Source: a bacterium | GTDB lineage: Bacteria; Myxococcota_A; Bradymonadia; UBA7976; UBA1532 | Direction of reading: 5' to 3' | DNA length: 62,168 nucleotides | Assembly (NCBI GenBank): GCA_030426945.1 | Contig: JAUHXL010000001.1 | Coordinates: 1-62,168 of the forward strand | In this document: piece by piece, positions 1 to 62,168 of the stretch | Numbering within the stretch: the stretch's first letter is position 1 | How the letters are laid out: every line of letters starts with the position of its first letter | Position numbers and translations under genes: made by a program | Notes under the pieces: model-generated | Database searches by the model: none | Seen by the model: only the letters and a program-made list of their open reading frames with translations | What the model was told of the DNA's origin: nothing

Positions 1-1211
1 CCGACGAACTGCTCGGCGCGCTGCTGGCCGGGCGCTCGGGCGTGGCCCCGGTGACCGCCTTCGACCCCTCGCCCTTCCCCTGCCGCGTCGCGGCGCGGGT
101 GACCGCCTTCAAGGCGCGCGACTGGGTCTCGAACCGCAAGAACCTGAAGCTGATGTCGGACGCCGTGCGCTTCGGCCTCGCCGCCGTCAAGCGCGCCCAC
201 GCGCAGGCGGGCCTGCCCGAGGTGCCCACCGATCCCGAGCGCCTCGGCATGTTCGTCGGCGCCGGCACCGCGTTCGGCGACAGCCGCGATCTGGCGCCCG
301 CCCTCGAGCGCGGCTTCGCCGACGGCCGCCCCTTCGACGCCGCCGCGTTCGCCACCGAGGGCATGCACCTCATCAACCCGCTGTGGCTGCTCAAGGGCCT
401 GAGCAACAACGTGCTCGGCTTCGCCACCGCGGATCTCGACGCCCGCGGCATCAACCAGAACTACTGCAACTCGGCGGCGGGCGGCTTGCAGGCCGTCGGC
501 GAGGCCGCCTGGGCCCTCGCCGAGGGCAAGGCCGATCTGATGATCGCCGGCGGCGCCGACTCGGCCGTCGACCCCGCGCACTTCACCGGCTTCGGCCGCC
601 TGCAGATGCTGACCGAGGCCGCCGACGCCGACGGCGTGCGCCCCTTCGACGAGGCCCACGACGGCTTCGCGCCCGGCGAGGGCGCCGCCTTCTTCGTCCT
701 CGAGACCCCCGAGCACGCGCGCGCCCGCGGGCAGCGCATCCTGGCCCGCATCGTCGGCTACGGCACCGCCTGCAGCGCGCACGAGCTGCCCACCGGCGTG
801 CCCGACGGCATCGCGCGCGCGGCGCAGGTGGCCCTCGGCCGCGCCGGCTGGGATGCCCAGGACGTCGACGTCGTGTACGCCCACGGCAACGGCACCGCGG
901 CCTACGACCGCAACGAAGCGGCCGCCTGGCACATGGTCTTCGGCGACACCACCCCGCCGGTCACCACCAACAAGGCCAACATCGGGCACGCCATCGCCGC
1001 CAGCGGGCCCCTGTCGCTCGCCTGCGCGGTCGCCATCGGCGCGCGCGGCGCCATCCCCCACGTGCGCAACCTCGAGACCGTCGCCCGCGACTGCCGCGGC
1101 CTCGACCTGGTCGTCGGCGCGCCCCGCGAGGTGCCCGTGCGCCGCGCCCTGGTACACTGCGCGGGTCTCGGCGCGCAGACCGCCGTCATCGCCCTGGAGA
1201 TCGACCCATGA
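1..1211 (+). CDS. beta-ketoacyl-ACP synthase family protein, 5'-truncated by the window edge; possibly a CLF-like, non-condensing subunit
   Basis: The frame is open from nt 3 to the TGA at 1209-1211. KS motifs YAHGNGT and NKANIGHAIAASG are present, so both His residues are there. When I align from memory to E. coli FabF (..ATACTSG..), the canonical Cys position is Ala (NYCNSAAGG). The stop overlaps the next gene's start as ATGA. Confidence 0.8.
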   Translation, partial: DELLGALLAGRSGVAPVTAFDPSPFPCRVAARVTAFKARDWVSNRKNLKLMSDAVRFGLAAVKRAHAQAGLPEVPTDPERLGMFVGAGTAFGDSRDLAPALERGFADGRPFDAAAFATEGMHLINPLWLLKGLSNNVLGFATADLDARGINQNYCNSAAGGLQAVGEAAWALAEGKADLMIAGGADSAVDPAHFTGFGRLQMLTEAADADGVRPFDEAHDGFAPGEGAAFFVLETPEHARARGQRILARIVGYGTACSAHELPTGVPDGIARAAQVALGRAGWDAQDVDVVYAHGNGTAAYDRNEAAAWHMVFGDTTPPVTTNKANIGHAIAASGPLSLACAVAIGARGAIPHVRNLETVARDCRGLDLVVGAPREVPVRRALVHCAGLGAQTAVIALEIDP

Positions 1212-1939
1212 TCGCGCTCGTCACCGGCGGCAACCGCGGCATCGGCCGCGCCATCGCCGAACGCCTGGCCGCCGACCACGCCGCCTCGGTGCTGGTGGTC
1301 TACCGCAGCCGCGCCGACGAGGCCGAGGCCGCGCTGGCCGCCATCGAGGCCGCCGGGGGCAAGGCCGCCCTGCACCAGGCCGACGTCGCCGATCCCGACG
1401 CCGGCGCCGCCGCCGTGAAGGCCTGCATCGACACCTTCGGCCGCATCGACGTGCTGGTGAACAACGCCGGCGTCACCCGCGACGGCCTCGTGCTGCAGAT
1501 GAGCGACGACGACTGGGACGCCGTGCTGCGCACGAACCTCGACGGCGCCTTCCGCCTCGCGCGGGCCGCCGCCCGTCCCATGCTGCTGCAGAAGCACGGC
1601 CGCATCATCAACCTCTCCAGCGTCTCCGCCGGCCGCCCCAACCGCGGCCAGGCCAACTACGCCGCCAGCAAGGGCGGCCTCGAGGCCTTCACCCGCGCCC
1701 TCGCCGTCGAGCTGGCCCGCAAGAAGGTCACCGTCAACGCCGTGGCCCCCGGCGTCATCGAGACCGAGATGAGCGCCCGCGTGCGCGAGCACGCCGAGGC
1801 AGAGATCAAGAACAGCATCCCCATGCGCCGCATCGGCCAGCCCGCCGAGGTGGCCGCCCTGGTCAGCTTCCTGGCCGGCGACGACGCCGCGTACATCACC
1901 GGCCAGGTCATCGGCGTCGATGGTGGCGTCGGTCTGTGA
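1208..1939 (+). CDS. fabG: 3-oxoacyl-ACP reductase (SDR family, FabG-like)
   Basis: N-terminal TGGNRGIG Rossmann motif, NNAG, and a catalytic S...YAASK triad. The protein is 243 aa. The start is coupled to the upstream KS gene by an ATGA overlap. Confidence 0.9.
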   Translation: MIALVTGGNRGIGRAIAERLAADHAASVLVVYRSRADEAEAALAAIEAAGGKAALHQADVADPDAGAAAVKACIDTFGRIDVLVNNAGVTRDGLVLQMSDDDWDAVLRTNLDGAFRLARAAARPMLLQKHGRIINLSSVSAGRPNRGQANYAASKGGLEAFTRALAVELARKKVTVNAVAPGVIETEMSARVREHAEAEIKNSIPMRRIGQPAEVAALVSFLAGDDAAYITGQVIGVDGGVGL

Positions 1940-3902
1940 GCCCGTCTTGAGCGCAACGACGCCCGGCGCCGCGCGCTGGCCCCACCTGTTCCAGCCCCTC
2001 CGCCTCGGCCCCCTCACGCTGCCCAACCGCATCGTGATGCCGGGCATGGATCCCTCGCTCGCCGACGCGGACGGCTTCGTCACCGACGCCATGGTGCGCC
2101 ACTACACCGATCGCGCCGCCGGCGGCGCCGGCCTGCTGGTCACCGGCAACATCGCCTGCGATCCGGGCGGTCGGGTCAGCCCCTTCATGCCGCTGATCAG
2201 CGACGACGCCTTCGTGCCCGGCCTGCGCCGCGTGACCGACGCCGTGCACGCCGCCGGCGGCCGCCTCTTCGTCCAGGTCAGCCACGCCGGCCGCCAGACG
2301 CTGGCCGAGTTCGCCAGCGGCGAGACGGTGTCGGCGAGCGACCTCCCCTGCCCGGTCATGCGCTCGCGCCCGCGTCCCCTCGAGGACGCCGAGATCCTCG
2401 CCCTGGCCGATCGCTTCGCCGAGGGCGCCGCCCGCGCGCAGGCCGCCGGCGCCGACGGGGTCGAGTTCCACATGGCCCACGGCTACCTCGTGTGCCAGTT
2501 CCTCAGCCCGTACAGCAACGTGCGCGACGACCGCTGGGGGGGCGACGCCCTTGGCCGCGCCCGCTTCGCCGTCGAGATCGTCCGCCGCACCCGCGCCGCC
2601 GTCGGCCCCGACTTCCCCATCCAGTGCCGGCTGAGCGCCGACGAGAAGGTCGACGGCGGCATCACCCCGCCCCTGGCCATCGAATACGCGCGCCGCCTGG
2701 TCGACGCCGGCGCCACCTCGCTCTCGATCAGCGCCTGCAACTACGAGAGCTACCGCTACAACATGCCCAGCTACTACCTGCCGACCGCGACCTACGCGCC
2801 CCTCGCGCGCGCCGTGCGGCAGGCCCTGGGCGGCGCCGTGCCGGTCATCGCGGTGGGCCGCATCGCCGACGGCGACACGGCCGAGCGGGTGCTGGCCGAC
2901 GGCGACGCCGACCTCGTGGCGATGGGCCGCGCGCTCATCGCCGATCCCGAGCTGCCCCGCCACCTGGCGGCGGACGCGCCCGAGTCCGTGCGCCCCTGCG
3001 TCGCCTGCAACCGCTGCGCGGAGGCCATCACGCGCGGCCCCCTGCGCTGCCTCGTGAACCCCGAGGCGGGCCTGGGCCCCGACGCGTCCCCGCCCGCGAC
3101 CCGCCCGGCCGACGTGCTGGTGCTCGGCGGCGGGCCCGCCGGCGTCACCGCCGCCGTCGAGGCCGCGCGGCGCGGCCACCGGGTGCGGCTCGTCGAGGCC
3201 AGCGACCGCCTCGGCGGCAAGGCCCACGCCAGCGCCGCGCCCCCCGAGAAGGAGGCCTTCGGCCGCTACGCCGAGTGGCTCGGGCGCCAGGCCGCCGCGG
3301 CGGGGGTCGAGGTGCAGCTCGGCCGTCGCCTCACCGCGGACGCCGTCACCGCCGACCCCGCCGACCACGTCCTGCTCGCCGTCGGCGCCGAGCCCAACAC
3401 CCCGCCGGCGATCCCGGGGCTGGCCGCCCACCCCGCGGTGCTGCACCCCGAGGAGGCCCTGGCCGATCCGACGCCGCGCCAGCGCGTGCTGGTGCTGGGC
3501 GGCGGCCCCGAGGGCTGCGAGATCGCCGACGCCTTCGCGCACCGCCCCGAGCGCCCCGCGGTCCACGTCGTCGAGCTGCGCCGCAAGGTCGGCCTCGGCC
3601 TCGCCACCAGCGTCCGCGCGCTGCTCGAAGAGCGGCTCGTCGAGGCCGGGGTCGCGCTGCACACCGGCCGCACGGTCGCCGCGCTGGGCGCCGACGGCGT
3701 CACGCTGGCCGACCGCCGCGACCGACCGAAGGAGACGCTGCCGCCCCCGGACCTGGTCGTGGTCGCCATCGGCGTGCACCCCGCCCAGGGTTGGGACCAC
3801 CTCGCCGCCGATCCGCGCGTCCAACGCATCGGCGACAGCGACCGCCCCGCCACCATCCTCGAGGCCGTCGCCGCCGGCTGGCGCGCCGGCCGCCACCTGT
3901 GA
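1920..3902 (+). CDS. NADPH-dependent 2,4-dienoyl-CoA reductase-like flavoprotein (OYE-type TIM barrel, 4Fe-4S motif, FAD/NAD domain)
   Basis: N-terminal LFQPLRLGPLTLPNRIVMPGM and HAGRQ are OYE signatures. CVACNRC..(x8)..C..NP is a Cys cluster. VLVLGGGPAGVTAA is a dinucleotide-binding motif. The exact start is uncertain (ATG 1920, GTG 1923 or TTG 1947). Confidence 0.85.
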   Translation: MVASVCEPVLSATTPGAARWPHLFQPLRLGPLTLPNRIVMPGMDPSLADADGFVTDAMVRHYTDRAAGGAGLLVTGNIACDPGGRVSPFMPLISDDAFVPGLRRVTDAVHAAGGRLFVQVSHAGRQTLAEFASGETVSASDLPCPVMRSRPRPLEDAEILALADRFAEGAARAQAAGADGVEFHMAHGYLVCQFLSPYSNVRDDRWGGDALGRARFAVEIVRRTRAAVGPDFPIQCRLSADEKVDGGITPPLAIEYARRLVDAGATSLSISACNYESYRYNMPSYYLPTATYAPLARAVRQALGGAVPVIAVGRIADGDTAERVLADGDADLVAMGRALIADPELPRHLAADAPESVRPCVACNRCAEAITRGPLRCLVNPEAGLGPDASPPATRPADVLVLGGGPAGVTAAVEAARRGHRVRLVEASDRLGGKAHASAAPPEKEAFGRYAEWLGRQAAAAGVEVQLGRRLTADAVTADPADHVLLAVGAEPNTPPAIPGLAAHPAVLHPEEALADPTPRQRVLVLGGGPEGCEIADAFAHRPERPAVHVVELRRKVGLGLATSVRALLEERLVEAGVALHTGRTVAALGADGVTLADRRDRPKETLPPPDLVVVAIGVHPAQGWDHLAADPRVQRIGDSDRPATILEAVAAGWRAGRHL

Positions 3903-3973
3903 CGCGGGTGTGAATCAGACCCGTTGGTCCACCCGACGCCCCGCCAAGTCGGCCGGGCGATCAGCTTTCAGCA

Positions 3974-4102
3974 GTCAGCTATCAGCTCCGCCGCGATGAT
4001 TGGGGCCGCCTGCCGGGAAACCCCGCGCGTAGACCTTGCACCGAGGTTCGACGCTCGGCACGACGCACGGGCCCGGCTGAGAGCTGAAAGCTGATAGCTG
4101 AC
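3974..4102. repeat. Long-range inverted repeat in a relatively AT-rich intergenic spacer
   Basis: GTCAGCTATCAGCT (3974-3987) is perfectly complementary to AGCTGATAGCTGAC (4089-4102). Both arms sit in CAGCT/AGCTG-rich tracts. The loop contains an internal hairpin, CCGAG-N8-CTCGG. Confidence 0.6.
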
Positions 4103-4223
4103 AGCCGGTAGGAGCGACCACCAACGGCTCGTGAGCAGACCCCTCTGACGCCGAGTCCTTGCCCGCGATCCGGCCCTGTGCCACGATGCGCCACGAACCC
4201 GCACGACCGATGGAGGGAAGGCC

Positions 4224-4676
4224 GTGAGCCTGTCTGCGGACGCCGCCCTGCGGATCCTTGAACGACGCTACGACTACGTCTCGGCCCGGGTCATCCTCAA
4301 GGACGCCGCCGCGCACGTCGGCGCGGACGCGAAGGGCCCATTCGACGCCGACCAGCTCGCTGACGCGGTGCTCGCCATCGGTGATCGCGTCGACGCCGTC
4401 GCCGAGGCGCTGCGCGGGGCCGGCGCCCAGGGCGGGGCCAAGCCGTCGGCGAAGAAGGCCGACGCGGCCCCCGAGCCGGCGCCCGAGCCCGAGCCGGCGC
4501 CCGAGCCCGAGCCCGCCGCCGAGCCCCAGCCCGCGTCGGACGCCGCGGCCGATCCGGCCAGCGTTCAGGACGCCGACGAGGGCGACGACGACGGCGAAGA
4601 GGAAGACGAAGAGGGTGCCGACGGCGAGGGGGGCGACGACAAGCCCGCCCGCAGCCGCCGCCGCCGCCGCAAGTAG
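4224..4676 (+). CDS. hypothetical protein: small helical N-domain plus a disordered (PEPA)n / acidic / poly-Arg tail
   Basis: GTG start and high-GC3 frame. The C-terminal half is low complexity (APEPAPEPEPAPEPEPAAEPQP, DEGDDDGEEEDEEG, SRRRRRK). A strong hairpin terminator follows. Confidence 0.6.
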   Translation: MSLSADAALRILERRYDYVSARVILKDAAAHVGADAKGPFDADQLADAVLAIGDRVDAVAEALRGAGAQGGAKPSAKKADAAPEPAPEPEPAPEPEPAAEPQPASDAAADPASVQDADEGDDDGEEEDEEGADGEGGDDKPARSRRRRRK

Positions 4677-4701
4677 GCCGGCCGACCGCCGACCGGCCCC
4701 G

Positions 4702-4741
4702 GAAGGCCCGCCCTCGCTCCGATGGCGGGCCTTCTTCCGTT
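4702..4741 (+). terminator. Rho-independent terminator candidate after the 4224-4676 ORF
   Basis: GAAGGCCCGCC (4702-4712), an 11-nt loop, then GGCGGGCCTTC (4724-4734), followed by TTCCGTT. Confidence 0.6.
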
Positions 4742-4756
4742 CGGACCCCCTCGGCG

Positions 4757-4795
4757 CCCCAAACGAGAAGAGCCCGCCGGATGGGCGGGCTCTTC
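4757..4795 (-). terminator. Rho-independent terminator candidate after rpoZ
   Basis: On the minus strand the stem GAAGAGCCCGCC / GGCGGGCTCTTC (4767-4778 / 4784-4795) is followed by TCGTTTGGGG. It lies about 20 nt downstream of the rpoZ stop. Confidence 0.6.
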
Positions 4796-4816
4796 GGGCG
4801 GACCCGCGACGGCGGC

Positions 4817-5140
4817 TCAGATGAGCGGCGTCGCGTTCTCGACCTCGTCGGTCACGTCCTGCAGCGACGGATCCTCGAGGGTGCCCTCGTCGATCAGCTT
4901 CTGCAGCCGCTGCGACACCAGCTTGCCCTTCTGCGCGAAGATCGTCTCGTTGACGTCCTCGCGGAAGCGCACCCGACCCGACGCGATCTCCCGCAGCGAC
5001 TGAACGATGTCCTTGTTGCGGCTCTCGACCAGCCGCGACGCGCCCCGGTGCAGCTGCCGGTACCGCAGCGCCGCGAGGTGAACCAGCGCGAACTGGTCGT
5101 TGATCTTCTCCAGGCAGTCTTCGACGGTGACTCGAGCCAA
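4817..5140 (-). CDS. rpoZ: DNA-directed RNA polymerase subunit omega
   Basis: The N-terminus MARVTVEDCLEKINDQFALVHLAALRYRQL is the canonical RpoZ signature. 107 aa. Confidence 0.92.
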   Translation of the reverse strand: MARVTVEDCLEKINDQFALVHLAALRYRQLHRGASRLVESRNKDIVQSLREIASGRVRFREDVNETIFAQKGKLVSQRLQKLIDEGTLEDPSLQDVTDEVENATPLI

Positions 5141-5314
5141 AGCACCTTCTCCATCGGCAGCGCCGCGCGCGGCCTCACCGGTCGGCAGTTGCGCCCGGCC
5201 GCGCTCCGCGCTGGAGACGGCAGGTCGGGGCCGATATGATCCACACGGCGACCACCTCTGTCAATCCGGAGTCGGTGGTCGCCGGCCAGGTCGCGCGACG
5301 CCGGGCGCGAACGG

Positions 5315-5330
5315 CGGCACCGGGCTTGCA
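5315..5330 (+). promoter_or_regulatory. sigma54 (-24/-12) promoter upstream of fliJ
   Basis: CGGCAC-CGGGC-TTGCA, compared with the consensus TGGCAC-N5-TTGCA. GG/GC spacing is exact. It lies about 45 nt upstream of the fliJ ATG. Confidence 0.65.
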
Positions 5331-5374
5331 GAACGGCGACCTCGAGACGCTGGACACCGACCGGCGAGGATCCG

Positions 5375-5809
5375 ATGAAGCGCTTCACGTTCCGGTTCGC
5401 CGCGGTGCTCAAGCAGCGCACCGCCCTGCTCGATCAGGCGAAGGCCGAGCTCGGCGACGCGATCGCGCGCTGCAACCTGGCCGTCGACATCCTGACGCGC
5501 CGGCGTCAGGACCTGACCACCCTCACCACGCAGAGCCCCGAGGCGGGCCTGCCCTTCGACCCGCAGCGCGAGGTCGTCCGCCAGCGGCACCTCGGCGCGC
5601 TGCGCGACGAGCTCGTGCGTCGGCAGCAGATGGTCGAGCGCCTCGAGAAGGTCGTCGACGCCGCGCGCGAGAAGGTGGCCGCCGCGCACCGCGGGCTGCG
5701 AGCCATCGAGCTGCTCGAGGAGCGCGACCGAGAGGCGTGGAAGGCCGAGGCGCGGCGCCTCGAACAGCAGGAGAATGACGAGCGGAACGCGCAGCGCTTC
5801 GGCCGATGA
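5375..5809 (+). CDS. fliJ: flagellar export protein FliJ
   Basis: A 144-aa all-coiled-coil protein. The N-terminal FRFAAVLKQR and the C-terminal ..LEERDREAWKAEARRLEQQENDE.. fit the FliJ family pattern. A GAGGA Shine-Dalgarno lies 5 nt upstream. Confidence 0.72.
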   Translation: MKRFTFRFAAVLKQRTALLDQAKAELGDAIARCNLAVDILTRRRQDLTTLTTQSPEAGLPFDPQREVVRQRHLGALRDELVRRQQMVERLEKVVDAAREKVAAAHRGLRAIELLEERDREAWKAEARRLEQQENDERNAQRFGR

Positions 5810-5839
5810 GGCCCGCCCCGCGCTGGGCCGACCCTGCGG

Positions 5840-6592
5840 TCAGACCGCCTTGCGCAGCCGCTTGCGCAACGTCTGCACCGCCTGCGTGTGCAGCTGGCTG
5901 ATGCGGCTCTCGGTGAGATCGAGCACCCGCCCGATCTCCTTGAAGTTCAGCTCGTTGTAGTAATAGAGCGACATCACCAGCTTCAGCCGCTCCGGCAGCG
6001 CGTCGAGGGCCTCGACGAGCGCCTCCCGCAGCTCCCGGAAGAACGTGTGCCCAAACGGATCTTCCGGGCGGGCCTGGCTTAACAGCTCCCAGGGCACCTC
6101 GGTCGCGTCCGCCGCGATGGCGCTCAGATCCTCGAGGGTCAGGAAGGCCACCTGCCCGGTGCTGGCCAGGACGCTCTCGACATCGCTCGCGTCGAGGCCC
6201 GTGTCCTCGGCCAGCTCCGCCACCGTCGGCTGCCGCCCCAGCTGGTTCTCGAGCCGCTGCCGCGCGCGCTCGAGCTTGTTGGCTTTGCCGCGCGCCGTCC
6301 GGGACATGAAGTCGTACGAGCGCAGCTCGTCGAGCATCGCCCCCTTGATGCGGAACTCGGCGTAGGCTTCGAAGCGGCTGCCCTTGGTCGCATCGAAGTT
6401 GTCGATGGCGTGCAACAGACCGATGGTGCCGACGGAGATCAGATCCTCGACCTCGACCGACGGCGGCAGGCGATGGATGAGACGGTAGGCCACCTTCTTG
6501 ACGAGCGGCGCGTACTTGCGCACCTGCTCCTCTTGCTGCCGACGCTTCGAGAGCGCGGCGTTCTTCTGGTAGGCCTGTATCCCGTGCTTCAT
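5840..6592 (-). CDS. fliA: flagellar sigma factor FliA (sigma28, FliA/WhiG family)
   Basis: Region 2 (LISVGTIGLLHAIDNFD, RFEAYAEFRIKGAMLDELR) and a region 4 HTH (LYYYNELNFKEIGRVLDLTESRISQLH) are present. It sits directly downstream of flhF-flhG. Confidence 0.92.
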   Translation of the reverse strand: MKHGIQAYQKNAALSKRRQQEEQVRKYAPLVKKVAYRLIHRLPPSVEVEDLISVGTIGLLHAIDNFDATKGSRFEAYAEFRIKGAMLDELRSYDFMSRTARGKANKLERARQRLENQLGRQPTVAELAEDTGLDASDVESVLASTGQVAFLTLEDLSAIAADATEVPWELLSQARPEDPFGHTFFRELREALVEALDALPERLKLVMSLYYYNELNFKEIGRVLDLTESRISQLHTQAVQTLRKRLRKAV

Positions 6593-6625
6593 CGCCGGTC
6601 TCTCAGAGGGCTGTCAGGCACCCTC

Positions 6626-7483
6626 TCAAGCGCCCGGCTGCAGCAGCCGCCGCCAGAAGAACTGCATGTTCCCCGAGATGGGCCGATCCGTGCTGTCGGC
6701 GGCGAGGGTGTCGACCAGCTCACGGATGCACTCGGCCGCCGGGCTCTCCGGTGCGTTCTGCAGCAGCAGCTGGCGGTCGACCACCGCCTCGCTGACCGCC
6801 GGATCCCGGAGCACATGACCCAGGTAGTCGATCACCACGTCCGGCAGGTGGGTGTCGGCCACCGTCGTCAGGTGGCGATACACCCGGAGCGCGGTCTTTC
6901 GATCCGGCGCCATGTTGACGATCAGATGAAAGCGCTTCACGTCGTGGCGCTGGGACAGCACCTTCATCACCGCGTAGGCGTCGGTCATCGAGGTGGGCTC
7001 GGGCGTCGAGACGACCATCACCTCCTGGGCGGCCGCGTTGAAGTACAGGACGTTCTTGCCGATGCCGGCGCCGGTGTCGACGAGCAGGATGTCGAAGTCC
7101 TGGTCGAGCTCCTCGAGCGCCCCCATGAACAGCAGGATCTGGTCGTCGCTGAGGTAGGCCATCTCCTGCACGCCCGACGACGCGGGCAGGACGATCACAC
7201 CGCCGGGCCCAGGCACCAGAAGGTCGGTCAGCTCCGCGCCGCCGTCGAACAGATCGGCCAGCGTCGCTTTGGGCTTCAGCCCCATCACGATGTCGACGTT
7301 CGCCAGGCCCAGGTCGGCGTCGATCAACAGCACGCGCTTGCCGAGCTCGGCGAAGCGCAGCGCCATGTTGCAGATGAGGTTGGTCTTGCCCACCCCACCC
7401 TTGCCGCTCGTGATCGAATAGACCTGCATCGCCTCTCCGCCGGCTCGGCGCGCGATCATACGAAGTGTCGAAGCCTGGTCCAT
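6626..7483 (-). CDS. flhG: MinD/ParA-type ATPase FlhG (FleN/YlxH)
   Basis: Deviant Walker A SGKGGVGKT. The N-terminal MDQASTLR matches the DQAxxLR helix that activates FlhF. Synteny is flhF-flhG-fliA. Confidence 0.9.
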   Translation of the reverse strand: MDQASTLRMIARRAGGEAMQVYSITSGKGGVGKTNLICNMALRFAELGKRVLLIDADLGLANVDIVMGLKPKATLADLFDGGAELTDLLVPGPGGVIVLPASSGVQEMAYLSDDQILLFMGALEELDQDFDILLVDTGAGIGKNVLYFNAAAQEVMVVSTPEPTSMTDAYAVMKVLSQRHDVKRFHLIVNMAPDRKTALRVYRHLTTVADTHLPDVVIDYLGHVLRDPAVSEAVVDRQLLLQNAPESPAAECIRELVDTLAADSTDRPISGNMQFFWRRLLQPGA

Positions 7484-7579
7484 GACCCTCGTTCGCTCGA
7501 CGCGGCCATACTAACGCGGGCTCGCGCCCGCGGGCAAAGGAATGCCCGGCGCTGTGTCGGGCCTCTCACCCGCCCGCCG

Positions 7580-9025
7580 TCAACCCGCCAGACGCACCCG
7601 CGCCGCGGCCTCGCCGACGACCCGAGCCGCCAGCACCGCCGGCTCCGCCGCCTCGATGTCCTCGGGCACCCGCTGCCCGTCCGTCAGCCAGGCGAGAGGC
7701 CGCGCCGCGCGGCGCACCACCGAGTAGGCCGCGCCCAGCGCGTCGGTCTCGTCGGTCTTGGTGACGCACACCATGTCGTAGCGCAGGCGCGCGAACGCAT
7801 CGACCGTGGCGAACAGATCGGTCAGGCGCGTGCTGCACGCCACCGTCAGCACCATCTCACCGCCCCAACCGTTCGGGAAGAAGCGGGCCAGCGCGTTGAC
7901 CTGATCGGCGGCCCGCGGGTTCCGGCCCGTCGTGTCCACCAGCACCAGGTCGTAGTCGGCGAGGCGCTCGAGCGCCCCGGGCAGATCGTCGGGCCGCTTC
8001 ACGACCTCGAGGGGACACTCGAGGATGTCGGCGTAGCGGGCCAGCTGATCGATGGCGGCCATGCGGAAGGTGTCGACGGTGACCAGCGCCACCGACGCCC
8101 CGTCCAGGATGCGCGCGCGCGCGGCCACCTTGGCGATGGTGGTGGTCTTGCCCACGCCGGTCGGGCCGACGAACGCCAGCACGCGCGATCGCCCCTCGCC
8201 GGGCTGCACCGGTCCGGTGCAGGGCAGGTCGTCGGCCAACGCGCGGCCCAGCATGGCCAGCACGTCGCCGTCGTCGGGCGTGCCGTCCGGCACGGCCTTG
8301 TGGGTCCGCTCGGCCAGCTCGAGCGCGTGCGGCTCGGCGACGCCGACCGCCACCAGCCGATCAGCGAGCGCCTGCACCAGGCCGGGGCGCGCCCGCGCCC
8401 CCTCGGCCGCCCGCTCGGCCAGCAGGGCGCGGATGGCGTGCAGCTCGGACTGAAGGCTGCCCAGCTCCGCGCGCAGGCGCGCCTCGGTGACCGGCGGCTC
8501 GTCCCGCGCCGGCGGCGCGAGGCCGGCCACGGCGGCGTGCAGATCGGCGAGCTGCCCCCGCAGCTCATTGATCGCCTCGTCGACCCGCTCGGCGACCTCG
8601 GCCTCGCCCCCCACGGCGTTGGCCGCCAGCGCCCGCGCCGCGGCGTCCCCCTGTCGCGATCCGTTCGGCTGCTGGCGCAGCGCCACCTGGCGCGCGAGCC
8701 ACGCGGCGCGCTCGGCGAAGGGGGTGTCGCTCCCGCCGCCCGGCGCCCCGCCCGGGCTCCGCTTCGCGGTGCGCGCGTAGGCCGCCGTGGCGCCGCGGCG
8801 CCCGCCCATGGCCGGCGGCTCGGCCGCGGCCTCCAGCGCGGCGCTCATGCCCGCGCGGGGCGACAGCTCGTCCCCCGTGGCCGTGATCTCGACGAACGAT
8901 CCCTGATGATCACGTCCGCGGCGCGTACCGACGATGACCGCGTCGGGCCCGAGGGTCACCTTCAGCTTGGCGACCGCCTCCTGCATCGTGCGTCCCCGGA
9001 ACGTGTGCATCGCAACCTCGCTCAT
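7580..9025 (-). CDS. flhF: flagellar biosynthesis SRP-type GTPase FlhF
   Basis: GPTGVGKTTT (G1) and DTTGR (G3) are present. The N-terminal B-domain reads FRGRTMQEAVAKLKVTLGPDAVIV. Confidence 0.92.
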   Translation of the reverse strand: MSEVAMHTFRGRTMQEAVAKLKVTLGPDAVIVGTRRGRDHQGSFVEITATGDELSPRAGMSAALEAAAEPPAMGGRRGATAAYARTAKRSPGGAPGGGSDTPFAERAAWLARQVALRQQPNGSRQGDAAARALAANAVGGEAEVAERVDEAINELRGQLADLHAAVAGLAPPARDEPPVTEARLRAELGSLQSELHAIRALLAERAAEGARARPGLVQALADRLVAVGVAEPHALELAERTHKAVPDGTPDDGDVLAMLGRALADDLPCTGPVQPGEGRSRVLAFVGPTGVGKTTTIAKVAARARILDGASVALVTVDTFRMAAIDQLARYADILECPLEVVKRPDDLPGALERLADYDLVLVDTTGRNPRAADQVNALARFFPNGWGGEMVLTVACSTRLTDLFATVDAFARLRYDMVCVTKTDETDALGAAYSVVRRAARPLAWLTDGQRVPEDIEAAEPAVLAARVVGEAAARVRLAG

Positions 9026-9210
9026 CGCCCACCTCGCTGATTCATCTTCGCCGCCCCCGCCGTGCCGGCATCTCGTCGCTCGGCGTCAAGCCCTCGACGG
9101 TCCGGCGCTCCATCCGGGCGCCGCAGGTGCGCCCCGGGGAGCGTTCGCGCCCCGCGCCGCGGCGGACACCTCCCCGCCGCGCTCACTGGCCCGCCCCGCC
9201 CTGCCCTGAA

Positions 9211-9226
9211 AGCAACGCGCGGGCCA
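9211..9226 (-). promoter_or_regulatory. sigma54-type promoter candidate upstream of flhF
   Basis: The minus strand reads TGGCCC-GCGCG-TTGCT with correct GG-N10-GC spacing. It lies in the 216-nt flhA-flhF gap. Confidence 0.4.
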
Positions 9227-9241
9227 ACCCCGCCCCCCCGC

Positions 9242-11437
9242 TCACGCCGGGCTCGGCTGCAGGTCCGGCGCCCGACCGCGCGCCCCCGCGACGCTCGCCC
9301 GGCTCGGGGCCGCCGGCGCCAAGCCCCGGCCCACCTCGCCGTCACTGTTCACCTGCACCCCCGCCGCGATCTCCTTGTGCGACACCACGGCCAGCTGGGG
9401 CACGAAACGCTCCAGCAGGTTGCGGATGGGCCGCCGCAGCTCCGGCGCCGCCAGCAGCACCGGCATGAAGCCCATCATCGACTGCTGGTTCATCTGCTGC
9501 TCGAGCTGCTGCAGGAAGCGTTCGGCGATCTGCGGCGACACCGTCAGGTGGAAGTCACCGTCGATCTGTTGAATCGACCCGCGCAGGTGCTCCTCGAAGC
9601 CCCCGTCGATGGTGATGACGTGCACCTGTCCGTCCTCGGCCCGGATGCGGCTCGAGATGTACTTCGCCAGCCGCTGCCGCACGAACTCGGTCAGGATCTC
9701 GGGGTTCTTGGTGAGATGGACGTGATCGGCCAGCCCCTCGAGGATGGTGCGCAGGTCGCGAACGCTCAGCTGCTCGCGCAGCAGGTTCTTGACCACGCGC
9801 AGGACGTCGCCGAGCTGCAGCTTGGCCGGGATGAGATCCTCGACCACCTTCGGCGCCTGCTTGGCGAAGACGTCGAGCAGCTCCTGCAGCTCCTGCCGCC
9901 CGACCAGCTCGTGCGCGCTGTCCTTCAGCATCTCGCTGAGGTGCGTCGCCACGACCGTCGCGCAGTCCACCACCGTGTAGCCGAGCTGCTCGGCGCGATC
10001 CCGATGCTCCTCGGTGATCCAGATGGCGGGCAGGCCGAAGGCCGGCTCGGTCGTCTCGACGCCAGGCACCGTGCCGATCACCTCGCCCGGGTTCATGGCC
10101 AGGTAGCGATCGGGCAGCAGCTCGCCCGACGCGATCTCGACCCCCTTCACCAGCAGCGAGTAGCCGCCCGGTGGCAGCTGCAGGTTGTCGCGGATATGGA
10201 TGGGCGGGACGATGATGCCCATCTGGCTGGCGAACTGCCGCCGGATGCTCTGGATGCGATCGAGCAGCTCCCCGTTCTGGCTGCGATCGACGAGCGGGAT
10301 GAGGCCGTAGCCCACCTCGAGCTCGAGCAGATCGATGGGCAGCAGGCTCTCGATCTTCTCGGCCTCCGTGGGCGCGGGCCCCTCACCCTCCGCGCCCGCC
10401 GCGGTCGGCCGCGGCGTCCCATCGGGCCCGGTGGCCGGATCGCCCGCGTCGCCTTCGGCGGGGGCCGCGCGGGCGGCCAGGAACAGCAGCCCCGCGATCG
10501 AGAAGAAGATCAGGAAGGGCATGCCGGGCAGCAGACCGAAGCCGACGACGATGGCCGACACCATCAGCAGCACCTTGCGCGCCGCGAAGAGCTGACCGAT
10601 GAGCTCGGTGCCCAGATCGCTGCTGCCCGCCGCGCGCGACACGATGATGCCCGCCGCGGTCGAGATGACCAGCGCCGGGATCTGGCTCACGAGGCCGTCG
10701 CCCACCGTCAGGATCGTGTAGGTCGCGGCCGCCTCGGCGGCGGGCAGGCCGTGCTGCGCGATGCCGATGATGAAGCCGCCGATGATGTTGATGACGGTGA
10801 TGAGGATGCCGGCGATCGCGTCGCCGCGGACGAACTTCGAGGCGCCGTCCATCGCGCCGTAGAAGTCCGCCTCGGCCTCGATCTCGGCCCGCCGCGATCG
10901 GGCGACGTCCTCGCTGATCAGGCCGGCGTTCAGATCGGCGTCGATGGCCATCTGCTTGCCGGGCATGGCGTCGAGGGTGAAGCGGGCGCCCACTTCGGCG
11001 ATCCGACCGGAGCCCTTGGTGATGACCACGAAGTTGATGATGACCAGGATGACGAACACGATGATGCCGACGACGTAGCTGCCGCCGACCACGAAGGTGC
11101 CGAAGGTCGAGATGATCTCGCCGGCCGCGTCGGGCCCTTCACTCCCGTTGAGCAGGATGAGCCGGGTGGACGCGATGTTGAGCGTCAGCCGGAACAGCGT
11201 CGCCACCAGCAGCAGGGCCGGGAAGGCCGAGAACTCGAGCGGGCGCTTCATGTAGAGCGACACCACCAGCACGGTCAGGCCGAGCGTGATGTTCAGCGCC
11301 AGCAGCGTGTCCAACAGGAAGGTCGGGATGGGCAGCACCATCAGCAGCAGCAGCCCCACCACCGCGGCGGTGAAGATCAGGCTGCCGTGCCGCTGGCCGA
11401 AGGTGCCGCGTCCGATCGCGGGAGTGTCCATGCTCAT
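9242..11437 (-). CDS. flhA: flagellar type III export gate protein FlhA
   Basis: The N-terminal domain is polytopic and carries the FHIPEP motif RIAEVGARFTLDAMPGKQMAIDADL. A large cytoplasmic C-domain follows. 731 aa. Confidence 0.95.
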   Translation of the reverse strand: MSMDTPAIGRGTFGQRHGSLIFTAAVVGLLLLMVLPIPTFLLDTLLALNITLGLTVLVVSLYMKRPLEFSAFPALLLVATLFRLTLNIASTRLILLNGSEGPDAAGEIISTFGTFVVGGSYVVGIIVFVILVIINFVVITKGSGRIAEVGARFTLDAMPGKQMAIDADLNAGLISEDVARSRRAEIEAEADFYGAMDGASKFVRGDAIAGILITVINIIGGFIIGIAQHGLPAAEAAATYTILTVGDGLVSQIPALVISTAAGIIVSRAAGSSDLGTELIGQLFAARKVLLMVSAIVVGFGLLPGMPFLIFFSIAGLLFLAARAAPAEGDAGDPATGPDGTPRPTAAGAEGEGPAPTEAEKIESLLPIDLLELEVGYGLIPLVDRSQNGELLDRIQSIRRQFASQMGIIVPPIHIRDNLQLPPGGYSLLVKGVEIASGELLPDRYLAMNPGEVIGTVPGVETTEPAFGLPAIWITEEHRDRAEQLGYTVVDCATVVATHLSEMLKDSAHELVGRQELQELLDVFAKQAPKVVEDLIPAKLQLGDVLRVVKNLLREQLSVRDLRTILEGLADHVHLTKNPEILTEFVRQRLAKYISSRIRAEDGQVHVITIDGGFEEHLRGSIQQIDGDFHLTVSPQIAERFLQQLEQQMNQQSMMGFMPVLLAAPELRRPIRNLLERFVPQLAVVSHKEIAAGVQVNSDGEVGRGLAPAAPSRASVAGARGRAPDLQPSPA

Positions 11438-11449
11438 CGCTCCGCTCGC

Positions 11450-12643
11450 TCAGCGTCGTCGCCGTCCGGCGCCGCCCATGTCGACCACGTCCTCGATGGG
11501 GCGCCGCGGGGCGGCCCCGGCCTGCCCAACGGTGACCGCCCCGCGCCCCGCGGTGCTCCCCGGGGCGGCGATCCCCTGCTCGTTCCGAAGGCGGTAGACG
11601 TAGGCGAGCACCTCGGCCACCGCGCGATAGAAGTCCGAGGGCACCGGCCGTCCGACCTTGACCCAGCGCGAGTTATACAAGCCACGTGCCAGCGGGACGT
11701 TCTCGACCATCGGGACGTTGTGGGCGCGGGCGAGGCGACGAATGTGCATCGCCATCTCGTCGGCGCCCTTGGCCAGCACGATGGGCGCAGCGTCGACGCC
11801 TTGGCGATACCGCAGCGCCACCGAGAAGTGGGTCGGGTTGTTGACGACCACGTCGGCCTGGGGCACCGCCTGCGCCAGCTTGCCCTGCGCGATCTCCATC
11901 GCCCGGCGACGCTGCTGACCCTTGACGTGCGGGTTGCCCTCGTACTGCTTCGCTTCGTCCTTCACCTCCTGCTTCGTCATCTTCATCTTCTCCTCCATCA
12001 CGTACTTGTTCCACGCGTAGTCCGCGATGGCGATGACGATGAGGACGAGCGTCACGTTGACGAGCACGGCGAGGCAGCGATCGATCAGGAACCGAATGCC
12101 CATCCCCAGGGGCAGCGTGGACAGCGCGTGAATGCGGTGGGAGTCCGTCTCGACCGTCAGGTACACCACCGTCCCGACCACCGCGATCTTCGCCAGGCTG
12201 CCGAACAGGTTGCCCAGCGCCTGCTTGTTGAAGAAGGTCGAGATGAAGCGGGTGAACACGTTGAGCTTGTTCAGGTCGGGCTCGAGCGGCTTGGTCGTGA
12301 ACAGCAGCCCGGTCTGCGCGACGCTGCCCAGCACGCTCACGACGACGATCGCGAGCACCAGGGGCGCCAGCATCCAACCGATCTCGACCATCGAGTCGGA
12401 CAGCATGTGGTGCAGTCCGCCCTGACCGAAGTCGGGCCGGTCGACGACCAGGAAGTGTCGCGCGAAGCTCGAGACGCCGCGCCAGAGGCGGTCGCCGAAG
12501 ATCCAGAAGTAGCCTACGGCGGCGAACAGCACCAGCACCGACAGGATGTCCCGCGAGCGGGCGATGTCACCCTTCTCGCGAAACTCCTCGCGGCGTTTCT
12601 CGGTCGCTGGTTCTGTCTTTTCTCCGCCATCGCTCTCGGCCAT
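11450..12643 (-). CDS. flhB: flagellar export switch protein FlhB
   Basis: N-terminal EKTEPATEKRREEFREKG. The NPTH autocleavage site is present (VVVNNPTHFSVAL). Confidence 0.95.
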   Translation of the reverse strand: MAESDGGEKTEPATEKRREEFREKGDIARSRDILSVLVLFAAVGYFWIFGDRLWRGVSSFARHFLVVDRPDFGQGGLHHMLSDSMVEIGWMLAPLVLAIVVVSVLGSVAQTGLLFTTKPLEPDLNKLNVFTRFISTFFNKQALGNLFGSLAKIAVVGTVVYLTVETDSHRIHALSTLPLGMGIRFLIDRCLAVLVNVTLVLIVIAIADYAWNKYVMEEKMKMTKQEVKDEAKQYEGNPHVKGQQRRRAMEIAQGKLAQAVPQADVVVNNPTHFSVALRYRQGVDAAPIVLAKGADEMAMHIRRLARAHNVPMVENVPLARGLYNSRWVKVGRPVPSDFYRAVAEVLAYVYRLRNEQGIAAPGSTAGRGAVTVGQAGAAPRRPIEDVVDMGGAGRRRR

Positions 12644-12712
12644 CGGCCGCGCCCTCCCCTCGACCGATCCGGGCGCCCGTCATGGGCCCCGTCGGTCGGT
12701 GCGTCGCGGCGT

Positions 12713-12728
12713 TGCAACGCTCGGGCCA
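12713..12728 (-). promoter_or_regulatory. sigma54-type promoter candidate upstream of flhB
   Basis: The minus strand reads TGGCCC-GAGCG-TTGCA. It lies about 70 nt upstream of the flhB ATG, in the fliR-flhB gap. Confidence 0.45.
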
Positions 12729-12746
12729 CCGCGCCGCCCGGACCGT

Positions 12747-13562
12747 TCAGGCCCGGGGGGCGAAGCTGTACATGAGGCGCAGCGCGGACCGGATGGCCTC
12801 CTCGACCAGATCCTCGAAGAGCAGCGCCGTCGAGGGGAGCGACAGGCCCAGCACCAGCAGCCCGAGGCTGATGGTGAACAGGAAGCCGATGACGAAGATG
12901 TTCACCTGCGGCACCGTGCGCGCGATGGTCGCCAGCCCGACGTTGACCAGCAGCACCACGCAGACCGTCGGCAGCGCGATGCGCAGCCCGATGCTGAACA
13001 GCTCGCCGCCCAGCCGCACCAGCTCGCCGACGATCGGCCCGGTCTGCATCACCGCGCCGCCCAGGGGCACCAGCTCGAAGCTGTCGAACAGCGCGCGCAG
13101 CATCAGCACGTGGCCGTCGAACACGAGGAACAGCATCAACCCCAGGAGGTTGAGCACCTGCGCGACCACGCCCACCTGCTGGAAGGTGGTGGGATCGACG
13201 ACGTTCGCGATGGCGAAGCCCATCTGGATGCCCACCAGCTGCCCGGTGAACGCCAGCGCGCCGAAGAGCACCATCACCGCCAGCCCCATGGTGCCGCCGA
13301 CGATCGCCTCGCTCAGCACCGCGCCGGTCAGGTTGATCGGCTCCAGCGGGCCCGGCGCGGGCATCGGACCCGTCGAGACCATGACGAGCAGCGTCAGAAC
13401 CCCGACGAGGCCCATCTTCGACGACATGGGGATCGAGGGCGCCGAGAAGATCGGCGCGGTGGCCACCAGGGCGGCGATGCGGACGAGGACCAGCGAGAAC
13501 GCGTACACGTACGGGCCGAGCACCGCGAAGATGCTGTCCGCGTCGAGGACGGTGGGTGTCAT
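12747..13562 (-). CDS. fliR: flagellar export apparatus protein FliR
   Basis: A 271-aa polytopic membrane protein in the fliP-fliQ-fliR-flhB position. Confidence 0.88.
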   Translation of the reverse strand: MTPTVLDADSIFAVLGPYVYAFSLVLVRIAALVATAPIFSAPSIPMSSKMGLVGVLTLLVMVSTGPMPAPGPLEPINLTGAVLSEAIVGGTMGLAVMVLFGALAFTGQLVGIQMGFAIANVVDPTTFQQVGVVAQVLNLLGLMLFLVFDGHVLMLRALFDSFELVPLGGAVMQTGPIVGELVRLGGELFSIGLRIALPTVCVVLLVNVGLATIARTVPQVNIFVIGFLFTISLGLLVLGLSLPSTALLFEDLVEEAIRSALRLMYSFAPRA

Positions 13563-13572
13563 GGCGCGGGGC

Positions 13573-13842
13573 TCAGCCCGGCACCGACGGCAGGTTCTCG
13601 AAGACGCGCGTGGTGTAGGTCACCAGGTGCGTCAGCATCCAGCTGCCGAACAGCATCAGCGCGCCGACGATGGCGATGATCTTCGGGATCAGGGCCAGCG
13701 TCTGCTCGTTGATCTGCGTGACCGCCTGGAACACCGAGACGGTCAGACCCACCACCAGGCCCAGCATCAGCGCGGGCAGCGACAGCATCGCCGCGGTGGT
13801 GATCGCTTCCTGGAAGAACGTGATGACGAAGCTGGAAGACAT
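13573..13842 (-). CDS. fliQ: flagellar export apparatus protein FliQ
   Basis: An 89-aa two-TM protein with the FliQ/SctS-type motif AVTQINEQTLALIPKI. Confidence 0.92.
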   Translation of the reverse strand: MSSSFVITFFQEAITTAAMLSLPALMLGLVVGLTVSVFQAVTQINEQTLALIPKIIAIVGALMLFGSWMLTHLVTYTTRVFENLPSVPG

Positions 13843-13843
13843 C

Positions 13844-14632
13844 TTAAGCGAAGCTCCTGATCAGGCTGCCGACGAGCAGGTTCCAGCCGTCGACGAGCAC
13901 GAAGAGCATGATCTTGAAGGGCAGCGAGATCAGGATCGGCGGCAGCATCATCATGCCCATCGCCATCAGGATCGACGCCACCACCATGTCGAGCACCAGG
14001 AACGGGATGTAGAGCATGAAGCCCATGGTGAACGCGGTCTTCAGCTCGCTCAGCACGAAGGCCGGCACCAGCTGCCAGGTGCTGACGTCGGCGCGCGTGC
14101 GCGGCTTGTCGTTGCCGGCCGCCTCGACGAACAGCCCCAGATCCTTCTGCCGGGTGTGCGCGAACATGAAGGCCCGCACCGGCGCCACCGCGCGCTCGAG
14201 GGCCACCGTCTGACCGATGGTGCCCTCGACGTAGGGCTGCAGCGCCTCCTCGTTGACCTTGCTCCACACCGGCTGCATCACGAAGACCGTCAGGAACAGG
14301 GCCAGCGCGATCATCACCTGGTTGGGCGGCGACTGCTGGGTGCCGAGGGCCTGCCGGAGGAACGAGAAGACGATGACGATGCGCGTGAAGCTGGTCATCG
14401 TCAGCAGGATCGCCGGCGCCAGCGTCAACACCGTCAGCAGCGCGAGGATGCGCAGCACGCCGACCCAGTCGGCCTCGCCGCCGCCCACCGCCAACTCCAC
14501 GCGCGGGAGTGACAGCGGGTTGACGGGCCCGGCGGGGGGCTGCAGCGGAGGCTGCCCCTGCGCCCAGGCCGCCGCGCAGATCAGGAGTGTGGCGAGCCCC
14601 ACCAGGCTCGCGATGAGCGTGCGCGTGCGCAT
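13844..14632 (-). CDS. fliP: flagellar export apparatus protein FliP
   Basis: A signal peptide is followed by the conserved FliP core (TSFTRIVIVFSFLRQALGTQQSPPNQV ... GFMLYIPFLVLDMVVASILMAMGMMMLPP). Confidence 0.95.
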   Translation of the reverse strand: MRTRTLIASLVGLATLLICAAAWAQGQPPLQPPAGPVNPLSLPRVELAVGGGEADWVGVLRILALLTVLTLAPAILLTMTSFTRIVIVFSFLRQALGTQQSPPNQVMIALALFLTVFVMQPVWSKVNEEALQPYVEGTIGQTVALERAVAPVRAFMFAHTRQKDLGLFVEAAGNDKPRTRADVSTWQLVPAFVLSELKTAFTMGFMLYIPFLVLDMVVASILMAMGMMMLPPILISLPFKIMLFVLVDGWNLLVGSLIRSFA

Positions 14633-14689
14633 CGACGGCGTCCTCGAGCGTCGGAGTGTCGGAGCGTTCCCGGCGGGCTCGGGCCCGGC

Positions 14690-16168
14690 TCAGGCCCCCT
14701 GAAGCTGACGGATCCGGGCCAGCAGATCGGCGCCGTCGTCCACCGGCTGCGCGGGACGGCGGACCGGGGTGGCCGTGCGGCGCGGGGCGCGGCGCGCCAC
14801 CCGGACGACCGGCTCGTCCTCGACGGCGTCGGCGAGGGCGTCGAGGGCGTCCATCTCGGCCGCCTCGCGCACCGCCTCCTGCTCGCGAGCGAAGAAGTCA
14901 CGCTCGAGGTCGCTGCTCGACACGTCGTCGGTGTCCGCCTCGACCGGGCGCGCCGTCGCCGCGCGGATGCGGGCCACCGCCCGCCCGAGCTTCTCGGCGA
15001 AGGCCCCGACCGGGCTCGAGGGCGGGGTCGTGGCCAGGGCCTCGGCCGCCTCGCGGCCCGGCAGCGCGTCGGCCGGGATGGCCTGGGCGCTGGGCACCAC
15101 CGCCGGCTCGAAGCTCGCCCGCGCCGCGGCGGCGTCCCCCGCCCCGTCGCGGTTGCGATCGATCTTCGTCAACATCTGGACGCCCTTGTCGCTGGTGCCG
15201 AGCAGCACCATCTCGCCGGCGACGTCGACCAGCAGCAGGCTCTGCTTGGGGCCCAGCAGGTGGCTGCCCACCGGCTTGATCAGCGGGCCCTGCCCCGCGC
15301 GGGGCGGGGCGCTGCGCAGCTTCCGCCACATGAACGCGCCGGCGCCGAGCAGCATCAGCAGGGCCATCAGCACCGGGCCCACGCCGGGGCCATCCGCGGG
15401 CGCGCCGGCCATGGCGGCGCTCAGGGGGGCCGCCTCGGCGTCGGCGGCCGTCGGCAGCGCGGTCGCCTCGGGATCGATGGGCTGGGCCTCCTCGAGCGCC
15501 GCGACCCCCTCGACGGGCGCGGCGGCGGGCTCGGGCGCGGCCTCCGCCGGCGCGGGCGCGTCCACCTCGGCCAGCGGCGCGGCCTCGGCGGCGCCCGCGA
15601 CGGCCGCCTCCGCGGCCTGCTCGGCGGCCTCCTCGGCGGCGTCCTCGGGCGCGGCCGGCGCGGCGGCCACCGCCTTCGGCGCGTCACCGGCGGCCCAGTC
15701 GGCCGCGATGGCGTCGGTGCGCGGCACCTGCACCACCAGCGCGCCGCCCTCGCGACGCACCATGATGTTGCGCAGCATCGCGTCGCTCAGCGGCCGCTTC
15801 AGCCGCATCCGCACCACGGCCGCCGGCGCCTGACGCCGCGACGGGTGCAGCAGGGTCCGCTTGACCAGATCATCGGGCGTCTCGAGCCACACCCGGTCGG
15901 CCTGCGTGTTCTCGACCCGCAGCATCAGCACCGGACCCTCGGCGCGCGCCGACAGGTCGGTCTCGGTCAGCGCCGGCGCGGCGTGCAGCGAGAACTCCAG
16001 CGCGTCGTCGGTGCCCACGAAGTCGACCTTCGTCAGCGTCTTGACGACCTCCGCCTGAGCGTTGACGACGCCGGGCGCCACGCCCAGCGTCAGCAGGACG
16101 GCCCACACGGTGGTGGATCGGCCGATCAGGGTGGCTCGGAGCAGGTTTCGCGCGTGGTACGGGCGCAT
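14690..16168 (-). CDS. fliO: atypically large FliO: signal peptide, AMIN-like periplasmic domain, Ala/Pro/Glu linker, TM helix, FliO core, acidic tail
   Basis: The TM helix (VLMALLMLLGAGAFMWRKL) and LIKPVGSHLLGPKQSLLLVDVAGEMVLLGTSDKGVQMLTKI align with E. coli FliO ..LKISASASLGARERVVVVDVEDARLVLGVTAGQINLLHKL. The gene sits immediately upstream of fliP. The N-terminal ~140 aa (VKTLTKVDFVGTDDALEFSLH...GPVLMLRVEN) resemble an AMIN domain. Confidence 0.8.
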   Translation of the reverse strand: MRPYHARNLLRATLIGRSTTVWAVLLTLGVAPGVVNAQAEVVKTLTKVDFVGTDDALEFSLHAAPALTETDLSARAEGPVLMLRVENTQADRVWLETPDDLVKRTLLHPSRRQAPAAVVRMRLKRPLSDAMLRNIMVRREGGALVVQVPRTDAIAADWAAGDAPKAVAAAPAAPEDAAEEAAEQAAEAAVAGAAEAAPLAEVDAPAPAEAAPEPAAAPVEGVAALEEAQPIDPEATALPTAADAEAAPLSAAMAGAPADGPGVGPVLMALLMLLGAGAFMWRKLRSAPPRAGQGPLIKPVGSHLLGPKQSLLLVDVAGEMVLLGTSDKGVQMLTKIDRNRDGAGDAAAARASFEPAVVPSAQAIPADALPGREAAEALATTPPSSPVGAFAEKLGRAVARIRAATARPVEADTDDVSSSDLERDFFAREQEAVREAAEMDALDALADAVEDEPVVRVARRAPRRTATPVRRPAQPVDDGADLLARIRQLQGA

Positions 16169-16256
16169 GGATCCCCCTTCGCAGCGCGTGCAGACGCGCG
16201 GCGTGTGTTCTCGACGGCAATCACTGTCTGGGGCCGTCAGGCTCGGGGGACTCTTT

Positions 16257-16272
16257 TGCAGATGCCGTGCCG
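16257..16272 (-). promoter_or_regulatory. sigma54 promoter upstream of the AMIN-fliO / fliPQR / flhBA string
   Basis: The minus strand reads CGGCAC-GGCAT-CTGCA with exact GG-N10-GC spacing. It lies about 90 nt upstream of the fliO start. Confidence 0.6.
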
Positions 16273-16287
16273 ACCTCGAGGTCGGCA
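16268..16287. repeat. Perfect 20-bp palindrome overlapping the -24 element
   Basis: TGCCGACCTCGAGGTCGGCA is its own reverse complement. It lies 16 nt downstream of the fliN stop. Confidence 0.8.
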
Positions 16288-16302
16288 GCGTTCGACGGTC
16301 GG

Positions 16303-16578
16303 TCAGTCGCGCAGGCGCTGGACGCGCTCGAGGGGCGAGACGACCTCGGTGAGGCGGACGCCGAACTTCTCGTTGACCACCACGGCCTCGCCGCGCGCGA
16401 TCACCTTCTCGTTGACGACGATGTCCAGCGACTCGCCGGCGAGCTTGCTCAGCTCGACGACCGACCCGGTCGACAGCACCAGCAGATCGCGGATCAACAT
16501 GCGGGTGCGACCGAGGACCACGGCAAGCTCGAGCTCGACGTCGTAGAGGAACTCGATGTTGCGGACCTCGTCGGCCAT
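16303..16578 (-). CDS. fliN: flagellar motor switch protein FliN (SpoA domain)
   Basis: The SpoA-type C-ring domain reads VELELAVVLGRTRMLIRDLLVLSTGSVVELSKLAGESLDIVVNEKVIARGEAVVVNEKFGVRLTEV. I prefer the ATG at 16578 to the GTG at 16584 because of AGGGAGA Shine-Dalgarno spacing. Confidence 0.9.
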   Translation of the reverse strand: MADEVRNIEFLYDVELELAVVLGRTRMLIRDLLVLSTGSVVELSKLAGESLDIVVNEKVIARGEAVVVNEKFGVRLTEVVSPLERVQRLRD

Positions 16579-16666
16579 CAGCACTCTCCCTGGCGGCCCG
16601 AGGATCGATCCCCGAGCCCGACGTGGGCCACCGCTCCGGTCGGCCCGATGATCTCGGCGCGACGTC

Positions 16667-17719
16667 TCAGGCCGGCGACTTCGCGCCGTCGAGCACGGGC
16701 GGCCCCTTCTTCCGGGGGCGCTCCACCGGTACGTCGTTGACGACCTGGGCGGCGATGACGCCGGCGCGCTCGACCGGCGTCACGCGGAACTTCGTCGAGC
16801 CCTCGACGTACATCGGCAGGGGCTCGGTCTGGGGCTGATCCAGCGTGATGACGTCGCCCGGCGCGAGGCTCAGCAGGTCGCGCACGGTGATGCGGCTGGT
16901 GCCCAAGAGCACCTCCGCGCGCACCGGCACGTCGTGCAGGTGCTGGGCGATCTGATCCAACCAACCCGAGTCCTCGTCGGTCGTCTCGGCCTGGATGCCG
17001 CTCGACAGGTACTGCCGGATGGGCTCGATGGTGCTGTACGGGATGACCACCTGCACGGTGCCGCGCAGGTTCTCCATCTCGAGCTCGAAGCTGGTCAGCA
17101 CCACCACGTCGCTCGGCGGCACCACCGCGAGGAACTGCGGGTTGATCTCCGTGCGCAGATACTCCCCCCGGATGGGGTACACCGGCTGCCACGCGCGCTC
17201 GAGATCGTCGAGCAGCAGGTTGACCACCTTCTTGATGATCATCAGCTCGATCGCGGTGAAGTCCCGCCCCTCGACCCGCTCCTGCGCGTTGGTGGCGCCG
17301 CCGAAGAAGTTGTTGAGGAAGGCGAAGATCAGCTTCGCCTCGATGGCCACGATGCACGAGCCGCGCAGCGGGTGCAGGCGCACGATGTTCAGGCAGCTCG
17401 GGATGGGGAGGTAGTTCAGGAACTCCCCGTACTTCATCAGGCTGGTGCTCTCGACCGACACCTGCAGGATCTTGCGCAGGCTGTTCGACAGCGTGATGCG
17501 GAACTGCCGCGCGAAGCGATCGTTGATGATGTCGAGCGTCGGCATCCGACCGCGGATGATGCGGTCCTGACTCAGCAGGTCGTACTTGACGGCCCCCGCG
17601 CCCGACTCGCCCGCGACGACGCTGCCGACGCCTTCGCCGGCCTCCACGTCGACCTTGCCCTCGTTGACCGCCGAGAGCAGCGCGTCGATCTCGTTCTGCG
17701 AGAGGATCTGCTCGGCCAT
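16667..17719 (-). CDS. fliM: flagellar motor switch protein FliM
   Basis: The N-terminal LSQNEIDALL matches the CheY-P binding peptide. 350 aa, with a C-terminal SpoA-like domain. Confidence 0.93.
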   Translation of the reverse strand: MAEQILSQNEIDALLSAVNEGKVDVEAGEGVGSVVAGESGAGAVKYDLLSQDRIIRGRMPTLDIINDRFARQFRITLSNSLRKILQVSVESTSLMKYGEFLNYLPIPSCLNIVRLHPLRGSCIVAIEAKLIFAFLNNFFGGATNAQERVEGRDFTAIELMIIKKVVNLLLDDLERAWQPVYPIRGEYLRTEINPQFLAVVPPSDVVVLTSFELEMENLRGTVQVVIPYSTIEPIRQYLSSGIQAETTDEDSGWLDQIAQHLHDVPVRAEVLLGTSRITVRDLLSLAPGDVITLDQPQTEPLPMYVEGSTKFRVTPVERAGVIAAQVVNDVPVERPRKKGPPVLDGAKSPA

Positions 17720-17729
17720 GCGGCGTACC

Positions 17730-18254
17730 TTACTGCACGATCCACTCGTCCGGCCACACGCCCACCACGCGCCCCTTGGACAGCGAGGCGTTCACGCGCC
17801 GAATCATCGCCTTGCGCAGCGCCTCCATGCTCTCCGGCCCCTGAACGTCGGCGACGCGCTGACCGCTGAGCAGCATGGTGATCTGGTACCGGATCTGACT
17901 CAGACGCGACTCGACCTCGGCGCGGGTCTCCTCGCTGTCGAGCTCGAGCTGGATCTTCGTCTTCAGGTAGCGATCCCCGGTCGGTTCGCGCAGGTTCACC
18001 ACCAGCGTGCCGAGCTCCATCATCGGGCCGGGCTGCCCCTCGGCGCCGCCGGGCCGATCCGCCGCGGCCTGCATCTCGGCCGCCTCCATCCCCTGCTCCG
18101 GCGACATGGGCGCGTCCCCGCCGCGCAGCACCACGAAGGCCGCGAGTCCCAGGAGGCCCAGGGTGTTGATGCCCCCGAGGATCAGGAGGATCTTGCCCGC
18201 GCCGCCGCCTTTGCTCTCTTCGGCGCCCTCTTCCTGCTCTTCGACTTCGGCCAT
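17730..18254 (-). CDS. fliL: flagellar basal-body-associated protein FliL
   Basis: An acidic N-terminus and a single TM helix are followed by LGTLVVNLREPTGDRYLKTKIQLELD, the FliL signature. The gene lies directly upstream of fliM. Confidence 0.88.
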   Translation of the reverse strand: MAEVEEQEEGAEESKGGGAGKILLILGGINTLGLLGLAAFVVLRGGDAPMSPEQGMEAAEMQAAADRPGGAEGQPGPMMELGTLVVNLREPTGDRYLKTKIQLELDSEETRAEVESRLSQIRYQITMLLSGQRVADVQGPESMEALRKAMIRRVNASLSKGRVVGVWPDEWIVQ

Positions 18255-18357
18255 CTCACTCCCTCGCCGTACCGGCGCGCGTCCGCGACGCGCGCACCGC
18301 CATCAGGCCAACGCCGCCCGACAAAAGCAACCTCGGCGGGCGTCCGCTCCACCCCCG

Positions 18358-18400
18358 CCCATCAAAGACGAACGCCCGGCGTGGGTCGCGCCGGGCGTTC
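18358..18400 (-). terminator. Intrinsic terminator candidate between the flgE region and fliL
   Basis: A 12-bp GC stem, GAACGCCCGGCG / CGCCGGGCGTTC (18370-18381 / 18389-18400). On the minus strand it is followed by GTCTTTGATGGG. Confidence 0.5.
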
Positions 18401-18452
18401 GAGATGGGTCGAATACTTGCACTTCAAGGTTCTTCAACGGAACGGGGCCTGG

Positions 18453-18629
18453 TCAGGGCCCCCCGTGCGATTCCTCCACGGCAGGGGGTGGGTCTTCCCC
18501 CTCGAGCGCCGGGCTGGGTGACCAGGCCCTCGTCAAAGCCATGGCGCTGACCGTCGACGGCACGACGACGAACCAGCGAACCGCGTGCGCCCGACCGGGG
18601 TTCGTCCCCGCCGAGTGCGACCGGTCCAT
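18453..18629 (-). CDS. possible small ORF (58 aa), unknown function, in the slot where flbD/swrD sits in Bacillus and spirochete operons
   Basis: The ATG is preceded by a strong Shine-Dalgarno, AAGGAGGTGA. About 86% of its codons end in G or C, as in real genes here. I recognise no family and no FlbD similarity. Confidence 0.3.
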   Translation of the reverse strand: MDRSHSAGTNPGRAHAVRWFVVVPSTVSAMALTRAWSPSPALEGEDPPPAVEESHGGP

Positions 18630-18704
18630 GTACGTGGGCTCACCTCCTTCGTTCCTCTGCTGTGCACCGGACGCCGTTCCTTCCCTGGAACCGTCAACCA
18701 ACGG

Positions 18705-18802
18705 CCGCCCGACACCTGCTGCCTGGTCCGACACCCTGCCATCCGTGGCAGGTCGATCGAACCACCGGCCCTTCCGTGGACCAGCCAACAGGTGTCGGGC
18801 GG
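18705..18802 (-). repeat. Nested inverted repeats (extended hairpin) in the untranslated region downstream of flgE
   Basis: The outer stem is 14 bp: CCGCCCGACACCTG (18705-18718) with CAGGTGTCGGGCGG (18789-18802). The inner stem is 7 bp: CTGGTCC (18723-18729) with GGACCAG (18778-18784). The apical hairpin is CCTGCCA-tccg-TGGCAGG (18735-18752). Confidence 0.7.
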
Positions 18803-18935
18803 ACCGCCGACCTCGATCCGCTCCCTGGTCGAGACCGCGGGCCCCTCGCCTGGCGAGGGCACGCGAGCCGACATCGCCCGATGGCGGGGCGGGGTCACCC
18901 CCACCCGTTCAACCGCTCGTGTCCCGCTGCCTGCA

Positions 18936-20228
18936 CTACCGCAGCAGCTGGAAGACCTCCTGCAACAGACCGTCGGCGGTCTGGATGGTGCGCGAGTTCG
19001 CCTGGAACGCGCGCTGGTAGGCGATCAGGTCGATGAACTGATCGCTGATCTCGACGTTCGACAGCTCGAGGGCGCCGCTGACGACGCTGCCCCGACCGCC
19101 GGTGAGCGCGCTGCCGACCACCGCCTGGCCGCTGCTCGCCGTCTCGACGAAGTTGTTGCCCCCGACCGCGCCGAGGCTCGTGGGATCCTCGAAGCGCGCG
19201 GTCGCGACCTGCCCCAGCACCAGCGTGCGACCGTTGGTGAAGCCGCCGGTGACGGTGCCGTGCTGGTCGACGGCGATGTTGTCGAGCTCGCCGGTGCCGT
19301 AGCCGTCCTGGGTGATGAAGTTGGCGCTGCTCTCGCGCACCTGGTTCCACTGCGACGAGCCCGCGCGGCCGGTCCCCCCGTCGTTCAGCGCGTCGCCGAA
19401 GTCGAAGCTGATCTGGCCCTGCGCGGCGCCGATCCAGTCGACGACGACCGGATCCGGCACGTTCTCGGCCACGAGGAGGCCCTGCGCGTCGAAGTCCAAC
19501 GTGCCCAGCGGCACCTGCACCGGCGTGCCGGCCACGCCGCCGGCGATCTCGGCGCCGTCGACCATGCCGTTGAGCTCCCAGGTGCCCTGGGCGGTGTGGG
19601 TGCCGTAGACGGTCATCTCGTGCGGGTTGCCGAGGCTGTCGTACAGCACCACCGACGAGCGGAAGCTGCTGGTGCCCTCGGGATCCGCCGGGTCGAAGGC
19701 CTGGATCGGATCGTCGGGCCGCAGGTTGGCGTGCAGCTCGACCTGCTCGGTCGCCCGCGGCTCCAGCTGGCGCCGCGTGATGCGCAGATCGTCCTGCACC
19801 GCGTTCAGCTCGCCGACCCCGTTGGCGTTGTAGCCCTGCACCCGCTGGCCGCTCTGGTTGATGAGGAAGCCGTCCTCGTTGAACCGGAACGCGCCGTTGC
19901 GGGTGTACATGTTCTCGGTGCCCTCCTGGCCCCGCACGACGAAGAAGCCGTCGCCGCTGATCGCCAGGTCGGTGGGCACGCCGGTGTTCTGGAAGCTGCC
20001 CTGGGTGAACAACTTCTCGATGCGCTCGAGGGTCACGCCTCGGCCCACCTGGTTGCTGCCCGAGCCCCCCGTGATGAACTCGCTGATCAGGTCCTCGAAG
20101 TGGGCGCGCGCCCCCTTGAAGCCCGTCGTGTTGCTGTTCGCGATGTTGTCGCCCACCACGCCCACGCCGAGCGACGCGGCGTGCAACCCCGTGTTGCCCG
20201 TGTAGAGCGATCCCAACAAGCCAGCCAT
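18936..20228 (-). CDS. flgE: flagellar hook protein FlgE
   Basis: I place the start at the internal ATG 20228, which has a GGGAGGAG Shine-Dalgarno. The N-terminus SLYTGNTGLHAASLGVGVVGDNIANSNTTGFKG and the C-terminus ELSNVEISDQFIDLIAYQRAFQANSRTIQTADGLLQEV are flagellar rod/hook family termini. 430 aa, downstream of flgD. Confidence 0.9.
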   Translation of the reverse strand: MAGLLGSLYTGNTGLHAASLGVGVVGDNIANSNTTGFKGARAHFEDLISEFITGGSGSNQVGRGVTLERIEKLFTQGSFQNTGVPTDLAISGDGFFVVRGQEGTENMYTRNGAFRFNEDGFLINQSGQRVQGYNANGVGELNAVQDDLRITRRQLEPRATEQVELHANLRPDDPIQAFDPADPEGTSSFRSSVVLYDSLGNPHEMTVYGTHTAQGTWELNGMVDGAEIAGGVAGTPVQVPLGTLDFDAQGLLVAENVPDPVVVDWIGAAQGQISFDFGDALNDGGTGRAGSSQWNQVRESSANFITQDGYGTGELDNIAVDQHGTVTGGFTNGRTLVLGQVATARFEDPTSLGAVGGNNFVETASSGQAVVGSALTGGRGSVVSGALELSNVEISDQFIDLIAYQRAFQANSRTIQTADGLLQEVFQLLR

Positions 20229-20432
20229 ACTCACACTCCTCCCGTCGCCGCCGACGTCATCGTCGCGGCGCGGATCGGTCACATCGGGTGACCTCGGTCG
20301 GTCGGTCACCCAGGGACGGGCTTCCCGGTCAGGGTCCGGCCCGCACTGTTGCGCTCTTCGTCCACCCAGTGCTCTCTCGATCCACACAGGGCGCGGCCCG
20401 CGCCGCCGACCCCCGATCCCCTCGCCTGCGCC

Positions 20433-20843
20433 TCAGTCCAGGAGCAGCGCGCTGTCGATCTGGGTGAACACGTTGTCCTTCAGCTCGTCCCGCGCGACCG
20501 CGGTGATGACCGTGCGGTTCGGCACGCTCACCACGAACGCGGCCCGGTCGCTCAGCAGCAGGCTCTCTTTGCCGCCCTTCTGGGCCAGCAGGTCGATCGC
20601 CTGACTGATCCGGTCGAGCTCGACCGGTCCGAGCTCGATGCCTCGGCTCTGCAGCCGCTGCTGCGCGTGGGCGCTGAGCTTGACGTTGCCCCCGAGCGTC
20701 CCGCTCAGGATCTCGTCGAAGCTCGGTCCCCCGCCCGCCGAGGCACCGCTCCGGGCCTTGTCTGCGTCCCGGATCCCATCGGCCGTCGGATCGACGATCG
20801 AGCGGGGTCCGGCGCGCGGGAGGAGCAGGTCGAGTCGCCTCAA
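20433..20843 (-). CDS. flagellar operon protein (the 'flg_new' / FlbC-like family found between flgD and flgE in Firmicutes and spirochetes)
   Basis: TTG start with a GGAGGTGA Shine-Dalgarno. The core LSAHAQQRLQSRGIELGPVELDRISQAIDLLAQKGGKESLLLSDRAAFVVSVPNRTVITAV matches my recollection of that family's signature (SxHAxxRLxxRxI...AFIVSVxNxTVITA). Confidence 0.7.
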   Translation of the reverse strand: MRRLDLLLPRAGPRSIVDPTADGIRDADKARSGASAGGGPSFDEILSGTLGGNVKLSAHAQQRLQSRGIELGPVELDRISQAIDLLAQKGGKESLLLSDRAAFVVSVPNRTVITAVARDELKDNVFTQIDSALLLD

Positions 20844-20965
20844 CCGTCACCTCCTCTGGACCCACCGTCGTGGGTCGGTCTGGAACACTCCTTCCTCGCC
20901 TCTCGGCGTCTGCCCGCGGCGCGTCCCCGCCGGGGATCAATCACGCACAATCACTCGTCCAACGC

Positions 20966-21637
20966 TCAGAGCACCTCGACCACGTCGCTCAGCCGCAGGC
21001 GCTGGTTGCCGACGAGCAGCTCCGGGAAGCCCTGGTCGAAGCGCACCCCGGTCACCTTGCCGCGCACCATCGCGTCCACCGGCTCCGGGTTGCCGTCCGC
21101 GTCCTTGGCCTGCACCGCCACCGTGTAGCGGCCCGGCTTGCGGCGCACCCCGTCGTCGCCCATCCCGTCCCAGGTGTAGCTCATGCCGCCCGGTTGAGCG
21201 GGCATGGTCTTCTCGAACGCGACCGCGCCGTCGGCGTCGTAGTAGGTGATCGTGACCGACGCGGCGTCCTCGGCCGGCGTGAACCGGGCGGTGGCCCCGT
21301 CCTCGCCGAGCTCCACCTGATCACCGCGCGCGACCACCTCTCGGCCGACGAAGCGCAGGGCCTCCTGGCTGTTGTTGCTCAGCTGACCGATCGCGAGGTT
21401 CTGCACCCCGTCGTTCAGGTTCATCAGCTGCTCGAGCGTCGAGAACTGCGTCAGCTGCTGCATGTACTGCTCGCTGTCCTGGGGGGCGAGCGGATCCTGG
21501 TTGCTGATCTGGGCGACGAGGAGCTTGAGGAAGCTCTCCTTCTCGACGGCCACGTTGTCCGGCGCCTGATAGGTGCCGGCGCCGATGCCGCCCGGACCGT
21601 TCAGCGCGGCCGCCCTGTTGGTTGCTCCCACGTCCAT
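20966..21637 (-). CDS. flgD: flagellar hook capping/assembly protein FlgD
   Basis: The N-domain carries FLKLLVAQISNQDPLAPQDSEQYMQQLTQFSTLEQL. A FlgD Ig-like C-domain follows. Confidence 0.93.
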   Translation of the reverse strand: MDVGATNRAAALNGPGGIGAGTYQAPDNVAVEKESFLKLLVAQISNQDPLAPQDSEQYMQQLTQFSTLEQLMNLNDGVQNLAIGQLSNNSQEALRFVGREVVARGDQVELGEDGATARFTPAEDAASVTITYYDADGAVAFEKTMPAQPGGMSYTWDGMGDDGVRRKPGRYTVAVQAKDADGNPEPVDAMVRGKVTGVRFDQGFPELLVGNQRLRLSDVVEVL

Positions 21638-21648
21638 CGAATCGCTCC

Positions 21649-22863
21649 TCAGGCCTCGAGATCCACGTCGCCCTCGTGACGACGACGGTGGCTGCGCTCA
21701 TGCACCCGGGACGCCGACTCGTCGACCTCGATCCCCTCGCCGGCCGCGAAGAGCAGGTCGTCGTCGTCGTCTCGAGTGCCTCGGCGTCCCCGTCGCTCGT
21801 CGTCCACCTGCTGGCGGACCTCGAGGTGACCAATCTGCACGCCTTGTGCCATCAGATCGCGGCGCAGCTGATCGAGGGATCGACCGAGCAGATCGTGGGT
21901 GGCGGCGTGCTCGGCCCGCAGAACCACGCGCATTACGCCGTTCTCGAGCTCCATGCGCACCTTCACCCGCCCCAGCTCGGCCGGGTTGAGGTTGATCTCC
22001 GTCCGCTGGCGCCCCCGCTTCAGCGCCAGGGTGTCGGAGATCTGACGCAGCACCGACTGTTCGTCGACGCCCGGCGGCAGGCGGCTGCCCAGCGTCTCAC
22101 CGCGCTGCAACGCCAACGTCGGCGCGACCGGCGCGGCGGGGGCCTGGGGCGCCCCCCCCGAGAGGCGCGCCGCGCTCTCACCGGCCTCGGGCCCCAGGTC
22201 GAGCGCCGTCGCGGCGTCCAGCGTCAACGGATCGAGCGTCAGGGCATCGTCGGCCCCCGTCACGGCGTCGGCGCCCGCGCCCGAGAGCGCCACCGTGTCG
22301 GCCAGCAGCCCGGCCCCCTTGCCCTCGGCGCCCGAGGGCTTGGCCCCGGCCGCCATGGCCGCAGCCAGCCGCTCGGCGAGGGCCTCGGGCGTCGCCGCCG
22401 CCGGCAGCGCGCCGGTCAGCCCCTCGAGGTGCAAAGGCTGAGCGCCCACGAAAGCGAAGGCCTGCGCCGTCGCGCCGGGCAGGCGCCCCCCCGCGAAGAG
22501 GTTCGGGGCGACCCCCGGCGTCTGGGGCCGCAGCAAGGCGAGCCCTTGCAGCCCGGCGGCCCCGGCGAGCGAGAAGTCGAGCAGCGCGTCGATCGACGCC
22601 GCCCCGGTGGGGTCGCCAGCCTCGAGGCCGGCGGCGTCGGTGGGTGCGTCGGTGGCCGCGCCGGGGCCACTCGGCGCCTTGGTCGGCAGCCCCCACGGGA
22701 CCGCGCGCGCCTCGGTGGACGGGCCGGACGCGAGCTCGGCGAACAGGTGGCCCGCGAAGCCGCCCTCGCCCTTCGCCGACTTGCCGCCGGTCCTGCCCGT
22801 CGGCGCGCGCGCCCCGTCGGTGGGCGCCGCCTTGGCCGGCGGCGCCATGAGCGTCACGTCCAT
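21649..22863 (-). CDS. fliK: flagellar hook-length control protein FliK
   Basis: The N-terminal region is Ala/Gly/Pro-rich and disordered. The C-terminal Flg_hook-type domain reads INLNPAELGRVKVRMELENGVMRVVLRAEHAATHDLLGRSLDQLRRDL. It sits upstream of flgD. Confidence 0.85.
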   Translation of the reverse strand: MDVTLMAPPAKAAPTDGARAPTGRTGGKSAKGEGGFAGHLFAELASGPSTEARAVPWGLPTKAPSGPGAATDAPTDAAGLEAGDPTGAASIDALLDFSLAGAAGLQGLALLRPQTPGVAPNLFAGGRLPGATAQAFAFVGAQPLHLEGLTGALPAAATPEALAERLAAAMAAGAKPSGAEGKGAGLLADTVALSGAGADAVTGADDALTLDPLTLDAATALDLGPEAGESAARLSGGAPQAPAAPVAPTLALQRGETLGSRLPPGVDEQSVLRQISDTLALKRGRQRTEINLNPAELGRVKVRMELENGVMRVVLRAEHAATHDLLGRSLDQLRRDLMAQGVQIGHLEVRQQVDDERRGRRGTRDDDDDLLFAAGEGIEVDESASRVHERSHRRRHEGDVDLEA

Positions 22864-22933
22864 GTGACCTCCTCCCGCGCTCCGTGCGCGGACTGCGATG
22901 TCCCGCGCGCCGGACGATTCCGGCGCGCGCGGC

Positions 22934-23617
22934 TCAGTTGGGGCGGCGACGCTTCCGCGCCCGCTCCACCTGCGCCATCTTCTCGCTCAGCCGCGCCGCG
23001 AGCGCGGGCTTCACGTTGCCGAGCACCTTGGCCGCCTGCCGCGCCTTCAGGCGCCGCAGCACCTGCACGACCAGCTTCTCGTCCATCTGCTCGATCACCT
23101 TCGCGGCCTCGGCGGGCTTCATCTTGTCGAACACCTTCGACAGCTGGCGCACCTTGTCCTCGAAGGCCTTCTCCTCGGCCTCCTTGCGCGCCGCCGCCTC
23201 GTCGGGCGGCACCCGGCTCTCCTCGTCGACGACGGCCGACAGCTCCTCCTGGAGCATGCGGAGCGTCTTGTAGCGCCCCTCGACGTCGCGCTTCACCGCC
23301 TCGAGGCGCTGCTGCTTGCGCGCGAGCGCCGCCTCGAGCGCCTCGACATCCTTCTCCCGCTTGCGCGCCTGCTTGAAGATGCGCATGCGATCCGCGAGGT
23401 CGATGGCGCTGTCGCCCTCGAGGGCGTCCATCGTCGTGTCGTCCATGCCGCGCGCCTCGGTGGCGGCGCCCTCGATCGGCGGCACGGTCACCGGCACGGC
23501 CTCGGGCGGCGTGGGCGTGGGCGGCGGATCCTGGGCGGGCGCGTGCGTCGGGACCGCGAGCGCGGCCGCCACCAGCGTCGCGAGGCTCAGCGTCGCGGGG
23601 AGCGTTCGGCGGCTCAT
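22934..23617 (-). CDS. MgtE-N-like flagellar protein (FlbB / YlxF / MotE-like), secreted or membrane-anchored
   Basis: The ATG at 23617 overlaps the fliI stop as ATGA. A signal-like N-terminus and a coiled coil are followed by KVFDKMKPAEAAKVIEQMDEKLVVQVLRRLKARQAAKVLGNVKPALAARLSEKM, an MgtE_N-type repeat. The longer 372-aa ORF is a 5' shadow inside fliI. Confidence 0.75.
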   Translation of the reverse strand: MSRRTLPATLSLATLVAAALAVPTHAPAQDPPPTPTPPEAVPVTVPPIEGAATEARGMDDTTMDALEGDSAIDLADRMRIFKQARKREKDVEALEAALARKQQRLEAVKRDVEGRYKTLRMLQEELSAVVDEESRVPPDEAAARKEAEEKAFEDKVRQLSKVFDKMKPAEAAKVIEQMDEKLVVQVLRRLKARQAAKVLGNVKPALAARLSEKMAQVERARKRRRPN

Positions 23618-24960
23618 CGCGGCCCCCCGCCGGCGCGCACGATGCCGGCCATCTGCTCCAGGCTCCGCCGGGGATCGATGTGCTCGTGCTGGGCCTGGCG
23701 CAGCAGACCGTCGATGGCGTCGATCTGCGCCACGGCCCGGTCGATGGTCGCGTTGGCGCCCCGCTGGTAGGCGCCGATGTTGATGAGATCCTCGGCCTTG
23801 CGGTAGGCGGCCAGCAGCTCGCGCAACGTACCCGCGTCGCGGCGGTGCGCGTCGCTGGTGACGTCGCCCATCACGCGGCTGGCGCTGACCAGCACGTCGA
23901 TGGCCGGGTAGTGATTGCGCGACGCGAGATCGCGGCTGAGCACGACGTGGCCGTCGATGATCGAGCGCACCGAGTCGCCGATGGGATCGTTCAGATCGTC
24001 CCCCTCGACCAGCACGGTGTAGAGGCCGGTGATCGAGCCGGGCCCGTCGCACGTGCCCGCGCGCTCGAGCAGGCGCGGCAGCAGGGCGAAGACGCTCGGC
24101 GTGTAGCCGCGCGTCGTGGGCGGCTCCCCCGCGGCCAGGCCCACCTCGCGCTGCGCCATGGCGAAGCGCGTCACCGAGTCCATCATCAGCAGGACGTTCT
24201 TGCCCTCCGCGCGGAAGTACTCGGCGATCGTGGTCGCCAGGTAGGCCGCGCGGATGCGGACCAGGGGCGCGGTGTCGCTGGTCGCCGCGACGACGACCGA
24301 ACGCTTCAGGCCCTCGGGCCCCAGATCGCGTTGGATGAAGCTGAGCACCTCACGGCCGCGCTCGCCGACCAACGCGATGACGTTGATGTCCGAGGTGGCG
24401 TTGCGCGCGATCATGCCCATCGTCACCGACTTGCCGACGCCGGAGCCGGCGAAGATGCCGACGCGCTGGCCGCGGCCACAGGTCAGCATGCAGTCGATGG
24501 CGCGGATGCCCAGCCACAGCGGCTGGTCGATCGGGCGCCGCTGAAGCGGGTTCATCGGCTCGGCGTACAGCGGCATGTCGCGCTGGCCCTCGGGCAGCGG
24601 CTCGCCGTCGAGGGGGCGACCGAGGCCATCGAGCACGCGGCCGAGCAGCCCCGGACCCACCGCCACGTGCGCCAGCGCCTTGCGCGGCGTGACCGGGGCG
24701 CCCATCTGCACGCCGCCGACGTCGCCGAGCGGCATCATCAACGCGGTCTTCTCGCGGAAGCCCACCACCTCGGCGGTGACCGACTCGTCGGGCCCGGTGG
24801 TGATCTCGCACAGCGATCCGACGCGCGCGCCGGGCACGAAGCCTTCGATGACCAGGCCCACCACCTGCGTCACCTTGCCGCTCTGAACGGGCCCCCCGAG
24901 GCGGCCCAGGCGACGCTCGAGCGCGCCGAGATCGACCCCGAAGGTGCGGGCGTCAAACAT
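23614..24960 (-). CDS. fliI: flagellum-specific ATPase FliI
   Basis: Walker A GSGVGKS and a T3SS/F1-type ATPase core. 448 aa, between fliH and the MgtE-N-like gene. Confidence 0.95.
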   Translation of the reverse strand: MFDARTFGVDLGALERRLGRLGGPVQSGKVTQVVGLVIEGFVPGARVGSLCEITTGPDESVTAEVVGFREKTALMMPLGDVGGVQMGAPVTPRKALAHVAVGPGLLGRVLDGLGRPLDGEPLPEGQRDMPLYAEPMNPLQRRPIDQPLWLGIRAIDCMLTCGRGQRVGIFAGSGVGKSVTMGMIARNATSDINVIALVGERGREVLSFIQRDLGPEGLKRSVVVAATSDTAPLVRIRAAYLATTIAEYFRAEGKNVLLMMDSVTRFAMAQREVGLAAGEPPTTRGYTPSVFALLPRLLERAGTCDGPGSITGLYTVLVEGDDLNDPIGDSVRSIIDGHVVLSRDLASRNHYPAIDVLVSASRVMGDVTSDAHRRDAGTLRELLAAYRKAEDLINIGAYQRGANATIDRAVAQIDAIDGLLRQAQHEHIDPRRSLEQMAGIVRAGGGPR

Positions 24961-25672
24961 CGCCGCCCTCCCCCATCAGCGCCGCCTCGACGTCGGCCAT
25001 GCGCGAGGCGACGAGGCCGTCGGTGGCGCCCAGCCGGGTCTCGATACGGAAGTCGCCGTACTCCAGCTGCGGATCGGCGACCACGCGCACGCGGAAGCTG
25101 GCGCCGACGCCGGCGGCGAGCGCCTCGCGTCGCTCCACCAGGAAGCCGTGATCGGGCGGGCTGCAATAGAGCGTCGCCTCGTCGACGCCCTCGAGGTGCT
25201 GCAGCGCCTCGGCCACCAGCTCGAACAGTCGGATGGGGTTGACGCTGATCTCGTGGCGCACCAGGCGCTCCGCGACCCGGCACGCCAGGTGGATGATCTG
25301 AAGCTGGTTGTGCGCCTCGAGCTCTTTGCTCAGATCCACCAGCTGATCCAGCGCGGCGGCGTAGCGGGTCTGCAGCACGGTCAGCTCGGCCAGCACCTGG
25401 TTCTTGCCGTCCTCGAGGCCCTGGCCGACGGCCTGATCGTAGAAGGCCTGCAGCAGATCGCCCGGGATGTCGAACACCGGGGCCGGAGGCGGCGCGGGCG
25501 GCGGCGCGGGCTTCATCTCGACCTTCGGCGCGGGCTCCGGCTCGCGCATCGCCGCGCCGTCCGCGTCCACGCGCTTGAAGGCCATCGGCGAGGGGGCCGC
25601 GGCGTCATCGGATCGCCCGGTGAAGGTGATCGGGGTCACGTTCGCCGCCTCGTCTCCGCGCAACACACCCAT
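24953..25672 (-). CDS. fliH: flagellar assembly protein FliH
   Basis: A 239-aa protein between fliG and fliI, overlapping fliI by 8 nt. The central coiled coil and C-terminal domain are FliH-like. Confidence 0.8.
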   Translation of the reverse strand: MGVLRGDEAANVTPITFTGRSDDAAAPSPMAFKRVDADGAAMREPEPAPKVEMKPAPPPAPPPAPVFDIPGDLLQAFYDQAVGQGLEDGKNQVLAELTVLQTRYAAALDQLVDLSKELEAHNQLQIIHLACRVAERLVRHEISVNPIRLFELVAEALQHLEGVDEATLYCSPPDHGFLVERREALAAGVGASFRVRVVADPQLEYGDFRIETRLGATDGLVASRMADVEAALMGEGGDV

Positions 25673-25725
25673 CTACAGCGTCCCCCGGCGGCGACTCACC
25701 CAGTTCATCGGACGGACGCGGTGCA

Positions 25726-26748
25726 TCAGACGAACTCGTCTTCCGCGCCCGGCTTGGCGATGACGATCTTGCCCTCGGCCTCGAGCCGCAGCGCGAGCTG
25801 CGTGATGCTCGACTGGGCCTTCTCGACGTCGCTCAGCTTGGTCGGGCCCATGACCTCCATGTCCTCCTGCAGCATCTGTACGGCGCGCGCCGACAGGTTG
25901 CCGAAGATCTTGTTCTTCACCGTCTCGCTGGCCGTCTTCAGCGCCAGCAGCAGCGTGTTGTTGTCGATCTCCTTGAGCAGCGTCTGGATGCCCCGGTCGT
26001 CGAGGTTCACCAGGTCGTCGAAGACGAACATGTTGTTGCGGATCTCTTCGGCCAGCTCCGGGTCGATCTCCATCAGCTGCTCGAAGATGCGCTCCTCGTG
26101 CGCCTTCTCGATGCTGTTGAGGATCTCGGCCACCAGCACCACGCCCGAGGTCTCCTCGCCGCCGCTGACCACCAGCCCCTTCATCTCGCTCATCAGGGCG
26201 TTCTCGACGTCGCGCAGCGTCTGCGGGCTGACGGTGTCCAGGCTGGCCATCCGCAGACACACCTCGACCTGCGTCTCGACCGGCAGCTGCGCCAGCACCT
26301 CGGCCGCCTTGCCGGAGTCGATGTAGGCCATGATCAGGGCGATGGTCTGCGGGTGCTCCTTGCGCACCAGGTTCGACAGCGTGCGCGAGTCGACGGGCTC
26401 GAGCGCGTTGAGCCGCATCTGGTTCTCGTCGCCCAGCTCGTCGAGCAGGCGCTTGCCCTCCTCGGCACCCAGCGAGCGCTGCGCGAGGGCCTTCATGTAG
26501 TCCTCGCCGCTCTCGAGCAGCAGCGGATCGCCCCGCTGGCAGAGGTCGTAGAACTCCTTGAGGATGGCCTGCTGCTCCGGCTCGCTGATGCCCGACAGCT
26601 CGCCCATGCCGCGGTTCAGGTTGCGGATGTCCTCGTTGTTGAGGCGCTTGAACACCTCACCGGCGGTGTCTTCGCCGAGGAGCAACATGACCAACGCCGC
26701 CTTCACCTGGGAAGAGGTCGCGCCGGTCGCCGGGAGCTGATCTGCCAT
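25726..26748 (-). CDS. fliG: flagellar motor switch protein FliG
   Basis: 340 aa. VKAALVMLLLGEDTAGEVFKRLNNEDI and the C-terminal torque-helix region LLKEIDNNTLLLALKTASETVKNKIFGNLSARA are present. Confidence 0.95.
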   Translation of the reverse strand: MADQLPATGATSSQVKAALVMLLLGEDTAGEVFKRLNNEDIRNLNRGMGELSGISEPEQQAILKEFYDLCQRGDPLLLESGEDYMKALAQRSLGAEEGKRLLDELGDENQMRLNALEPVDSRTLSNLVRKEHPQTIALIMAYIDSGKAAEVLAQLPVETQVEVCLRMASLDTVSPQTLRDVENALMSEMKGLVVSGGEETSGVVLVAEILNSIEKAHEERIFEQLMEIDPELAEEIRNNMFVFDDLVNLDDRGIQTLLKEIDNNTLLLALKTASETVKNKIFGNLSARAVQMLQEDMEVMGPTKLSDVEKAQSSITQLALRLEAEGKIVIAKPGAEDEFV

Positions 26749-26840
26749 CGTCTCCTACCTCGCGCCATCACAGAGCGGGGCCGATCTTATCGGGCGACGC
26801 CGCCGGGCGCACGTCCCAGCGACGCGCGGCGCGCTCGCCC

Positions 26841-28493
26841 TCACGTCTCGGCCTGCGCGCGGGCCTTCAGCCAGTAGCGCATCACCGACGCGGCGGTCTC
26901 GGGGTTCGACTGGGCGTACTCGCGGATCTTGTCGATCATCGACGGCTCTGCCTTCTCGAGCTCGCGCAGCTGCTCCTCGCCGGGCAGCGCCAGCTGCTGC
27001 TCGCCGGGCGGCAGCTCGCCGTCGGCCAGCACCTCGGCGGTCTCGGGCTTCTCGGTCAGCGACCGCACCATCGGGCTGAACACCTTGAAGATCAGCAGCA
27101 GCGCCACCAGCAGCACCACCAGCCAGCTCAAGAGCACCTGCCAGTGCTTCTGGAACCACTGCGCCCAGGTGAGCTCGGGCACGCCCGTGCCGACCTCCTC
27201 CTGCGCGAACTGCACGTTGGCCACCTCGAGGCTGTCGCCGCGCTCGGTGTCGAGGCCGACCGCCTTCGCCACCTGCTTCTCGATGGTCTTCATCTCGGCG
27301 GCGGTGCGCGCCACATAGGCCATCTCCGGCGCCGCCGCGGCGTCGCCGTCCTCGGCGGGCGCCGCGTCCCCGGCCGCCGCGGCCTCGTACTTGCCGTCGA
27401 CGACCACGGCCACCGACAGGCGCTTGAGGCGCGCGCCGGGGCCCATGACGCGCTTGACGACCTTGTCCACCTCGTAGTTGGTCACCACCTTCTCGCGGCT
27501 GGAGTTGCTGGCGTCCCCCACCCGCACGACGCCCTGCGCGACGTTGGGATCGTTGGGGTTCGCGCCCGCGGCGCCGCCCACCCGGTTCGCGCCGTTCTCG
27601 CGCACCTCGTTGAGCGTCTCTTCGCTGCGCACGACCGACTTCTCGGGATCGTACAGCTCCTCGGTGCGCTCCTCGCGGCTGAAGTCCACCTCGGCCTGCA
27701 CCCGCACGATGGCCTTGCCGGGTCCGACGATCTTGGCCAGCACGTCCTGCGCCTTCTGCTCGAGGCGGCGCTCGAGCTCGTCCTCGAACTCGAGCGTGCT
27801 GCCGCCATCGACCATGTCACCGTGCTGCCGGTTGAGCACGCGGCCGCGCTGGTCGACCACCGTCACCTGATCGGGATCCAGGCGCGGCACGGCGCCGGCC
27901 ACCAGGTTGACGATGCCCTGCACCTGGCGCGGCGTGAGCTGCACGGTGGGCGGCATGTCGAGGATGACCGAGGCCGTCGCGGGCTTCTGGTCCTCGACGA
28001 ACAGACTCTCGGGCGGGATGGCCAGGTGGACGCGGGCCGAGTTCACCTCCTGCAGCGTCGCGACCGAGCGCGCCAGCTCCCCCTCGAGCATCCGGCGCTT
28101 GTTCACCTGGATGACGTCGTCGGGCATGCCGAACATCTCGTTCTGATCGATCAGCTCGTAGCCGACCCCGCCCGCGCCGGCGAGACCGGCCGAGGCCAGC
28201 TGCAGACGCAGCTCGTGCACCCGCTCGCCGGGCACCTCGACCGTCGAGCCGCCGCCGGTGATCTGGAAGGGCACCTTGTTCTCGGCCAGCCAGTCCCGCA
28301 CCTTGCCGGCCTCTTTCACGTCGAGGCCGCTGTAGAGGGTGCGATAGTCCGGCTGGTTCGCGAACCAACCGAGCGCCACGACCGCGCCGACCAGCAGCGT
28401 GGCCAGCGCCACGATCGTCAGCTTCTGGCCGGTCGTCAGGCGCTCGTTGAGGGCCTGGAGTCGGTCGCGGATGCGCTGGAGCGTGTCGTTCAT
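26841..28493 (-). CDS. fliF: flagellar MS-ring protein FliF
   Basis: An N-terminal TM helix is followed by YRTLYSGLDVKEAGKVRDWLAENKVPFQI. A second TM helix lies near the C-terminus. 550 aa. Confidence 0.95.
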   Translation of the reverse strand: MNDTLQRIRDRLQALNERLTTGQKLTIVALATLLVGAVVALGWFANQPDYRTLYSGLDVKEAGKVRDWLAENKVPFQITGGGSTVEVPGERVHELRLQLASAGLAGAGGVGYELIDQNEMFGMPDDVIQVNKRRMLEGELARSVATLQEVNSARVHLAIPPESLFVEDQKPATASVILDMPPTVQLTPRQVQGIVNLVAGAVPRLDPDQVTVVDQRGRVLNRQHGDMVDGGSTLEFEDELERRLEQKAQDVLAKIVGPGKAIVRVQAEVDFSREERTEELYDPEKSVVRSEETLNEVRENGANRVGGAAGANPNDPNVAQGVVRVGDASNSSREKVVTNYEVDKVVKRVMGPGARLKRLSVAVVVDGKYEAAAAGDAAPAEDGDAAAAPEMAYVARTAAEMKTIEKQVAKAVGLDTERGDSLEVANVQFAQEEVGTGVPELTWAQWFQKHWQVLLSWLVVLLVALLLIFKVFSPMVRSLTEKPETAEVLADGELPPGEQQLALPGEEQLRELEKAEPSMIDKIREYAQSNPETAASVMRYWLKARAQAET

Positions 28494-28635
28494 GATCCCT
28501 TGGTCTTCCCGGACGCGGTGCGCGACGGCACGGGTGTCGGCGGCGCCTTGCCCTCATCGACGGGCGCCGGCGTCGGCTCGGCGACCTCCAAAGTGCGCGC
28601 CACGGTTCCTCGGCGAACACTCCGGAGCGTTCGCC

Positions 28636-28959
28636 TCAGACGCTCATCCGCATGATCTCGTGATAGGCGTCGACGGCCTTGCTGCGCACCTTGGTCAGCA
28701 TCCGGAACGAGACGTCCGCCTTGTCGAGCGCGATCATCATCTCGTGCAGGTTGTTGCTGCGCCCGGTGGCCACGGCGGCGACCGCCTCGTCGGCCTGTTT
28801 CTGCACCATGTTCACCTGCGACACCTGCTCGGACAGGAACGCGGCGAAGGGCTTGCTGACGCTGTGCGGCGCGTCCGCGCGACCCACGAGCCCTCCCGGG
28901 CGCATCTCGACGGTCGGGCGGACGGGCGGCAGGCCGGTGATGTTGACTGGACCAGGCAT
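28636..28959 (-). CDS. fliE: flagellar hook-basal body complex protein FliE
   Basis: 107 aa. The C-terminus NLHEMMIALDKADVSFRMLTKVRSKAVDAYHEIMRM is FliE-typical. Confidence 0.9.
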   Translation of the reverse strand: MPGPVNITGLPPVRPTVEMRPGGLVGRADAPHSVSKPFAAFLSEQVSQVNMVQKQADEAVAAVATGRSNNLHEMMIALDKADVSFRMLTKVRSKAVDAYHEIMRMSV

Positions 28960-28970
28960 GGTCGGGCTCC

Positions 28971-29408
28971 TCAGCTGCCGATCTCGAGGGCGGACTGGGC
29001 CATCCCCTTGATCGCCTGGATGGCGGTGACGTTCGCTTCGTAGCTCCGCGAGGCCGTCAGCATGTCGACCATCTCGTTGATGACGTTGACGTTCGGCATC
29101 TCGACGTAGCCCTCGGCGTTGGCGTCCGGGTGCTCGGGGTCGTAGACCAGCCGGCCCTCGGCCTGATCGCTGGCGATGGTCACGACCTCGGCCCCCGCCG
29201 TCTTGTCGTGCAGGGTGTCGCCGAGCACCTCCTGGAAGGTCTCGCTCAGCGGGACCGCCGCCACGACCGCCGAGCGGCGACGGTAGGGGCCGCCCTCCTC
29301 GGTGCGCGTGGTCTCGACGTTGGCCAGGTTGCTCGAGGTGACGTTGATGCGCGTCCGCTGGACGGACAGCCCACTCGACGCGATGCGCATGGCGGTGAAG
29401 AAGTCCAT
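28971..29408 (-). CDS. flgC: flagellar basal-body rod protein FlgC
   Basis: The start is the ATG at 29408, which overlaps the flgB stop as ATGA. N-terminus MRIASSGLSVQRTRINVTSSNLANVETT and C-terminus VEMPNVNVINEMVDMLTASRSYEANV. Confidence 0.93.
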   Translation of the reverse strand: MDFFTAMRIASSGLSVQRTRINVTSSNLANVETTRTEEGGPYRRRSAVVAAVPLSETFQEVLGDTLHDKTAGAEVVTIASDQAEGRLVYDPEHPDANAEGYVEMPNVNVINEMVDMLTASRSYEANVTAIQAIKGMAQSALEIGS

Positions 29409-29818
29409 CAGGCGTTCCCCTCGGCGATCGCGTACTTCATCAGCGCCGTGCGCTTGTTGTAGACCTTCGACATCGCGCGGTAGAGCAGCTGGTTCTCGGC
29501 CAGCTTGCTCATCTCGTGATCGAGGTCGACGCTGTTGCCGTCGGCGTCGGGCAGGGCGTGGAAGTCGAACTCGGCTTCGCCCCGCGGCGCCACGAGATCG
29601 GGCCCGCGGTGCGCGACTTCGGTCTTGCGCAGACCGACCGGCGTGTCGCCCTTCAGGAACTGGGCGAGCTGCTCGTCGAACTTGAGGTCGACCGGCGTGT
29701 AGCCGGGCGTGTCGACGTTCGCGACGTTCGCCGAGAGCATGTTGCTGCGCTCGAGCCTCAGATCGAGGTTGTGTTCGAGCGTGCCTTGCAGTCGGTCGAA
29801 CAGGAGCTTCATCGCCAT
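29408..29818 (-). CDS. flgB: flagellar basal-body rod protein FlgB
   Basis: The start is the ATG at 29818, with a GAGGAGG Shine-Dalgarno. LERSNMLSANVANVDTPGY and the C-terminal EMSKLAENQLLYRA are present. The first 15 codons of the longer ORF overlap the predicted transcription start. Confidence 0.9.
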   Translation of the reverse strand: MAMKLLFDRLQGTLEHNLDLRLERSNMLSANVANVDTPGYTPVDLKFDEQLAQFLKGDTPVGLRKTEVAHRGPDLVAPRGEAEFDFHALPDADGNSVDLDHEMSKLAENQLLYRAMSKVYNKRTALMKYAIAEGNA

Positions 29819-29873
29819 GGTGCCTCCTCGGGCTCGGCGGCGTGGACGCCATCCGCGGCCCACCCGGGGTCAA

Positions 29874-29889
29874 AGCGAGATGCGTGCCA
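29874..29889 (-). promoter_or_regulatory. sigma54 promoter upstream of the flgB...flgE operon
   Basis: The minus strand reads TGGCAC-GCATC-TCGCT. The -24 element is perfect, the -12 GC is conserved, and spacing is exact. It lies about 55 nt upstream of the flgB ATG. Confidence 0.65.
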
Positions 29890-29997
29890 GGGGGAGGAGG
29901 ACCAGCCGGGCGGGCCGCGAACCCGCTCCGCGCCTGGCTTCGGTGAAGGTCTTGGGTGTGCGCTCGGCCCCGCCGCCAAGCGGTCGGCGGCCCGTCG

Positions 29998-32445
29998 TCA
30001 GGGCTTTGACGGCGCCGGGGGTGCGGTGGCCATGCCCGCCTGCTCGACCAAGGCGGCGGCGTCGCGCACGCGCCAGGCGTGCATCGCGCGCTCTTGATCG
30101 GCGAGCCGCCCGTACACGTCGCCCGGCGCCTCGTTCGCCACGATGTCCCACTGCCGCAGGGCCCCGCGGGCGTCGCCGAGGCTCATCAGCGACCGCCCGA
30201 TGAAGAAGCGGGCCTCGAAGCGCTCCGGCGCGTCGGGGAACTCTTCGAGGAAGGTGCCCAGGGCCGCCACCGCGCCGGCGTGGCGCGCGCGCTCGAGCTC
30301 CAGCTCGGCCACCCGCCAGCGGGCGTCGCGGCGCAGGGGCGCGTGGGGGTCGTGGCCCGCCGCGTCGTGCAGCTCGACCTGCGTCTGCAGCGCGTTGATC
30401 GCGCGGTCGACCTCGCCGGTCGCGATGTAGACCTCGGCCACGCGCCCGGCGAGCTCGATGCGCTCGTCCGGCGTCACCGGGCCGTTGAGCGCGTAGACCA
30501 GCATGTCGCGGGCGAGCGCCGGCCGGCCGCTCCACAGGGCGTGGCTGCCCTTGGCCATCCAATACGCGTAGTTGTCGAAGCGGCGCGGGTGGCGGGCGTC
30601 GAGGTAGGCCAGGATCTCCCCGAGTCGGTAGGCGTCCCCCGCCTCGCGCAGCACGCCCGCCATCTCGAGGTACAAGCGGGCCGCCGCGTCCGGCTCGTCC
30701 TCCTCGGTGCGGCCGCCCAGGCCCCGCTGCATCACGCGCAGCGCCTCCTCGACCATCGCCAGGCGCCGGAAGGCGCGGCCCGCCAGCAGGTGCATCTCGC
30801 CCCGCATCGCGTGCGCCTCGTAACGCTTGCGCTGATCGAAGTAGAGCGAGACGGCCCGCAGCGGATGCTCGTTGTCGGCGTGGCGCAAGGCCACCAGATA
30901 CAGGAGGCGGTCGAACAGCTTGGGCGCGCGGGTCAGGATCGGGGAGTCGGGGAAGATGGTCCAGAGCTTCTTGGCGTGGCCGAAGGCGTCCTGAAGGCGA
31001 CCGTCGACGAGGGCCTCGCGGGCGGACGCGACCAGCATCTCCTGAACCACGTAGTCGGTCAGCGCGCCCCGGCGCAGGTTACGCAGGATGCGGCGCCGCT
31101 CGGTCACCTTCGGCGTCAGGCGCGCGATCCGCAGGAAGGCGAGATCCTGACCCTCGGTCTCGCGCAGCGACGAGGCCAGGTCGCGGAACACCTCGACCGC
31201 CGCGGCCGGCGTCTCGAAGGCCAGCAGCTCGCCGAGGCGCACCCGCACCACCCAGTGCGGGAGATCGTCCGGGTAGCGCTCGAGGAAGGTCTCGTACAGC
31301 GCGCGCGCCTCGGGTCGGCGGCCGTACATGAAGTAGAGCTCGGCGGCCTGGAAGAGCGCGGCGGGCTCGTCGGCCAGCAGCTCCGGCCAGGTGCCGCGCA
31401 CGCGATCGAACAGGCCGGCCGCCTGCAGGAAGTCGCCCTCGACGTAGGCCAGGCCGGCCAGGCTGCGCAGCGCGAGGCCCACGACGGGGGCGTCGTCTTC
31501 GAGCGCGCGCAGCGCCTCGAGGATGGGCCGCGCCGCGCGGACATCGCTGGAGCGCATGAGCAGGCGGGCGCGGGCCGCGGCCAGATAGGCCCACCCCGGC
31601 TTGCCGACGAAGTCCTTCTCGCGCAGCTCGAGGTGAAGCTCGGCGCGGCTCTCGTAGCCGAGGCTCTCGAAGAGCTGCGCCGCCAGCAGGACATAGCGCG
31701 TCGCCCGCAGGGGATCCGTGGAGGCGGCCTCGGCGCGCTCGAGGGCGGCGGCCGCGCTGGCCAGCCGCTCGCGCCCCTGATCGACCACCAGCCGGGCCTC
31801 GACCTCGGCGATGACCTGCACCGCCCGCCGCGCCGAGATTCGATCCGGGACCGATTGGTCGACCTCGGCGCACAGCTCGAGGGCGGCCTCGAGCCGACCC
31901 CCCCGCCAGGCCTCGAAGCAGGCGTCGTAGGCCTGCGCGCCGGGCGTGTCGCCCTCGAGGGTGCTGAGGGTGGACGGGGGCAGCGGGATCTCGAACCCCG
32001 ACGGGGCCAGCGGGTACGGCCGGAAGGGCAGCTCCTCCTCGATGGGACCCATCAACGCCGTCGGCGTGCCGATCTCGATGACCCACCGGGGCGGCGCGGG
32101 CAGCACCGCGTCCTGCAGGGTCAGGCCCTCGCGCCGAAGGATGAACCGGACGAAGGGCGACTGCCGGTCGGCGCCGAACTCGACGCCGGCGGCTTCGCTG
32201 GTCGCGAGCCGCTCGATCAGCACGCGAATGCTCGGCGGAATGGCCGACACCCGACAGAAGGACTCGGCGCCACGACGCTCGCACGCGGCGGAGAAGTCGG
32301 GAGGGACGGTCAGCTCGATGCGGCGATACGCTTGGAGGGAGTCGGGCAACTCGGGCGGATCGGCGGCGACCGCTGCCCACGGGCCGGCCAGCAGCAGCGC
32401 ACCGATCAGCGCCCCCGCCCGCGGCGCGCGCGGCCGTTCGCTCAC
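29998..32445 (-). CDS. large secreted TPR-repeat protein with an AMIN-like N-terminal module
   Basis: A GTG start at 32445 forms a GTGA overlap with the stop of the GGDEF gene. The signal peptide is ALIGALLLAGPWAAVAA. The N-terminal ~120 aa end in PPRWVIEIG, which is AMIN-like. About 650 aa of TPR-like helical repeats follow. Confidence 0.75.
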   Translation of the reverse strand: MSERPRAPRAGALIGALLLAGPWAAVAADPPELPDSLQAYRRIELTVPPDFSAACERRGAESFCRVSAIPPSIRVLIERLATSEAAGVEFGADRQSPFVRFILRREGLTLQDAVLPAPPRWVIEIGTPTALMGPIEEELPFRPYPLAPSGFEIPLPPSTLSTLEGDTPGAQAYDACFEAWRGGRLEAALELCAEVDQSVPDRISARRAVQVIAEVEARLVVDQGRERLASAAAALERAEAASTDPLRATRYVLLAAQLFESLGYESRAELHLELREKDFVGKPGWAYLAAARARLLMRSSDVRAARPILEALRALEDDAPVVGLALRSLAGLAYVEGDFLQAAGLFDRVRGTWPELLADEPAALFQAAELYFMYGRRPEARALYETFLERYPDDLPHWVVRVRLGELLAFETPAAAVEVFRDLASSLRETEGQDLAFLRIARLTPKVTERRRILRNLRRGALTDYVVQEMLVASAREALVDGRLQDAFGHAKKLWTIFPDSPILTRAPKLFDRLLYLVALRHADNEHPLRAVSLYFDQRKRYEAHAMRGEMHLLAGRAFRRLAMVEEALRVMQRGLGGRTEEDEPDAAARLYLEMAGVLREAGDAYRLGEILAYLDARHPRRFDNYAYWMAKGSHALWSGRPALARDMLVYALNGPVTPDERIELAGRVAEVYIATGEVDRAINALQTQVELHDAAGHDPHAPLRRDARWRVAELELERARHAGAVAALGTFLEEFPDAPERFEARFFIGRSLMSLGDARGALRQWDIVANEAPGDVYGRLADQERAMHAWRVRDAAALVEQAGMATAPPAPSKP

Positions 32446-33884
32446 GGCAGCCGGTCTTCGGCCACCGCCTGATTGCGACCGCTCTGTTTCGCGACGTAGA
32501 CGCATTGATCCGCGCGCTCGAAGACCTGAGCGAAGGGCTCGTGCCCCCGCACCAGGGCCACCCCGATGCTGGTGCTCACCGCGATGTCGTGGCCATCATG
32601 GTGGACCGGCTTCGCGGCCAGCAGGCGGCAGATGCGGTCGGCGACGGCGCCGCCGATACGCAGATCGCAGTCCGGCAGGACGATCACGAACTCTTCGCCC
32701 CCGTAGCGGGCCAGGAAGTCGATCTCCCGAATGCCCAGCTTGAGTCGGCGCGCGGCCTCGGCCAGAACGCGGTCGCCGCCGAGGTGGCCGTAGGTGTCGT
32801 TGACGCGCTTGAAGTGATCGAGATCGAGCACGAGCACGCAGTACGCCCGCTCCAGGCGACCGTCTCCATCGTAGAGCGTCGACGACACCCACTGATCGAG
32901 GGCCCGGCGGTTGGGCACGCGCGTGAGGGGATCGAGGTTCATCGCCGCGCGCGTCTCGCTCAGCTTCCGCTCGAGCTGCTCGATCTGGTTCTGCGAGGTC
33001 TGCACCTTCTGGCTCAGATCGGTCAGGTGCGACTTCATCGTGGCCGCGCTGCGCGCCGCCTCGGCCGTCTCGGCGACCAGGGCCTTCTGCAGCGTGCGCA
33101 GCTCGCCGAGGTCGTTGCACGCCTCGAGCCGCGCGCGGATGGCGGAGGCACGATCGACGAACTCGTCCGAGCCCGCCGAGGCCGCGCTCAGCTGCTCGGC
33201 CAGCGCACGCAGGACGTCCTTGATGACGGTCTTCTGCTCGTGGACCGGCAGCCCGGTTTGCTCGAAGCGCGCCAGGTGCCCGCTGAGCTCGACGCGCAGG
33301 TTCTGAATCGTCGCCGCGTCGCTGTCCTTCAGCTGGCCCCGAATGGTCGAGAAGGTCTGCCCCACCTCGGGCAGATCGACGAAGGCGCGCCCGATGAAGT
33401 CCACGCAGCTGGCGGCCAGACCCTCGAGCTGCTCGGCGCGCCGGCGGCACTCACGGAGCGTCCGCACCTCATCGCTCGCCGACGCCCGCCGACGGGCGGC
33501 GAAGCCCTCGATCACCTCCAGATGGGGCAAGGCCTCCGCCAGCAGCGCCGACTGGCTCAGACCGCGCAGGGCCGGCACCACCTCGTCCCGGTGGACGCCC
33601 GCCGGATCCGCCGCCGGCACCAGCTGGCAGACCACCGTGCCGAGGCGCTCGACGATCTCCGACTCGCGCTCGCCCTGTCCGCTCGCCGCCCGCCCCGTCA
33701 TGACCTGAAGATCATCGACGATGCGCCGCATCTCGTCGCGCGGCAGACCCCCTTCGGCCGGCACCGCGCGGAGGCGAGCCAACGCCGACCCGAGATCCGG
33801 CCGCGCTGCCCCCGCGACCCGCGCCAATGCGGCGACGAGGACCCCGACCTCGTCGTCGATTCGAACCCGCCCTGCGTCCGCCAC
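32442..33884 (-). CDS. diguanylate cyclase (coiled-coil sensor region plus GGDEF domain with an intact active site and I-site)
   Basis: The C-terminal domain reads LVLDLDHFKRVNDTYGHLGGDRVLAE...REIDFLARYGGEEFVIVL. GGEEF is the A-site. The RxxD motif (REID) lies 5 residues upstream and is the I-site. Confidence 0.9.
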   Translation of the reverse strand: MADAGRVRIDDEVGVLVAALARVAGAARPDLGSALARLRAVPAEGGLPRDEMRRIVDDLQVMTGRAASGQGERESEIVERLGTVVCQLVPAADPAGVHRDEVVPALRGLSQSALLAEALPHLEVIEGFAARRRASASDEVRTLRECRRRAEQLEGLAASCVDFIGRAFVDLPEVGQTFSTIRGQLKDSDAATIQNLRVELSGHLARFEQTGLPVHEQKTVIKDVLRALAEQLSAASAGSDEFVDRASAIRARLEACNDLGELRTLQKALVAETAEAARSAATMKSHLTDLSQKVQTSQNQIEQLERKLSETRAAMNLDPLTRVPNRRALDQWVSSTLYDGDGRLERAYCVLVLDLDHFKRVNDTYGHLGGDRVLAEAARRLKLGIREIDFLARYGGEEFVIVLPDCDLRIGGAVADRICRLLAAKPVHHDGHDIAVSTSIGVALVRGHEPFAQVFERADQCVYVAKQSGRNQAVAEDRLP

Positions 33885-33904
33885 CGTCGCCTCCTGCCCC
33901 TGAC

Positions 33905-34888
<984 letters not shown>

Positions 34889-34924
34889 TGGGGCGACTCC
34901 GAAAGGGGTGGCGCGTGCGGGCCG

Positions 34925-34954
34925 ATTCTCGGACGCCCGCCGGCGCCCTGTCAA
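34925..34954 (-). promoter_or_regulatory. sigma70-type promoter candidate for the activator-GGDEF-TPR operon
   Basis: The minus strand reads TTGACA-N18-GAGAAT, about 30-35 nt upstream of the GTG start. Confidence 0.4.
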
Positions 34955-35087
34955 ATCTCCGTCGGTCTCGCAATCGGGGCGGCCGCGGACTATCGTCCGG
35001 TGGAACCGGCGGGGCCCCGTTGCGGACGTCGACGCCCGCGCTGCCCTGCCCTGCCCACCCGGCGCCACCGCGGGCGGAGAACCTCCC

Positions 35088-35873
<786 letters not shown>

Positions 35874-35945
35874 GCCGGGTTGATCGGCTCCGCGCGGGCG
35901 GGAGAGGACGGCGAGCGCCGAGGGCGGCCGTCCGGGGCCCGAGGC

Positions 35946-36614
35946 TCAGCTGCGGTGCTTGACCGCCTGCTTGACCATCAGCAGGCCACCGTTCGCGCCG
36001 GGCAGGCCGCCGCGCAGCAGGACCATCTTCTCCTCGGCCATCACCGCGACGACCTCGATGTTCTGGACGGTCGTGCGCTTGTTGCCGTGCTGACCGGGCA
36101 TCTTGCGGTTCTTGAACACGCGCGCGGGCGAGGTGTTCGAGCCGATCGAGCCGCCGTGCCGGAAGTACTCGTGCACACCGTGGCTGGCCTTGGTGCCCTT
36201 GAAGTTGTGACGCTTCATGACGCCGGTGAAGCCACGCCCCTTGCTCGTGCCGACCACGTCGACGCGGTCGCCGGCCTTGAAGAGGCTGTCGAGCGCGATC
36301 TCGGCGCCGACCTCGTACTCGGCGACCTGCTCCGCGGGCAGCCGCAGCTCCCGCAGGTGGCGCTTCACGAGGCGCTTGCCGTCACGCTCCGCGACCACGC
36401 CCTGCTTCTCGAAGAAGCCCTCGAGGGGCTTGCCGACGCGCTTCGCGTTCTGCTCGCCGAAGCCCAGGATCAGCGCGCTGTAGCCGTCGCGCTCCTCGGT
36501 CCGCTTGCCGACCACCAGCGTGCCGCCGGTGCGCACCACCGTGACCGGGATCTGCCCGCCGTCCTCGCGGAACACCGCGGTCATGCCGACCTTCTCGCCC
36601 AGGATACCCTTCAT
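35946..36614 (-). CDS. rplC: 50S ribosomal protein L3 family protein, outside an S10 operon context
   Basis: The start is the ATG at 36614, with a GGAGGT Shine-Dalgarno. MKGILGEKVGMTAVFREDGGQIPVTVV, GTSKGRGFTGVMKRHNF and PGQHGNKRTTVQNIEVV match L3 along its full length. Confidence 0.9.
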   Translation of the reverse strand: MKGILGEKVGMTAVFREDGGQIPVTVVRTGGTLVVGKRTEERDGYSALILGFGEQNAKRVGKPLEGFFEKQGVVAERDGKRLVKRHLRELRLPAEQVAEYEVGAEIALDSLFKAGDRVDVVGTSKGRGFTGVMKRHNFKGTKASHGVHEYFRHGGSIGSNTSPARVFKNRKMPGQHGNKRTTVQNIEVVAVMAEEKMVLLRGGLPGANGGLLMVKQAVKHRS

Positions 36615-36999
36615 CTCGAACCTCCACGGTTGCTGTTCGGCGCCCGTCCATTCGAGCGGTCCGCGCTGCGGACGTCGAGGGCACCGGGGCCGGGAGGATG
36701 CCTGCACGGGGGGAGAGAGTCAAGCCGTTCGCGGCGCTGGGGCCCGGCTCGCCAGCCTGGGGGGTCAGCTCAGCCCCGCGAGCGGCGGTCGGCTGTCGGT
36801 GGGAATCCGGAAGCCCTGCGGGTGCCGCGCGGCGCGGGGGCCCCGGCGTCGCGGCCGAGGTGGCCGGGGGCGGGCGAGGATCCGGACGCCGTGGTGGGGG
36901 CGGTGGGCCAACGGGTCCGCATCACGGCTGCGACGCAGGGTGAACCGAACGCGCGAGGTGCCGGTGCTGGGCCTTGGCGCCGACCACCGCCGCTGCGGA

Positions 37000-38907
37000 T
37001 CAGAGGGCGAAGGGCATGTTGATGCGCATCGCGTCCCCGCGGAACTGCGGGAACCGGAAGGCACGGACCTTCCCTTCGACGCAGCGACCGACCGGAGTGC
37101 CCTTGAACTTGGACGTGGTCACGTCGGCCGAGCTGACGCGGCCGCTGCCCGCGATGACCATGGCGACCATCACCGTGCCGCTCGTGCTGCCGTCCTTGCA
37201 GGACTGGATCGATCCCGCGTTGGTCTTCACCACGCGCAGGATCTGCTGCTTCGACAAGCTGTCCGGCAGCATCGGATCGGCCGCCGGCGCCGCGGGACGG
37301 GCCGCCGGCGCCGCGGCGCGCTTGGCCCCACCACCCTTCGGGCCATCGAGCGCCCCGAGCAGGTCGTCCACCTCGTCGGTGTCCTTCTTGGCCGAGCGCG
37401 CAGGCGCGCGCCGGGCCGGCGGCGGCGTGGGCGCGCGCCGCGCGGGGGCCGGGGCCGCGGCGGGCGGCGGCGCGTCCTCCGGGTTCGAGCGCGCGGCGCG
37501 CGCCGGGGACGGACTGCGGCGGGTGCGTCGCTTGGCGGCCCGCCGCGCCGCGCGATCACCGCCCTTGGCCTCGTCGCCCTTGGCCTCGTCGTCCTTGGCC
37601 TCGTCGTCCTTGGCCTCGTCGCCCTTGGCCTCGTCGCCCTTGGCCTCGTCGCCCTTGGCTTCGTCGCCCTTGGCCTCGTCGCCCTTGGCCTCGTCCCCCT
37701 TGGCCTCGTCGCCCTTGGCCTCGTCGCCCTTGGCCTCGTCGCCCTTGGCCTGATCCCCCGCCGCCGGCTTGGCCGCCGCCCCACCGACGTTGACCGTCGC
37801 GGGCGCCGCGGCCGGCTGGCCCGCCGCCGGCTGCGCCGCGATCGGCTGCTCCCCCTTCTCACCCTTGACGAGGAAGAGCGTCAGGCCCACCGCTCCGCCG
37901 ACGAGCAGCAAGCCGCCCATCACCATCGCAGCGACCTTGCCGGTGCTCGAGCGCCGCTTGTTGACCAGGGCCGGCATCGCGCCCGGCCCCACCGCCGCGG
38001 GCGCGGCCGGCGCGAAGGCCGGGCTGGCGCCGAACGCGTCCTCCGCCGCGGACGGCGCCGAGGGCCCCACCAGCGCCGAGATGTCGATCAGGCCCGACCC
38101 CTCGCTGCCGCCGGTGCTGCGCACCTGCGGCCCCGGCTCGGCCTCGTCGGCGAGGCTGTCGAGGCTGAACAGCACCGAGTTCTCGTTGCGCTGACCACGC
38201 AGCGAGGACTGCTGCACCCGGGGGCTGTGGAAGTCCTCGTCCTGACCGCCGAACAGGCTCTCGGAGCTGCCGCTCGCGGCGGCCGCGCCGGGCGCGTTGT
38301 TCGACATCATCAGATCGTCGTCGTCGCGGCCGTCGTCCACCGCGGCGAAGAGCGACGCGCCCTGCGACGCCCCGGGACCCTCGTGGTGGTGATCGTCGTC
38401 GTCGTCGAGCGCGCCGAACCCGGCCGCCGGCGCCGCCGCCGCCGCCGCAGGGGCCGCGGCCCGAGGCGCGACCGCCGCGGGTGCCGGCGCGGGCTCGGGC
38501 TCGGGCTCGGGCAGCAAGCTGCTGAACTCCGGCACCGCGGCCAGCCGCATCCAGTCGGCCATGCCCTCGGACCAGATGAAGCTGTCGCCGTTGACCTCAC
38601 CCGCGTCGAACGCCTGCCGCACCTGGGCGCGGGTGAGCGGACCCACCTGCTCCCGGTTGATGACCACGTGCCAGATCGCGTCGGACGGTGGCGCCTCCAC
38701 CGAGGCCTGCGGATCGTACCCGCTGGTCACGCGGGTCGACTCGTCAGGCGCGCTCGCTTCGGCCGAGGCCTCCGCCGCGTCGGGCTCCCCACCTCGGACC
38801 ACGATCACGTGCGCGCAACGCTTGCAGCGGATCTTGAAGACCTTGTTGCGGACCTTGTCGTCGTTGATCTGGTACTTCGCGCTGCAGTTGTCGCAGACGA
38901 TCCTCAT
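37000..38907 (-). CDS. GltJ/AgmX-like protein: N-terminal zinc ribbon, GYF domain, TM helix, (KGDEA)n linker, AgmX/PglI (TonB-C-like) C-terminal domain
   Basis: The start is the ATG at 38907. The zinc ribbon is MRIVCDNCSAKYQI...IRCKRCAHVIVV. The GYF-type region is WHVVINREQVGPLTRAQVRQAFDAGEVNGDSFIWSEGMADWMRL. The TM helix is VAAMVMGGLLLVGGAVGLTLFLV. The C-terminus is VKTNAGSIQSCKD...GTPVGRCVEGKVRAFRFPQF. Confidence 0.8.
   Translation of the reverse strand: MRIVCDNCSAKYQINDDKVRNKVFKIRCKRCAHVIVVRGGEPDAAEASAEASAPDESTRVTSGYDPQASVEAPPSDAIWHVVINREQVGPLTRAQVRQAFDAGEVNGDSFIWSEGMADWMRLAAVPEFSSLLPEPEPEPAPAPAAVAPRAAAPAAAAAAPAAGFGALDDDDDHHHEGPGASQGASLFAAVDDGRDDDDLMMSNNAPGAAAASGSSESLFGGQDEDFHSPRVQQSSLRGQRNENSVLFSLDSLADEAEPGPQVRSTGGSEGSGLIDISALVGPSAPSAAEDAFGASPAFAPAAPAAVGPGAMPALVNKRRSSTGKVAAMVMGGLLLVGGAVGLTLFLVKGEKGEQPIAAQPAAGQPAAAPATVNVGGAAAKPAAGDQAKGDEAKGDEAKGDEAKGDEAKGDEAKGDEAKGDEAKGDEAKGDEAKDDEAKDDEAKGDEAKGGDRAARRAAKRRTRRSPSPARAARSNPEDAPPPAAAPAPARRAPTPPPARRAPARSAKKDTDEVDDLLGALDGPKGGGAKRAAAPAARPAAPAADPMLPDSLSKQQILRVVKTNAGSIQSCKDGSTSGTVMVAMVIAGSGRVSSADVTTSKFKGTPVGRCVEGKVRAFRFPQFRGDAMRINMPFAL
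37561..37755 (-). repeat. In-frame 15-bp tandem repeat, about 13 copies, encoding (KGDEA)n
   Basis: The unit GCCCTTGGCCTCGTC is repeated head to tail with 0-1 mismatch per copy. The last copy is degenerate. Confidence 0.9.
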
Positions 38908-38965
38908 CAAGCGCTCTCCCAGCAGGCAGGGGAGCACCGCGCTCTTCGGCGCGAGTGCCCGCGCG

Positions 38966-38995
38966 ATTATAGGAGCGGCTTTCGCGCGCCCGCAA
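38966..38995 (-). promoter_or_regulatory. sigma70-type promoter candidate for the GltJ-like gene
   Basis: The minus strand reads TTGCGG-N18-TATAAT. A perfect -10 hexamer is rare in this GC-rich DNA. It lies about 55 nt upstream of the ATG, inside a 371-nt gap. Confidence 0.4.
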
Positions 38996-39278
38996 GAACC
39001 CCCTCGGTTCACGCCACGCGCCACCGAGGCCAGCCGCGGCAGGAGTCCCTGCCCGCGACGCCCTCACTACGCGCGGCGGGCGACCGAGTGTCCGCGCTCG
39101 AGCGAGAAACCCGACCGGACCCCCGGAAGAGGCCAACGCGGCGATGAGCAAGAGGAGTCGGCCGCCCGATTGCCCTGCGCCCACGGGCGCAGCATCGACG
39201 ACGGGCCCGAGGTCGACGATCCATCCCAGCCGATCAGCAGCGCCTCGCCGCCGCGGGTGGAACGGGCCGCTCGGAGGG

Positions 39279-39533
39279 TCAGCGCAGCGTCGCGTCCTTG
39301 GCGGTCGCCTTGAGCTTGGGCAGGAAGTCCTTCTTCAGCTTCAGCAGCCGCTCGAACTTCACCTTCTGCCGAGCGTCGGTGTAGAGCACCTGCGGCTTCT
39401 TGTACTGACCGTCGATGAGGAGGTCGTCGAAGTTGTAGAACTTCGTCTTCGAGTCGCCATCGTCCTGCGCGACCGCGGTGACGGGCGCGCCCATCAGCAG
39501 TCCACCCACCAGCAGCAGCTTGATCCACTTCAT
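39279..39533 (-). CDS. small secreted protein in the GltF/NfsF position
   Basis: The ATG at 39533 has a GGAGGAGG Shine-Dalgarno. The signal peptide is MKWIKLLLVGGLLMGAPVTAVA. 84 aa, located between the GltE-like and GltJ/G-like genes. Confidence 0.7.
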   Translation of the reverse strand: MKWIKLLLVGGLLMGAPVTAVAQDDGDSKTKFYNFDDLLIDGQYKKPQVLYTDARQKVKFERLLKLKKDFLPKLKATAKDATLR

Positions 39534-39656
39534 CTGAGACCTCCTCCGCGTCGCGTCCGGCACGCGCCGAGTATGATGGCCGGCGCCCGGCCTGTCGAGG
39601 CGTGTACCCGGGCCGCGCCCGCGTCATCGCCGGGTTCGTCGGACCCCCGGTGGGTG

Positions 39657-41042
39657 TCAGCTGGCGCCGTCACCCTCGGCGGGCTTCTCGGCACCCTCGG
39701 CGGGCTTCTCGGCACCCTCGGCGGGCTTCTCGGCACCCTCGCCGGGCTTCTCGGCACCCTCGCCGGGCGCCGCAGCCCCCGCGGCGTCGGCGGCCGGCTC
39801 CCCGGCACCCTCGGCGCCCTCGGCCGGCGGCGCCGCACCCTCGCCCGGCGCCTCGTCGGCGCCATCACCCTCGCCACCGCCGGTCTCGCCACCGCCCGCC
39901 TCACCGCCGTCACCCGGGGGCGGCGCGGTCGCCGCCTGCTCGAGGAACTTCACGGTCGCGCGCAGCTGGTGGTCCGCGGGCAGCTTCTCGAGATCGATGT
40001 ACCGCTTGTAGAAGGCGACGGCCTTCTTGGGCTGGCCCATCTGCTCCTCGTAGATCTTGCCCACCCGGATGAGCACCTCGGCGTGATCACCGCCGACGTC
40101 GAGGCTCTCTTCGTACAGCTTGGCCGCCCCCTCGTAGTCACCCGTTCCGTAGAGCGCGTTGGCCTCGCCCACCATCGCCTGGTAGTGCTTCGGGAAGCGC
40201 GCCCGCACCGCGCGGAACTGCTCGAGGGCCGCCGGATAGTCGAGGTAGTCGAGGTAGATCGACGCGAGGTTCAGGCGCGCGTCGTCCATGGTCGGGTCGA
40301 AGTTGATCGCCTTCTCGAAGGACAGCACCGCCGACGGCACCTGCTCCATCTTGTAGAACGTCAGCCCGAGGTTGTTGTGCGCGCGGGCGTTCTTCTCCTC
40401 GAAGCCGATGGCCTTGTTGAACATCAGCAGCGCCAGGGGCAGCTTGTCCTGCGCCAGGTAGATGAGGCCCAGGTTGATGATCGCCGGCACGTTCTTCGGC
40501 TGCACGGCCAGCACCTCCTTGACGTAGCGGAGCGACGTCTTGAGGTCCTTCTTGGCCAGATAGGCCGCAGCCAGGTTGTTGCGCGCCTGGAGGTCGTCGG
40601 GCTTGTCCCGCAGCACCGACTCGAACTCGGTGATGGCCTGCTCGGCCTCGCCCGACAGCAGCAGCGCGCGGCCGAGCGCGAGCGTCACGCCCTTGTCAGT
40701 GACGCTCTGCTCGATGAGCTTGCGATAGGCCGCGGCGGCCTCCTTGTAGCGCCCGAGGCGCTCGTAGCTGTACGCCAGGTTCAGCCACGCCACCGTGTAC
40801 TTCGGGTGGGCGGCCGTCGCCTTCTCGAAGGCCTCGGCGGCCTCGACGTAGGCCGGCGGCGTCTTCTGGAGGGACTCGACCCCACTCGTGAAGGCGGTCA
40901 CCGCGGACTCGGGGATACCGTCGACCTTCTTCTCGGCCTTGGGCGGCGGCTTCTTGTCGATGGGATCCTTCTTGGGGGGCGTGCCCCCGCAGCCCACGAG
41001 GACCGCGAGACCCATCCAGACGAACAGACGGTCGAGCCGCAT
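39657..41042 (-). CDS. TPR-repeat lipoprotein, GltE/AglT/NfsE-like
   Basis: The lipobox is LVGC. About 8 TPR units follow. The C-terminal tail is (AEGAEKP)n. The start (ATG 41042 or GTG 41045) abuts the upstream stop. Confidence 0.8.
   Translation of the reverse strand: MRLDRLFVWMGLAVLVGCGGTPPKKDPIDKKPPPKAEKKVDGIPESAVTAFTSGVESLQKTPPAYVEAAEAFEKATAAHPKYTVAWLNLAYSYERLGRYKEAAAAYRKLIEQSVTDKGVTLALGRALLLSGEAEQAITEFESVLRDKPDDLQARNNLAAAYLAKKDLKTSLRYVKEVLAVQPKNVPAIINLGLIYLAQDKLPLALLMFNKAIGFEEKNARAHNNLGLTFYKMEQVPSAVLSFEKAINFDPTMDDARLNLASIYLDYLDYPAALEQFRAVRARFPKHYQAMVGEANALYGTGDYEGAAKLYEESLDVGGDHAEVLIRVGKIYEEQMGQPKKAVAFYKRYIDLEKLPADHQLRATVKFLEQAATAPPPGDGGEAGGGETGGGEGDGADEAPGEGAAPPAEGAEGAGEPAADAAGAAAPGEGAEKPGEGAEKPAEGAEKPAEGAEKPAEGDGAS
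39671..39768 (-). repeat. In-frame 21-bp tandem repeat, about 4.5 copies
   Basis: The unit CACCCTCGGCGGGCTTCTCGG repeats at 39671, 39692, 39713 and 39734. It encodes the AEGAEKP repeats. Confidence 0.85.
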
Positions 41043-44000
41043 CACTTCGACTCCTTCTTCTCGGTCGGCGCGGCCTTGTCGCCGCCCTTCGCGGGCTCGG
41101 CGCCCTTCGCGGGCTCGGCGCCCTTCGCGGGCTCGGCGCCCTTCACCGGCTGCGCACCCTCGGCGGGCGCTGCGCCCTCACCGGGCTTGCCCCCCGCGGC
41201 CGGGGCCGCCTCGGGCGCCGGGGCCATCATCTGCTCCAGCTTGCCGGCCGGATCGGCGATGAAGGTCGTCGAGAAGGTCGCCGGCACCGGGTGGTCGCTG
41301 TCGTTGACGCTGTCCTCGAGCACCGGGAAGGCCTCGGGGCTCAGCTTCACCAGCAGCGCCGCGGACTTGCGCGACCACTCGTTGTACACGTGGTTCTCGT
41401 GGGCCAGCTTCAGCGCCCGCCCGACGGCCTCGATGGCCTTCTCCTGCAGCGGCGCGGCCCGGTCGTCGAGCTCCGCCCGGTACACGAACTGCTCGTCCTC
41501 GCTCAGTTCGGCGGGGATCGGCAGGTCGAACAGGCTCTTCGCGAACAGGTAGTAGCTCTCGCCGATACGGTACAGGGCGCCCGCGTTGACCGAGTGCGAC
41601 TTGTACTCGAGCACGTCGAACATGACCTTCGTGGCCTTCTCGAGCAGCTCCGCCTTCTTGACCAGGGTGCGGCGCAGCACGTGGTCGGGGAAGCTGACCT
41701 TCACCTCCTCGAAGTCCTGGTAGATGTACTCGCCCTGGAGGAAGCGGGCCATGCCGGCGGCCCGACGCACCTCAGGCTTGGCCTTCGCCTCGTCCGACAG
41801 GCGCTTGTACGCCCGCAGCGCCGAGTCCAGCTCCTTGCTGGCGTCGCGCCGCGCATGCTTCGCGCCCTCCTGCTGGTAGTTGCGCGCGGTGCGCAGGTAG
41901 ACGTCGATCGTCGTCTCGGGGCGCGTCTTGCCGAACTTCTTCAGGTAGTCGGCGTAGGTGCCGCGCGCGTCCTTCCAGTTGCCCTGCTTCTCCTGGAAGT
42001 CGGCCACCCGCAGAAAGATGTCCGGCGTGTCCTTCCCGTCGGGGAACTTCTTCACGTACGTCTGGAAGATGGCCTCGGCCTTGGCGTACTGCTCGAGCGC
42101 CGCCCGGATGGAGCCGGCGTTGTACAACGCGTCGGCCATCTGCGGCACGTCGGGGAAGGTCGCCATCTTCTCGAAGTAGTCCGCGGCCCGCTCGAAGTCG
42201 GTCTGGCTCTCGTAGAGCGCCCCGAGCACGAAGTGCGCCTCGGTGGCCTGCGAGCTCTTCGGGTAGCGCTTGATCAGGCTCTCGTACAGGTCGATCGCCT
42301 GCTCGGTCTTCTCGGCCTGCTCGGTGATCGCCGCCGCGTTGAACAGCGCGATGGGCGCCTTGTCGTGCTTGGGGAACTCCTTGACGAAGCGCAGCATCTC
42401 TTCGGCCGCCTTCGCCTTCTCGCCCTTCTTCGACAGCTCGGTCGCGTACTCGTTGATCGAGATGGCGATGACCTCGAGCAGCTGCTTCTTGCTCAGCACC
42501 TTGTAGTTCTTGGTGTTGAGCATGTACCGCCCCCAGCGCTCCATCTGATCCCAGCGACGCAGGCGGTAGTTGGCGTCGAACAGGGTGGCCGCCGCGAAGC
42601 CCGCGAAGCGGTGCTTCGGGTGGTGCTCCATGATGACCTCGAGGCGCTTGACGCCCTCGGCGTAGTGCCCCTTCTTGATGAAGATCTCGGCCGCGCGGAA
42701 CGCGACCGCCGGCACCTCGTTGTCGTCCGGGTACAGGTCGAGGTAGTCCGAGCAGGCCTTCAGGAAGGCGTTCTCCGTCGCGTGCAGGTCCTGCTTCTCG
42801 ACGGGCTTGAAGTCCTTGTCGTCTTCCTTCTTGTCGACGAACTGGACGTCGGCTTCCTTGGCCTTGCCCCGCTTGCCCTTCTTGACCTCCTGCTCGGGCC
42901 GCTCGATCAGCCCGGCGTCGGCCATCTTCTGCTCCTTGCAGAGGATGACCGCGTAGGCCGACTCCTTCGAGTACTTACCCTTCGGATCCCGGTCGACGAC
43001 CCCGCGGTAGTGCTTGGCGGCCTCGTCCCACTGCTTGGTCTGGAAGAAGTAGATCTCGGCGAGGAAGAACTGCTTCTCGTAGGCGTCCTTCGCCTCGTTG
43101 AACCACTCGAGGTACTTCTCGTAGTACTTCGCGGCCTTGGCGTAGAACCGGTCGGCGCGCTCCTGATCCTTGAGCTTCTCGACCTCTTGCGCCTTGGTGT
43201 GGAACTGCCCGATCAGCCAGTCGACCTCCTCCTCGCGATACTGCTTCGCGCGGATCATCGGGGTCTCGATGTCCTTGTTCGCGACGTGCCAGCTGCCCTT
43301 CGGGTCGAAGTAGTCCAGGAAGCGACCGATGACCTCCTCGGTCTTCTCGATGTCCTCCTGCTTCTTCCAGGCCTTCGTCACGTAGTCCGCGTACTCGGGG
43401 ATCTTCTCGCCCTGCTTGTTGGCGGCGATCAGGTACTCGTAGACCTCGATCTCGAGGTCCGTCTTGTCCTGCTTGTTGTAGATGCGGGCGATCTTCTCGA
43501 GCTGCTCGGTGGCGAGCTGATCGCTGCCCACCTTGCGGAAGTAGTCGCGGGCCTTCTTCCACCCGTCGTCGACCTCGGCGTAGGCCAGGGCCAGCGCCGA
43601 GTAGGCCTGGTTGGTGAAGTAGACCTTGCGCTTGTCCTCACCCTTCGAGAGCTCGACGACCTTCTGGAAGGAGCCGATCGAGTCGTCGTACTCCTTCAGG
43701 TTGTAGTAGACGTAGCCCAGCTTGTAGAGCGCGTAGGGATACTGGCTGCTGGACTCGTCCTTGAGCACCTCGAGGTAGTTCGTCTTGGCGGCGAAGAGCA
43801 GGTCGTTGTCGAAGTAGTACTCGGCCACCGCCAGGAAGGCGCGGGTCTTGTACTTGCTCTTCGGGTACTCCTTCGTCAGGCGCAGCATGTAGCTGGCGCC
43901 TTCCTTCTTCTTGCCCGCCGTGATCAGGCCGCGGCCGAGGTAGAACATGACCTCGTCGATGCGCGCGTAGTTCGGGAACTCCTTGAGCAGCTTCTTGTAC

Positions 44001-44434
44001 TCGACGAGCGCCTTGCCATAGTCGGCGTTCGGCTCGTCGGGCTTCTTCTTCAGCGTGCCGTTCAGGTACGCCTCGTACTGCTTGTCGTAGTCCTTGCGCT
44101 GCAGGAAGTACCGGTACTTGGCCTCGTCCCACTCCTTCTCCGCGATGCGGAACAGGAGGTCGGCCTTCTTCTTGTACAGCGGGTTCTTCTGCAGAATGCT
44201 GCGCATCTGCTCGATCTGGCGCTGGCGCACCTTGGAGAGCTTGGCCTCCTTCTCGGCGATCACCGTGTCGTCGGGATCGATGGGCGGCAGCTCGTCCCCG
44301 GCCTCGGGCTTGAAGACGCCCTGAGCCGCTTTCTCGTCCGTGGCCAGCTCGTCCTTGCCTCCGCCCGTCTTCTGGGCGAAGGCCGGCGGCGCCAGCAGCG
44401 CGCCGATCATGATCAGGGCGGGCAGAATCTTCAT
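41042..44434 (-). CDS. large periplasmic TPR protein, GltD/AgmU/NfsD-like
   Basis: The signal peptide is MKILPALIMIGALLAPPAFA. About 1130 aa of Lys/Tyr/Glu-rich TPR-like repeats follow (..YALYKLGYVYYNLKEYDDSIGSFQKV..). The C-terminal tail is (AEPAKG)n. An alternative GTG start lies at 44443. Confidence 0.8.
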   Translation of the reverse strand: MKILPALIMIGALLAPPAFAQKTGGGKDELATDEKAAQGVFKPEAGDELPPIDPDDTVIAEKEAKLSKVRQRQIEQMRSILQKNPLYKKKADLLFRIAEKEWDEAKYRYFLQRKDYDKQYEAYLNGTLKKKPDEPNADYGKALVEYKKLLKEFPNYARIDEVMFYLGRGLITAGKKKEGASYMLRLTKEYPKSKYKTRAFLAVAEYYFDNDLLFAAKTNYLEVLKDESSSQYPYALYKLGYVYYNLKEYDDSIGSFQKVVELSKGEDKRKVYFTNQAYSALALAYAEVDDGWKKARDYFRKVGSDQLATEQLEKIARIYNKQDKTDLEIEVYEYLIAANKQGEKIPEYADYVTKAWKKQEDIEKTEEVIGRFLDYFDPKGSWHVANKDIETPMIRAKQYREEEVDWLIGQFHTKAQEVEKLKDQERADRFYAKAAKYYEKYLEWFNEAKDAYEKQFFLAEIYFFQTKQWDEAAKHYRGVVDRDPKGKYSKESAYAVILCKEQKMADAGLIERPEQEVKKGKRGKAKEADVQFVDKKEDDKDFKPVEKQDLHATENAFLKACSDYLDLYPDDNEVPAVAFRAAEIFIKKGHYAEGVKRLEVIMEHHPKHRFAGFAAATLFDANYRLRRWDQMERWGRYMLNTKNYKVLSKKQLLEVIAISINEYATELSKKGEKAKAAEEMLRFVKEFPKHDKAPIALFNAAAITEQAEKTEQAIDLYESLIKRYPKSSQATEAHFVLGALYESQTDFERAADYFEKMATFPDVPQMADALYNAGSIRAALEQYAKAEAIFQTYVKKFPDGKDTPDIFLRVADFQEKQGNWKDARGTYADYLKKFGKTRPETTIDVYLRTARNYQQEGAKHARRDASKELDSALRAYKRLSDEAKAKPEVRRAAGMARFLQGEYIYQDFEEVKVSFPDHVLRRTLVKKAELLEKATKVMFDVLEYKSHSVNAGALYRIGESYYLFAKSLFDLPIPAELSEDEQFVYRAELDDRAAPLQEKAIEAVGRALKLAHENHVYNEWSRKSAALLVKLSPEAFPVLEDSVNDSDHPVPATFSTTFIADPAGKLEQMMAPAPEAAPAAGGKPGEGAAPAEGAQPVKGAEPAKGAEPAKGAEPAKGGDKAAPTEKKESK
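41083..41154 (-). repeat. In-frame 18-bp tandem repeat, about 4 copies
   Basis: The unit CGCCCTTCGCGGGCTCGG repeats at 41083, 41101 and 41119, with a degenerate fourth copy. It encodes (AEPAKG)n. Confidence 0.85.
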
Positions 44435-46344
44435 TACTTGCACACTTCCTGGAGATCGCTGCGGTAGGCGTTGATCTCGTCGGCCCAGAACTCGCCCTCG
44501 AAGGGCCAGGTGACGTACTTGTCGCCGACGAACACCAGCGCCGCGGCCTGGGACTCGACCGCCTGCGCCTCCTCGCTGTCGCCGCGATACTCTTCCTCGA
44601 TCTGCTTCTCGAGCTCGGTGGCCGCGGCCTCGTCGATCTCGATGCGAATCTCGGTGACCTGCTCCTCGAGCTCGGTCAGCTCGTCGTCGAGGCCCTGCAG
44701 CAGCTGGTTGATCTTGATGCCGAGGGCCAGCGTCCCGTCTTGCTGACGGCTCTGCACCGTCTCGAGCAGCCGCCGGGTCAGGTCGTCACCGAAGCGCGCC
44801 CTGCCCTTCTCGATGGCCGCCACCTCGCGCCGCAGCTGGGTGACCGAGGTGTACAGGTCGTAGAACTCGGCGTTCGAGATGACCGCCATGCGGAGCAGGT
44901 GCGGCAGCTCGATGCCCTTGCGGCTCTGCTGCAGCACGAACGCCCGGTAGAGCGCCTCCGGCGACGCGTACTCGGCCATGAAGTTCTGCAGGGGCGCCTT
45001 GAGCGAGAGGTAGTTCTTCTCGATGCGCTGCAGGGCGTCGTGGGCGAAGTCGAAGTGACAGTTGTTCATGAACACCGTCGCCTCGAGCAGGTGGGTGTCC
45101 GGGAGGAAGTACTCCTCCCAGTCGGGCCCATCGAGGGTGTGGAAGATGCCCATGCCCCGCTTGACGTCACCCTTCAGGAAGTACGACCAGCCGGACTCGT
45201 GCAGCGCGTTGACGTAGCTCGTCGAGTCGCTCGGCACCTTGCGGTAGTAGAAGATCGCGACGTCGAAGAGGCCCACGGAGTAGGCGATCCGCGCCAGGGC
45301 CAGGTAGGCCAGGTGCGCGACGCGGGGCTCGTCATTGGCCTCGCCGGCGGCGACCGCGCGCTCGAAGAACTGGCTGGCGCCGATCAGGTTGCGGCCGAAG
45401 TCTTCGGAGTCCTGATCCTCACCGGCGTTCTCGACGGTGACCAGGCCCAGCAGGTACTGCGCGTCCGCGTAGTCGTCACCGGCGTCCGACACCTCGCCGA
45501 GGTACTTCTGCGCCTCGTCGTAGCGGTTGTAGTCGAAGAAGAACTTGCCCAGGAAGTAGTTGTAGCTGTCCTGGAACGCCTGCGACTGGCCGCCCACGAA
45601 GTAGTTGGTCAGCGCCTCGAGCGTGACCGGGTTGTAGGCCACGCGCTTGGAGCTGCGGCGCAGGCCCTCGAAGGCCGGGGCGAACACGTCGGACTCGCCG
45701 CCGAGGTTCACCAGCTCGTGGTACATCTCCGCCGCGTTGCCGTACAGGCCCAGGCAGTACAAGGCGTCCGCGAGGCCGAGCTTGCCCGAGGCGGTGCTGG
45801 GCTTGTTCGGCGCGGCGCTCTGCAGGAACTGATCGAAGAGCTTGGCCGCGGTGTGGCAGTCGCGATCATCGAGGGCTTCGCGCGCGCCTGCGAGCGCGCC
45901 GGCCACCCGCCGCTGCTCCTCGGCGGCCATCTTGGCCCGCTCGGCGTCCGCGGCGCGCTTGGCGGCCTCGCGGATGCGGGCCTCCTCTTCGATGCGCGCC
46001 TTCTCGGTCTCCTCCTGATCGCGGAGCCGCTCGAGATCGTCCTCGGGCGCGGGCTCCGGCGCGGGCTCCGGCGCGGGCGCAGGCGCCCCACCGCCGCCGG
46101 CGGCCATCATCGCCTCGATGACGTCCTTCGGCACGCCGGCGTCCTCGAGCTTCTTCAGCTCGGCCACGGTCAGGTTGAAGGTCGAGCCGGTGGACTGGAT
46201 CGTCTGCACGATCACCTGGGCGGGCAGCCCCGACTTGTGCATCTGGATCACGTTGTCGGTCGTGATCGCCCACGCCGGCGTCGCCAGCGCCGCGACGAGC
46301 GCGACGGCCACGAACACCCGACGGAGGGATTTGCGAAACGTCAT
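44434..46344 (-). CDS. secreted helical-repeat/coiled-coil protein in the GltC/NfsC position
   Basis: The ATG at 46344 has a GAGGTG Shine-Dalgarno that overlaps the upstream stop. A signal peptide (VAVALVAALATPAWA) and a PAPEPAPEP linker are followed by a charged coiled coil and TPR-like repeats. The stop overlaps the start of the GltD-like gene. Confidence 0.72.
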   Translation of the reverse strand: MTFRKSLRRVFVAVALVAALATPAWAITTDNVIQMHKSGLPAQVIVQTIQSTGSTFNLTVAELKKLEDAGVPKDVIEAMMAAGGGGAPAPAPEPAPEPAPEDDLERLRDQEETEKARIEEEARIREAAKRAADAERAKMAAEEQRRVAGALAGAREALDDRDCHTAAKLFDQFLQSAAPNKPSTASGKLGLADALYCLGLYGNAAEMYHELVNLGGESDVFAPAFEGLRRSSKRVAYNPVTLEALTNYFVGGQSQAFQDSYNYFLGKFFFDYNRYDEAQKYLGEVSDAGDDYADAQYLLGLVTVENAGEDQDSEDFGRNLIGASQFFERAVAAGEANDEPRVAHLAYLALARIAYSVGLFDVAIFYYRKVPSDSTSYVNALHESGWSYFLKGDVKRGMGIFHTLDGPDWEEYFLPDTHLLEATVFMNNCHFDFAHDALQRIEKNYLSLKAPLQNFMAEYASPEALYRAFVLQQSRKGIELPHLLRMAVISNAEFYDLYTSVTQLRREVAAIEKGRARFGDDLTRRLLETVQSRQQDGTLALGIKINQLLQGLDDELTELEEQVTEIRIEIDEAAATELEKQIEEEYRGDSEEAQAVESQAAALVFVGDKYVTWPFEGEFWADEINAYRSDLQEVCK

Positions 46345-46354
46345 CACGACCACC

Positions 46355-47125
46355 TCAGATGATGATGCCGAGTCCCAGCGACAGCTCCACCGGGATGGAG
46401 ACGCCGCCCTGGAACTTCTGGAAGAAGAACTGGCGGTACTCGGTGCGAATGTTGAAGTTGTCGTTGATGAACCAGCGGAAGCCGAGGACGGTATTCCCGC
46501 TGGGCTTGACCACCTCGTTGCCGTCCGGGTTCGAGGCCGGGAACTCGGTGTTGTGGAAGATGCCGAAGCCGAGACCGACGTAGGTCTCGAAGTGGGTCAG
46601 CTTCAGGCCCAGCAGGCTGATCTTGCCGTAGATGGGGGCCCAGAGCAGGTCGATGTTGTAGTAGAAGTTGATCTTCTCCTGGATGTCGGCCCGCTTGAGG
46701 CCGATGCCCTCGCCCTCGAGGAAGCCGGCGAGATCGCTCTCGACCTGGATGGCGTACGAGAAGGACGCCTCGACCATGAAGGCCTCGGAGAAGTGGTACC
46801 CGACGCGCCCGCCGATCGGGTAGTACACGACGAAGTCGTCGTTGGGCACGATCGACAGCGTCGGCACCGACAGCTCGATGCGACCGTCCTTCTCGTACAG
46901 CCGCTTCTGGACGACCTTCACCTCGCGGCGCTTGCCCCAGAAGAGATCGAGATCCTCCTCGAGCGCTCTCTCGGCCTCGGTGGCCGTGTCGTCGCTCACG
47001 TCACCCGTGGGCGCGGCTGCGCCCTCGTCGTCGGCCGGCGCACCCTCGGGAGCTTCCTGCGCAAAGGCCGGCCCGGACAGGGCCAGCACCGCCAGGGCGG
47101 CAACCAGCAACAGCACCTTGTTCAT
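46355..47125 (-). CDS. outer-membrane beta-barrel protein, GltA/GltB/NfsA/B-like
   Basis: The signal peptide is MNKVLLLVAALAVLALSGPAFA. Alternating amphipathic beta strands follow. The C-terminus ..VELSLGLGIII ends in hydrophobic residues, as is typical of OMPs. Confidence 0.75.
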   Translation of the reverse strand: MNKVLLLVAALAVLALSGPAFAQEAPEGAPADDEGAAAPTGDVSDDTATEAERALEEDLDLFWGKRREVKVVQKRLYEKDGRIELSVPTLSIVPNDDFVVYYPIGGRVGYHFSEAFMVEASFSYAIQVESDLAGFLEGEGIGLKRADIQEKINFYYNIDLLWAPIYGKISLLGLKLTHFETYVGLGFGIFHNTEFPASNPDGNEVVKPSGNTVLGFRWFINDNFNIRTEYRQFFFQKFQGGVSIPVELSLGLGIII

Positions 47126-47145
47126 CGAGGTCTCGCTCCCTTTGC

Positions 47146-48375
47146 TCACTGCTTGTTGAACCACAGCCGGGTGTCGTCGAAGTCGCGACCGCTGCTGCCA
47201 CGCGACAGCGCCTGCGACCGCGACCGGCCGCCCAGAGTCACCGTCAGCTCGGTCGACAGGAAGTAGTTGTCGGGCGGGAAGGCTGCCCGGTTCATCGTGG
47301 TCTCGGTCCGCAGGCGCCAGGTCCCGACGATGCGGTTGCGCACGATCGACTGCAGGTTCTGGCTCTCGGTGAACTCGGCGGGCGCCTCGATGAAGAGGTA
47401 CTCGCCCCCGGTCCGGCAGGCCAGGTTCACCAGGTCGGGGTTCCGCCCGCGGGTGAAGCCGGGGCTACCGTCGGTGGGGATCGGCGGCTGCAACTGCATG
47501 ACGATGACCGGCACCGGGCCGCCCGCGCGGCTGGCGTAGCGCTCGGTGACGGCCTGCAGGTTGGTGGCCGAGGTGTCGCCGCTCTCGACGCCGTCGGTGA
47601 AGAGGATCACCACCGGGTTGAGGTCGCGGTTGCCCTCGCTGTCGATGATGCGGGTCAGCGACTGGTCGAGGGCGTCGGCGAGGGGCGTCAGGCCGCCCTC
47701 GTCGAACTGCAGCTCCCCGATGCCGTCGGCGATGTTCTCGCGGTTCGGCTGGGGCGTCGAGAACTGCTCGGTGATGTTGACGAACGAGCCCTTGAAGGAG
47801 ACCAGGGAGACCAGGTACTCGCGGGGCAGGTTGTTCACCAGCTGCTGGAAGAAGGCGATGCGCTGGTCCTCGCGGTCCGTCGCGTTCGCCGTGTTGATCA
47901 TCTGCGTGAAGGGATCCTCGCCGATGAGGCTGCCCGAGTGATCCATCAGCAGCACGACCAGGCGCCGATCCTGCTGGCGCTCCTCGCCGCCCGAGTACTC
48001 GAACTGCAGGCTCAGCGTGCGCAGATCCACGCCCTGCTGCATGCCGCTGTTCTCGCCGAGGGCGATGCCGACCTCGGGCACGTCGAGCGTGCTGTCGGCG
48101 GTGCGGGCGAAGGCGAAGTCTTCGTGGGACAGGAGCTCCGAGACGGGCTGGAACTCGCGCTGCAGCCGATCATCGGGGAGAAGCGCCGTGGTGCCGTCGA
48201 GCATCATGACCGAGATGTCGATCATCTGCAGATCATCGGACACCTCGCAGGCGCCCGGCACCAACAGCCGGGTGAAGGTCGGCCGCGTGGGGTCGAGCCC
48301 GACGGTCGAGTCGCACCCCGCCAGGCCACCCGCGGCGACCGCCGCGGCGGCCAGAATCCGGTTCATTCTGCGCAT
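47146..48375 (-). CDS. VWA-domain lipoprotein with an intact MIDAS motif
   Basis: The ATG at 48375 has a GAGGAAAGGA Shine-Dalgarno. The lipobox is LAGC. VVLLMDHSGSL gives the DxSxS motif, followed by ..VSLVSFKG.. and ..VVILFTDGVES. Confidence 0.8.
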   Translation of the reverse strand: MRRMNRILAAAAVAAGGLAGCDSTVGLDPTRPTFTRLLVPGACEVSDDLQMIDISVMMLDGTTALLPDDRLQREFQPVSELLSHEDFAFARTADSTLDVPEVGIALGENSGMQQGVDLRTLSLQFEYSGGEERQQDRRLVVLLMDHSGSLIGEDPFTQMINTANATDREDQRIAFFQQLVNNLPREYLVSLVSFKGSFVNITEQFSTPQPNRENIADGIGELQFDEGGLTPLADALDQSLTRIIDSEGNRDLNPVVILFTDGVESGDTSATNLQAVTERYASRAGGPVPVIVMQLQPPIPTDGSPGFTRGRNPDLVNLACRTGGEYLFIEAPAEFTESQNLQSIVRNRIVGTWRLRTETTMNRAAFPPDNYFLSTELTVTLGGRSRSQALSRGSSGRDFDDTRLWFNKQ

Positions 48376-48441
48376 CAAGGTCCTTTCCTCGGGGCCCGGC
48401 ACCTCGCGGATCCGCCCCACCCTCCGCTTCGCGAACGCGAC

Positions 48442-48470
48442 TTGCTAGCACGACCCCCAAGTGGTGTCAA
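48442..48470 (-). promoter_or_regulatory. sigma70-type promoter candidate for the VWA/Glt-like operon
   Basis: The minus strand reads TTGACA-N17-TAGCAA, about 65 nt upstream of the ATG at 48375. Confidence 0.35.
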
Positions 48471-48522
48471 CGGCGCCCCCCGAGGGCCCTCGGAGCCGCT
48501 TCGCAGGCCGTTTTCCGACCAT

Positions 48523-48551
48523 TTGACACCATCTGGGCCGGCGCCTAGTCT
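48523..48551 (+). promoter_or_regulatory. sigma70-type promoter candidate for the lipoprotein array
   Basis: TTGACA-N17-TAGTCT on the plus strand, about 180 nt upstream of the ATG at 48730. Confidence 0.4.
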
Positions 48552-48729
48552 TGCAGTGCGCGCAGCCGGGCGATTAAAGCGATCCGCGGTGGTCCGGCCC
48601 GAGTGAAAAAAGTTGCACTGGGCCGGCGCACCTCCGTACGGGACTCCTCTTCGCTGCGTCGAGGAGCCTGGGGCGGACCCGCTCGGCACAACGGTACGGC
48701 CCGCGCTCGCGGGCTGCTGGAGACAACGG

Positions 48730-50817
48730 ATGATGCACGCCGCGGCCCTTCCGCGCACCTTTCGCTGGTTCGCCTTCGCCGCCCTCGGCGGCCTCGTGAT
48801 GGCCGGCTGTGACGACGAGGGCCTCGACGTCACGCGCACCGGCAGCATCGAGATCACACCGCCCCAGTACACCTTCCCCAAGATCTCGCCGGGCAGCCGC
48901 GGCGACCGCGAGGTGTTCATCGAGAACACCGGCTCGGGCGCCGTGCTCATCCGCAAGATCCGCCTCGACCTGGGTGACCGCGGCGACTTCCAGCTGTTCT
49001 GGAAGACCTCGTCCGAGGGCGAGGAGTACCAAGGGCTGACCCGCGCCGGGGAGGACCGCTTCGACTATCCGGTGCGCATCGATCCGGACGAGCGGCTGTA
49101 CCTGGTCCTGGAGTACGCGCCCGAAGACACCTCCTTCGAGCAGGGGCGCGTCCTGCTCGACACGAACCTGCCCGAGGGCGAGGTCGCGATCCCGGTGGTG
49201 GCGTCGGAGGCCGGCGCCGAGATCAACGTCGCGCCGCGCACCGTCGACTTCGATCGCGTGCCGGCCCGGGACGAGGCGACCCGCGACGTCGTGGTCACGA
49301 ACGTCGGCCAGGCGACGCTGAACGTCACGCAGATCCTCCTCAACGGCTCCCAGGACTTCACGCCGCTGGTCAACGGGAAGGATCCCCGTCGCGGCCAGCG
49401 GGAGGTGCTGCTCGACGCGGACGGCGACGGCATCGCTGGCCTGGCGCCGAACCAGCAGTTCACGATCTCGGTGCGCTACGCGCCCCAGATCGAGGGCCCG
49501 GACACCGGCGAGCTGAGCATCTTCAGCGACGATCCCAACCAGCCCGAGGTGAAGGTGGAGCTGCGCGCGAACGGCGCCACGCCCTGCCTGGACGTGAACC
49601 CGCCCGCGCTGGAGTTCCCCACGAGCCTCGTCAACCGCATCGACTCGCGGCCGCTCTCGATCGAGAGCTGCGGGGGCCAGCAGCTGCAGATCGACAACAT
49701 CCGCCTGAGCGACGACAGCGATCCCGCCTTCGCGCTCGACGAGGAGAGCCTGCCGGAGACGCCGGCGCTGCTGCCCGCCTACCTGCCGGGCGACATCCCG
49801 CCGAGCCGATCGATCCGCGTGTCGTTCACGCCGCGGGAGCAGCGCATCCACAACGGCACGCTGATCATCGAGAGCTCGGATCCCGTGACGCCGAGCCGCG
49901 AGGTCAGCTTGCTGGGCCGCGGCGTGCTGAACGCCTGCCCCCAGGCCCGCGCGGTGCAGGACGCCTTCGACGTGCTGCCCCTCGACGTGGTGGTGCTCGA
50001 CGGCGCGCCGTCGATCGACCAGGACGGCCCGGGCAACCGGCCCGTCGAGTACGAGTGGGTCATCACCAGCCGCCCCGAGGGCTCGGTCTCGCAGCCGGTC
50101 GAGGGCTTCCTCGACGCCGCGAACCCGGCCGCCGGCGGCGTCGACGACGTGCTCGAGACGCCCATCGCGCTGTTCTGGGTCGATCTGGCCGGCACCTACA
50201 CCGCCGAGCTGCGCGTGAAGGACAACCTGGGCCTGGACTCGGTGGCCTGCGACAACGCCGCGGTGGTGACCATCATCGCCAAGCCCGACGAGGCCATCCA
50301 CGTTCAGCTGGTGTGGGAGACGCCGGGAGACGCGGATCTGACCGACGCCGAGGGCGCCGACCTGGATCTACACCTGCTGCACCCGAGCGCGCCCAACTGG
50401 TTCGCCGCGCCCTACGACTGCCACTTCCTGAACCCCGTGCCGGACTGGGGGCAGCCCGACAACCCGGCGGACGATCCCTCGCTCGACATCGACGACATCG
50501 CGGGGGGCGGGCCGGAGAACATCAACCTGGACAACCCGGAGAACACCGGCGTGCTGGGCGCCCCGTACGCGGTGGGCGTGCACTACTACAGCAGCCGCGG
50601 CCGCATCAGCGGGCAGGAGTTCGGCCCCAGCTTCGCGCGGGTGCGCATCTTCCTGAAGGGCGAGCTGAGCTACGACTCGACCGAGGATCGGGGCGAGGAC
50701 GGGGCGCGCGAGCTCGAGGCCGAAGATCACTTCTGGGACGTCGCGCGCATCCACTGGCCCGAGATGCGCGTCGAAGCACGGGATCAGTACTTCACGCAGC
50801 GCCCCGACGCCGAGTGA
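48730..50817 (+). CDS. lipoprotein P1: three Ig-like (choice-of-anchor-D/ASH-type) repeats, a PKD-like domain, and an Asp-rich C-terminal module
   Basis: The lipobox is VMAGC. The motif xxVDFGxVxxxxxxxxxVxVTNxGxxxLxI recurs, for example VDFDRVPARDEATRDVVVTNVGQATLNV. The PKD-like segment is LDGAPSIDQDGPGNRPVEYEWVITSRPEGS. The C-terminal motif is DLDLHL...YDCHF..PDWG...DDPSLDIDDIAGGGPENINL. Confidence 0.8.
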   Translation: MMHAAALPRTFRWFAFAALGGLVMAGCDDEGLDVTRTGSIEITPPQYTFPKISPGSRGDREVFIENTGSGAVLIRKIRLDLGDRGDFQLFWKTSSEGEEYQGLTRAGEDRFDYPVRIDPDERLYLVLEYAPEDTSFEQGRVLLDTNLPEGEVAIPVVASEAGAEINVAPRTVDFDRVPARDEATRDVVVTNVGQATLNVTQILLNGSQDFTPLVNGKDPRRGQREVLLDADGDGIAGLAPNQQFTISVRYAPQIEGPDTGELSIFSDDPNQPEVKVELRANGATPCLDVNPPALEFPTSLVNRIDSRPLSIESCGGQQLQIDNIRLSDDSDPAFALDEESLPETPALLPAYLPGDIPPSRSIRVSFTPREQRIHNGTLIIESSDPVTPSREVSLLGRGVLNACPQARAVQDAFDVLPLDVVVLDGAPSIDQDGPGNRPVEYEWVITSRPEGSVSQPVEGFLDAANPAAGGVDDVLETPIALFWVDLAGTYTAELRVKDNLGLDSVACDNAAVVTIIAKPDEAIHVQLVWETPGDADLTDAEGADLDLHLLHPSAPNWFAAPYDCHFLNPVPDWGQPDNPADDPSLDIDDIAGGGPENINLDNPENTGVLGAPYAVGVHYYSSRGRISGQEFGPSFARVRIFLKGELSYDSTEDRGEDGARELEAEDHFWDVARIHWPEMRVEARDQYFTQRPDAE

Positions 50818-50910
50818 CGACCCGCGCGCCCGGCTGAGGTCAGCCGACGACCCCGGCCGCGCGGCGGCGCGGGGTCGTTTCGTTTCCGGAGACCGTTCGT
50901 GGAGAACCGC

Positions 50911-52953
50911 ATGTCGCCTCGTCCCTGCCGCAGTCTCCTCGGCTGCCTCGCGCTGCTCGCCGTCGCCGGATGCGGCGAGGAGCGCTCGACGAAGACGCCC
51001 CTGTTCGAAGCCCAGCCGAGCGCCTTCACCTTCGCCAAGCTGGAGATCGGGCAGTCCGAGGTCCGACGGGTGCAGGTGCTGAATCGGGGGAGCGGCGCCC
51101 TGGTGATTCAGAACCCCAGCCTCGAGGACGGCTCGACGACCGGCAGCGAGTTCTCGCTCTTCATCGAGCAGGACGGCGAGCTGCAGCCGGCGCCGGCCCG
51201 CCTGGAGCTGCCCGGCAACAGCGACGACACCATCACGCTGGCCGTGCGCTACGTGCCCGCCGACGAGGACGCGACCATCGACAGCGGCGCGGTGCTGCTG
51301 CAGACCAACGATCCGGACGCGCGGGACGTGCGCATCCCCATCGGCTCCGGCGGCCAGGGGGCCGAGATTCGGGTGTCCCCGCGCACGCTCGACTTCGGCG
51401 AGGTCGAGGCCGGCGCCGTCGGCAAGCGTGATCTGGTCATCACCAACATCGGGCTGGTCGAGCTGGTCATCACCCGCTTCGCGGTGAGCGGCAGCCAGGA
51501 CTTCGGGGCGACGCAGGACGACCGAGCCCTCTTGGGGGATCTGGCCGAGCCGATCATCGTGCCGCCCGGCGAGACGACGACCATCCAAGCGACCTACTCG
51601 CCCCCCACGCTGGGCCCGGACAGCGGGGAGCTGCAGATCTTCTCGAACGACGTGGCGTCGCCGGTCACCACGGTGGAGCTGAACGCCAACGGCGCCGCGC
51701 CCTGCCTCAACGTGATCCCCGAGAGCCTCGACTTCGGCGCCGGGCTGCTGGTCGAGAGCGTGAACGCCGAGACGCCGAACAAGCTGCCCCTCACGCTCGA
51801 GAGCTGTGGCACCACCCCGCTGCGCATCGATCGGCTCGAGCTCGTGGGCGGTGACGGGGTGTTCCGCCCGCTGGAGCTGCCCGAGGTGGCCGAGGGCGAT
51901 CCCCTGTTCCTGCTGCCCGCGGCCAGCGAAGACACCTTCCCCACGCAGCAAGTGCAGGTGGGCTTCTGGCCCACCGAGCTGCGGGCCTACGGCGGTCAGC
52001 TGCTGGTGCACAGCAACGCCTCGCGGGAGCCCTTCCCCGTCGATCTGTTCGGGCGCGGCGTGGACAACGCCTGCCCGGTGCCCGCGGTCACGACGGATCG
52101 CTACGACGTGCAGCCGCTCGACATCGTGACGCTGGACGGCACGCCGTCGGCGGATCCCGGCGGGCGCGTGGAAGACTACATCTGGACGGTGGTGTCTCGC
52201 CCGGATGGCAGCGTGAGCCAGCCCGTCGAGCGCTTCGGGGATCCGCGGCGACCGGCGGACGGCGGCGATCCGGACGACGAGACCACGCCGCAGGCCTTCT
52301 TCTTCGTGGATCTGGCCGGGCTGTACGAGCTCGAGCTGCAGGTGCGCGACAACCTGGGCCAGCTGAGCTGCGATCCCAACGCGGTGGCGCGGGTGGTCAT
52401 CGAGGCGGTGCCGGACAAGGATCTCCACATCCAGCTGGTGTGGTCGACCCCCTCGGATCCGGACGAGACCGACATGATCGGCACCGACGTCGACCTGCAC
52501 CTGCGGCACGAGCGCGGACGCGATGGCTGGGGCAACGACGCCGGGGTGTGGGATTGCTACTTCCGACAGAAGTCGCCCGACTGGGGCATCGAGGGCGAGG
52601 TGGCGGACAACCCCACCCTGGACATCGACGACACCAACGGCGCCGGCCCGGAGAACATCAACCTGTCGGATCCCGAGGTGGGCGTGACCTACGACGTCGG
52701 TGCGGTGTACTTCCGGGCCGAGAGCACCTTCGGGCTGCCGGACGCCGACCGCCGGATGGAGCACGCGAGCTACGTGACCACGCGCATCTTCGTGCGCGGC
52801 GAGCTGCTGTACGAAGCGGTCGACCGCGAGCTGACCACCGTGCAGCAGCTCTGGTGGGTCGCCAGCGTGGAGTGGTGTGAGGACTTCGCGCGCTGCCCCG
52901 TGGTCGAGCCCGTGGATCGCGTGCTGAGCGAGGCCGACTGGGCCATGCCCTGA
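50911..52953 (+). CDS. lipoprotein P2, a paralog of P1 with the same architecture
   Basis: The lipobox is AVAGC. Example repeats are FTFAKLEIGQSEVRRVQVLNRGSGALVI and LDFGEVEAGAVGKRDLVITNIGLVELVI. The C-terminal motif is VDLHL...WDCYF..PDWG...DNPTLDIDDTNGAGPENINL. Confidence 0.8.
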   Translation: MSPRPCRSLLGCLALLAVAGCGEERSTKTPLFEAQPSAFTFAKLEIGQSEVRRVQVLNRGSGALVIQNPSLEDGSTTGSEFSLFIEQDGELQPAPARLELPGNSDDTITLAVRYVPADEDATIDSGAVLLQTNDPDARDVRIPIGSGGQGAEIRVSPRTLDFGEVEAGAVGKRDLVITNIGLVELVITRFAVSGSQDFGATQDDRALLGDLAEPIIVPPGETTTIQATYSPPTLGPDSGELQIFSNDVASPVTTVELNANGAAPCLNVIPESLDFGAGLLVESVNAETPNKLPLTLESCGTTPLRIDRLELVGGDGVFRPLELPEVAEGDPLFLLPAASEDTFPTQQVQVGFWPTELRAYGGQLLVHSNASREPFPVDLFGRGVDNACPVPAVTTDRYDVQPLDIVTLDGTPSADPGGRVEDYIWTVVSRPDGSVSQPVERFGDPRRPADGGDPDDETTPQAFFFVDLAGLYELELQVRDNLGQLSCDPNAVARVVIEAVPDKDLHIQLVWSTPSDPDETDMIGTDVDLHLRHERGRDGWGNDAGVWDCYFRQKSPDWGIEGEVADNPTLDIDDTNGAGPENINLSDPEVGVTYDVGAVYFRAESTFGLPDADRRMEHASYVTTRIFVRGELLYEAVDRELTTVQQLWWVASVEWCEDFARCPVVEPVDRVLSEADWAMP

Positions 52954-53151
52954 CCGTCCCTCCGCCTCGCCGTCGGCGGCGCGGCGCGCCGCGTCGTCCG
53001 CGCCCTCCCCTTCCGTCGAGTCCATTGCCCGCGAACCCACCGCGCTTCGCCTTTCGCAGAGCGGGTTTGCGCCCAGGTTTGGCCGCTGCCCCGCTTGTCG
53101 AGGCGCGCCGGCCGCTGCTAAGGTGGCGCACCGGTCGCGCAGGAGCTTCAG

Positions 53152-56100
53152 ATGGTCCATGTGTTGCGTTTCGGCGCTTTCGTCACCCTTGCGGCGAGCC
53201 TCGCCGCGGTCGTCGGCTGCAGCGACGAAGACAGCGGTGGCAGTGGCATCCGCCGGCAGGCCTTCCCGCGCATCGAGGCCGAGCCTGGGCAGATCGTCCT
53301 GAGCGCCGTGCCCGTGGGCGAGAGCACCTTCAAGGTGGTCAAGCTGCGCAACATCGGCGGCAGCAAGCTGCGCATCTCGGGCATCGAGTTCTCGAACGCC
53401 ATCGACACGCGCGAGTTCGAGAAGTCGCACCCGGCCCTGCCCCTGATCCTCGAGGCCGGTGAAGAGGCCGACCTGCGGGTCGACTACTCGCCGCGCAACG
53501 AGGGCACCGACGCCGGCTGGATCACGATCCAGAGCAACGACGTCGGCGGTGAGGATCTGCGCATCCCGATCAGCACCACCCAGTCGACGACCGACCTTCA
53601 GGTGATGCCCGACCGGCTGGTGTTCGTCAGCCCCAACGGCGTCCCGCTCGAGAAGACGGTGACGCTGACCAACTACGGCAACATCCCGGTCAGCATCGTC
53701 GACATCAAGCTGAGCGACGACACGTCGAGCGACTTCACGCTGTCGACCAACCGGGACGCTCGGCCCGAGCTGGCGCGCGACGACACCCTCGAGATCGGGG
53801 TGACCTACACCCCCAGCGGGCAGGACTCCGACGAGGGCACGCTGGTCATCGAGGTGGACGACGCGGCCATCGGCTTCATCCAGGTACCGCTCGTCGGTGA
53901 CGAGCCGGCGCCGGAGATCGACGTGAACCCAGGGTCGGTCATCTTCGGCGCGGTCGACCTGAACACCGAGACCGACGTCGAAGGCATCGTGATCCAGAAC
54001 CGTGGCACCGCGCCGCTGAACATCTCGCGGATCGCCTTCGCGGTCGCGCCGGGCGGCGTCAACGAGCAGTTCACCCTGCACGACGTGCCCGACGGCCTGA
54101 GCTCGGACAACCCGCTGGTCATCGAGGCCGAGGACTTCGTGCGCATCGGCGTGTCCTACCACCCGTCGGTGGACGGGGCCCACGGCACGGCCATCGCGAT
54201 CAGCAGCAACGACTCGGACGAGTCGCTGGTGACCGTGCCGATCAGCGGTCGCGTGCGGAAGCCCTGCATCTCGGTGCAGCCGGAGCGCGTGTCCTTCGGG
54301 CGGGTGGCGCTGGGCCAGGAGAGCGCGCGCACGGCGGTGCAGGTGGTCAACTGCGGCGACCTGCCGCTGACGCTGGATCCGGTGGAGGTCGAAGGCGACG
54401 GCTTCGCCTGGGCGCGCACGGACGGCATGCCGGCGGGGCCGATCGAGATCCAGCCCCTCGGCGCGCTGAGCCTGGACGTCTGGTACACCAACCGCGATCT
54501 GGCCGAGGGCGCGCTGGCCGAGGGTACGCTGCACATCAACAACAACACGCCGGATCAGCCGGTGGTGGACGTGCCCCTGCAGGTGGTGGGCGGCGGGGCG
54601 CCGACCTGCGACCTGCTGATCATCCCCGACCGAGTCAACTTCGGCTTGGTCAGCCGCGGGCAGGACCGGACGCGGGAGCTGCAGCTGGTGAACCGCGGGA
54701 CGGGCGCCTGCGAGCTGCGCAGCCAGGAGATCATGCCCCTCATCGTGATCCCGATCCCCGGCTTCGATCAGGTGAAGTTCTTCCTCACGCGGCCGGTGGC
54801 CGCGCTGCAGGTGCCGCCGGGCGCGTTCCTGCCCTTCGAGATCACCTACCGCCCGGACGTCTTCAGCGCCGACTCGGCGCGCTTCACCGCGACCTTCTGG
54901 GATCCCTTCCAGATGGAGGAGCGCAGCACCTTCGCGGATCTGCAGGGCGTTGCGGGTGAGAGCAACATCGAGGTCATCCCCGGGCGCCTCGACTTCGGCC
55001 AGGTGACCGCCGGCGAGTGCGCCTCGCGCGAGGAGCGCGTCACCGTCTACAACACGGGCGTCGTGGATCTGTGCATCACCGGCGTGCAGCTCGAGGGCCC
55101 GGACTGCGACGAGTTCCTGGTGGTCGATCGGCCGGTGGCCGACGCCGACGGCTGCATCGTGGTGACGCGTAACAGCCCGGCCGACGTGCGGCTGGTGTAC
55201 GAGCCGGGCAACCTGGGCGGCGACGGCTGCGATCTGGTGTTCGAGAGCGACGCCAGCGACAACCCGACCCTGCGCGTGCCGCTCGAGGGCGAGGGCATCC
55301 GCGACCGGCGCCAGACCGACATCTTCGAGCAGACCAGCGGGCGGCAGGTGGACGTGCTGTTCGTCGTCGACAACTCGGGCTCGATGAGCGAGGAGCAGGA
55401 CAACCTGCGCGACAACTTCGGCGACTTCATCACCGGCGCGCAGCAGTTCCAGAACGACTACCAGCTGGGCATCGTGACCACCGACATGGACAACCCGAAC
55501 CAGTCGGGGCGCCTGCTGGGTGATCCGCCCATCCTGCGCCGGGCGCCGGGCGTCGAGAACACCTTCCGCGACCGCATCCGCGTGGGCACCAACGGCGCCG
55601 GCGAGGAGCACGGGCTCGAGGCGGCGCAGGCCGCGCTGAGCGATCCCCTGGCCTTCGACACGGGCGTCGCCTGCGCGGGCGACGGCGACTGCGTGGAGCC
55701 GGACCGCTGCGTCGAGGGCTTCTGCGGCGGACCGAACCGCGGCTTCGTGCGGGAGGGCGGCGCGCTCGAGGTGGTGTTCGTCAGCGATGAGGACGACTTC
55801 AGCCCCGGCGCGCTCAACTTCTATGTCGACTTCCTGAAGAACATCAAGGGCTTCCGAAACGAGTCGCTGTTCCACGCCCACGCGATCGTCGGCGCGCTCG
55901 ACGGCCGCGCGCGGCAGTGCGAGAGCGGCAACGGGGCGGCGAGCGCGGGCTCGCGCTACGTCGAGGTGGCCGATCGCACGAACGGTCAGGTGTTCAGCAT
56001 CTGCGACGCCGACTTCGGCCGACCGCTGCAGGAGATCGGCAACCAGGCCTTCGGCCTGCCGGTGCAGTTCTTCCTGTCCCGGCCCGCCCTCGGCGCGACC

Positions 56101-56253
56101 ATCACGGTGACCGTGGACGGCCAGCCGACGCCGGACGGCTGGGAGTACGACGAGGACTCCAACTCGGTGGTCTTCGAGGAGGCCACCGTGCCGCAGGCCG
56201 GCCAGACGATTCAGGTGGATTACGAGGCGCAGTGCTTCGCGCGCCGCGGCTGA
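53152..56253 (+). CDS. lipoprotein P3: about six Ig-like repeats plus a C-terminal VWA-like domain
   Basis: The lipobox is VVGC. The repeats are of the same type, for example VIFGAVDLNTETDVEGIVIQNRGTAPLNI. The C-terminal VDVLFVVDNSGSMSEEQDNL carries a DxSxS motif. Confidence 0.8.
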   Translation: MVHVLRFGAFVTLAASLAAVVGCSDEDSGGSGIRRQAFPRIEAEPGQIVLSAVPVGESTFKVVKLRNIGGSKLRISGIEFSNAIDTREFEKSHPALPLILEAGEEADLRVDYSPRNEGTDAGWITIQSNDVGGEDLRIPISTTQSTTDLQVMPDRLVFVSPNGVPLEKTVTLTNYGNIPVSIVDIKLSDDTSSDFTLSTNRDARPELARDDTLEIGVTYTPSGQDSDEGTLVIEVDDAAIGFIQVPLVGDEPAPEIDVNPGSVIFGAVDLNTETDVEGIVIQNRGTAPLNISRIAFAVAPGGVNEQFTLHDVPDGLSSDNPLVIEAEDFVRIGVSYHPSVDGAHGTAIAISSNDSDESLVTVPISGRVRKPCISVQPERVSFGRVALGQESARTAVQVVNCGDLPLTLDPVEVEGDGFAWARTDGMPAGPIEIQPLGALSLDVWYTNRDLAEGALAEGTLHINNNTPDQPVVDVPLQVVGGGAPTCDLLIIPDRVNFGLVSRGQDRTRELQLVNRGTGACELRSQEIMPLIVIPIPGFDQVKFFLTRPVAALQVPPGAFLPFEITYRPDVFSADSARFTATFWDPFQMEERSTFADLQGVAGESNIEVIPGRLDFGQVTAGECASREERVTVYNTGVVDLCITGVQLEGPDCDEFLVVDRPVADADGCIVVTRNSPADVRLVYEPGNLGGDGCDLVFESDASDNPTLRVPLEGEGIRDRRQTDIFEQTSGRQVDVLFVVDNSGSMSEEQDNLRDNFGDFITGAQQFQNDYQLGIVTTDMDNPNQSGRLLGDPPILRRAPGVENTFRDRIRVGTNGAGEEHGLEAAQAALSDPLAFDTGVACAGDGDCVEPDRCVEGFCGGPNRGFVREGGALEVVFVSDEDDFSPGALNFYVDFLKNIKGFRNESLFHAHAIVGALDGRARQCESGNGAASAGSRYVEVADRTNGQVFSICDADFGRPLQEIGNQAFGLPVQFFLSRPALGATITVTVDGQPTPDGWEYDEDSNSVVFEEATVPQAGQTIQVDYEAQCFARRG

Positions 56254-56320
56254 GCGCCGCCTCGCGCGGTGCGCCCGCACCCACCCGCCCGCTTTTGACC
56301 TTCCGAGAGAGGTTCGACCG

Positions 56321-57913
56321 ATGAAGCGCACCCCGCGCCCCCTGTCCGTCGGCGCCGCCCTGCTGGTGGCCCTCGCCGTCCTCGCGGGCTGCGACGACGG
56401 CATCGAACGCAACGAGTCCAACGACATCCTGACCGAGCCCGAGTACAACGAGGTGGCGGACGGCGTGTACATGGCCGAGCTGCGCTACAACCCCAAGCGG
56501 CCAGGCCAGTCCGAGTCGAAGCCCCTGCGCGTGCGCCACGGCGGCATCACGCCCCTGCGCATCCGCGACCTGTACCTCGAGATGCAGGAGACGCCCGGCG
56601 CGAACGAGCCCTGGACCCGCATGGACCAGTGCAGCCGCGTGACCCAGGGGCTGGCGCCGGGTCAGCCCTTCCCGCCCCCCGCCGACACCGCCTGCTGGTT
56701 CGCGATCGACCAGGGACCCGAGCTGCCGCTGGTGCTCGAGGACGACGCCTTCGAGGACTACTCGATCGTGTTCAGCCCGCCCGAGGACGGGGAGCCCAAG
56801 CCCTGGCGCGTGGTCATCGAGACCAACGTCATCGAGAAGCCCGTGCTCTACGTGACGCTCGGCGTCGTGGCGACCGCGCCGCGCATCGACGTCAACCCGC
56901 GCACCGTCGCCTTCGAGAGCCCCTCGCAGATGGCCAGCGCCCCCCTCCAGGTGTTCAACCGCGGCACGGGCGTGCTGGTGGTCAGCCGCTTCGAGCTGCT
57001 GCTGCAGACGCCGCCCTACATCGATCCGGCGACGCAGCAGCCGGTGCCGGAGATCAAGGTGGAGCCGCGCGGCGAGTGGTCGGAGGTGCAGGCGAACCGC
57101 TCGCAGGAGTACCTGATCACCTACGATCCGCAGGATCAGGAGGCCGATCACGCCACCCTGCGCATCATCAGCAACGATCCGAACACGCCGTCCTTCGACG
57201 TGACGATCACCAGCGAGCCGGTGTCGAGCAACCTGGTGGTGCAGCCCAACCCGGTGCAGTTCCCCGAGGTGAACCCGGGCGGTCAGGCGCAGCAGTCGCT
57301 CAGCCTGACCAACTCGGGGCTGAAGGATCTCGACATCATCGACATGCGGCTCGAGCAGCCCGGCGAGGAGTACAGCCTCGGCGACCAGCAGCGCAGCTTC
57401 CAGCTGCGGGGCGGGGCCAGCCGCGAGATCATGGTCACCTACCAGCCGCGCAGCGCCGAGGGCAGCAACGCCGAGCTCGTCATCCAGACGCAGAACGCCG
57501 ACAACGTGCCCAGCAACGAGCTGCGGGTGCAGCTGGTGTCGAGCGGGACGCAGGTGGCCGCGCTGCAGCTCGATCGCCTGCAGATCGACTTCAGCGCCGT
57601 CGGCTTCGACGACATGGCGACCGAGCAGATCACCTTGACCAACCCCGGCACCGCGCCGCTCGAGGTCACCCGCCTCGAGATGAGCACCGACGCGGACGTG
57701 GCCAACGGCATCCTGCCCAGCGATCCCGAGTTCACGCTCAGCGCCGGGGGCGGCGCGACGACCATCGAACCGGGCGCCTCGCACACGGTGATGGTGACCT
57801 TCGCGCGTGGCGCCGATGATCGCGCGCGCCACATCGGCGCGGTGGTGATCGAGAGCAACGCCAACAGCAGCCCCGACTCGATCAACCTGGTCGCGAACCC
57901 GCCCGCCGAGTGA
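56321..57913 (+). CDS. lipoprotein P4: about four Ig-like repeats
   Basis: The lipobox is VLAGC. Example repeats are VQFPEVNPGGQAQQSLSLTNSGLKDLDI and IDFSAVGFDDMATEQITLTNPGTAPLEV. Confidence 0.78.
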   Translation: MKRTPRPLSVGAALLVALAVLAGCDDGIERNESNDILTEPEYNEVADGVYMAELRYNPKRPGQSESKPLRVRHGGITPLRIRDLYLEMQETPGANEPWTRMDQCSRVTQGLAPGQPFPPPADTACWFAIDQGPELPLVLEDDAFEDYSIVFSPPEDGEPKPWRVVIETNVIEKPVLYVTLGVVATAPRIDVNPRTVAFESPSQMASAPLQVFNRGTGVLVVSRFELLLQTPPYIDPATQQPVPEIKVEPRGEWSEVQANRSQEYLITYDPQDQEADHATLRIISNDPNTPSFDVTITSEPVSSNLVVQPNPVQFPEVNPGGQAQQSLSLTNSGLKDLDIIDMRLEQPGEEYSLGDQQRSFQLRGGASREIMVTYQPRSAEGSNAELVIQTQNADNVPSNELRVQLVSSGTQVAALQLDRLQIDFSAVGFDDMATEQITLTNPGTAPLEVTRLEMSTDADVANGILPSDPEFTLSAGGGATTIEPGASHTVMVTFARGADDRARHIGAVVIESNANSSPDSINLVANPPAE

Positions 57914-58443
57914 CGATGCCCGGTCGCGCGGAGCTGTCGGCCCTGCACGCCAAGGTCGCCGCCTTCGAGGGCGTGGTCGAGGCCGGGCAGTCGACCTTCC
58001 TGCAGTGCCGGCGGGGCTGTGACGGCTGCTGCCGCACCGCCCGGTCGGCCTGGGCCGTCGAGATCGATCACCTGCGCACCTACCTGGACACGCTGCCGCC
58101 CGACCGCCTGGCTGCCCTGCGCGCGCGCCGCGGCACGCCCGCCGTGGTGGCGGGCGAGCGCTGCGTCTTCCTCGACGACGACGGCGGCTGCGCCGCGTAC
58201 GCCGCGCGCCCGATCATCTGCCGCACCCACGGGCCCGCGGTGCGCACCCCCGACGACACCCTGAGCTGGTGCGGCCTGAACTTCGTCGGGCTGGGGCCCG
58301 AGGCGGTGGCCGCGGCGGTGCCGGCCGCGTCGATCATCAACCTCGCGCTGCTCGACTCGATGCTGGCCTTGATCAACGCGCGCTACGTCGCGCACGCCGG
58401 GGGCGAGGCGCGCGCGCCGCTGACCGCCGCGCTGCAGGGCTGA
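57910..58443 (+). CDS. YkgJ-family Cys-cluster (CxxCxxCC) protein
   Basis: CRRGCDGCC is followed by a second cluster, CVFLDDDGGCAAYAARPIICRTHG. The GTG at 57910 overlaps the P4 stop; an alternative ATG lies at 57916. Confidence 0.75.
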   Translation: MTMPGRAELSALHAKVAAFEGVVEAGQSTFLQCRRGCDGCCRTARSAWAVEIDHLRTYLDTLPPDRLAALRARRGTPAVVAGERCVFLDDDGGCAAYAARPIICRTHGPAVRTPDDTLSWCGLNFVGLGPEAVAAAVPAASIINLALLDSMLALINARYVAHAGGEARAPLTAALQG

Positions 58444-58444
58444 C

Positions 58445-60223
58445 GTGCCGCAGGTCTTTCAGGGCCGCCTGCAGCGCCAACCGCCGCGCGATCCGGCGCG
58501 GTTGGTGCGGGCCACCGAGGCGCTGTTCGAGCCGATCACGCACCGACGTCGCCTGGACGCCTGGATCACCTGGGACGGCCCCGCAGCCCTGCGCCGCGCG
58601 GCGGCGCTGCTGCCCGAGGGCTTCGACGGCTTCTTCGTCGACCTCACCGCCCGCGCGGATCCGGCCTTGCTGCCGACCTACCTGGGCTGGCTCGAGGCGC
58701 TGCGCGGTGGCCGCCTCGCGCTGCAATGCCTGGAGCCGGGGCGGTCGAACGAGGTCGCGTTGGATCTGCGCGGCCGGCCGCCCCTGCGGCTGGACGATCC
58801 GCGGCTCCGGGTGCTCGATCCGCGCCCCGGACGCCAGCTGCGCTACACCGAGCTGAGCGACGGCGCCGCCGCGCCCCGCGCCCGCCGGACCCTGGCCGCC
58901 GCCCGGGTGGCCGCGGCCTACGCGTCGCTGGGACTGCCGGCGGCCTTCGACGACTGGGCGCACGAGGTGGCGGGGGCGGCCCTCGAGGACGCGCCGCTCC
59001 CCCCCCCGGCCCAGCTCGCGCCCGCCCCCTGGGGGGGTCCCGCGCCCGCCGGACCCCCGGACGCGGCGGTGGGGCTGCGCCTCGAGGACGGGACGCCCTT
59101 CGCGCTGCAGCTGACCGCCGCCTCGCCCGCGAAGGCGCTCGCGTCGGTCTTCGCGCACTGGCTGGGCTGGCTGGAGCAGCTGGACGTCGTGCGGGTGCGC
59201 TGCACGGGCGCGCTGCCCGAGCTCGAGGCGCTGCTCGACATCCTGGACGTGGAGGATCACCCCGATCGGCCCCGCGACGCCTTCGGGGTGGCGACCGCCG
59301 GGCTCGACGAGGGGCTGCCGGCCTCGACGGCGATCAGCCTGCTGAGCGACGGCACGCTGGCGGATCAACTGCAGGACTGGAGCTTGCGCTGGTCCGACCT
59401 GCGCTTCCGCCTGCAGGGCGCCCTCGACGCGCCCGACGCGCCGAGCGAGAGCGCCTACGTGGTGCGCAGCGAGCGCGGTCAGGTGTTCGACACGCTGACG
59501 GTCAGCCTGCCCATCGACGATCCGGACGACGGCGCGCTGCGCAACGCGCGCCGTCAGCTGGCGGTGACGCTGGGTTCGGAGATCGGCCAGGCCTCGCTCT
59601 GGCAGCTCGAGGGTCAGCCCCTCGACACGCCGGCCGGGCGCGCCTGCGCCGAGCTGTGCGCGCGGCTCGAGGCGGCCAAGGACACGGCGCGGGCCGAGGG
59701 CGGCGCGGTCGGATCCCCTCCCCGCCGCGCCCCCGCGGCCCTGCGCTGGCTGCGCGGCGTCTTCCGCGGGCGCAACGCGCGCCCGGGCGTCGATCTGGTC
59801 GCCCTGATGCAGGCGGCGATGAGCGGGGTGCTGGCGGGCTTCCGCCACGACCGCGCGGCGCACGTGACCGATCGGTACTTCATCGAGTTCGTCCGCCGCA
59901 CGCCGCATGGCTTCCACTCGATTCAGCTTCAACGCCTGCACGCGCCGCCCGGGCACACGGTGAACGTCGGGGTGAGCCGGGTGCGCGCGCTCATGGGCGA
60001 TCTGCAGCCGGCCGTGGGCCGCGCGGTGCCCGGGTTGGCCTTCCCGCTGGGCGCGCTGGTGCCGGAGCGGGCCGAGCTGGCCTGGCGGTACGGCAGCCCG
60101 GCCGAGGCCCGCGCGGCGGTGGCCGACACGGTGGCGGTGCTGGCCGCCCGGGCGGCGCCCTTCTTCGAGCGGGCCGAGCGGGTGCTGGCAGAGACGAAGG
60201 ACGAACCGCGGGGGGCGGCATGA
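58445..60223 (+). CDS. hypothetical protein (592 aa), no recognised domain
   Basis: The plus frame has consistently high GC3, whereas the antisense 527-aa ORF is Arg/Gly/Ala shadow. The gene starts 2 nt after the YkgJ stop. Its stop overlaps the next gene's ATG as ATGA. Confidence 0.6.
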   Translation: MPQVFQGRLQRQPPRDPARLVRATEALFEPITHRRRLDAWITWDGPAALRRAAALLPEGFDGFFVDLTARADPALLPTYLGWLEALRGGRLALQCLEPGRSNEVALDLRGRPPLRLDDPRLRVLDPRPGRQLRYTELSDGAAAPRARRTLAAARVAAAYASLGLPAAFDDWAHEVAGAALEDAPLPPPAQLAPAPWGGPAPAGPPDAAVGLRLEDGTPFALQLTAASPAKALASVFAHWLGWLEQLDVVRVRCTGALPELEALLDILDVEDHPDRPRDAFGVATAGLDEGLPASTAISLLSDGTLADQLQDWSLRWSDLRFRLQGALDAPDAPSESAYVVRSERGQVFDTLTVSLPIDDPDDGALRNARRQLAVTLGSEIGQASLWQLEGQPLDTPAGRACAELCARLEAAKDTARAEGGAVGSPPRRAPAALRWLRGVFRGRNARPGVDLVALMQAAMSGVLAGFRHDRAAHVTDRYFIEFVRRTPHGFHSIQLQRLHAPPGHTVNVGVSRVRALMGDLQPAVGRAVPGLAFPLGALVPERAELAWRYGSPAEARAAVADTVAVLAARAAPFFERAERVLAETKDEPRGAA

Positions 60224-61485
60224 CGAGGATGACGGGCCGAGCGCTGGCCTGGGCGGCGATGATCGTGACGCTCGCGGCGTGCGACGACGGCGGCGACGCG
60301 ACCGACAGCGACGCGGGCGCGGGCGCGACCGATGGCGCGATGGTGGCGCCCGACGGGGGCGCCCCGGTCGACGCGGGGCCGCTGGGCGACGGCGGCGCGC
60401 CGCCCCCCCTCACGCTGACCGCCGTGGCCGGCGATCTGACCTTCTCCGACCTGCGCACGGACGGGAACGGCCACCTGTACAGCGCGCTGGCCGACGGCTC
60501 GCAGCCGCGGCGCATCACCGGGCAGCCGGGGTACTGGACGCATCACGCCGTGGGGCCGGATCCGCGGTATGTCGTGGCGGTGCGCAACGTCGACGCGGAC
60601 GGCGACGGGCGCTCGGATCCCGACGGGCCGGGCGAGGTGTGGATCCTCGACGTGAAGGAGCGTCGGGAGTACCCCATCTCGCCGGAGGGCTGTGACGCGG
60701 GCATCGGCGGCGTGGGCTGGCAGACGGCGCTGACGGTGCTGTTCGCGATGGACTGCGGCGACGGTCCGGCGGCGGCCTATCTGGCGGGGCGCGACGAGCG
60801 CAGCCGCGATCGCGCGCAGCTGCTGAAGGTGTCGAACCACGCCGCGCCCGTGCGCGACGTGTTCCCGGCGGTGGGCACGCCGCTGTTCACCTATGTGGTG
60901 GACGTCGAGGCCTGCGCCGGCGCGCGCTGCGTGGTCAAACCCCAGGTGTGGGTCGGCGACACCGAGGCGGGCCTCGCCTGCCAGGTGACCGACGGCGATC
61001 TCGACTTCACGGACGTGACGACGATCACCGGCGGCGGGCGGCGCGTGGGCGATCACACCCCCTCCTTCACCGGGGATCTGTCCGCGGTGGTGTTCAGCCG
61101 CAACGTGGGTGACAAGCCGGCCGGTCCGACGGGCCACCACGACCTGTTCAGCATCCAGATCGACCAGCGGGCCTTGTTCCGCGGCGACTCGACGTGCGCC
61201 GTGGCCGGATCGCTGACGGATCGCACGGCGAGCCTCAGCGGCGAGCGCTACCCGACGGCCGACGGCGGTGAGGCGGTGGGCGACGAGCGCTTCCCGCAGG
61301 GCAACGCGGGCCGCGCGCCCGCGACGGCGCAGCTGTTCACCGCGCAGACGCACGCGGGCGAAGGCACCAGCGCGGTGTATTGGGAGGACGCCGCGGGCAA
61401 CCGCGTGGCGGTCACCTCGCCCACCGGGCGCGCGGGGTACGGCCGGTGGATCGTCACCGAGTACGTGCTGGGTGGGGAGCGCTGA
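60220..61485 (+). CDS. lipoprotein, possibly a beta-propeller (TolB/PD40-like)
   Basis: The ATG at 60220 is in an ATGA overlap. The signal and lipobox read ALAWAAMIVTLAAC. The pattern ..DG..L.....DGS.PRRIT.. recurs and suggests PD40-type blades. Confidence 0.65.
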   Translation: MTRMTGRALAWAAMIVTLAACDDGGDATDSDAGAGATDGAMVAPDGGAPVDAGPLGDGGAPPPLTLTAVAGDLTFSDLRTDGNGHLYSALADGSQPRRITGQPGYWTHHAVGPDPRYVVAVRNVDADGDGRSDPDGPGEVWILDVKERREYPISPEGCDAGIGGVGWQTALTVLFAMDCGDGPAAAYLAGRDERSRDRAQLLKVSNHAAPVRDVFPAVGTPLFTYVVDVEACAGARCVVKPQVWVGDTEAGLACQVTDGDLDFTDVTTITGGGRRVGDHTPSFTGDLSAVVFSRNVGDKPAGPTGHHDLFSIQIDQRALFRGDSTCAVAGSLTDRTASLSGERYPTADGGEAVGDERFPQGNAGRAPATAQLFTAQTHAGEGTSAVYWEDAAGNRVAVTSPTGRAGYGRWIVTEYVLGGER

Positions 61486-61503
61486 CGGTCGGGCGACCAA
61501 GCT

Positions 61504-62168
61504 TCAGAGCGACGCCGGGCGCTCCATCGCGCGGAAGAACAGGTGGACGCGCTCGAGGTGGTAGTCCCCGGCGCTGCCGGCCGCGTCGTTGTTGTAGATG
61601 AACAGCCGGAGGGTGCGCACCTCGCCCGCCTCGGTAGGCGGCGGCAGCAGAGGCGTCAGGTTCCAGCTCTCGCGGCGCCTGCCGCCGTCGTCGCCGCGCG
61701 GCGGGGCGTAGCGGCCGGCGAGCGGGGTGTCGCCGACGACCATCGTGATGAAGCAGGCCCCGCCGCCCGCCCCCGGCCCGTGGGTGACCTCGAGCTCGGC
61801 CTCGCGCGCGGTGGGCGGCAGGGTGAACACGACCTCGAGGCCTGCGCCCGGCGGGAACGCGAAGGCGCCCTCGATGGGCCGCGCTTCGCCCTGGATGCGC
61901 GTCTGCGCCGCCTCGGACGCGCGCACGCGGCCGGCGTCGAGCTCGACGAGCAGGGCCTGGTGCTCACCGATGCGCAGGGGCGGCGCCTCGAGCACGACGC
62001 CCTCACCGCCCTGCCGCGTCTGACAGCGGCGCGCGTCCTGGTCACAGCGGTCGAGGCACTGGCGGGCGTCGGCGAGCTGCTCGCAGCGCTCGCGGCAGCG
62101 CGCGCGCTCGGTCTCGCAGGCGCCGGTGTAGAAGCCCAGGCCCGGTGAGCCAGCGCAGCCCGCGATCC
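61504..62168 (-). CDS. Cys-rich lipoprotein, 5' end beyond the window
   Basis: The minus-strand frame stays open upstream of the listed GTG to the window edge. It reads ..IAGCAGSPGLGFYTGACETERARCRERCEQLADARQCLDRCDQDARRCQ.., with a lipobox-like IAGC at the edge. The stop is at 61504. Confidence 0.6.
   Translation of the reverse strand, partial: IAGCAGSPGLGFYTGACETERARCRERCEQLADARQCLDRCDQDARRCQTRQGGEGVVLEAPPLRIGEHQALLVELDAGRVRASEAAQTRIQGEARPIEGAFAFPPGAGLEVVFTLPPTAREAELEVTHGPGAGGGACFITMVVGDTPLAGRYAPPRGDDGGRRRESWNLTPLLPPPTEAGEVRTLRLFIYNNDAAGSAGDYHLERVHLFFRAMERPASL

Follow-up and report, generated by a model that had tools for sequence, protein, structure and literature searches.

What kind of FliO is encoded at this locus, and what might its large extracytoplasmic portion do? 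The window, the whole 62,168-nucleotide stretch of DNA that was analyzed, contains an open reading frame at 14690..16168 on the minus strand, with an ATG start and 492 codons for amino acids, exactly as described in an earlier sequence-only reading. Canonical FliO of Salmonella and E. coli (PF04347, TIGR03500) is regarded as a chaperone for the assembly of FliP/FliR. The product studied here resembles it in being a single-pass protein with a cytoplasmic β core encoded between fliN and fliP, but it is about four times longer, scores below the TIGR03500 cut-off and carries large extra parts on both the periplasmic and the cytoplasmic side.

The assignment of the gene was straightforward. Residues 282-352 of the product scored 45.9 bits with Pfam FliO PF04347 (cut-off 22), while the score for the NCBIfam equivalog TIGR03500 was 44.6, below the cut-off of 55.25. 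Judged by these scores, the FliO core is divergent but recognizable. The genes flgE, fliL, fliM and fliN precede it and fliP, fliQ, fliR and flhB follow it; all are on the minus strand and have strong Pfam matches. With fliN on one side and fliP on the other, this is the canonical position of fliO. The GC content at third codon positions (GC3) was 0.88-1.00 in every 50-codon block and about 0.98 through the linker, so that the whole frame, including its low-complexity linker, looks coding. This is the flagellar fliO gene of an uncultured member of the Myxococcota that is flagellated; metagenome-assembled genomes (MAGs) related to it carry the labels Bradymonadia or Myxococcales. The unusual length first remarked on from the sequence was confirmed, and it is shared by about 30 homologues.

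The strong Shine-Dalgarno-like sequence AAGGGGGA just before the start codon (Table 1) supports translation of FliO from residue 1. Further upstream, an element read from the sequence of the fliN-fliO gap agreed with TGGCACG-N4-TTGCW at 10 of the 12 specified positions. The fliOPQR-flhB genes may therefore have a σ54 promoter of their own. A palindrome in the same gap, GCCGACCTCGAGGTCGGC (16257-16290, minus strand), overlaps this element.

Table 1. Features of the fliO gene and its product, with positions in the window and the basis of each assignment.
Feature	Position	Strand	Basis or remark
Sigma54-type promoter-like element CGGCACG-N4-CTGCA	16257..16272	-	fliN-fliO gap; read from sequence
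Shine-Dalgarno-like sequence AAGGGGGA	16172..16180	-	4-5 nt 5' of the fliO ATG
Putative signal peptide, residues 1-37	16058..16168	-	basic n-region, hydrophobic core, VNA/QA; sequence and hydropathy
AMIN-like β-sandwich domain, predicted periplasmic, residues 38-160	15689..16057	-	AF2 pLDDT about 95-97
Acidic Ala/Pro/Glu-rich linker, predicted disordered, residues 161-262	15383..15688	-	pLDDT < 50; composition
Single TM helix, residues 263-286	15311..15382	-	AF2; positive-inside flank WRKLRSAPPR
FliO core, predicted cytoplasmic, four-stranded β-sheet, residues 297-336	15161..15310	-	PF04347; AF2 strands
Cytoplasmic tail, residues 337-492	14690..15160	-	AF2 helices 390-406, 418-448, 480-491
C-terminal motif DLLxxIRxLQxA, last 13 residues	14693-14731	-	nearly invariant among homologues

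An AlphaFold2 (AF2) model of full-length FliO, built on a 31-sequence alignment, together with the sequence itself, agreed with the previously proposed order of signal peptide, periplasmic β domain, linker of about 100 residues, transmembrane (TM) helix, core and tail. The hydrophobic helix at the N-terminus ends in a VNA motif that was kept in the FliO homologues, and cleavage of the signal peptide is predicted between VNA and QA. A β domain of about 120 residues was modeled from about residue 41, with nine strands and two short helices. The linker that follows consists of 43% Ala, 15% Pro and 14% Glu and has a net charge of -19. The strongest hydrophobic segment of the protein, residues 262-280, was preceded by 20 residues with no Lys or Arg and had five Lys or Arg after it, a distribution that fits an N-out/C-in topology. 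Within the core, the homologue alignment contained the invariant block LGPKxxLLLVDVAG...GTSDKGVQMLTKI. The last part had been described as an acidic tail of about 130 residues. A tail does follow the core, but it is 156 residues long and only mildly acidic, with a net charge of -7. Residues 418-448 form an acidic helix and residues 455-472 an Arg-rich patch, and a C-terminal helix bears DLLxxIRxLQxA. A search of the genome found no other protein ending in this motif, which was unique there.

The architecture was well conserved. A search of 5.8 billion proteins yielded 30 homologue clusters of 299-527 aa, all with PF04347, so that this profile was matched by 31/31 family members. The few named homologues came from Myxococcales or Bradymonadia MAGs. 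About 30 homologues of 424-527 aa had the same layout, and every full-length homologue combined the N-terminal domain with a linker of 78-169 residues, a TM-plus-core unit of constant length (74 aa) and a tail of 101-189 residues. The arrangement is therefore neither a chance product nor an assembly artefact. The order fliM-fliN-[long fliO]-fliP-fliQ-fliR-flhB was found in 12/12 related Myxococcota MAG loci and in five more loci from that family. Across 81 sampled genomes of the class, the N-terminal domain profile matched all 20 of the own family and all three of a sister family, and had no match in the 57 that belong to other families. In the own family, at least 14 genomes encode the domain and the FliO core together, with the domain immediately before the core in a single open frame. 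A survey of FliO lengths and architectures had been suggested along with the sequence-only reading; it found the long fusion in the own family, while most FliO frames elsewhere in the class were short, mainly 140-260 aa. In these genome sequences, the fusion of the N-terminal domain to FliO is clade-specific and stably inherited.

Additional FliO-like frames were also seen. In some genomes of the same family that also have the flagellar long FliO, a second module was fused to a FliO core in a shorter frame of 346-369 aa (G094:C18:41261-42118 and G090:C121:901-1713). The source genome itself contains a second, short FliO-like frame on another contig (C263:3999-4855) of at most 105 aa, with a PF04347 score of 34 bits, directly upstream of a FliP/SctR homologue that has 35% identity to the flagellar FliP. 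This short frame is probably part of a non-flagellar type III secretion system (T3SS). FliO in non-flagellar T3SS of Myxococcota has been published, being reported for Myxococcus, and the short frame fits this.

The N-terminal domain had been likened to AMIN domains, and this proposal held in part. The Pfam AMIN profile PF11741 had no match in FliO or in the 30 homologues, even at E<=10, and none at the fliO locus in a genome-wide scan; an NCBIfam search of FliO did not detect AMIN either. Of 61 Myxococcota genomes sampled with the same profile, 45 had an AMIN match, usually within a large frame of PilQ size. In the source genome, which is 75.6% complete, no Pfam AMIN match reached the cut-off anywhere. 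Searched against 1.84 billion representatives, a HMMER profile of the domain recovered only 105 proteins; there was no canonical AMIN protein in this set, and among PDB sequences the profile gave only non-significant small-HSP matches.

The similarity to AMIN emerged in profile-profile and structural comparisons. We aligned 102 sequences of the domain and compared them by hhalign with 20 Pfam-verified AMIN domains of Myxococcota genomes. The probability was 92.1% (E 6.2e-7), with 102 collinear gap-free columns that spanned both domains from end to end. Reversed or column-shuffled AMIN alignments gave at most 1.1%, and unrelated families (FliN SpoA, FliO core, Fn3 and OmpA) at most 2%. A domain-only AF2 model (pLDDT 95.4) was searched against the PDB with Foldseek, and E. 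coli AmiC, which contains an AMIN domain (4BIN), was superposed with a TMq of 0.57 and an rmsd of 3.4 Å over 121 columns. This was the best TM-score among the 50 matches listed, at a Foldseek E of 2.4e-2. Like the AMIN domains of AmiC and PilQ, the module is a predicted periplasmic two-sheet β-sandwich, about 100-120 aa in size, with which an envelope protein begins. Unlike them, it showed only a faint internal duplication, its halves aligning in the AMIN register at 11-13% probability (about 12%) against 90% for true AMIN. The canonical motifs (..VVDLPG.. and ..RVVIDL..) were replaced by an Arg/Trp/His-rich signature (RxW, KRxLLHPS and LRVR). Overall, the AMIN likeness was partly supported, as remote homology and fold, and we regard it as fairly probable that the domain is a divergent module of the AMIN superfamily.

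The sequence-only reading knew of no AMIN-FliO fusion, a statement that no longer holds. A survey of FliO in more than 30,000 genomes by Andrianova et al. (PNAS 2025, PMC12403147) gives FliO lengths from 80 to more than 500 aa and describes N-terminal AMIN-FliO fusions in several phyla, Myxococcota among them, and LysM-FliO fusions in some Myxococcota. Their experiments on C. jejuni showed the AMIN domain of FliO to be needed for full FlhB stability, normal amphitrichous flagellation and chick colonization. The phenotypes of its deletion are modest, which counts against the anchoring account given below. In our sample of 60 Myxococcota genomes, no Pfam-detectable AMIN was fused to FliO and no AMIN match coincided with a FliO match, which suggests that the published calls were structure-based. 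The Myxococcota cases of that survey may well include this family.

The protein shares with the AMIN-FliO of C. jejuni and other phyla an extracytoplasmic N-terminal AMIN-type domain, a single TM helix, a cytoplasmic FliO sheet and an adjoining fliP. It differs in that the domain is too divergent for PF11741, the predicted disordered linker reaches about 100 aa, and a 156-aa tail ends in a conserved C-terminal helix. It likewise resembles the LysM-FliO of some Myxococcota in combining FliO with a cell-wall-type module on the periplasmic side. The domain added is a different one, however, since Pfam found no LysM match in FliO or the 30 homologues.

Taken together, these features suggest a bitopic inner-membrane FliO in which the AMIN-like module would anchor or position the export gate and the core would act as chaperone or scaffold, an account that we think on balance probable. 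After cleavage of the signal peptide, a divergent AMIN-like β-sandwich of about 120 aa would fold in the periplasm, carried on an acidic Ala/Pro-rich tether of about 100 aa, with one TM helix spanning the inner membrane and the β-sheet core and the 156-aa helical tail in the cytoplasm. The core may help the FliP/FliQ/FliR(/FlhB) export gate to assemble, as a chaperone or scaffold, the role it has elsewhere in bacteria. As AmiC, PilQ and C. jejuni FliO would suggest, the module might fix FliO to peptidoglycan or to some other immobile envelope structure, and with FliO the export gate as it forms; a linker of about 100 residues would give the module ample reach to the wall. The tail, through its conserved C-terminal helix, probably binds a partner in the cytoplasm. 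The analysis establishes what the gene is, how its product is built, that this build is conserved and that the fold resembles AMIN; the localization role of the module, its ligand and the partner of the tail we infer. The periplasmic role itself is suggested by the topology and by the presence of the same module in OmpA-family, FlgO, DUF5683, ExbD and CsgG-like proteins of this lineage.

 Among 92 non-query representatives that were scanned for domain architecture, the module occurred in 20 FliO, 14 OmpA peptidoglycan-binding, six DUF5683 and four FlgO proteins and in one ExbD/TolR and one CsgG protein. In the OmpA-family hosts it lay at the C-terminus, after a β-barrel, TSP3 repeats and the OmpA domain. 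Several of these hosts (P0051, P0053, P0065-P0067 and P0082) are metagenomic representatives of about 600-800 aa. The source genome has four paralogous modules on other contigs (C434:1516-1854, C578:4430-4747, C306:2538-2879 and C570:2038-2346), where a signal peptide, the module and a Pro-rich linker are followed by FlgO-like/DUF5683 or DUF7790 regions. Given its occurrence in such diverse envelope proteins, the module is a mobile periplasmic unit, in line with how AMIN domains generally behave.

Two further candidates were rejected. One was the Fn3-repeat protein P0099, whose match was a false positive summed from weak repeats of about 7 bits each, and which was excluded as a module host. 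The other was an 835-aa secreted TPR protein in the window (29998-32505, minus strand), considered as AMIN-like; it had no Pfam AMIN match and reached 1.4% in hhalign. In a single-sequence test, its N-terminus did not match the profile of the FliO N-terminal domain. The gene lies upstream of flgB, its Pfam matches were to TPR families only, and a PflA-like role for the protein is possible.

The OmpA-family hosts argue against a peptidoglycan role, because the domain next to the module in them binds peptidoglycan already; the module itself may therefore bind something else. One alternative, accordingly, is that the module, AMIN-like or a generic β-sandwich, is a protein-protein docking unit that does not bind peptidoglycan and links FliO to lineage-specific envelope proteins. 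Its partners would be the OmpA-family outer-membrane or FlgO/DUF5683 proteins that also have the module, and the contact might be homotypic or run through a ligand common to both sides. The recurrence of the module in this set of hosts, the four paralogues in one genome and the conserved surface signature unlike the canonical AMIN motifs are all consistent with such docking. However, the paralogues lie on other contigs and are not visibly flagellar, and canonical AMIN domains also sit in many unrelated envelope proteins and yet bind peptidoglycan. We consider docking a serious possibility, albeit rather an unlikely one.

A bolder version of docking would treat the module as a shared address tag of a lineage-specific trans-envelope scaffold associated with the basal body. 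Inner-membrane FliO and the OmpA-family and FlgO/DUF5683 proteins would all dock to one periplasmic site, in a structure like the periplasmic disks of Campylobacter and Vibrio but independent of them, with the C-terminal helix of FliO coupling a cytoplasmic export component. Both the scaffold and the common docking site seem improbable to us.

A different reading of the fold makes the domain an HSP20/α-crystallin-like periplasmic holdase, which would extend the chaperoning by FliO to the periplasmic loops of the export gate. The top 44 Foldseek matches in the PDB, of 50 listed, were α-crystallin domains of small HSPs, with E-values down to 8.6e-4. Because these domains preceded AmiC by Foldseek E-value, some ambiguity on the fold remains. 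Their superposition was poor, however (TMq 0.35-0.48, rmsd 7-16 Å), compared with that of AmiC. Comparison with an alignment of Myxococcota HSP20 by hhalign gave 64.8%, but over 88 columns and with a whole strand skipped, against the 102 gap-free columns for AMIN. HMMER also gave a weak match to wheat HSP16.9 (E 0.2) over C-terminal strands resembling ...GxLxVxVPK. The Pfam profile PF00011 did not match FliO or the 30 homologues, and HSP20-FliO fusions are without the published precedent that AMIN-FliO fusions have. An HSP20-like relationship is thus the weaker alternative to AMIN, and we give the holdase little credence.

The least probable reading, a secreted β-domain protein plus a normal-sized FliO from an internal start before the TM helix, or else an artificially fused frame, was raised by the in-frame ATG/GTG codons at residues 253, 263, 266 and 268, and Salmonella fliO is known to have alternative starts, but we rejected it as highly improbable on start codons, conservation and GC3: no Shine-Dalgarno-like sequence stands before any internal start, Met253 is not conserved, the annotated ATG does have AAGGGGGA, a secreted N-terminal product needs a stop codon and none is in frame, the fused frame is kept with variable linkers in at least 14 independent genomes, and GC3 stays high through the linker.

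The anchoring of an AMIN-like FliO thus remains the preferred account. The general picture given in 2025 is unchanged by the long FliO found here, which adds a well-supported and unusually elaborate example of FliO with a periplasmic cell-wall-type domain to a recently recognized class. What is new is a divergent AMIN-like subfamily that escapes Pfam, the fact that it is confined to a clade at the family level and the conserved motif at the C-terminus of the tail; also added is a module common to FliO, OmpA-type, FlgO and DUF5683 proteins. Surveys based on Pfam miss a whole clade of such FliO proteins. The AMIN-like subfamily defined here is small and clade-restricted, and OmpA-type and other envelope proteins have it in common with FliO. 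The flagellated Myxococcota of this group are known only from metagenomes. If the module tethers the export-gate chaperone to the wall, it would bear on how flagellated Myxococcota fix the sites of flagellar assembly.

Follow-up and report, generated by a model that had tools for sequence, protein, structure and literature searches.

In M. xanthus, the outer-membrane module (G2, gltK-B-A-C) and the periplasmic/inner-membrane module (G1, gltD-J) of the Agl-Glt system are encoded in separate clusters, and the AglRQS motor genes are unlinked to both (PMC3169522). In the model of this machine, GltD forms a pillar touched by the C-terminal domains of GltG and GltJ as well as by GltE, GltF and GltC (PMC11761067), and the VWA lipoprotein adhesin CglB is held by GltABHK (PMC9946355; PMC11761067). 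GltG is essential, binds AglR and wraps GltD, and the linker between the zinc ribbon and the GYF domain of GltJ bears the MglA-binding site. In the Nfs system, most G1/G2 genes have a close homologue (GltA-H), the exceptions being GltI, GltJ and GltK, and the function of the paralogues G4 and G5 is not known. In Bdellovibrio, an "expanded core" cluster (Bd0828-0838) is reported to include aglRQS. The published ancestral core comprises GltC, GltD, GltE and GltG together with a linked AglRQS, with GltA/B, GltF and especially GltJ as later additions.

The window analyzed here is an entire 62168-bp contig of an uncultured, flagellated member of Myxococcota, the nearest genome being MAG HK-STAS-MYXO-8. 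All seven co-directional genes that an earlier note had picked out proved real; they occupy minus-strand positions 37000-48375 (transcribed from 48375 to 37000; coordinates from ATG starts), with a third-codon-position GC of 0.90-0.97. Six of their products carry signal peptides or lipoboxes and one a transmembrane helix. The earlier description of the genes as mostly coupled by overlaps was overstated, as only the C/D (TAATG) and D/E (TGATG) junctions overlap, by 1 nt each. The spacing is 20 nt between the VWA and barrel genes, 10 nt between barrel and C, 121 nt between E and F, and ~370 nt between F and J. As this last gap, which precedes the gltJ-like gene, contains a TATAAT box (spotted by eye), a single operon for all seven genes is doubtful. 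Thus, of the proposed fusion into one operon with a single barrel, the contiguous modules and the single barrel hold, but the one operon does not hold firmly.

The β-barrel protein (46355..47125, minus strand; 256 aa) is of the GltA/GltB outer-membrane type; it has a signal peptide, and its N-terminal periplasmic extension is acidic. It passes the TIGR04565 OMP_myx_plus cut-off (98 bits against 60) and matches the barrel of a reference cluster, L083 (phmmer 1.5e-18), found in a 45%-GC MAG (DYEF01000022.1). This reference cluster itself passes the NCBI equivalog cut-offs for GltC (573 bits vs 450), CglF (103 vs 90) and CglE/GltH (99 vs 70). The GltC-like periplasmic TPR protein (44434..46344, minus strand; 636 aa, signal peptide) aligns through residues 85-638 with positions 53-619 of the 622-position profile NF033756 (3.7e-54). 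Its 184.5 bits fall short of the 450-bit equivalog cut-off, with the runner-up family at just 25 bits, and phmmer against GltC of L083 gives 2.7e-42. At E<=1e-10, the GltC-like family counts 710 representatives. The GltF/CglF-like small secreted protein (39279..39533, minus strand; 84 aa) matches CglF (NF033764; 5.5e-10, 39 bits vs a cut-off of 90) and no other family, and its counterpart in L083 at 1.6e-9 (phmmer). The longest open reading frame in the GltF gap, of 186 aa at 39067-39627, is not a gene, having a GC3 of just 0.58; the true small gene uses a different frame with a GC3 of 0.90.

The GltD/AgmU-like periplasmic TPR pillar (41042..44434, minus strand; 1130 aa, signal peptide) starts within the gltC-like stop and matches generic TPR families alone in Pfam and NCBIfam. 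As the same is true for the D protein of L083, NCBIfam appears to have no GltD model. The two D proteins align end to end (residues 34-1106 against 25-1102; phmmer 2.4e-97, second run 8.8e-89). The GltE/AglT-like TPR lipoprotein (39657..41042, minus strand; 461 aa), which starts within the gltD-like stop, has the lipobox LVGC and a repetitive Pro/Ala/Glu tail. Its match to GltE (NF033758; 2.8e-29, 102 bits vs a cut-off of 225) hardly exceeds those to other TPR families, for example 99.6 bits for MamA, and on its own would be non-specific. Nevertheless, the protein is collinear with GltE of L083 (residues 14-345 vs 16-339; phmmer 7.2e-25), and its gene position and predicted lipobox agree with the assignment.

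The GltJ/AgmX-like bitopic inner-membrane protein (37000..38907, minus strand; 635 aa) has a cytoplasmic part with a zinc ribbon (residues 1-39) and a GYF domain (about 75-135), a transmembrane helix (about 326-347), and a periplasmic part in which a long repetitive linker (GDEAK x13) is followed by a TonB-C-like AgmX/PglI C-terminal domain. It matches GltJ (NF033761) at 3.7e-52 and 178 bits vs a cut-off of 450, its C-terminal domain passes NF033768 (54.8 bits vs 40), and the GltG profile reaches just 36.9 bits. The only two sequence matches in the PDB are the GYF domain (7Z3C, 7.7e-11) and zinc ribbon (7ZOK, 1e-9) of M. xanthus GltJ, and conservation of the N-terminus extends to 20 orthologues. 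The earlier gene-by-gene identities thus proved right at each position, on the profile, PDB and L083 evidence. Because the window scores all lie below the curated cut-offs of the M. xanthus-derived models for GltC, GltE, CglF and GltJ, the proteins rank as distant relatives, not orthologues, by the NCBI standard. Neither GltG, GltH, GltI and GltK nor a MotA/TolQ/ExbB-type protein was found in the window with Pfam and NCBIfam profiles on the called genes, with tblastn, or with phmmer on six-frame open reading frames, confirming that GltH/I/K and an AglRQS/TolQR-type motor are missing there, as proposed.

The head gene (47146..48375, minus strand), whose coordinates agree exactly with the database gene call P0211, encodes a 409-aa lipoprotein (lipobox LAGC; three cysteines) with a VWA domain (Pfam 2.8e-9) bearing a full MIDAS motif. 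Its 61 homologs all fall within its own clade; among 54 sequences, D145, S147, S149 and D261 never vary and T230 hardly does, and the DxSxS motif is present in 64 of the 68 upstream VWA-like open reading frames recovered at related loci. In the AlphaFold2 model (pLDDT 91.3), the VWA domain sits between N- and C-terminal β-strand segments, which may be read as its insertion into a β-sandwich. The best PDB folds are ITIH1, TRAP, integrin I-domains, anthrax-toxin receptors and the LapA vWFA domain. This lipoprotein is likely a surface adhesin and a functional counterpart of CglB, a role that the earlier note had overlooked.

Four divergently transcribed lipoprotein genes, which also escaped that note, extend the conserved unit beyond seven genes, to 48730-57913. 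All four proteins carry choice-of-anchor D domains and are encoded on the plus strand. Lipoprotein 1 (48730..50817; 695 aa, lipobox MAGC) has ASH-type Ig-like domains (NF012200 2.8e-23; Pfam Cep192_D4, HYDIN-Ig and ASH), and is encoded as divergent neighbour at all 13 close-clade loci whose flanks are complete, with related genes at 18 of 26 distant-clade loci. Its paralogue, lipoprotein 2 (50911..52953; 680 aa, lipobox VAGC), matches NF012200 at 6.5e-19, with further support from Pfam and synteny. Lipoprotein 3 (53152..56253; 1033 aa, lipobox VVGC) combines four choice-of-anchor D Ig-like domains (NF012200 2.9e-50) with a C-terminal MIDAS/VWA adhesin domain (DNSGS), which matches the Bdellovibrio MIDAS-family adhesins (NF052240, 2.1e-11). 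In addition, residues 727-962 match CglD (NF033765, 1.9e-6), and tblastn aligns the C-terminus (55345-56130) with the L083 head MIDAS lipoprotein in three collinear segments, at best 2.2e-12. Lipoprotein 4 (56321..57913; 530 aa, lipobox LAGC) matches NF012200 at 6.8e-23 as well as Pfam ASH and Cep192_D4.

A set of 80 related loci, retained out of 576 matches and each from a different species-level genome, bore out the synteny. Most of them are headed by the same layout of a MIDAS lipoprotein, one or two barrels and C-D-E-F; hence the layout is neither rare nor an oddity, and its recurrence across these genomes is beyond chance. A single barrel is present in 57 of 74 loci and two in the other 17, with exactly one at every close-clade locus. 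No TolQR/AglRQS-type motor lies on the contig or <=10 kb from any related locus, and no GltG/H/I/K <=10 kb at any close-clade locus. Most distant-clade loci have no nearby G/J gene, so essential parts must be encoded in trans in this cluster family.

With homology, domain architectures and conserved synteny all observed, and with a linked motor absent, we consider it probable, at about 0.6, that the products of the locus are the non-motor components of a trans-envelope "transducer" of the Glt/Nfs family, likely for motor-driven coupling of surface adhesins. From these parts we infer an assembly order, drawn by analogy with the machine described for M. xanthus, as well as an energy source and a function. 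The GltJ-like protein would sit in the inner membrane with its zinc ribbon and GYF domain facing the cytoplasm as a regulatory docking module, and its disordered periplasmic linker would present the TonB-C-like domain for docking on the GltD-like pillar. This pillar would be bound by the GltE- and GltF-like proteins, and the GltF- and GltC-like proteins may bridge it to the periplasmic face of the single barrel, which in turn would hold or expose the MIDAS lipoprotein on the cell surface. The machine would be energized by a TolQR/AglRQS-type proton channel whose genes lie in another part of the genome, as for M. xanthus Glt and Nfs; given the lack of a motor gene on the contig or near related loci, the motor would have to act in trans. 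The most likely function is to couple surface adhesins to substratum or prey in gliding or adhesion, and the four neighbouring lipoproteins may be further adhesins or cargo.

The same parts could also serve a job other than motility, such as Nfs-like moving or organizing of surface polymer or proteins, for example the Ig-domain lipoproteins, or prey contact. Nfs, the closest Glt paralogue, is a single locus that serves to assemble the spore coat and relies on AglRQS as a motor in trans; motility is unimpaired in G4 and G5 mutants; the organism has a flagellar gene cluster; and Bdellovibrio MIDAS-family adhesins work in prey invasion. The locus also lacks GltG, H, I and K, each essential for M. 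xanthus gliding, but Bdellovibrio glides without GltH, I, J and K, and cultured Bradymonadales glide, with or without flagella (PMC7188933). Moreover, adhesin-type MIDAS lipoproteins in cis suggest attachment over polymer handling, and the gliding machine is so far the only one known to have a GltJ-type zinc ribbon and GYF module. We thus regard a non-motility role as rather unlikely.

It is less probable still that the seven genes form a self-sufficient, minimal or ancestral machine needing only a generic motor besides. The contiguous modules, the predominance of single-barrel loci and the lack of GltG/H/I/K near close-clade loci would fit this proposal of the earlier note. However, GltJ and GltF are derived components, which argues against an ancestral cluster: compared to the published core, the later parts A/B, F and J are present, yet G and a linked motor are absent. 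Furthermore, the conserved unit exceeds seven genes, essential parts are in trans in the family, and no more than 62 kb of the genome is in view.

A flagellum-associated periplasmic scaffold is very improbable. The cluster immediately precedes a ~30-kb flagellar cluster that runs in the same direction; its adjacency to a sigma-54 activator, a GGDEF gene, a TPR gene and flgB is kept in L001, L003, L007, L010, L011, L015 and L021; TPR proteins can form flagellar collars, and weak FlcA matches were found. Nevertheless, flagellar genes are absent from a relative, L081, in which the Glt-like locus is retained in full together with the L3 gene; there, L3 is followed by dapF, rpoZ and fabF, which in the window flank the flagellar block. 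Distant-clade loci and L083 do not adjoin flagellar genes either, and the specific matches are to Glt proteins. The flagellar cluster, absent in at least one relative, is therefore probably unrelated to the Glt-like locus. Finally, although the D and E proteins match YbgF, BamD, PilW and MamA-type TPR models, a chance resemblance of unrelated TPR and Tol-Pal accessory genes (YbgF/CpoB-like) is refuted by the specific profile matches of C, F and J, the PDB matches to GltJ, the gene order kept in 80 loci, and the collinear alignments of the barrel, C, D, E, F and the J C-terminal domain with L083.

Taking the Glt/Nfs-family transducer as the preferred reading, comparison with M. xanthus Agl-Glt revealed common homologues of GltA/B, C, D, E, F and J of similar size (256, 636, 1130, 461, 84 and 635 aa vs 256/275, 673, 1191, 471, 89 and 674 aa), a common GltJ architecture of zinc ribbon, GYF domain, transmembrane helix and TonB-C-like domain, a VWA/MIDAS lipoprotein as candidate adhesin, and an unlinked motor. 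They differ in that the window has one barrel instead of the GltA/GltB pair, contiguous rather than split modules, as the earlier note had stated, no GltG, H, I or K, the adhesin gene in cis at the head of the cluster, a zinc-ribbon-to-GYF linker of about 35 aa compared to 95 aa, and choice-of-anchor D lipoproteins as additional conserved neighbours. Nfs (nfsA-H), compared here by its published description, shares the single locus, the order barrel(s)-C-D-E-F-(G) and a motor encoded elsewhere. As that description gives homologues of GltA-H, it implies two barrels and GltG and GltH homologues, and no VWA head gene is reported, whereas the window combines a single barrel with a GltJ-type anchor and a VWA head gene.

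L083 shows the same order of MIDAS lipoprotein, one barrel, C, D, E and F, with collinear proteins. Its head lipoprotein belongs to the Bdellovibrio MIDAS-adhesin family, like the C-terminal domain of lipoprotein 3. However, this head lipoprotein is Cys-rich (39 Cys), and the cluster ends in an FHA-type GltG and CglE/GltH rather than GltJ. Unlike Bd0828-0838, none of the 86 loci examined contains aglRQS. The G4-type cluster adjoining mglBA (the M. xanthus MXAN_1922 region; Anaeromyxobacter oryzae, L085) is a C-D-E-F-G-type string of the same superfamily but has a GltG-type anchor, no TIGR04565 barrel and no VWA head gene, and L085 is farther than L083 from the window proteins (C, 2.6e-11 vs 2.7e-42; D, 6.6e-75 vs 2.4e-97). 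Tol-Pal/TonB systems are similar in having an anchored inner-membrane protein whose long periplasmic linker and TonB-C-like domain reach outer-membrane partners, with a TolQR/ExbBD-type channel presumed to energize it, and the window TPR proteins resemble YbgF/CpoB. By contrast, the window has no TolQ/R/A/B or Pal genes, its TPR scaffold is far larger, and it has a dedicated barrel and adhesin lipoproteins. Altogether, a cluster related to Glt and Nfs lies side by side with likely surface adhesins, as a variant of a known machine that is neither ancestral nor self-contained.

The seven genes run on the minus strand from 48375 to 37000. Called by third-position GC content (GC3) in a window of ~70% GC, each has a GC3 of 0.90-0.97. 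Read from ATG starts, their products measure 409, 256, 636, 1130, 461, 84 and 635 aa and are in order of transcription a VWA lipoprotein, an outer-membrane (OM) barrel, and GltC-, GltD-, GltE-, GltF- and GltJ-like proteins; gene 1 is identical to the database gene call P0211. The 186-aa ORF that is the longest in the gap between genes 5 and 7 was considered as the small secreted protein and found to be spurious, with a GC3 of only 0.58, and the true small gene lies in another frame at 39279-39533. Overlaps join only C to D (TAATG) and D to E (TGATG), and the remaining spacers measure 20, 10, 121 and ~370 nt in transcription order; the earlier note was thus right about seven co-directional genes, but “mostly coupled by overlaps” overstated the case. 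The gltJ-like gene may have its own promoter. A TATAAT box ahead of it was noticed by eye only, and the promoter scan of the cluster gave a single weak promoter-like site, ahead of gltF. Terminator-like sites in the cluster were no commoner than chance, and sigma-54 promoter matches were rarer than the chance expectation, with none upstream of the Glt genes. In addition, in-frame tandem DNA repeats occur in three low-complexity segments: 15 bp x12.8 (GDEAK, 37560-37751) in the periplasmic region of the GltJ-like protein, 21 bp x4.7 (39671-39768) in the tail of the GltE-like protein and 18 bp x5.6 (41079-41178) in the tail of the GltD-like protein.

In place of the M. xanthus proteins, comparisons were made with the NCBIfam equivalog models, with the solved GltJ domains and with a related cluster termed L083. 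Homology searches, including an exhaustive representative search and a cluster look-up of ten mid-range matches, returned no named Myxococcus proteins, and their only cultured match was the C protein of the G4-type cluster of Anaeromyxobacter oryzae. Gene 2 scores 98 bits with TIGR04565, the model of myxobacterial OM barrels, whose cut-off of 60 it thereby passes, and is present in one copy only; M. xanthus requires the GltA-GltB barrel pair (PMC11761067). Gene 3 matches GltC (NF033756) over its full length at 3.7e-54, the next family reaching 25 bits. As its 184 bits fall below the 450-bit equivalog cut-off, its product is by sequence a GltC family member rather than an orthologue by the NCBI standard. 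Gene 4 matches generic TPR models only in NCBIfam and Pfam, and since the D protein of L083 does likewise, NCBIfam appears to have no GltD model. The GltE match of gene 5 (NF033758, 102 bits against a cut-off of 225) barely exceeds its matches to unrelated TPR families and is weak by itself; the protein also has a lipobox and occupies the GltE position. Gene 6 has CglF/GltF as its sole family match (NF033764, 5.5e-10, 39 bits against a cut-off of 90). Gene 7 matches the GltJ model at 3.7e-52 with 178 bits, below the curated cut-off, and its C-terminal AgmX/PglI (TonB-C-like) domain passes NF033768 (54.8 bits against 40). Every equivalog score lies below its curated cut-off, so the window proteins are best classed, on these scores, as distant family members and not as orthologues by the NCBI standard.

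The N-terminus of the GltJ-like protein has two PDB matches in all, the GYF domain 7Z3C (7.7e-11) and the zinc ribbon 7ZOK (1e-9), both NMR structures of M. xanthus GltJ domains (PMC11135422). Both domains are conserved, but the linker between zinc ribbon and GYF, which in M. xanthus GltJ is the MglA-binding site (PMC11135422), is ~60 aa shorter in the window protein. This short linker (38788-38907, and the orthologous loci L001-L021) carries a DExTRV motif conserved in most of the close clade of relatives.

The reference cluster L083 (DYEF01000022.1) lies on the contig of a 45%-GC MAG and was found through the gene 4 homologue P0078, its D protein. Its scores pass the NCBI cut-offs for GltC (573 against 450), CglF (103 against 90) and CglE/GltH (99 against 70), with near-misses for GltG (546 against 650) and GltE (170 against 225). 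Pairwise phmmer comparison showed that every window component is collinear with its positional counterpart in L083: the barrel (1.5e-18), C (2.7e-42), D (2.4e-97, end to end over residues 34-1106 against 25-1102), E (7.2e-25) and F (1.6e-9), in addition to the C-terminus of J against that of the L083 G protein (5.7e-10). Gene 4 shares 26% identity with P0078 at 97% coverage (8.8e-89). The comparison was calibrated with the G4-type cluster adjoining mglBA in A. oryzae (L085), whose proteins are in every case farther from the window proteins than those of L083. The collinear matches therefore speak against the possibility that the 1130-aa and 461-aa TPR proteins are unrelated to GltD and GltE, and favour the earlier note in taking the first as a relative of GltD and the second as a probable relative of GltE. 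L085 itself (AP025591.1, 8123-21744) is a Glt paralogue in physical linkage with the polarity GTPase: mglB and mglA immediately precede its G4-type C-D-E-F-G string, after which comes a 1555-aa FG-GAP/β-propeller protein.

In a scan covering one genome per species, GltD-like relatives turned out to be encoded in 576 stretches, and the best 80 were kept. The closest of these is in the MAG “Myxococcales bacterium HK-STAS-MYXO-8”, at 95% identity, and the others come from MAGs labelled Myxococcales, Myxococcota, Nannocystaceae, Bradymonadia or Lujinxingia, some bearing vaguer labels (Deltaproteobacteria, Proteobacteria, “bacterium”) and a few being evidently mislabelled. They form a close clade of 23 loci (GltD identity 54-95%) and a distant clade of 57 (29-38%). 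Close-clade loci that are long enough have the order of at least three divergent Ig-lipoproteins, VWA, one barrel, C, D, E, F, J and usually ribosomal protein L3. In the distant clade the conserved genes are those for a Cys-rich MIDAS lipoprotein (~600 aa), for one or two barrels and for C, D, E and F, and a nearby G or J gene is missing in most of its loci. Among the best 80 loci, 57 have one barrel and 17 have two; the DxSxS motif is present in 64 of the 68 upstream VWA-like ORFs recovered. Where the flanks are complete, Ig-lipoprotein neighbours accompany all 13 close-clade and 18 of 26 distant-clade loci. A related cluster is also found in a MAG labelled Lujinxingia vulgaris, of a cultured genus of Bradymonadales (L026, 4550-17000), with two barrels, C, D, E, F, a GltJ-type protein and a 543-aa head lipoprotein that has no DxSxS motif; it is a possible experimental model.

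The head protein is a lipoprotein (lipobox LAGC) with a VWA domain. All 61 homologues of P0211 fall within the close clade, under the names “VWA domain-containing protein”, “Mg-chelatase subunit ChlD” or “hypothetical protein”, none being named CglB. Across 54 homologues the MIDAS residues D145, S147, S149 and D261 are invariant and T230 is nearly so; C43 and C320 are likewise invariant, and the lipidated C21 is nearly invariant. Compared with CglB by its description, the head protein is also a VWA lipoprotein, but CglB is disulphide-dependent and Cys-rich (PMC9946355), whereas the window protein has only these three cysteines. In its AlphaFold2 model (pLDDT 91.3, pTM 0.89) the VWA domain sits between N- and C-terminal β-strand segments, which we read as an insertion into a β-sandwich. 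A PDB sequence search found no match to the protein and only the fold search was informative, giving as best matches ITIH1, a bacterial VWA protein, Plasmodium TRAP, integrin I-domains, anthrax-toxin receptors and the vWFA domain of the LapA adhesin. Altogether, the head gene has the profile of a metal-dependent adhesin and is a candidate adhesin.

Upstream and divergent, on the plus strand at 48730-57913, are four paralogous lipoproteins with choice-of-anchor D/ASH-type Ig-like domains. The third has an additional C-terminal MIDAS domain (DNSGS), which matches the Bdellovibrio MIDAS-adhesin family (2.1e-11) and CglD (1.9e-6) and is homologous to the head lipoprotein of L083. The first and second share a conserved C-terminal region of ~250 aa (…LDIDD..GGPENINL…, at 49900-50817 and 52000-52953) that has no Pfam, NCBIfam or PDB sequence match; a PDB sequence search with the C-terminal half of the first lipoprotein also returned none. 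In the literature searched, DUF1573/choice-of-anchor D proteins were not found linked with gliding. The plus-strand stretch after the four genes (57820-60223) encodes a CxxCxxCC (YkgJ-type) zinc/iron-binding protein and a 599-aa protein that has no family match.

Searches of the window, which is a whole 62-kb contig, bore out the statement of the earlier note that GltH, GltI, GltK and an AglRQS/TolQR-type motor are absent from it. No MotA/TolQ/ExbB, ExbD/TolR, FHA, Ras-like or CglE-like (GltH) protein is encoded in the contig, nor is a 4000-aa TPR protein (GltI-like), a small Cys-rich lipoprotein (GltK-like), mglAB or aglZ. The FHA-type GltG, which contacts the motor in the Glt machine, is likewise missing from the contig, in which the L083 GltG protein aligns with nothing but the GltJ-like C-terminal domain. 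GltG, H, I and K may all have their genes in another part of the genome. With motor queries validated against the PDB, TolQR/ExbBD/AglRQS-type genes were found within 10 kb of none of 86 related loci (1.66 Mb in all).

The AlphaFold-based model of the M. xanthus machine provides a frame for how these proteins might work. In that model GltD is a periplasmic pillar, on whose N-terminal part the TonB-C-like domains of GltG and GltJ dock and on whose C-terminal part GltE docks, while GltC binds beneath the GltA/B/H barrels, which together with GltK expose the VWA lipoprotein CglB (PMC11761067). Mapped on it, the window proteins would form a continuous path from the cytoplasm to the surface. The path would start at the cytoplasmic zinc ribbon and GYF domains of the GltJ-like protein, pass through its transmembrane helix and long repetitive linker, and end with the TPR scaffold, one barrel and the surface MIDAS lipoprotein. 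A TolQR/AglRQS-type channel encoded at another place in the genome would supply the energy, by analogy with M. xanthus, in which the motor cluster lies apart from the glt genes (PMC3169522) and serves Nfs too. Solely from homology and gene context, we infer with moderate confidence that gliding or adhesion is the likeliest function, because adhesin-type genes are conserved in cis and the cultured Bradymonadales glide, some being also flagellated (PMC7188933). Its main rival is an Nfs-like, non-motility role, in which the shared architecture would serve something other than movement.

A functional link with the neighbouring flagellar genes was considered and rejected, as a relative termed L081 keeps the locus in a flagellum-free setting. 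Flagella are unusual in Myxococcota. Downstream of the Glt-like genes, on the minus strand, follow a gene for ribosomal protein L3, those for a sigma-54 activator, a GGDEF protein and an 835-aa TPR protein, and then the flagellar cluster, which spans ~30 kb (5240-35326, flgB to fliA). It comprises fliA, flhG, flhF, flhA, flhB, fliR/Q/P, fliM, fliL, flgE, flgD, fliK, fliI/H/G/F/E, flgC and flgB, in addition to a 659-aa ORF matching FliO; motAB, flgFGHI and flagellin genes are absent from the contig. Just upstream of flgB (29998-35326, minus strand), the genes for the secreted 835-aa TPR protein, the GGDEF diguanylate cyclase and the sigma-54 activator, which has no obvious receiver domain, may form a flagellar regulatory module, and a sigma-54-like TGGCAC-N5-TCGC lies directly before flgB at 29875-29889. 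The stand-alone bacterial L3 gene (35946-36719, minus strand; TIGR03625, 235 bits against a cut-off of 143) lies outside any ribosomal operon, has an N-terminal extension of ~37 aa, and directly follows the gltJ-like gene in at least 12 related species. In L081 the entire Glt-like locus and L3 are kept and are followed by dapF, rpoZ and fabF, which in the window border the flagellar block, with no flagellar genes between L3 and rpoZ. Since some relatives have the flagellar cluster and at least this one lacks it, the cluster is probably separate and not part of the Glt-like system.

Four features of these loci were not found described in the literature consulted: a MIDAS lipoprotein as conserved head gene in both clades and the reference cluster, conserved choice-of-anchor D lipoprotein neighbours, a clade with a GltJ-type anchor alone and a single barrel, and GltJ-type proteins in Bradymonadia-labelled genomes. 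We tentatively propose, with a probability of about one in four, that the MIDAS/VWA first gene has long been integral to the barrel-C-D-E-F module, being shared by uncultured Myxococcota, Bradymonadia-labelled MAGs and a low-GC cluster passing Glt cut-offs, and that the window clade runs a pared-down machine, with one barrel, GltJ as sole anchor and adhesins in cis, which dispenses with GltG, H, I and K in a bacterium capable of swimming as well. If so, adhesin coupling would predate the Myxococcales-restricted CglB. The Glt machine is a model for bacterial focal adhesions, known almost entirely from one species with scattered genes. The compact loci, which occur in dozens of uncultured Myxococcota as well as in MAGs placed in the cultured genus Lujinxingia, bring together a candidate adhesin, a barrel, a periplasmic scaffold and a single membrane anchor, and offer structure prediction and reconstitution a natural, minimal set of parts. 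They also suggest the choice-of-anchor D and MIDAS lipoproteins as new candidate partners, and take the known distribution of the GltJ-type anchor, with its zinc ribbon and GYF domain, past the classical Myxococcales. The window is moreover a case of Glt-like and flagellar genes adjoining in one genome.

Single-locus Glt relatives are already known, namely nfsA-H and the “expanded core” of Bdellovibrio, and the basic picture of how Glt-type machines work is unchanged. The published ancestral core consists of C, D, E and G with linked AglRQS; F and A/B are reported to have joined it later, and J to have been added in the Myxococcales. The earlier suggestion of an ancestral variant is at odds with this scheme: since the later parts F, A/B and J are present and the core G and a linked motor are missing, the window cluster is more likely a derived combination of Glt components than an ancestral one.

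Follow-up and report, generated by a model that had tools for sequence, protein, structure and literature searches.

A divergent array of Ig-repeat lipoproteins beside a Glt-like operon: candidate adhesins of a Glt/Nfs-type envelope machine

Described gliding and adhesion systems

The gene order of the Myxococcus Nfs (NfsA-H) and Glt clusters was reportedly described by Luciano et al. in 2011. The 416-aa outer-membrane lipoprotein CglB, which has a VWA domain and a MIDAS, is co-purified with GltA/B/C/H/K and is dependent on them (Sci Adv 2023, PMC9946355). In M. xanthus, Glt-CglB is anchored by the beta-integrin-like surface lipoprotein CglD, of which residues 644–1111 were matched to integrin beta3 (3FCS_B) and whose link to the gliding machinery may, as discussed in the same study, have arisen within Cystobacterineae only (bioRxiv 10.1101/2023.10.19.562135). 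In Bdellovibrio, MIDAS-family lipoproteins of the Bd0875 type function in adhesion and prey invasion (Nat Commun 2024, PMC11003981).

In the window analyzed here, i.e., the whole stretch of 62,168 nucleotides, four lipoprotein genes (P1–P4) diverge from a Glt-like operon. With about evenly balanced confidence, we propose that they encode anchored adhesin or stalk lipoproteins, which would be expressed along with a Glt/Nfs-type envelope machine and serve it. The most probable location of P1–P4 is the outer membrane, with display at the cell surface.

Architecture of the array and the divergent operon

The preliminary description of this DNA had listed four lipoprotein genes with products of 695, 680, 1033 and 530 aa, which is confirmed by the open reading frames and by N-terminal hydrophobic segments ending in a lipobox in all four proteins: P1 (48730..50817; MAGC, Cys27), P2 (50911..52953; VAGC), P3 (53152..56253; VVGC) and P4 (56321..57913; LAGC), all encoded on the plus strand with GC3 values of 0.93–0.95. 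In an NCBIfam search, the choice_anch_D model (NF012200, cutoff 45 bits) is exceeded by all four, at 82.9, 68.8, 169.4 and 82.2 bits, respectively, and further Pfam matches in the array are to ASH, HYDIN/VesB Ig, Cep192_D4 and PapD-like domains. Together with the consensus V.P..F..V..G......N.G...L.I of an HMM built from the array repeats, these matches bear out the repeat signature and the choice-of-anchor-D/ASH/PapD-like assignment made beforehand. The same HMM resolves 16 Ig repeats, three in P1 (aa 36–394), three in P2 (aa 28–379), six in P3 (aa 37–711) and four in P4 (aa 50–523), the latter consisting of Ig repeats only. P1 and P2 additionally possess the PKD domain (aa 403–519, nt 49936–50286, and aa 388–501, respectively) and the Asp-rich C-terminal module (C-module; aa 520–695, nt 50287–50814, and aa 502–680, nt 52414–52950) already ascribed to them, and are 40% identical from end to end. 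P3 and P4, in contrast, have just the repeats in common, with a likeness of about 25%. Hence, the term "four paralogues" is true at the repeat level only.

On the minus strand, the Glt-like operon starts with the gene for a 424-aa VWA lipoprotein (VWA424, 47146..48420; lipobox LAGC, MIDAS DHSGS at residue 160). It is followed by genes for a 269-aa outer-membrane beta-barrel resembling GltA/B or NfsA/B (46355..47164; TIGR04565 OMP_myx_plus, 98 bits versus a cutoff of 60), a 639-aa GltC-like TPR protein (44434..46353; NF033756, E 3.7e-54, 184 bits, under the 450-bit equivalog cutoff), a 1133-aa multi-TPR protein in the GltD/NfsD position (41042..44443), a GltE-like TPR lipoprotein (39657..41045; NF033758, E 3.7e-29, lipobox LVGC), a 94-aa secreted protein in the GltF/NfsF position (39279..39563), with an 88-aa gene at the equivalent place in locus L001, and a GltJ/GltG-like protein with zinc ribbon, GYF domain and AgmX/PglI TonB-C-like tail (37000..39024; NF033761, E 3.6e-52). 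Every Glt match falls under its NCBIfam equivalog cutoff, GltK, GltH and GltI are not recognizable in the cluster, and an AglRQS-type motor is not encoded within the window; the cluster may resemble Nfs or have a role other than gliding.

At the other end of the array, the P4 stop codon is overlapped by the start of a plus-strand gene for a 177-aa CxxCxxCC (PF03692) cysteine-cluster protein (57910..58443), which has no signal peptide and retains synteny with the array at the majority of related loci. One nucleotide past its stop begins the gene for a 592-aa protein (58445..60223, plus strand) with no family or PDB match, which is syntenic and poorly conserved (28–43% identity) and has only about 412 aa in some relatives. 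Besides, the source organism, which is uncultured, also has a full flagellar cluster.

The control region between both operons (48421..48729) contains two back-to-back sigma-70-like promoters, one on the plus strand (TTGACA at 48523–48528 and, after 17 nt, TAGTCT at 48546–48551) and one on the minus strand (TTGACA, complement of 48465–48470, and, after 17 nt, TAGCAA, complement of 48442–48447, with TGc ahead). The two -35 boxes form an inverted repeat (GGTGTCAA / TTGACACC). Of 21 orthologous spacers inspected, about 15 carry a -35/-10 pair on each of the two strands; a stricter promoter scan reported none. The length of 354 nt previously given for the shared region holds if VWA424 starts at Met16, whereas it is 309 nt from the longest open reading frame.

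Conservation of the block and spread of its modules

The complete block, from GltE to the VWA lipoprotein and divergently from P1 to P4 (and the CxxCxxCC protein), is kept in about 17 species-level MAGs (GTDB species representatives), and the VWA424-P1 junction only is covered by four more short contigs. Across the block, identity drops to about 45% for P1 and to about 27–30% for P4 and VWA424. Of the P1-family loci with sufficient length for a judgement, 21 show the junction (about 17 of them the whole block) and five have single or paired paralogues elsewhere. Every observed instance of the full four-gene array is accompanied by the Glt-like operon. As the roughly 17–21 syntenic genomes belong to one clade, part of this synteny is inheritance. 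Of three distant Glt-like clusters, one (L055, 34% identity in GltC) contains, on either side of its operon and within it, three genes of the Ig-PKD-C-module type along with a P3-like Ig-repeat gene, which is truncated by the end of the locus, with no VWA domain seen there. In another (L057, GltC 31% identical), a single Ig-PKD-C-module gene diverges from the cluster, and the third (L056) shows no P1-like gene within 10 kb. Judged from these gene arrangements, an association of Ig-PKD-module genes with distant, rearranged Glt-like clusters appears to have recurred independently in L055 and L057.

Away from Glt clusters, P1-like genes adjoin an M1 aminopeptidase gene in L003, where they overlap at the stop codon of the latter, and in L004; two Ig-PKD-C-module genes lie directly upstream of an alpha-2-macroglobulin (A2M) gene in L058, and short P3-like genes stand alone in L059 and L060. 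The modules are thus general and not Glt-specific. The tie to the Glt-like operon suggested beforehand gains comparative support from the conserved block and promoter pair and from the return of Ig-PKD-module genes at two distant clusters, but is not exclusive, as P1-like and P3-like genes are found with other neighbors or alone too; in the loci covered, this applies to single or paired genes, never to the full array.

This distribution leaves a possible, albeit doubtful, place for a reading in which the array works independently as a general-purpose set of surface adhesins or matrix proteins directed at prey, particles or biofilm matrix, the Glt-like operon being a neighbor by descent with no mechanistic tie. 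The Ig-PKD-C-module architecture is indeed a large free-standing family, with at least 3,571 clusters at 50% identity carrying the module. Moreover, paralogues sit elsewhere in the same genomes (L003, L026, L029 and L058), Ig plus beta-VWA lipoproteins are found alone in unrelated contexts, and choice-of-anchor-D domains are generic modules of surface proteins. However, the strict co-occurrence of the full array with the Glt-like operon, the 21 junctions versus five other placements, the conserved promoter architecture, the re-created association in another gene order and the CglD-type head of P3 argue against it.

The P3 head and the acidic C-module

Beyond its repeats, P3 comprises a VWA domain and a small C-terminal beta-sandwich (aa about 719–1033, nt 55306–56250), with the previously reported DNSGS MIDAS located at residues 740–744 (D740-x-S742-x-S744, nt 55369–55383). 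The AF2 model of this C-terminus has a pLDDT of 92.9, and Foldseek ranks integrin beta headpieces highest for it (5e6s_B, E 1.8e-9, probability 1.00; 3fcs is also listed). Across 53 homologues, the MIDAS DxSxS and the distal Asp (D879) are invariant. P3 residues 717–952 align with positions 630–873 of the NCBIfam CglD model at a sub-threshold 26 bits (equivalog cutoff 400 bits). On the basis of the structural model, the P3 C-terminus is predicted to be an integrin-beta-I-like VWA domain similar in kind to that of the gliding adhesin CglD. The Bdellovibrio MIDAS-family adhesin model NF052240 is matched around the MIDAS by the P3 C-terminus and by stand-alone homologues of about 335–350 aa, one of them labelled Pseudobdellovibrio, at E values of 2e-11 to 1e-20, with 40–74 bits being far under the 700-bit cutoff and about 60–90 model positions aligned. 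The former statement that no characterized function is known for this combination was too strong, considering a P3 C-terminus of the predicted CglD kind and a VWA424 that parallels CglB. Among the functions then envisaged (surface layer, adhesin or matrix), an adhesin is the one preferred here, and an S-layer is without specific support.

The majority of lipoproteins in Gram-negative bacteria face the periplasm, and P1–P4 might likewise point inward from the outer membrane, their Ig stalks reaching from the barrel/GltC platform to the TPR proteins of the periplasm and replacing GltK, GltH and GltI. In line with such an orientation, the latter three were not found in the cluster, Ig/PapD-like repeats are frequent in periplasmic assemblies, and the Glt-like operon of L055 includes P1-like and P3-like genes. 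Nevertheless, it is quite improbable, as extracellular binding proteins are where MIDAS-type VWA heads, PKD domains and choice-of-anchor-D repeats typically occur, the nearest characterized lipoproteins CglB, CglD and Bd0875 are surface exposed, and P1-like genes function in non-Glt contexts.

For the C-module, an acidic beta-sandwich of 175 aa, Pfam holds no model, and significance for DUF2135 was reached by none of 25 module members (weak matches in five, best E 0.062). With hhalign, E. coli YfaP (DUF2135) is aligned over 66 columns at 35% identity (probability 81%, E 1.2e-5). The module has the core motif D-x-DLDLH ... LD-x-D ... G-x-GPE ... Y-x-V-x-x-YY in common with DUF2135 (PF09906)/YfaP but differs by two additional loops (xPYDCYF and PDWG..DDP) and an extended C-terminal half; by sequence, it is a putative remote DUF2135/YfaP relative. 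Both families are tied genomically to alpha-2-macroglobulin, with E. coli yfaP sitting within the yfaS alpha-2-macroglobulin operon. That P1 and P2 would work through this module with secreted peptidases or protease traps in protein capture or predation, for nutrient acquisition or envelope defense and not for traction, could draw on this YfaP-YfaS parallel and on the A2M (L058) and M1 aminopeptidase (L003, L004) neighbors, yet is very unlikely with no peptidase or A2M gene in or beside the array of the window, no paper on DUF2135 function found in a literature search, and the CglD-like P3 head and the Glt linkage left unexplained.

Proposed role and comparison with known systems

As adhesins of a Glt/Nfs-type trans-envelope machine, the reading preferred here, P1–P4 would be lipid-anchored, stalk-like envelope proteins forming its adhesion and substrate-coupling set. 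The divergent operons would be expressed together from the back-to-back promoters. By analogy to Myxococcus xanthus, the VWA lipoprotein would be retained and presented by the platform of outer-membrane barrel and GltC, against which motor-driven periplasmic TPR/TonB-like parts would push. P3, like CglD, together with P1, P2 and P4 would provide metal-ion-dependent anchoring to substratum, polymer or prey, with the Ig repeats as spacers projecting the binding heads by roughly 15–25 nm.

Relative to the Myxococcus gene order, the cluster is collinear with Nfs/Glt in its barrel, GltC/NfsC-like, large TPR (D), TPR lipoprotein (E), small secreted (F) and TonB-like (G/J) genes, whereas it incorporates a VWA lipoprotein, has a divergent Ig-lipoprotein operon attached and lacks motor genes nearby. 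A single barrel gene is present, in contrast to GltA plus GltB in M. xanthus, and GltK and GltH are missing. By analogy, VWA424 parallels CglB and may be its positional and functional counterpart, both being lipoproteins of near-equal size (424 and 416 aa) with a VWA domain and a DxSxS MIDAS, and its gene lies directly upstream of those for the OMP_myx_plus barrel and the GltC-like protein, likened to the CglB platform. However, VWA424 has three Cys residues versus 17 in CglB, carries the MIDAS at residue 160 versus 56, and matched none of the gliding-family models at a detectable level in sequence. P3 (1033 aa) and CglD (1130 aa) are both lipoproteins with a C-terminal VWA/MIDAS domain, integrin beta subunits as best structural templates and a genetic or functional tie to a Glt machine. 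Their N-terminal halves differ, with six choice-of-anchor-D Ig repeats in P3 versus COMP-like DxDxDG calcium repeats and EGF-like Cys-rich modules in CglD; P3 lacks the DxDxDG motif, has 1.6% versus 4.1% Cys, and its gene adjoins the Glt-like operon. Compared to the Bd0875 type, P3 possesses six additional Ig repeats and the Glt context.

Gene structure of the lipoprotein array and its control region

At a G+C content of about 70% over the window, ORF calling was guided by GC3 and resulted in four consecutive plus-strand genes, P1 (48730-50817, 695 aa), P2 (50911-52953, 680 aa), P3 (53152-56253, 1033 aa) and P4 (56321-57913, 530 aa). Applying as lipobox criterion a signal peptide ending in [LVIM][ASTVIG][GAS]C, all four gene products qualify, with MAGC (residues 24-27), VAGC (18-21), VVGC (20-23) and LAGC (21-24), respectively, each following a hydrophobic segment. 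The lipobox cysteine is conserved to at least 90% among 48 homologues of the P1 family, and the residues at position +2 after it are D, G, S and D in P1 to P4. Hence, the ORF calls confirm the four genes and the protein sizes of the preliminary description, and the lipoboxes agree with its prediction of lipoproteins.

All four proteins pass the curated cutoff of 45 bits of the choice-of-anchor-D model NF012200 (82.9, 68.8, 169.4 and 82.2 bits for P1 to P4), and related Pfam matches comprise ASH, HYDIN/VesB-Ig, Cep192_D4 and PapD-like domains. With an HMM made from the array's own repeats, the consensus of which is the same as the Ig-repeat signature quoted initially, 3, 3, 6 and 4 repeats (16 in total) are found, the corresponding E-values being circular as model and matches stem from these same repeats. 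The independent NCBIfam matched stretches (3, 2, 6 and 3) broadly agree, with one fewer in both P2 and P4. The designation of all four proteins as paralogues holds for P1 and P2, which are 40% identical over their full length, whereas for P3 and P4 the common part is the repeat only, at about 25% identity.

P4 is followed on the same strand by the genes of a CxxCxxCC (PF03692) cysteine-cluster protein and of a protein of 592 aa (57910-60223). The CxxCxxCC gene overlaps the P4 stop codon and the 592-aa gene starts 1 nt after the end of the CxxCxxCC gene. Translational coupling links both to the lipoprotein genes, with which they are also co-conserved. From P1 to the 592-aa gene, no convincing internal terminators were found. 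Though residing in an operon of exported proteins, both products appear to be cytoplasmic, inspection of their sequences revealing no signal peptide. The 592-aa protein could not be assigned to a family and a PDB sequence search with it was fruitless.

The spacer (48421-48729) dividing P1 from the divergently transcribed gene of a 424-aa VWA lipoprotein (VWA424) holds two back-to-back sigma-70-like promoters (48442-48551), identified by eye and by conservation. Their -35 boxes form an inverted repeat, GGTGTCAA/TTGACACC, and the gap of about 50 bp between them could be the site of a shared regulator. About 15 of 21 orthologous spacers show a -35/-10 pair on either strand, with the consensus TTGACAC-N14-GTGCTAGCAAGGCGC on the minus side and TTGACA-N17-TAnnnT on the plus side. 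An automated consensus promoter scan of the spacer returned nothing because each -10 box matches at only three of six positions.

Putative binding heads of P3, P1 and P2

The AlphaFold2 model of P3 residues 712-1033 (pLDDT 92.9) retrieved integrin beta-subunit headpieces as best Foldseek matches (E 1.8e-9, probability 1.00), and 53 homologues show no deviation from the MIDAS residues D740-x-S742-x-S744 and from D879, in agreement with the VWA-like MIDAS domain previously proposed for P3. In searches with gliding and adhesin models, P3 scored 26 bits (E 1.8e-6) against the CglD model NF033765, confined to the VWA region (CglD positions 630-873) and far from the equivalog cutoff of 400 bits, and 43.7 bits against the Bdellovibrio MIDAS adhesin model NF052240 (model positions 48-115 of 378), again not reaching the cutoff of 700 bits. 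A placement of the gene for the Bdellovibrio MIDAS adhesin Bd0875 in a gliding operon was considered as well and is not supported by the corresponding paper (PMC11003981). A PDB sequence search with the C-terminal region of P3 gave nothing useful. The P3 head has homologues that stand by themselves (about 340 aa) or carry one or two Ig repeats. Short Ig-betaVWA genes are found in neighbourhoods without Glt genes.

For P1, residues 403-695 were confidently modelled by AlphaFold2 (pLDDT 93.6, 50 homologues in the alignment). In this model, residues 403-519 adopt a PKD fold, comparable to the PKD domains of AAVR (6ihb_R, TMt 0.80, rmsd 2.1) and ColH (4u6t_A, TMt 0.77). Hence, the PKD-like domain earlier suggested for P1 and P2 is borne out by the fold, although the Pfam cutoffs of the PKD families are not reached (P2 with 17.6 bits against K319L-like_PKD at a 27-bit cutoff, P1 without match). 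Likewise, the Asp-rich C-terminal module described as common to both proteins is indeed present, as a separate beta-sandwich formed by the last 175 residues (window 50287-50814 in P1, 52414-52950 in P2), the conserved residues of which are chiefly acidic or aromatic (DLDLH, DCYF, PDWG, DDPxLDIDD and GxGPEN). This C-module is a plausible candidate for calcium binding.

Searching 1.84 billion cluster representatives (50%-identity clusters) with the C-module profile returned at least 3,571 matches at E <= 1e-3, 512 of them at E <= 1e-30, with the module nearly always at the C-terminus. Pfam scans assigned no model over the C-module in ten diverse module-bearing proteins and no significant family to 25 isolated C-modules; cluster look-up of ten module-bearing proteins provided neither names nor taxa, and PDB sequence searches with the P1 C-region and the C-module profile found no relatives. 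The structural match to TerD, a calcium-binding beta-sandwich, is weak, with 3ibz as the sole TerD-type structure (E 5e-3, TMt 0.48). Weak Pfam matches to DUF2135 (PF09906) were obtained in 5 of the 25 C-module members (best E 0.062; none in P1), and hhalign aligned the profile with the DUF2135 protein YfaP from E. coli over the core motif (probability 81%, E 1.2e-5, 66 columns). Moreover, yfaP adjoins yfaS in E. coli, and in the MAG KLAP118 a tandem pair of Ig-PKD-C-module genes likewise lies directly upstream of a 1606-aa alpha-2-macroglobulin (A2M) gene (locus positions 1841-9908). On these three grounds, the C-module is tentatively treated as a divergent DUF2135-like domain. A literature search on DUF2135, and on YfaP with YfaS, yielded nothing relevant. 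The C-module represents a large family lacking a Pfam model, and a first tie to DUF2135/YfaP, if correct, would make both families more tractable.

Linkage to a Glt/Nfs-type operon

The minus-strand operon starts with VWA424 (47146-48420, MIDAS DHSGS), for which a relaxed NCBIfam scan gave no match to CglB or any other gliding family, and continues with an OMP_myx_plus beta-barrel of 269 aa (above cutoff), a GltC-like protein (184 bits versus an equivalog cutoff of 450), a 1133-aa TPR protein in the GltD position, a GltE-like TPR lipoprotein (102 versus 225 bits), a 94-aa secreted protein in the GltF position and a GltJ/G-like protein with zinc ribbon, GYF and TonB-C-like tail (37000-39024, 178 versus 450 bits). 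The last bears a long (KGDEA)n pentapeptide run in its periplasmic linker. The collinear set of barrel, C, D, E, F and TonB-like G/J is complete and its order is kept in related loci. As all Glt matches fall below the equivalog cutoffs, the cluster is classified as Glt/Nfs-type, being an orthologue of neither. An AglRQS/TolQR-type proton motor is not encoded in the 62-kb window; by analogy with M. xanthus, the motor genes may be located elsewhere in the genome.

A homologue of ribosomal protein L3 is encoded singly, apart from ribosomal operons, between the GltJ-like gene and that of a sigma-54-dependent activator (35946-36719, minus strand; TIGR03625, 235 bits, above cutoff). This activator is encoded together with a GGDEF diguanylate cyclase and a TPR protein of 865 aa (29998-35326, minus strand); the three are possible motility-switch regulators. 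They are followed by a flagellar cluster that is complete for export and basal body (5840-29869, minus strand), encoding FliA, MinD/FlhG-like, FlhF, FlhA, FlhB, FliR, FliP, FliM, FlgE, FlgD, FliK-like, FliI, FliH, FliG, FliF and FlgB. Flagellar genes are on record for Myxococcota MAGs. A flagellar role of the array was considered because this cluster lies about 7 kb upstream of the Glt-like operon; proximity is the only evidence for it and the idea was dropped.

About 17 GTDB species representatives, with the labels Myxococcales, Bradymonadia or Nannocystaceae, have the whole block in collinear order, the genes from GltE-like to VWA424 facing P1-P2-P3-P4-CxxCxxCC on the opposite strand, the nearest relative being the MAG 'Myxococcales bacterium HK-STAS-MYXO-8' (protein identity about 95%). 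Four further short contigs cover just the VWA424-P1 junction. Across the syntenic loci, identity decreases to about 45% for P1 and 27-30% for P4 and VWA424. Three distant Glt-like clusters were reached via GltC homologues (31-34% identity). In one of them (L055), both within the Glt-like operon and divergent from it, there are three Ig-PKD-C-module genes together with a P3-like Ig-repeat gene, which is truncated by the edge of the locus and shows no VWA there. Another (L057) possesses a single Ig-PKD-C-module gene divergent from the operon, while the third (L056) shows two VWA424-like genes and no Ig-PKD-C-module gene within 10 kb of the cluster.

Possible role and relation to known gliding adhesins

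The observed domain architectures, lipoboxes, gene order, conserved synteny and promoters are consistent with P1-P4 being anchored stalk-and-head binding proteins co-expressed with the Glt/Nfs-type machine as its adhesion set, the best-supported reading, to which we give an even chance. The proteins would be located at the surface or outer membrane and would act with the outer-membrane barrel/GltC platform, and their heads would bind in a metal-dependent manner, in the service of gliding, polymer transport or prey contact.

The modules are not restricted to this setting. P1-like paralogues are located elsewhere in the same genomes, adjoining M1 aminopeptidases or A2M, or in other contexts. In two loci (L003, 4387-13752; L004, 6878-12088) they are directly downstream of M1 aminopeptidase genes, in the former with an overlap of 4 nt and followed by a second, shorter Ig-PKD-C-module gene, and five more loci (L006, L026, L027, L029 and L032) provide other contexts. 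In L032 (8016-10666), an Ig-PKD-C-module gene directly follows a beta-VWA gene that stands alone and is of the P3-head type; therefore, both head types also occur as a pair where no Glt cluster is present. The modules are thus general; the assembled array, however, is Glt-linked and kept in about 17 species representatives. A literature search combining 'choice-of-anchor D' with 'gliding' found nothing relevant. An adhesin or matrix array independent of the Glt machine would account for the single modules without Glt neighbours and appears rather unlikely for P1-P4, if still a serious competitor. The DUF2135 tie of the C-module suggests a capture function linked to proteases or A2M, which is improbable for the array. 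Equally doubtful is that P1-P4 are structural parts facing the periplasm. An S-layer is unsupported, the one SbsB match in Foldseek being generic Ig (TM 0.15-0.26).

In the adhesion-set reading, VWA424 would be the parallel of CglB, the role of which in M. xanthus has been described (PMC9946355), and P3 that of CglD. A bolder, speculative extension, which we consider quite unlikely as a whole, would combine VWA424 (alpha-I-like) and P3 (beta-I-like) as ligand-binding pair of a self-contained integrin-like adhesion module for the Glt/Nfs-type machine, with the DUF2135-like module of P1/P2 as a previously unrecognised, very widespread class of calcium-dependent binding domains coupling envelope machines, peptidases and protease traps to their targets. 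If true, the pairing of adhesin and motor in Myxococcus gliding would go back to an ancestral, modular state instead of having arisen late within the Cystobacterineae.

In the Myxococcus genome, the genes for CglB and CglD are scattered, and their link to Glt had to be found genetically. Here, in a distant, uncultured and flagellated lineage, the genes for CglB-like and CglD-like VWA lipoproteins directly adjoin a compact Glt/Nfs-type operon and are under paired promoters, and two further protein types traveling with them are candidate accessory parts to be sought in model organisms. The array also offers a genomic handle on the evolution of substrate coupling. For CglD, a surface lipoprotein reported to provide calcium-dependent anchoring of the Glt-CglB apparatus, it has been suggested that the link to Glt may postdate the divergence of the Cystobacterineae, and its residues 644-1111 were matched to integrin beta3 (3FCS_B), the class also matched by P3 (bioRxiv 10.1101/2023.10.19.562135). 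P3 has this CglD trait, an integrin-beta-I-like VWA with MIDAS DxSxS...D, but differs in lacking the COMP-like DxDxDG calcium repeats (the motif is absent from its sequence) and the EGF-like Cys-rich modules (17 Cys in 1033 aa), its N-terminal half consisting of Ig repeats instead. While Glt-associated VWA adhesin lipoproteins are already known, four features are new: both VWA types are packed compactly and in synteny with a Glt/Nfs-type operon, the body of the CglD-like P3 consists of Ig repeats, two DUF2135-like lipoproteins (P1 and P2) are included, and such an array is present in a flagellated, uncultured lineage.
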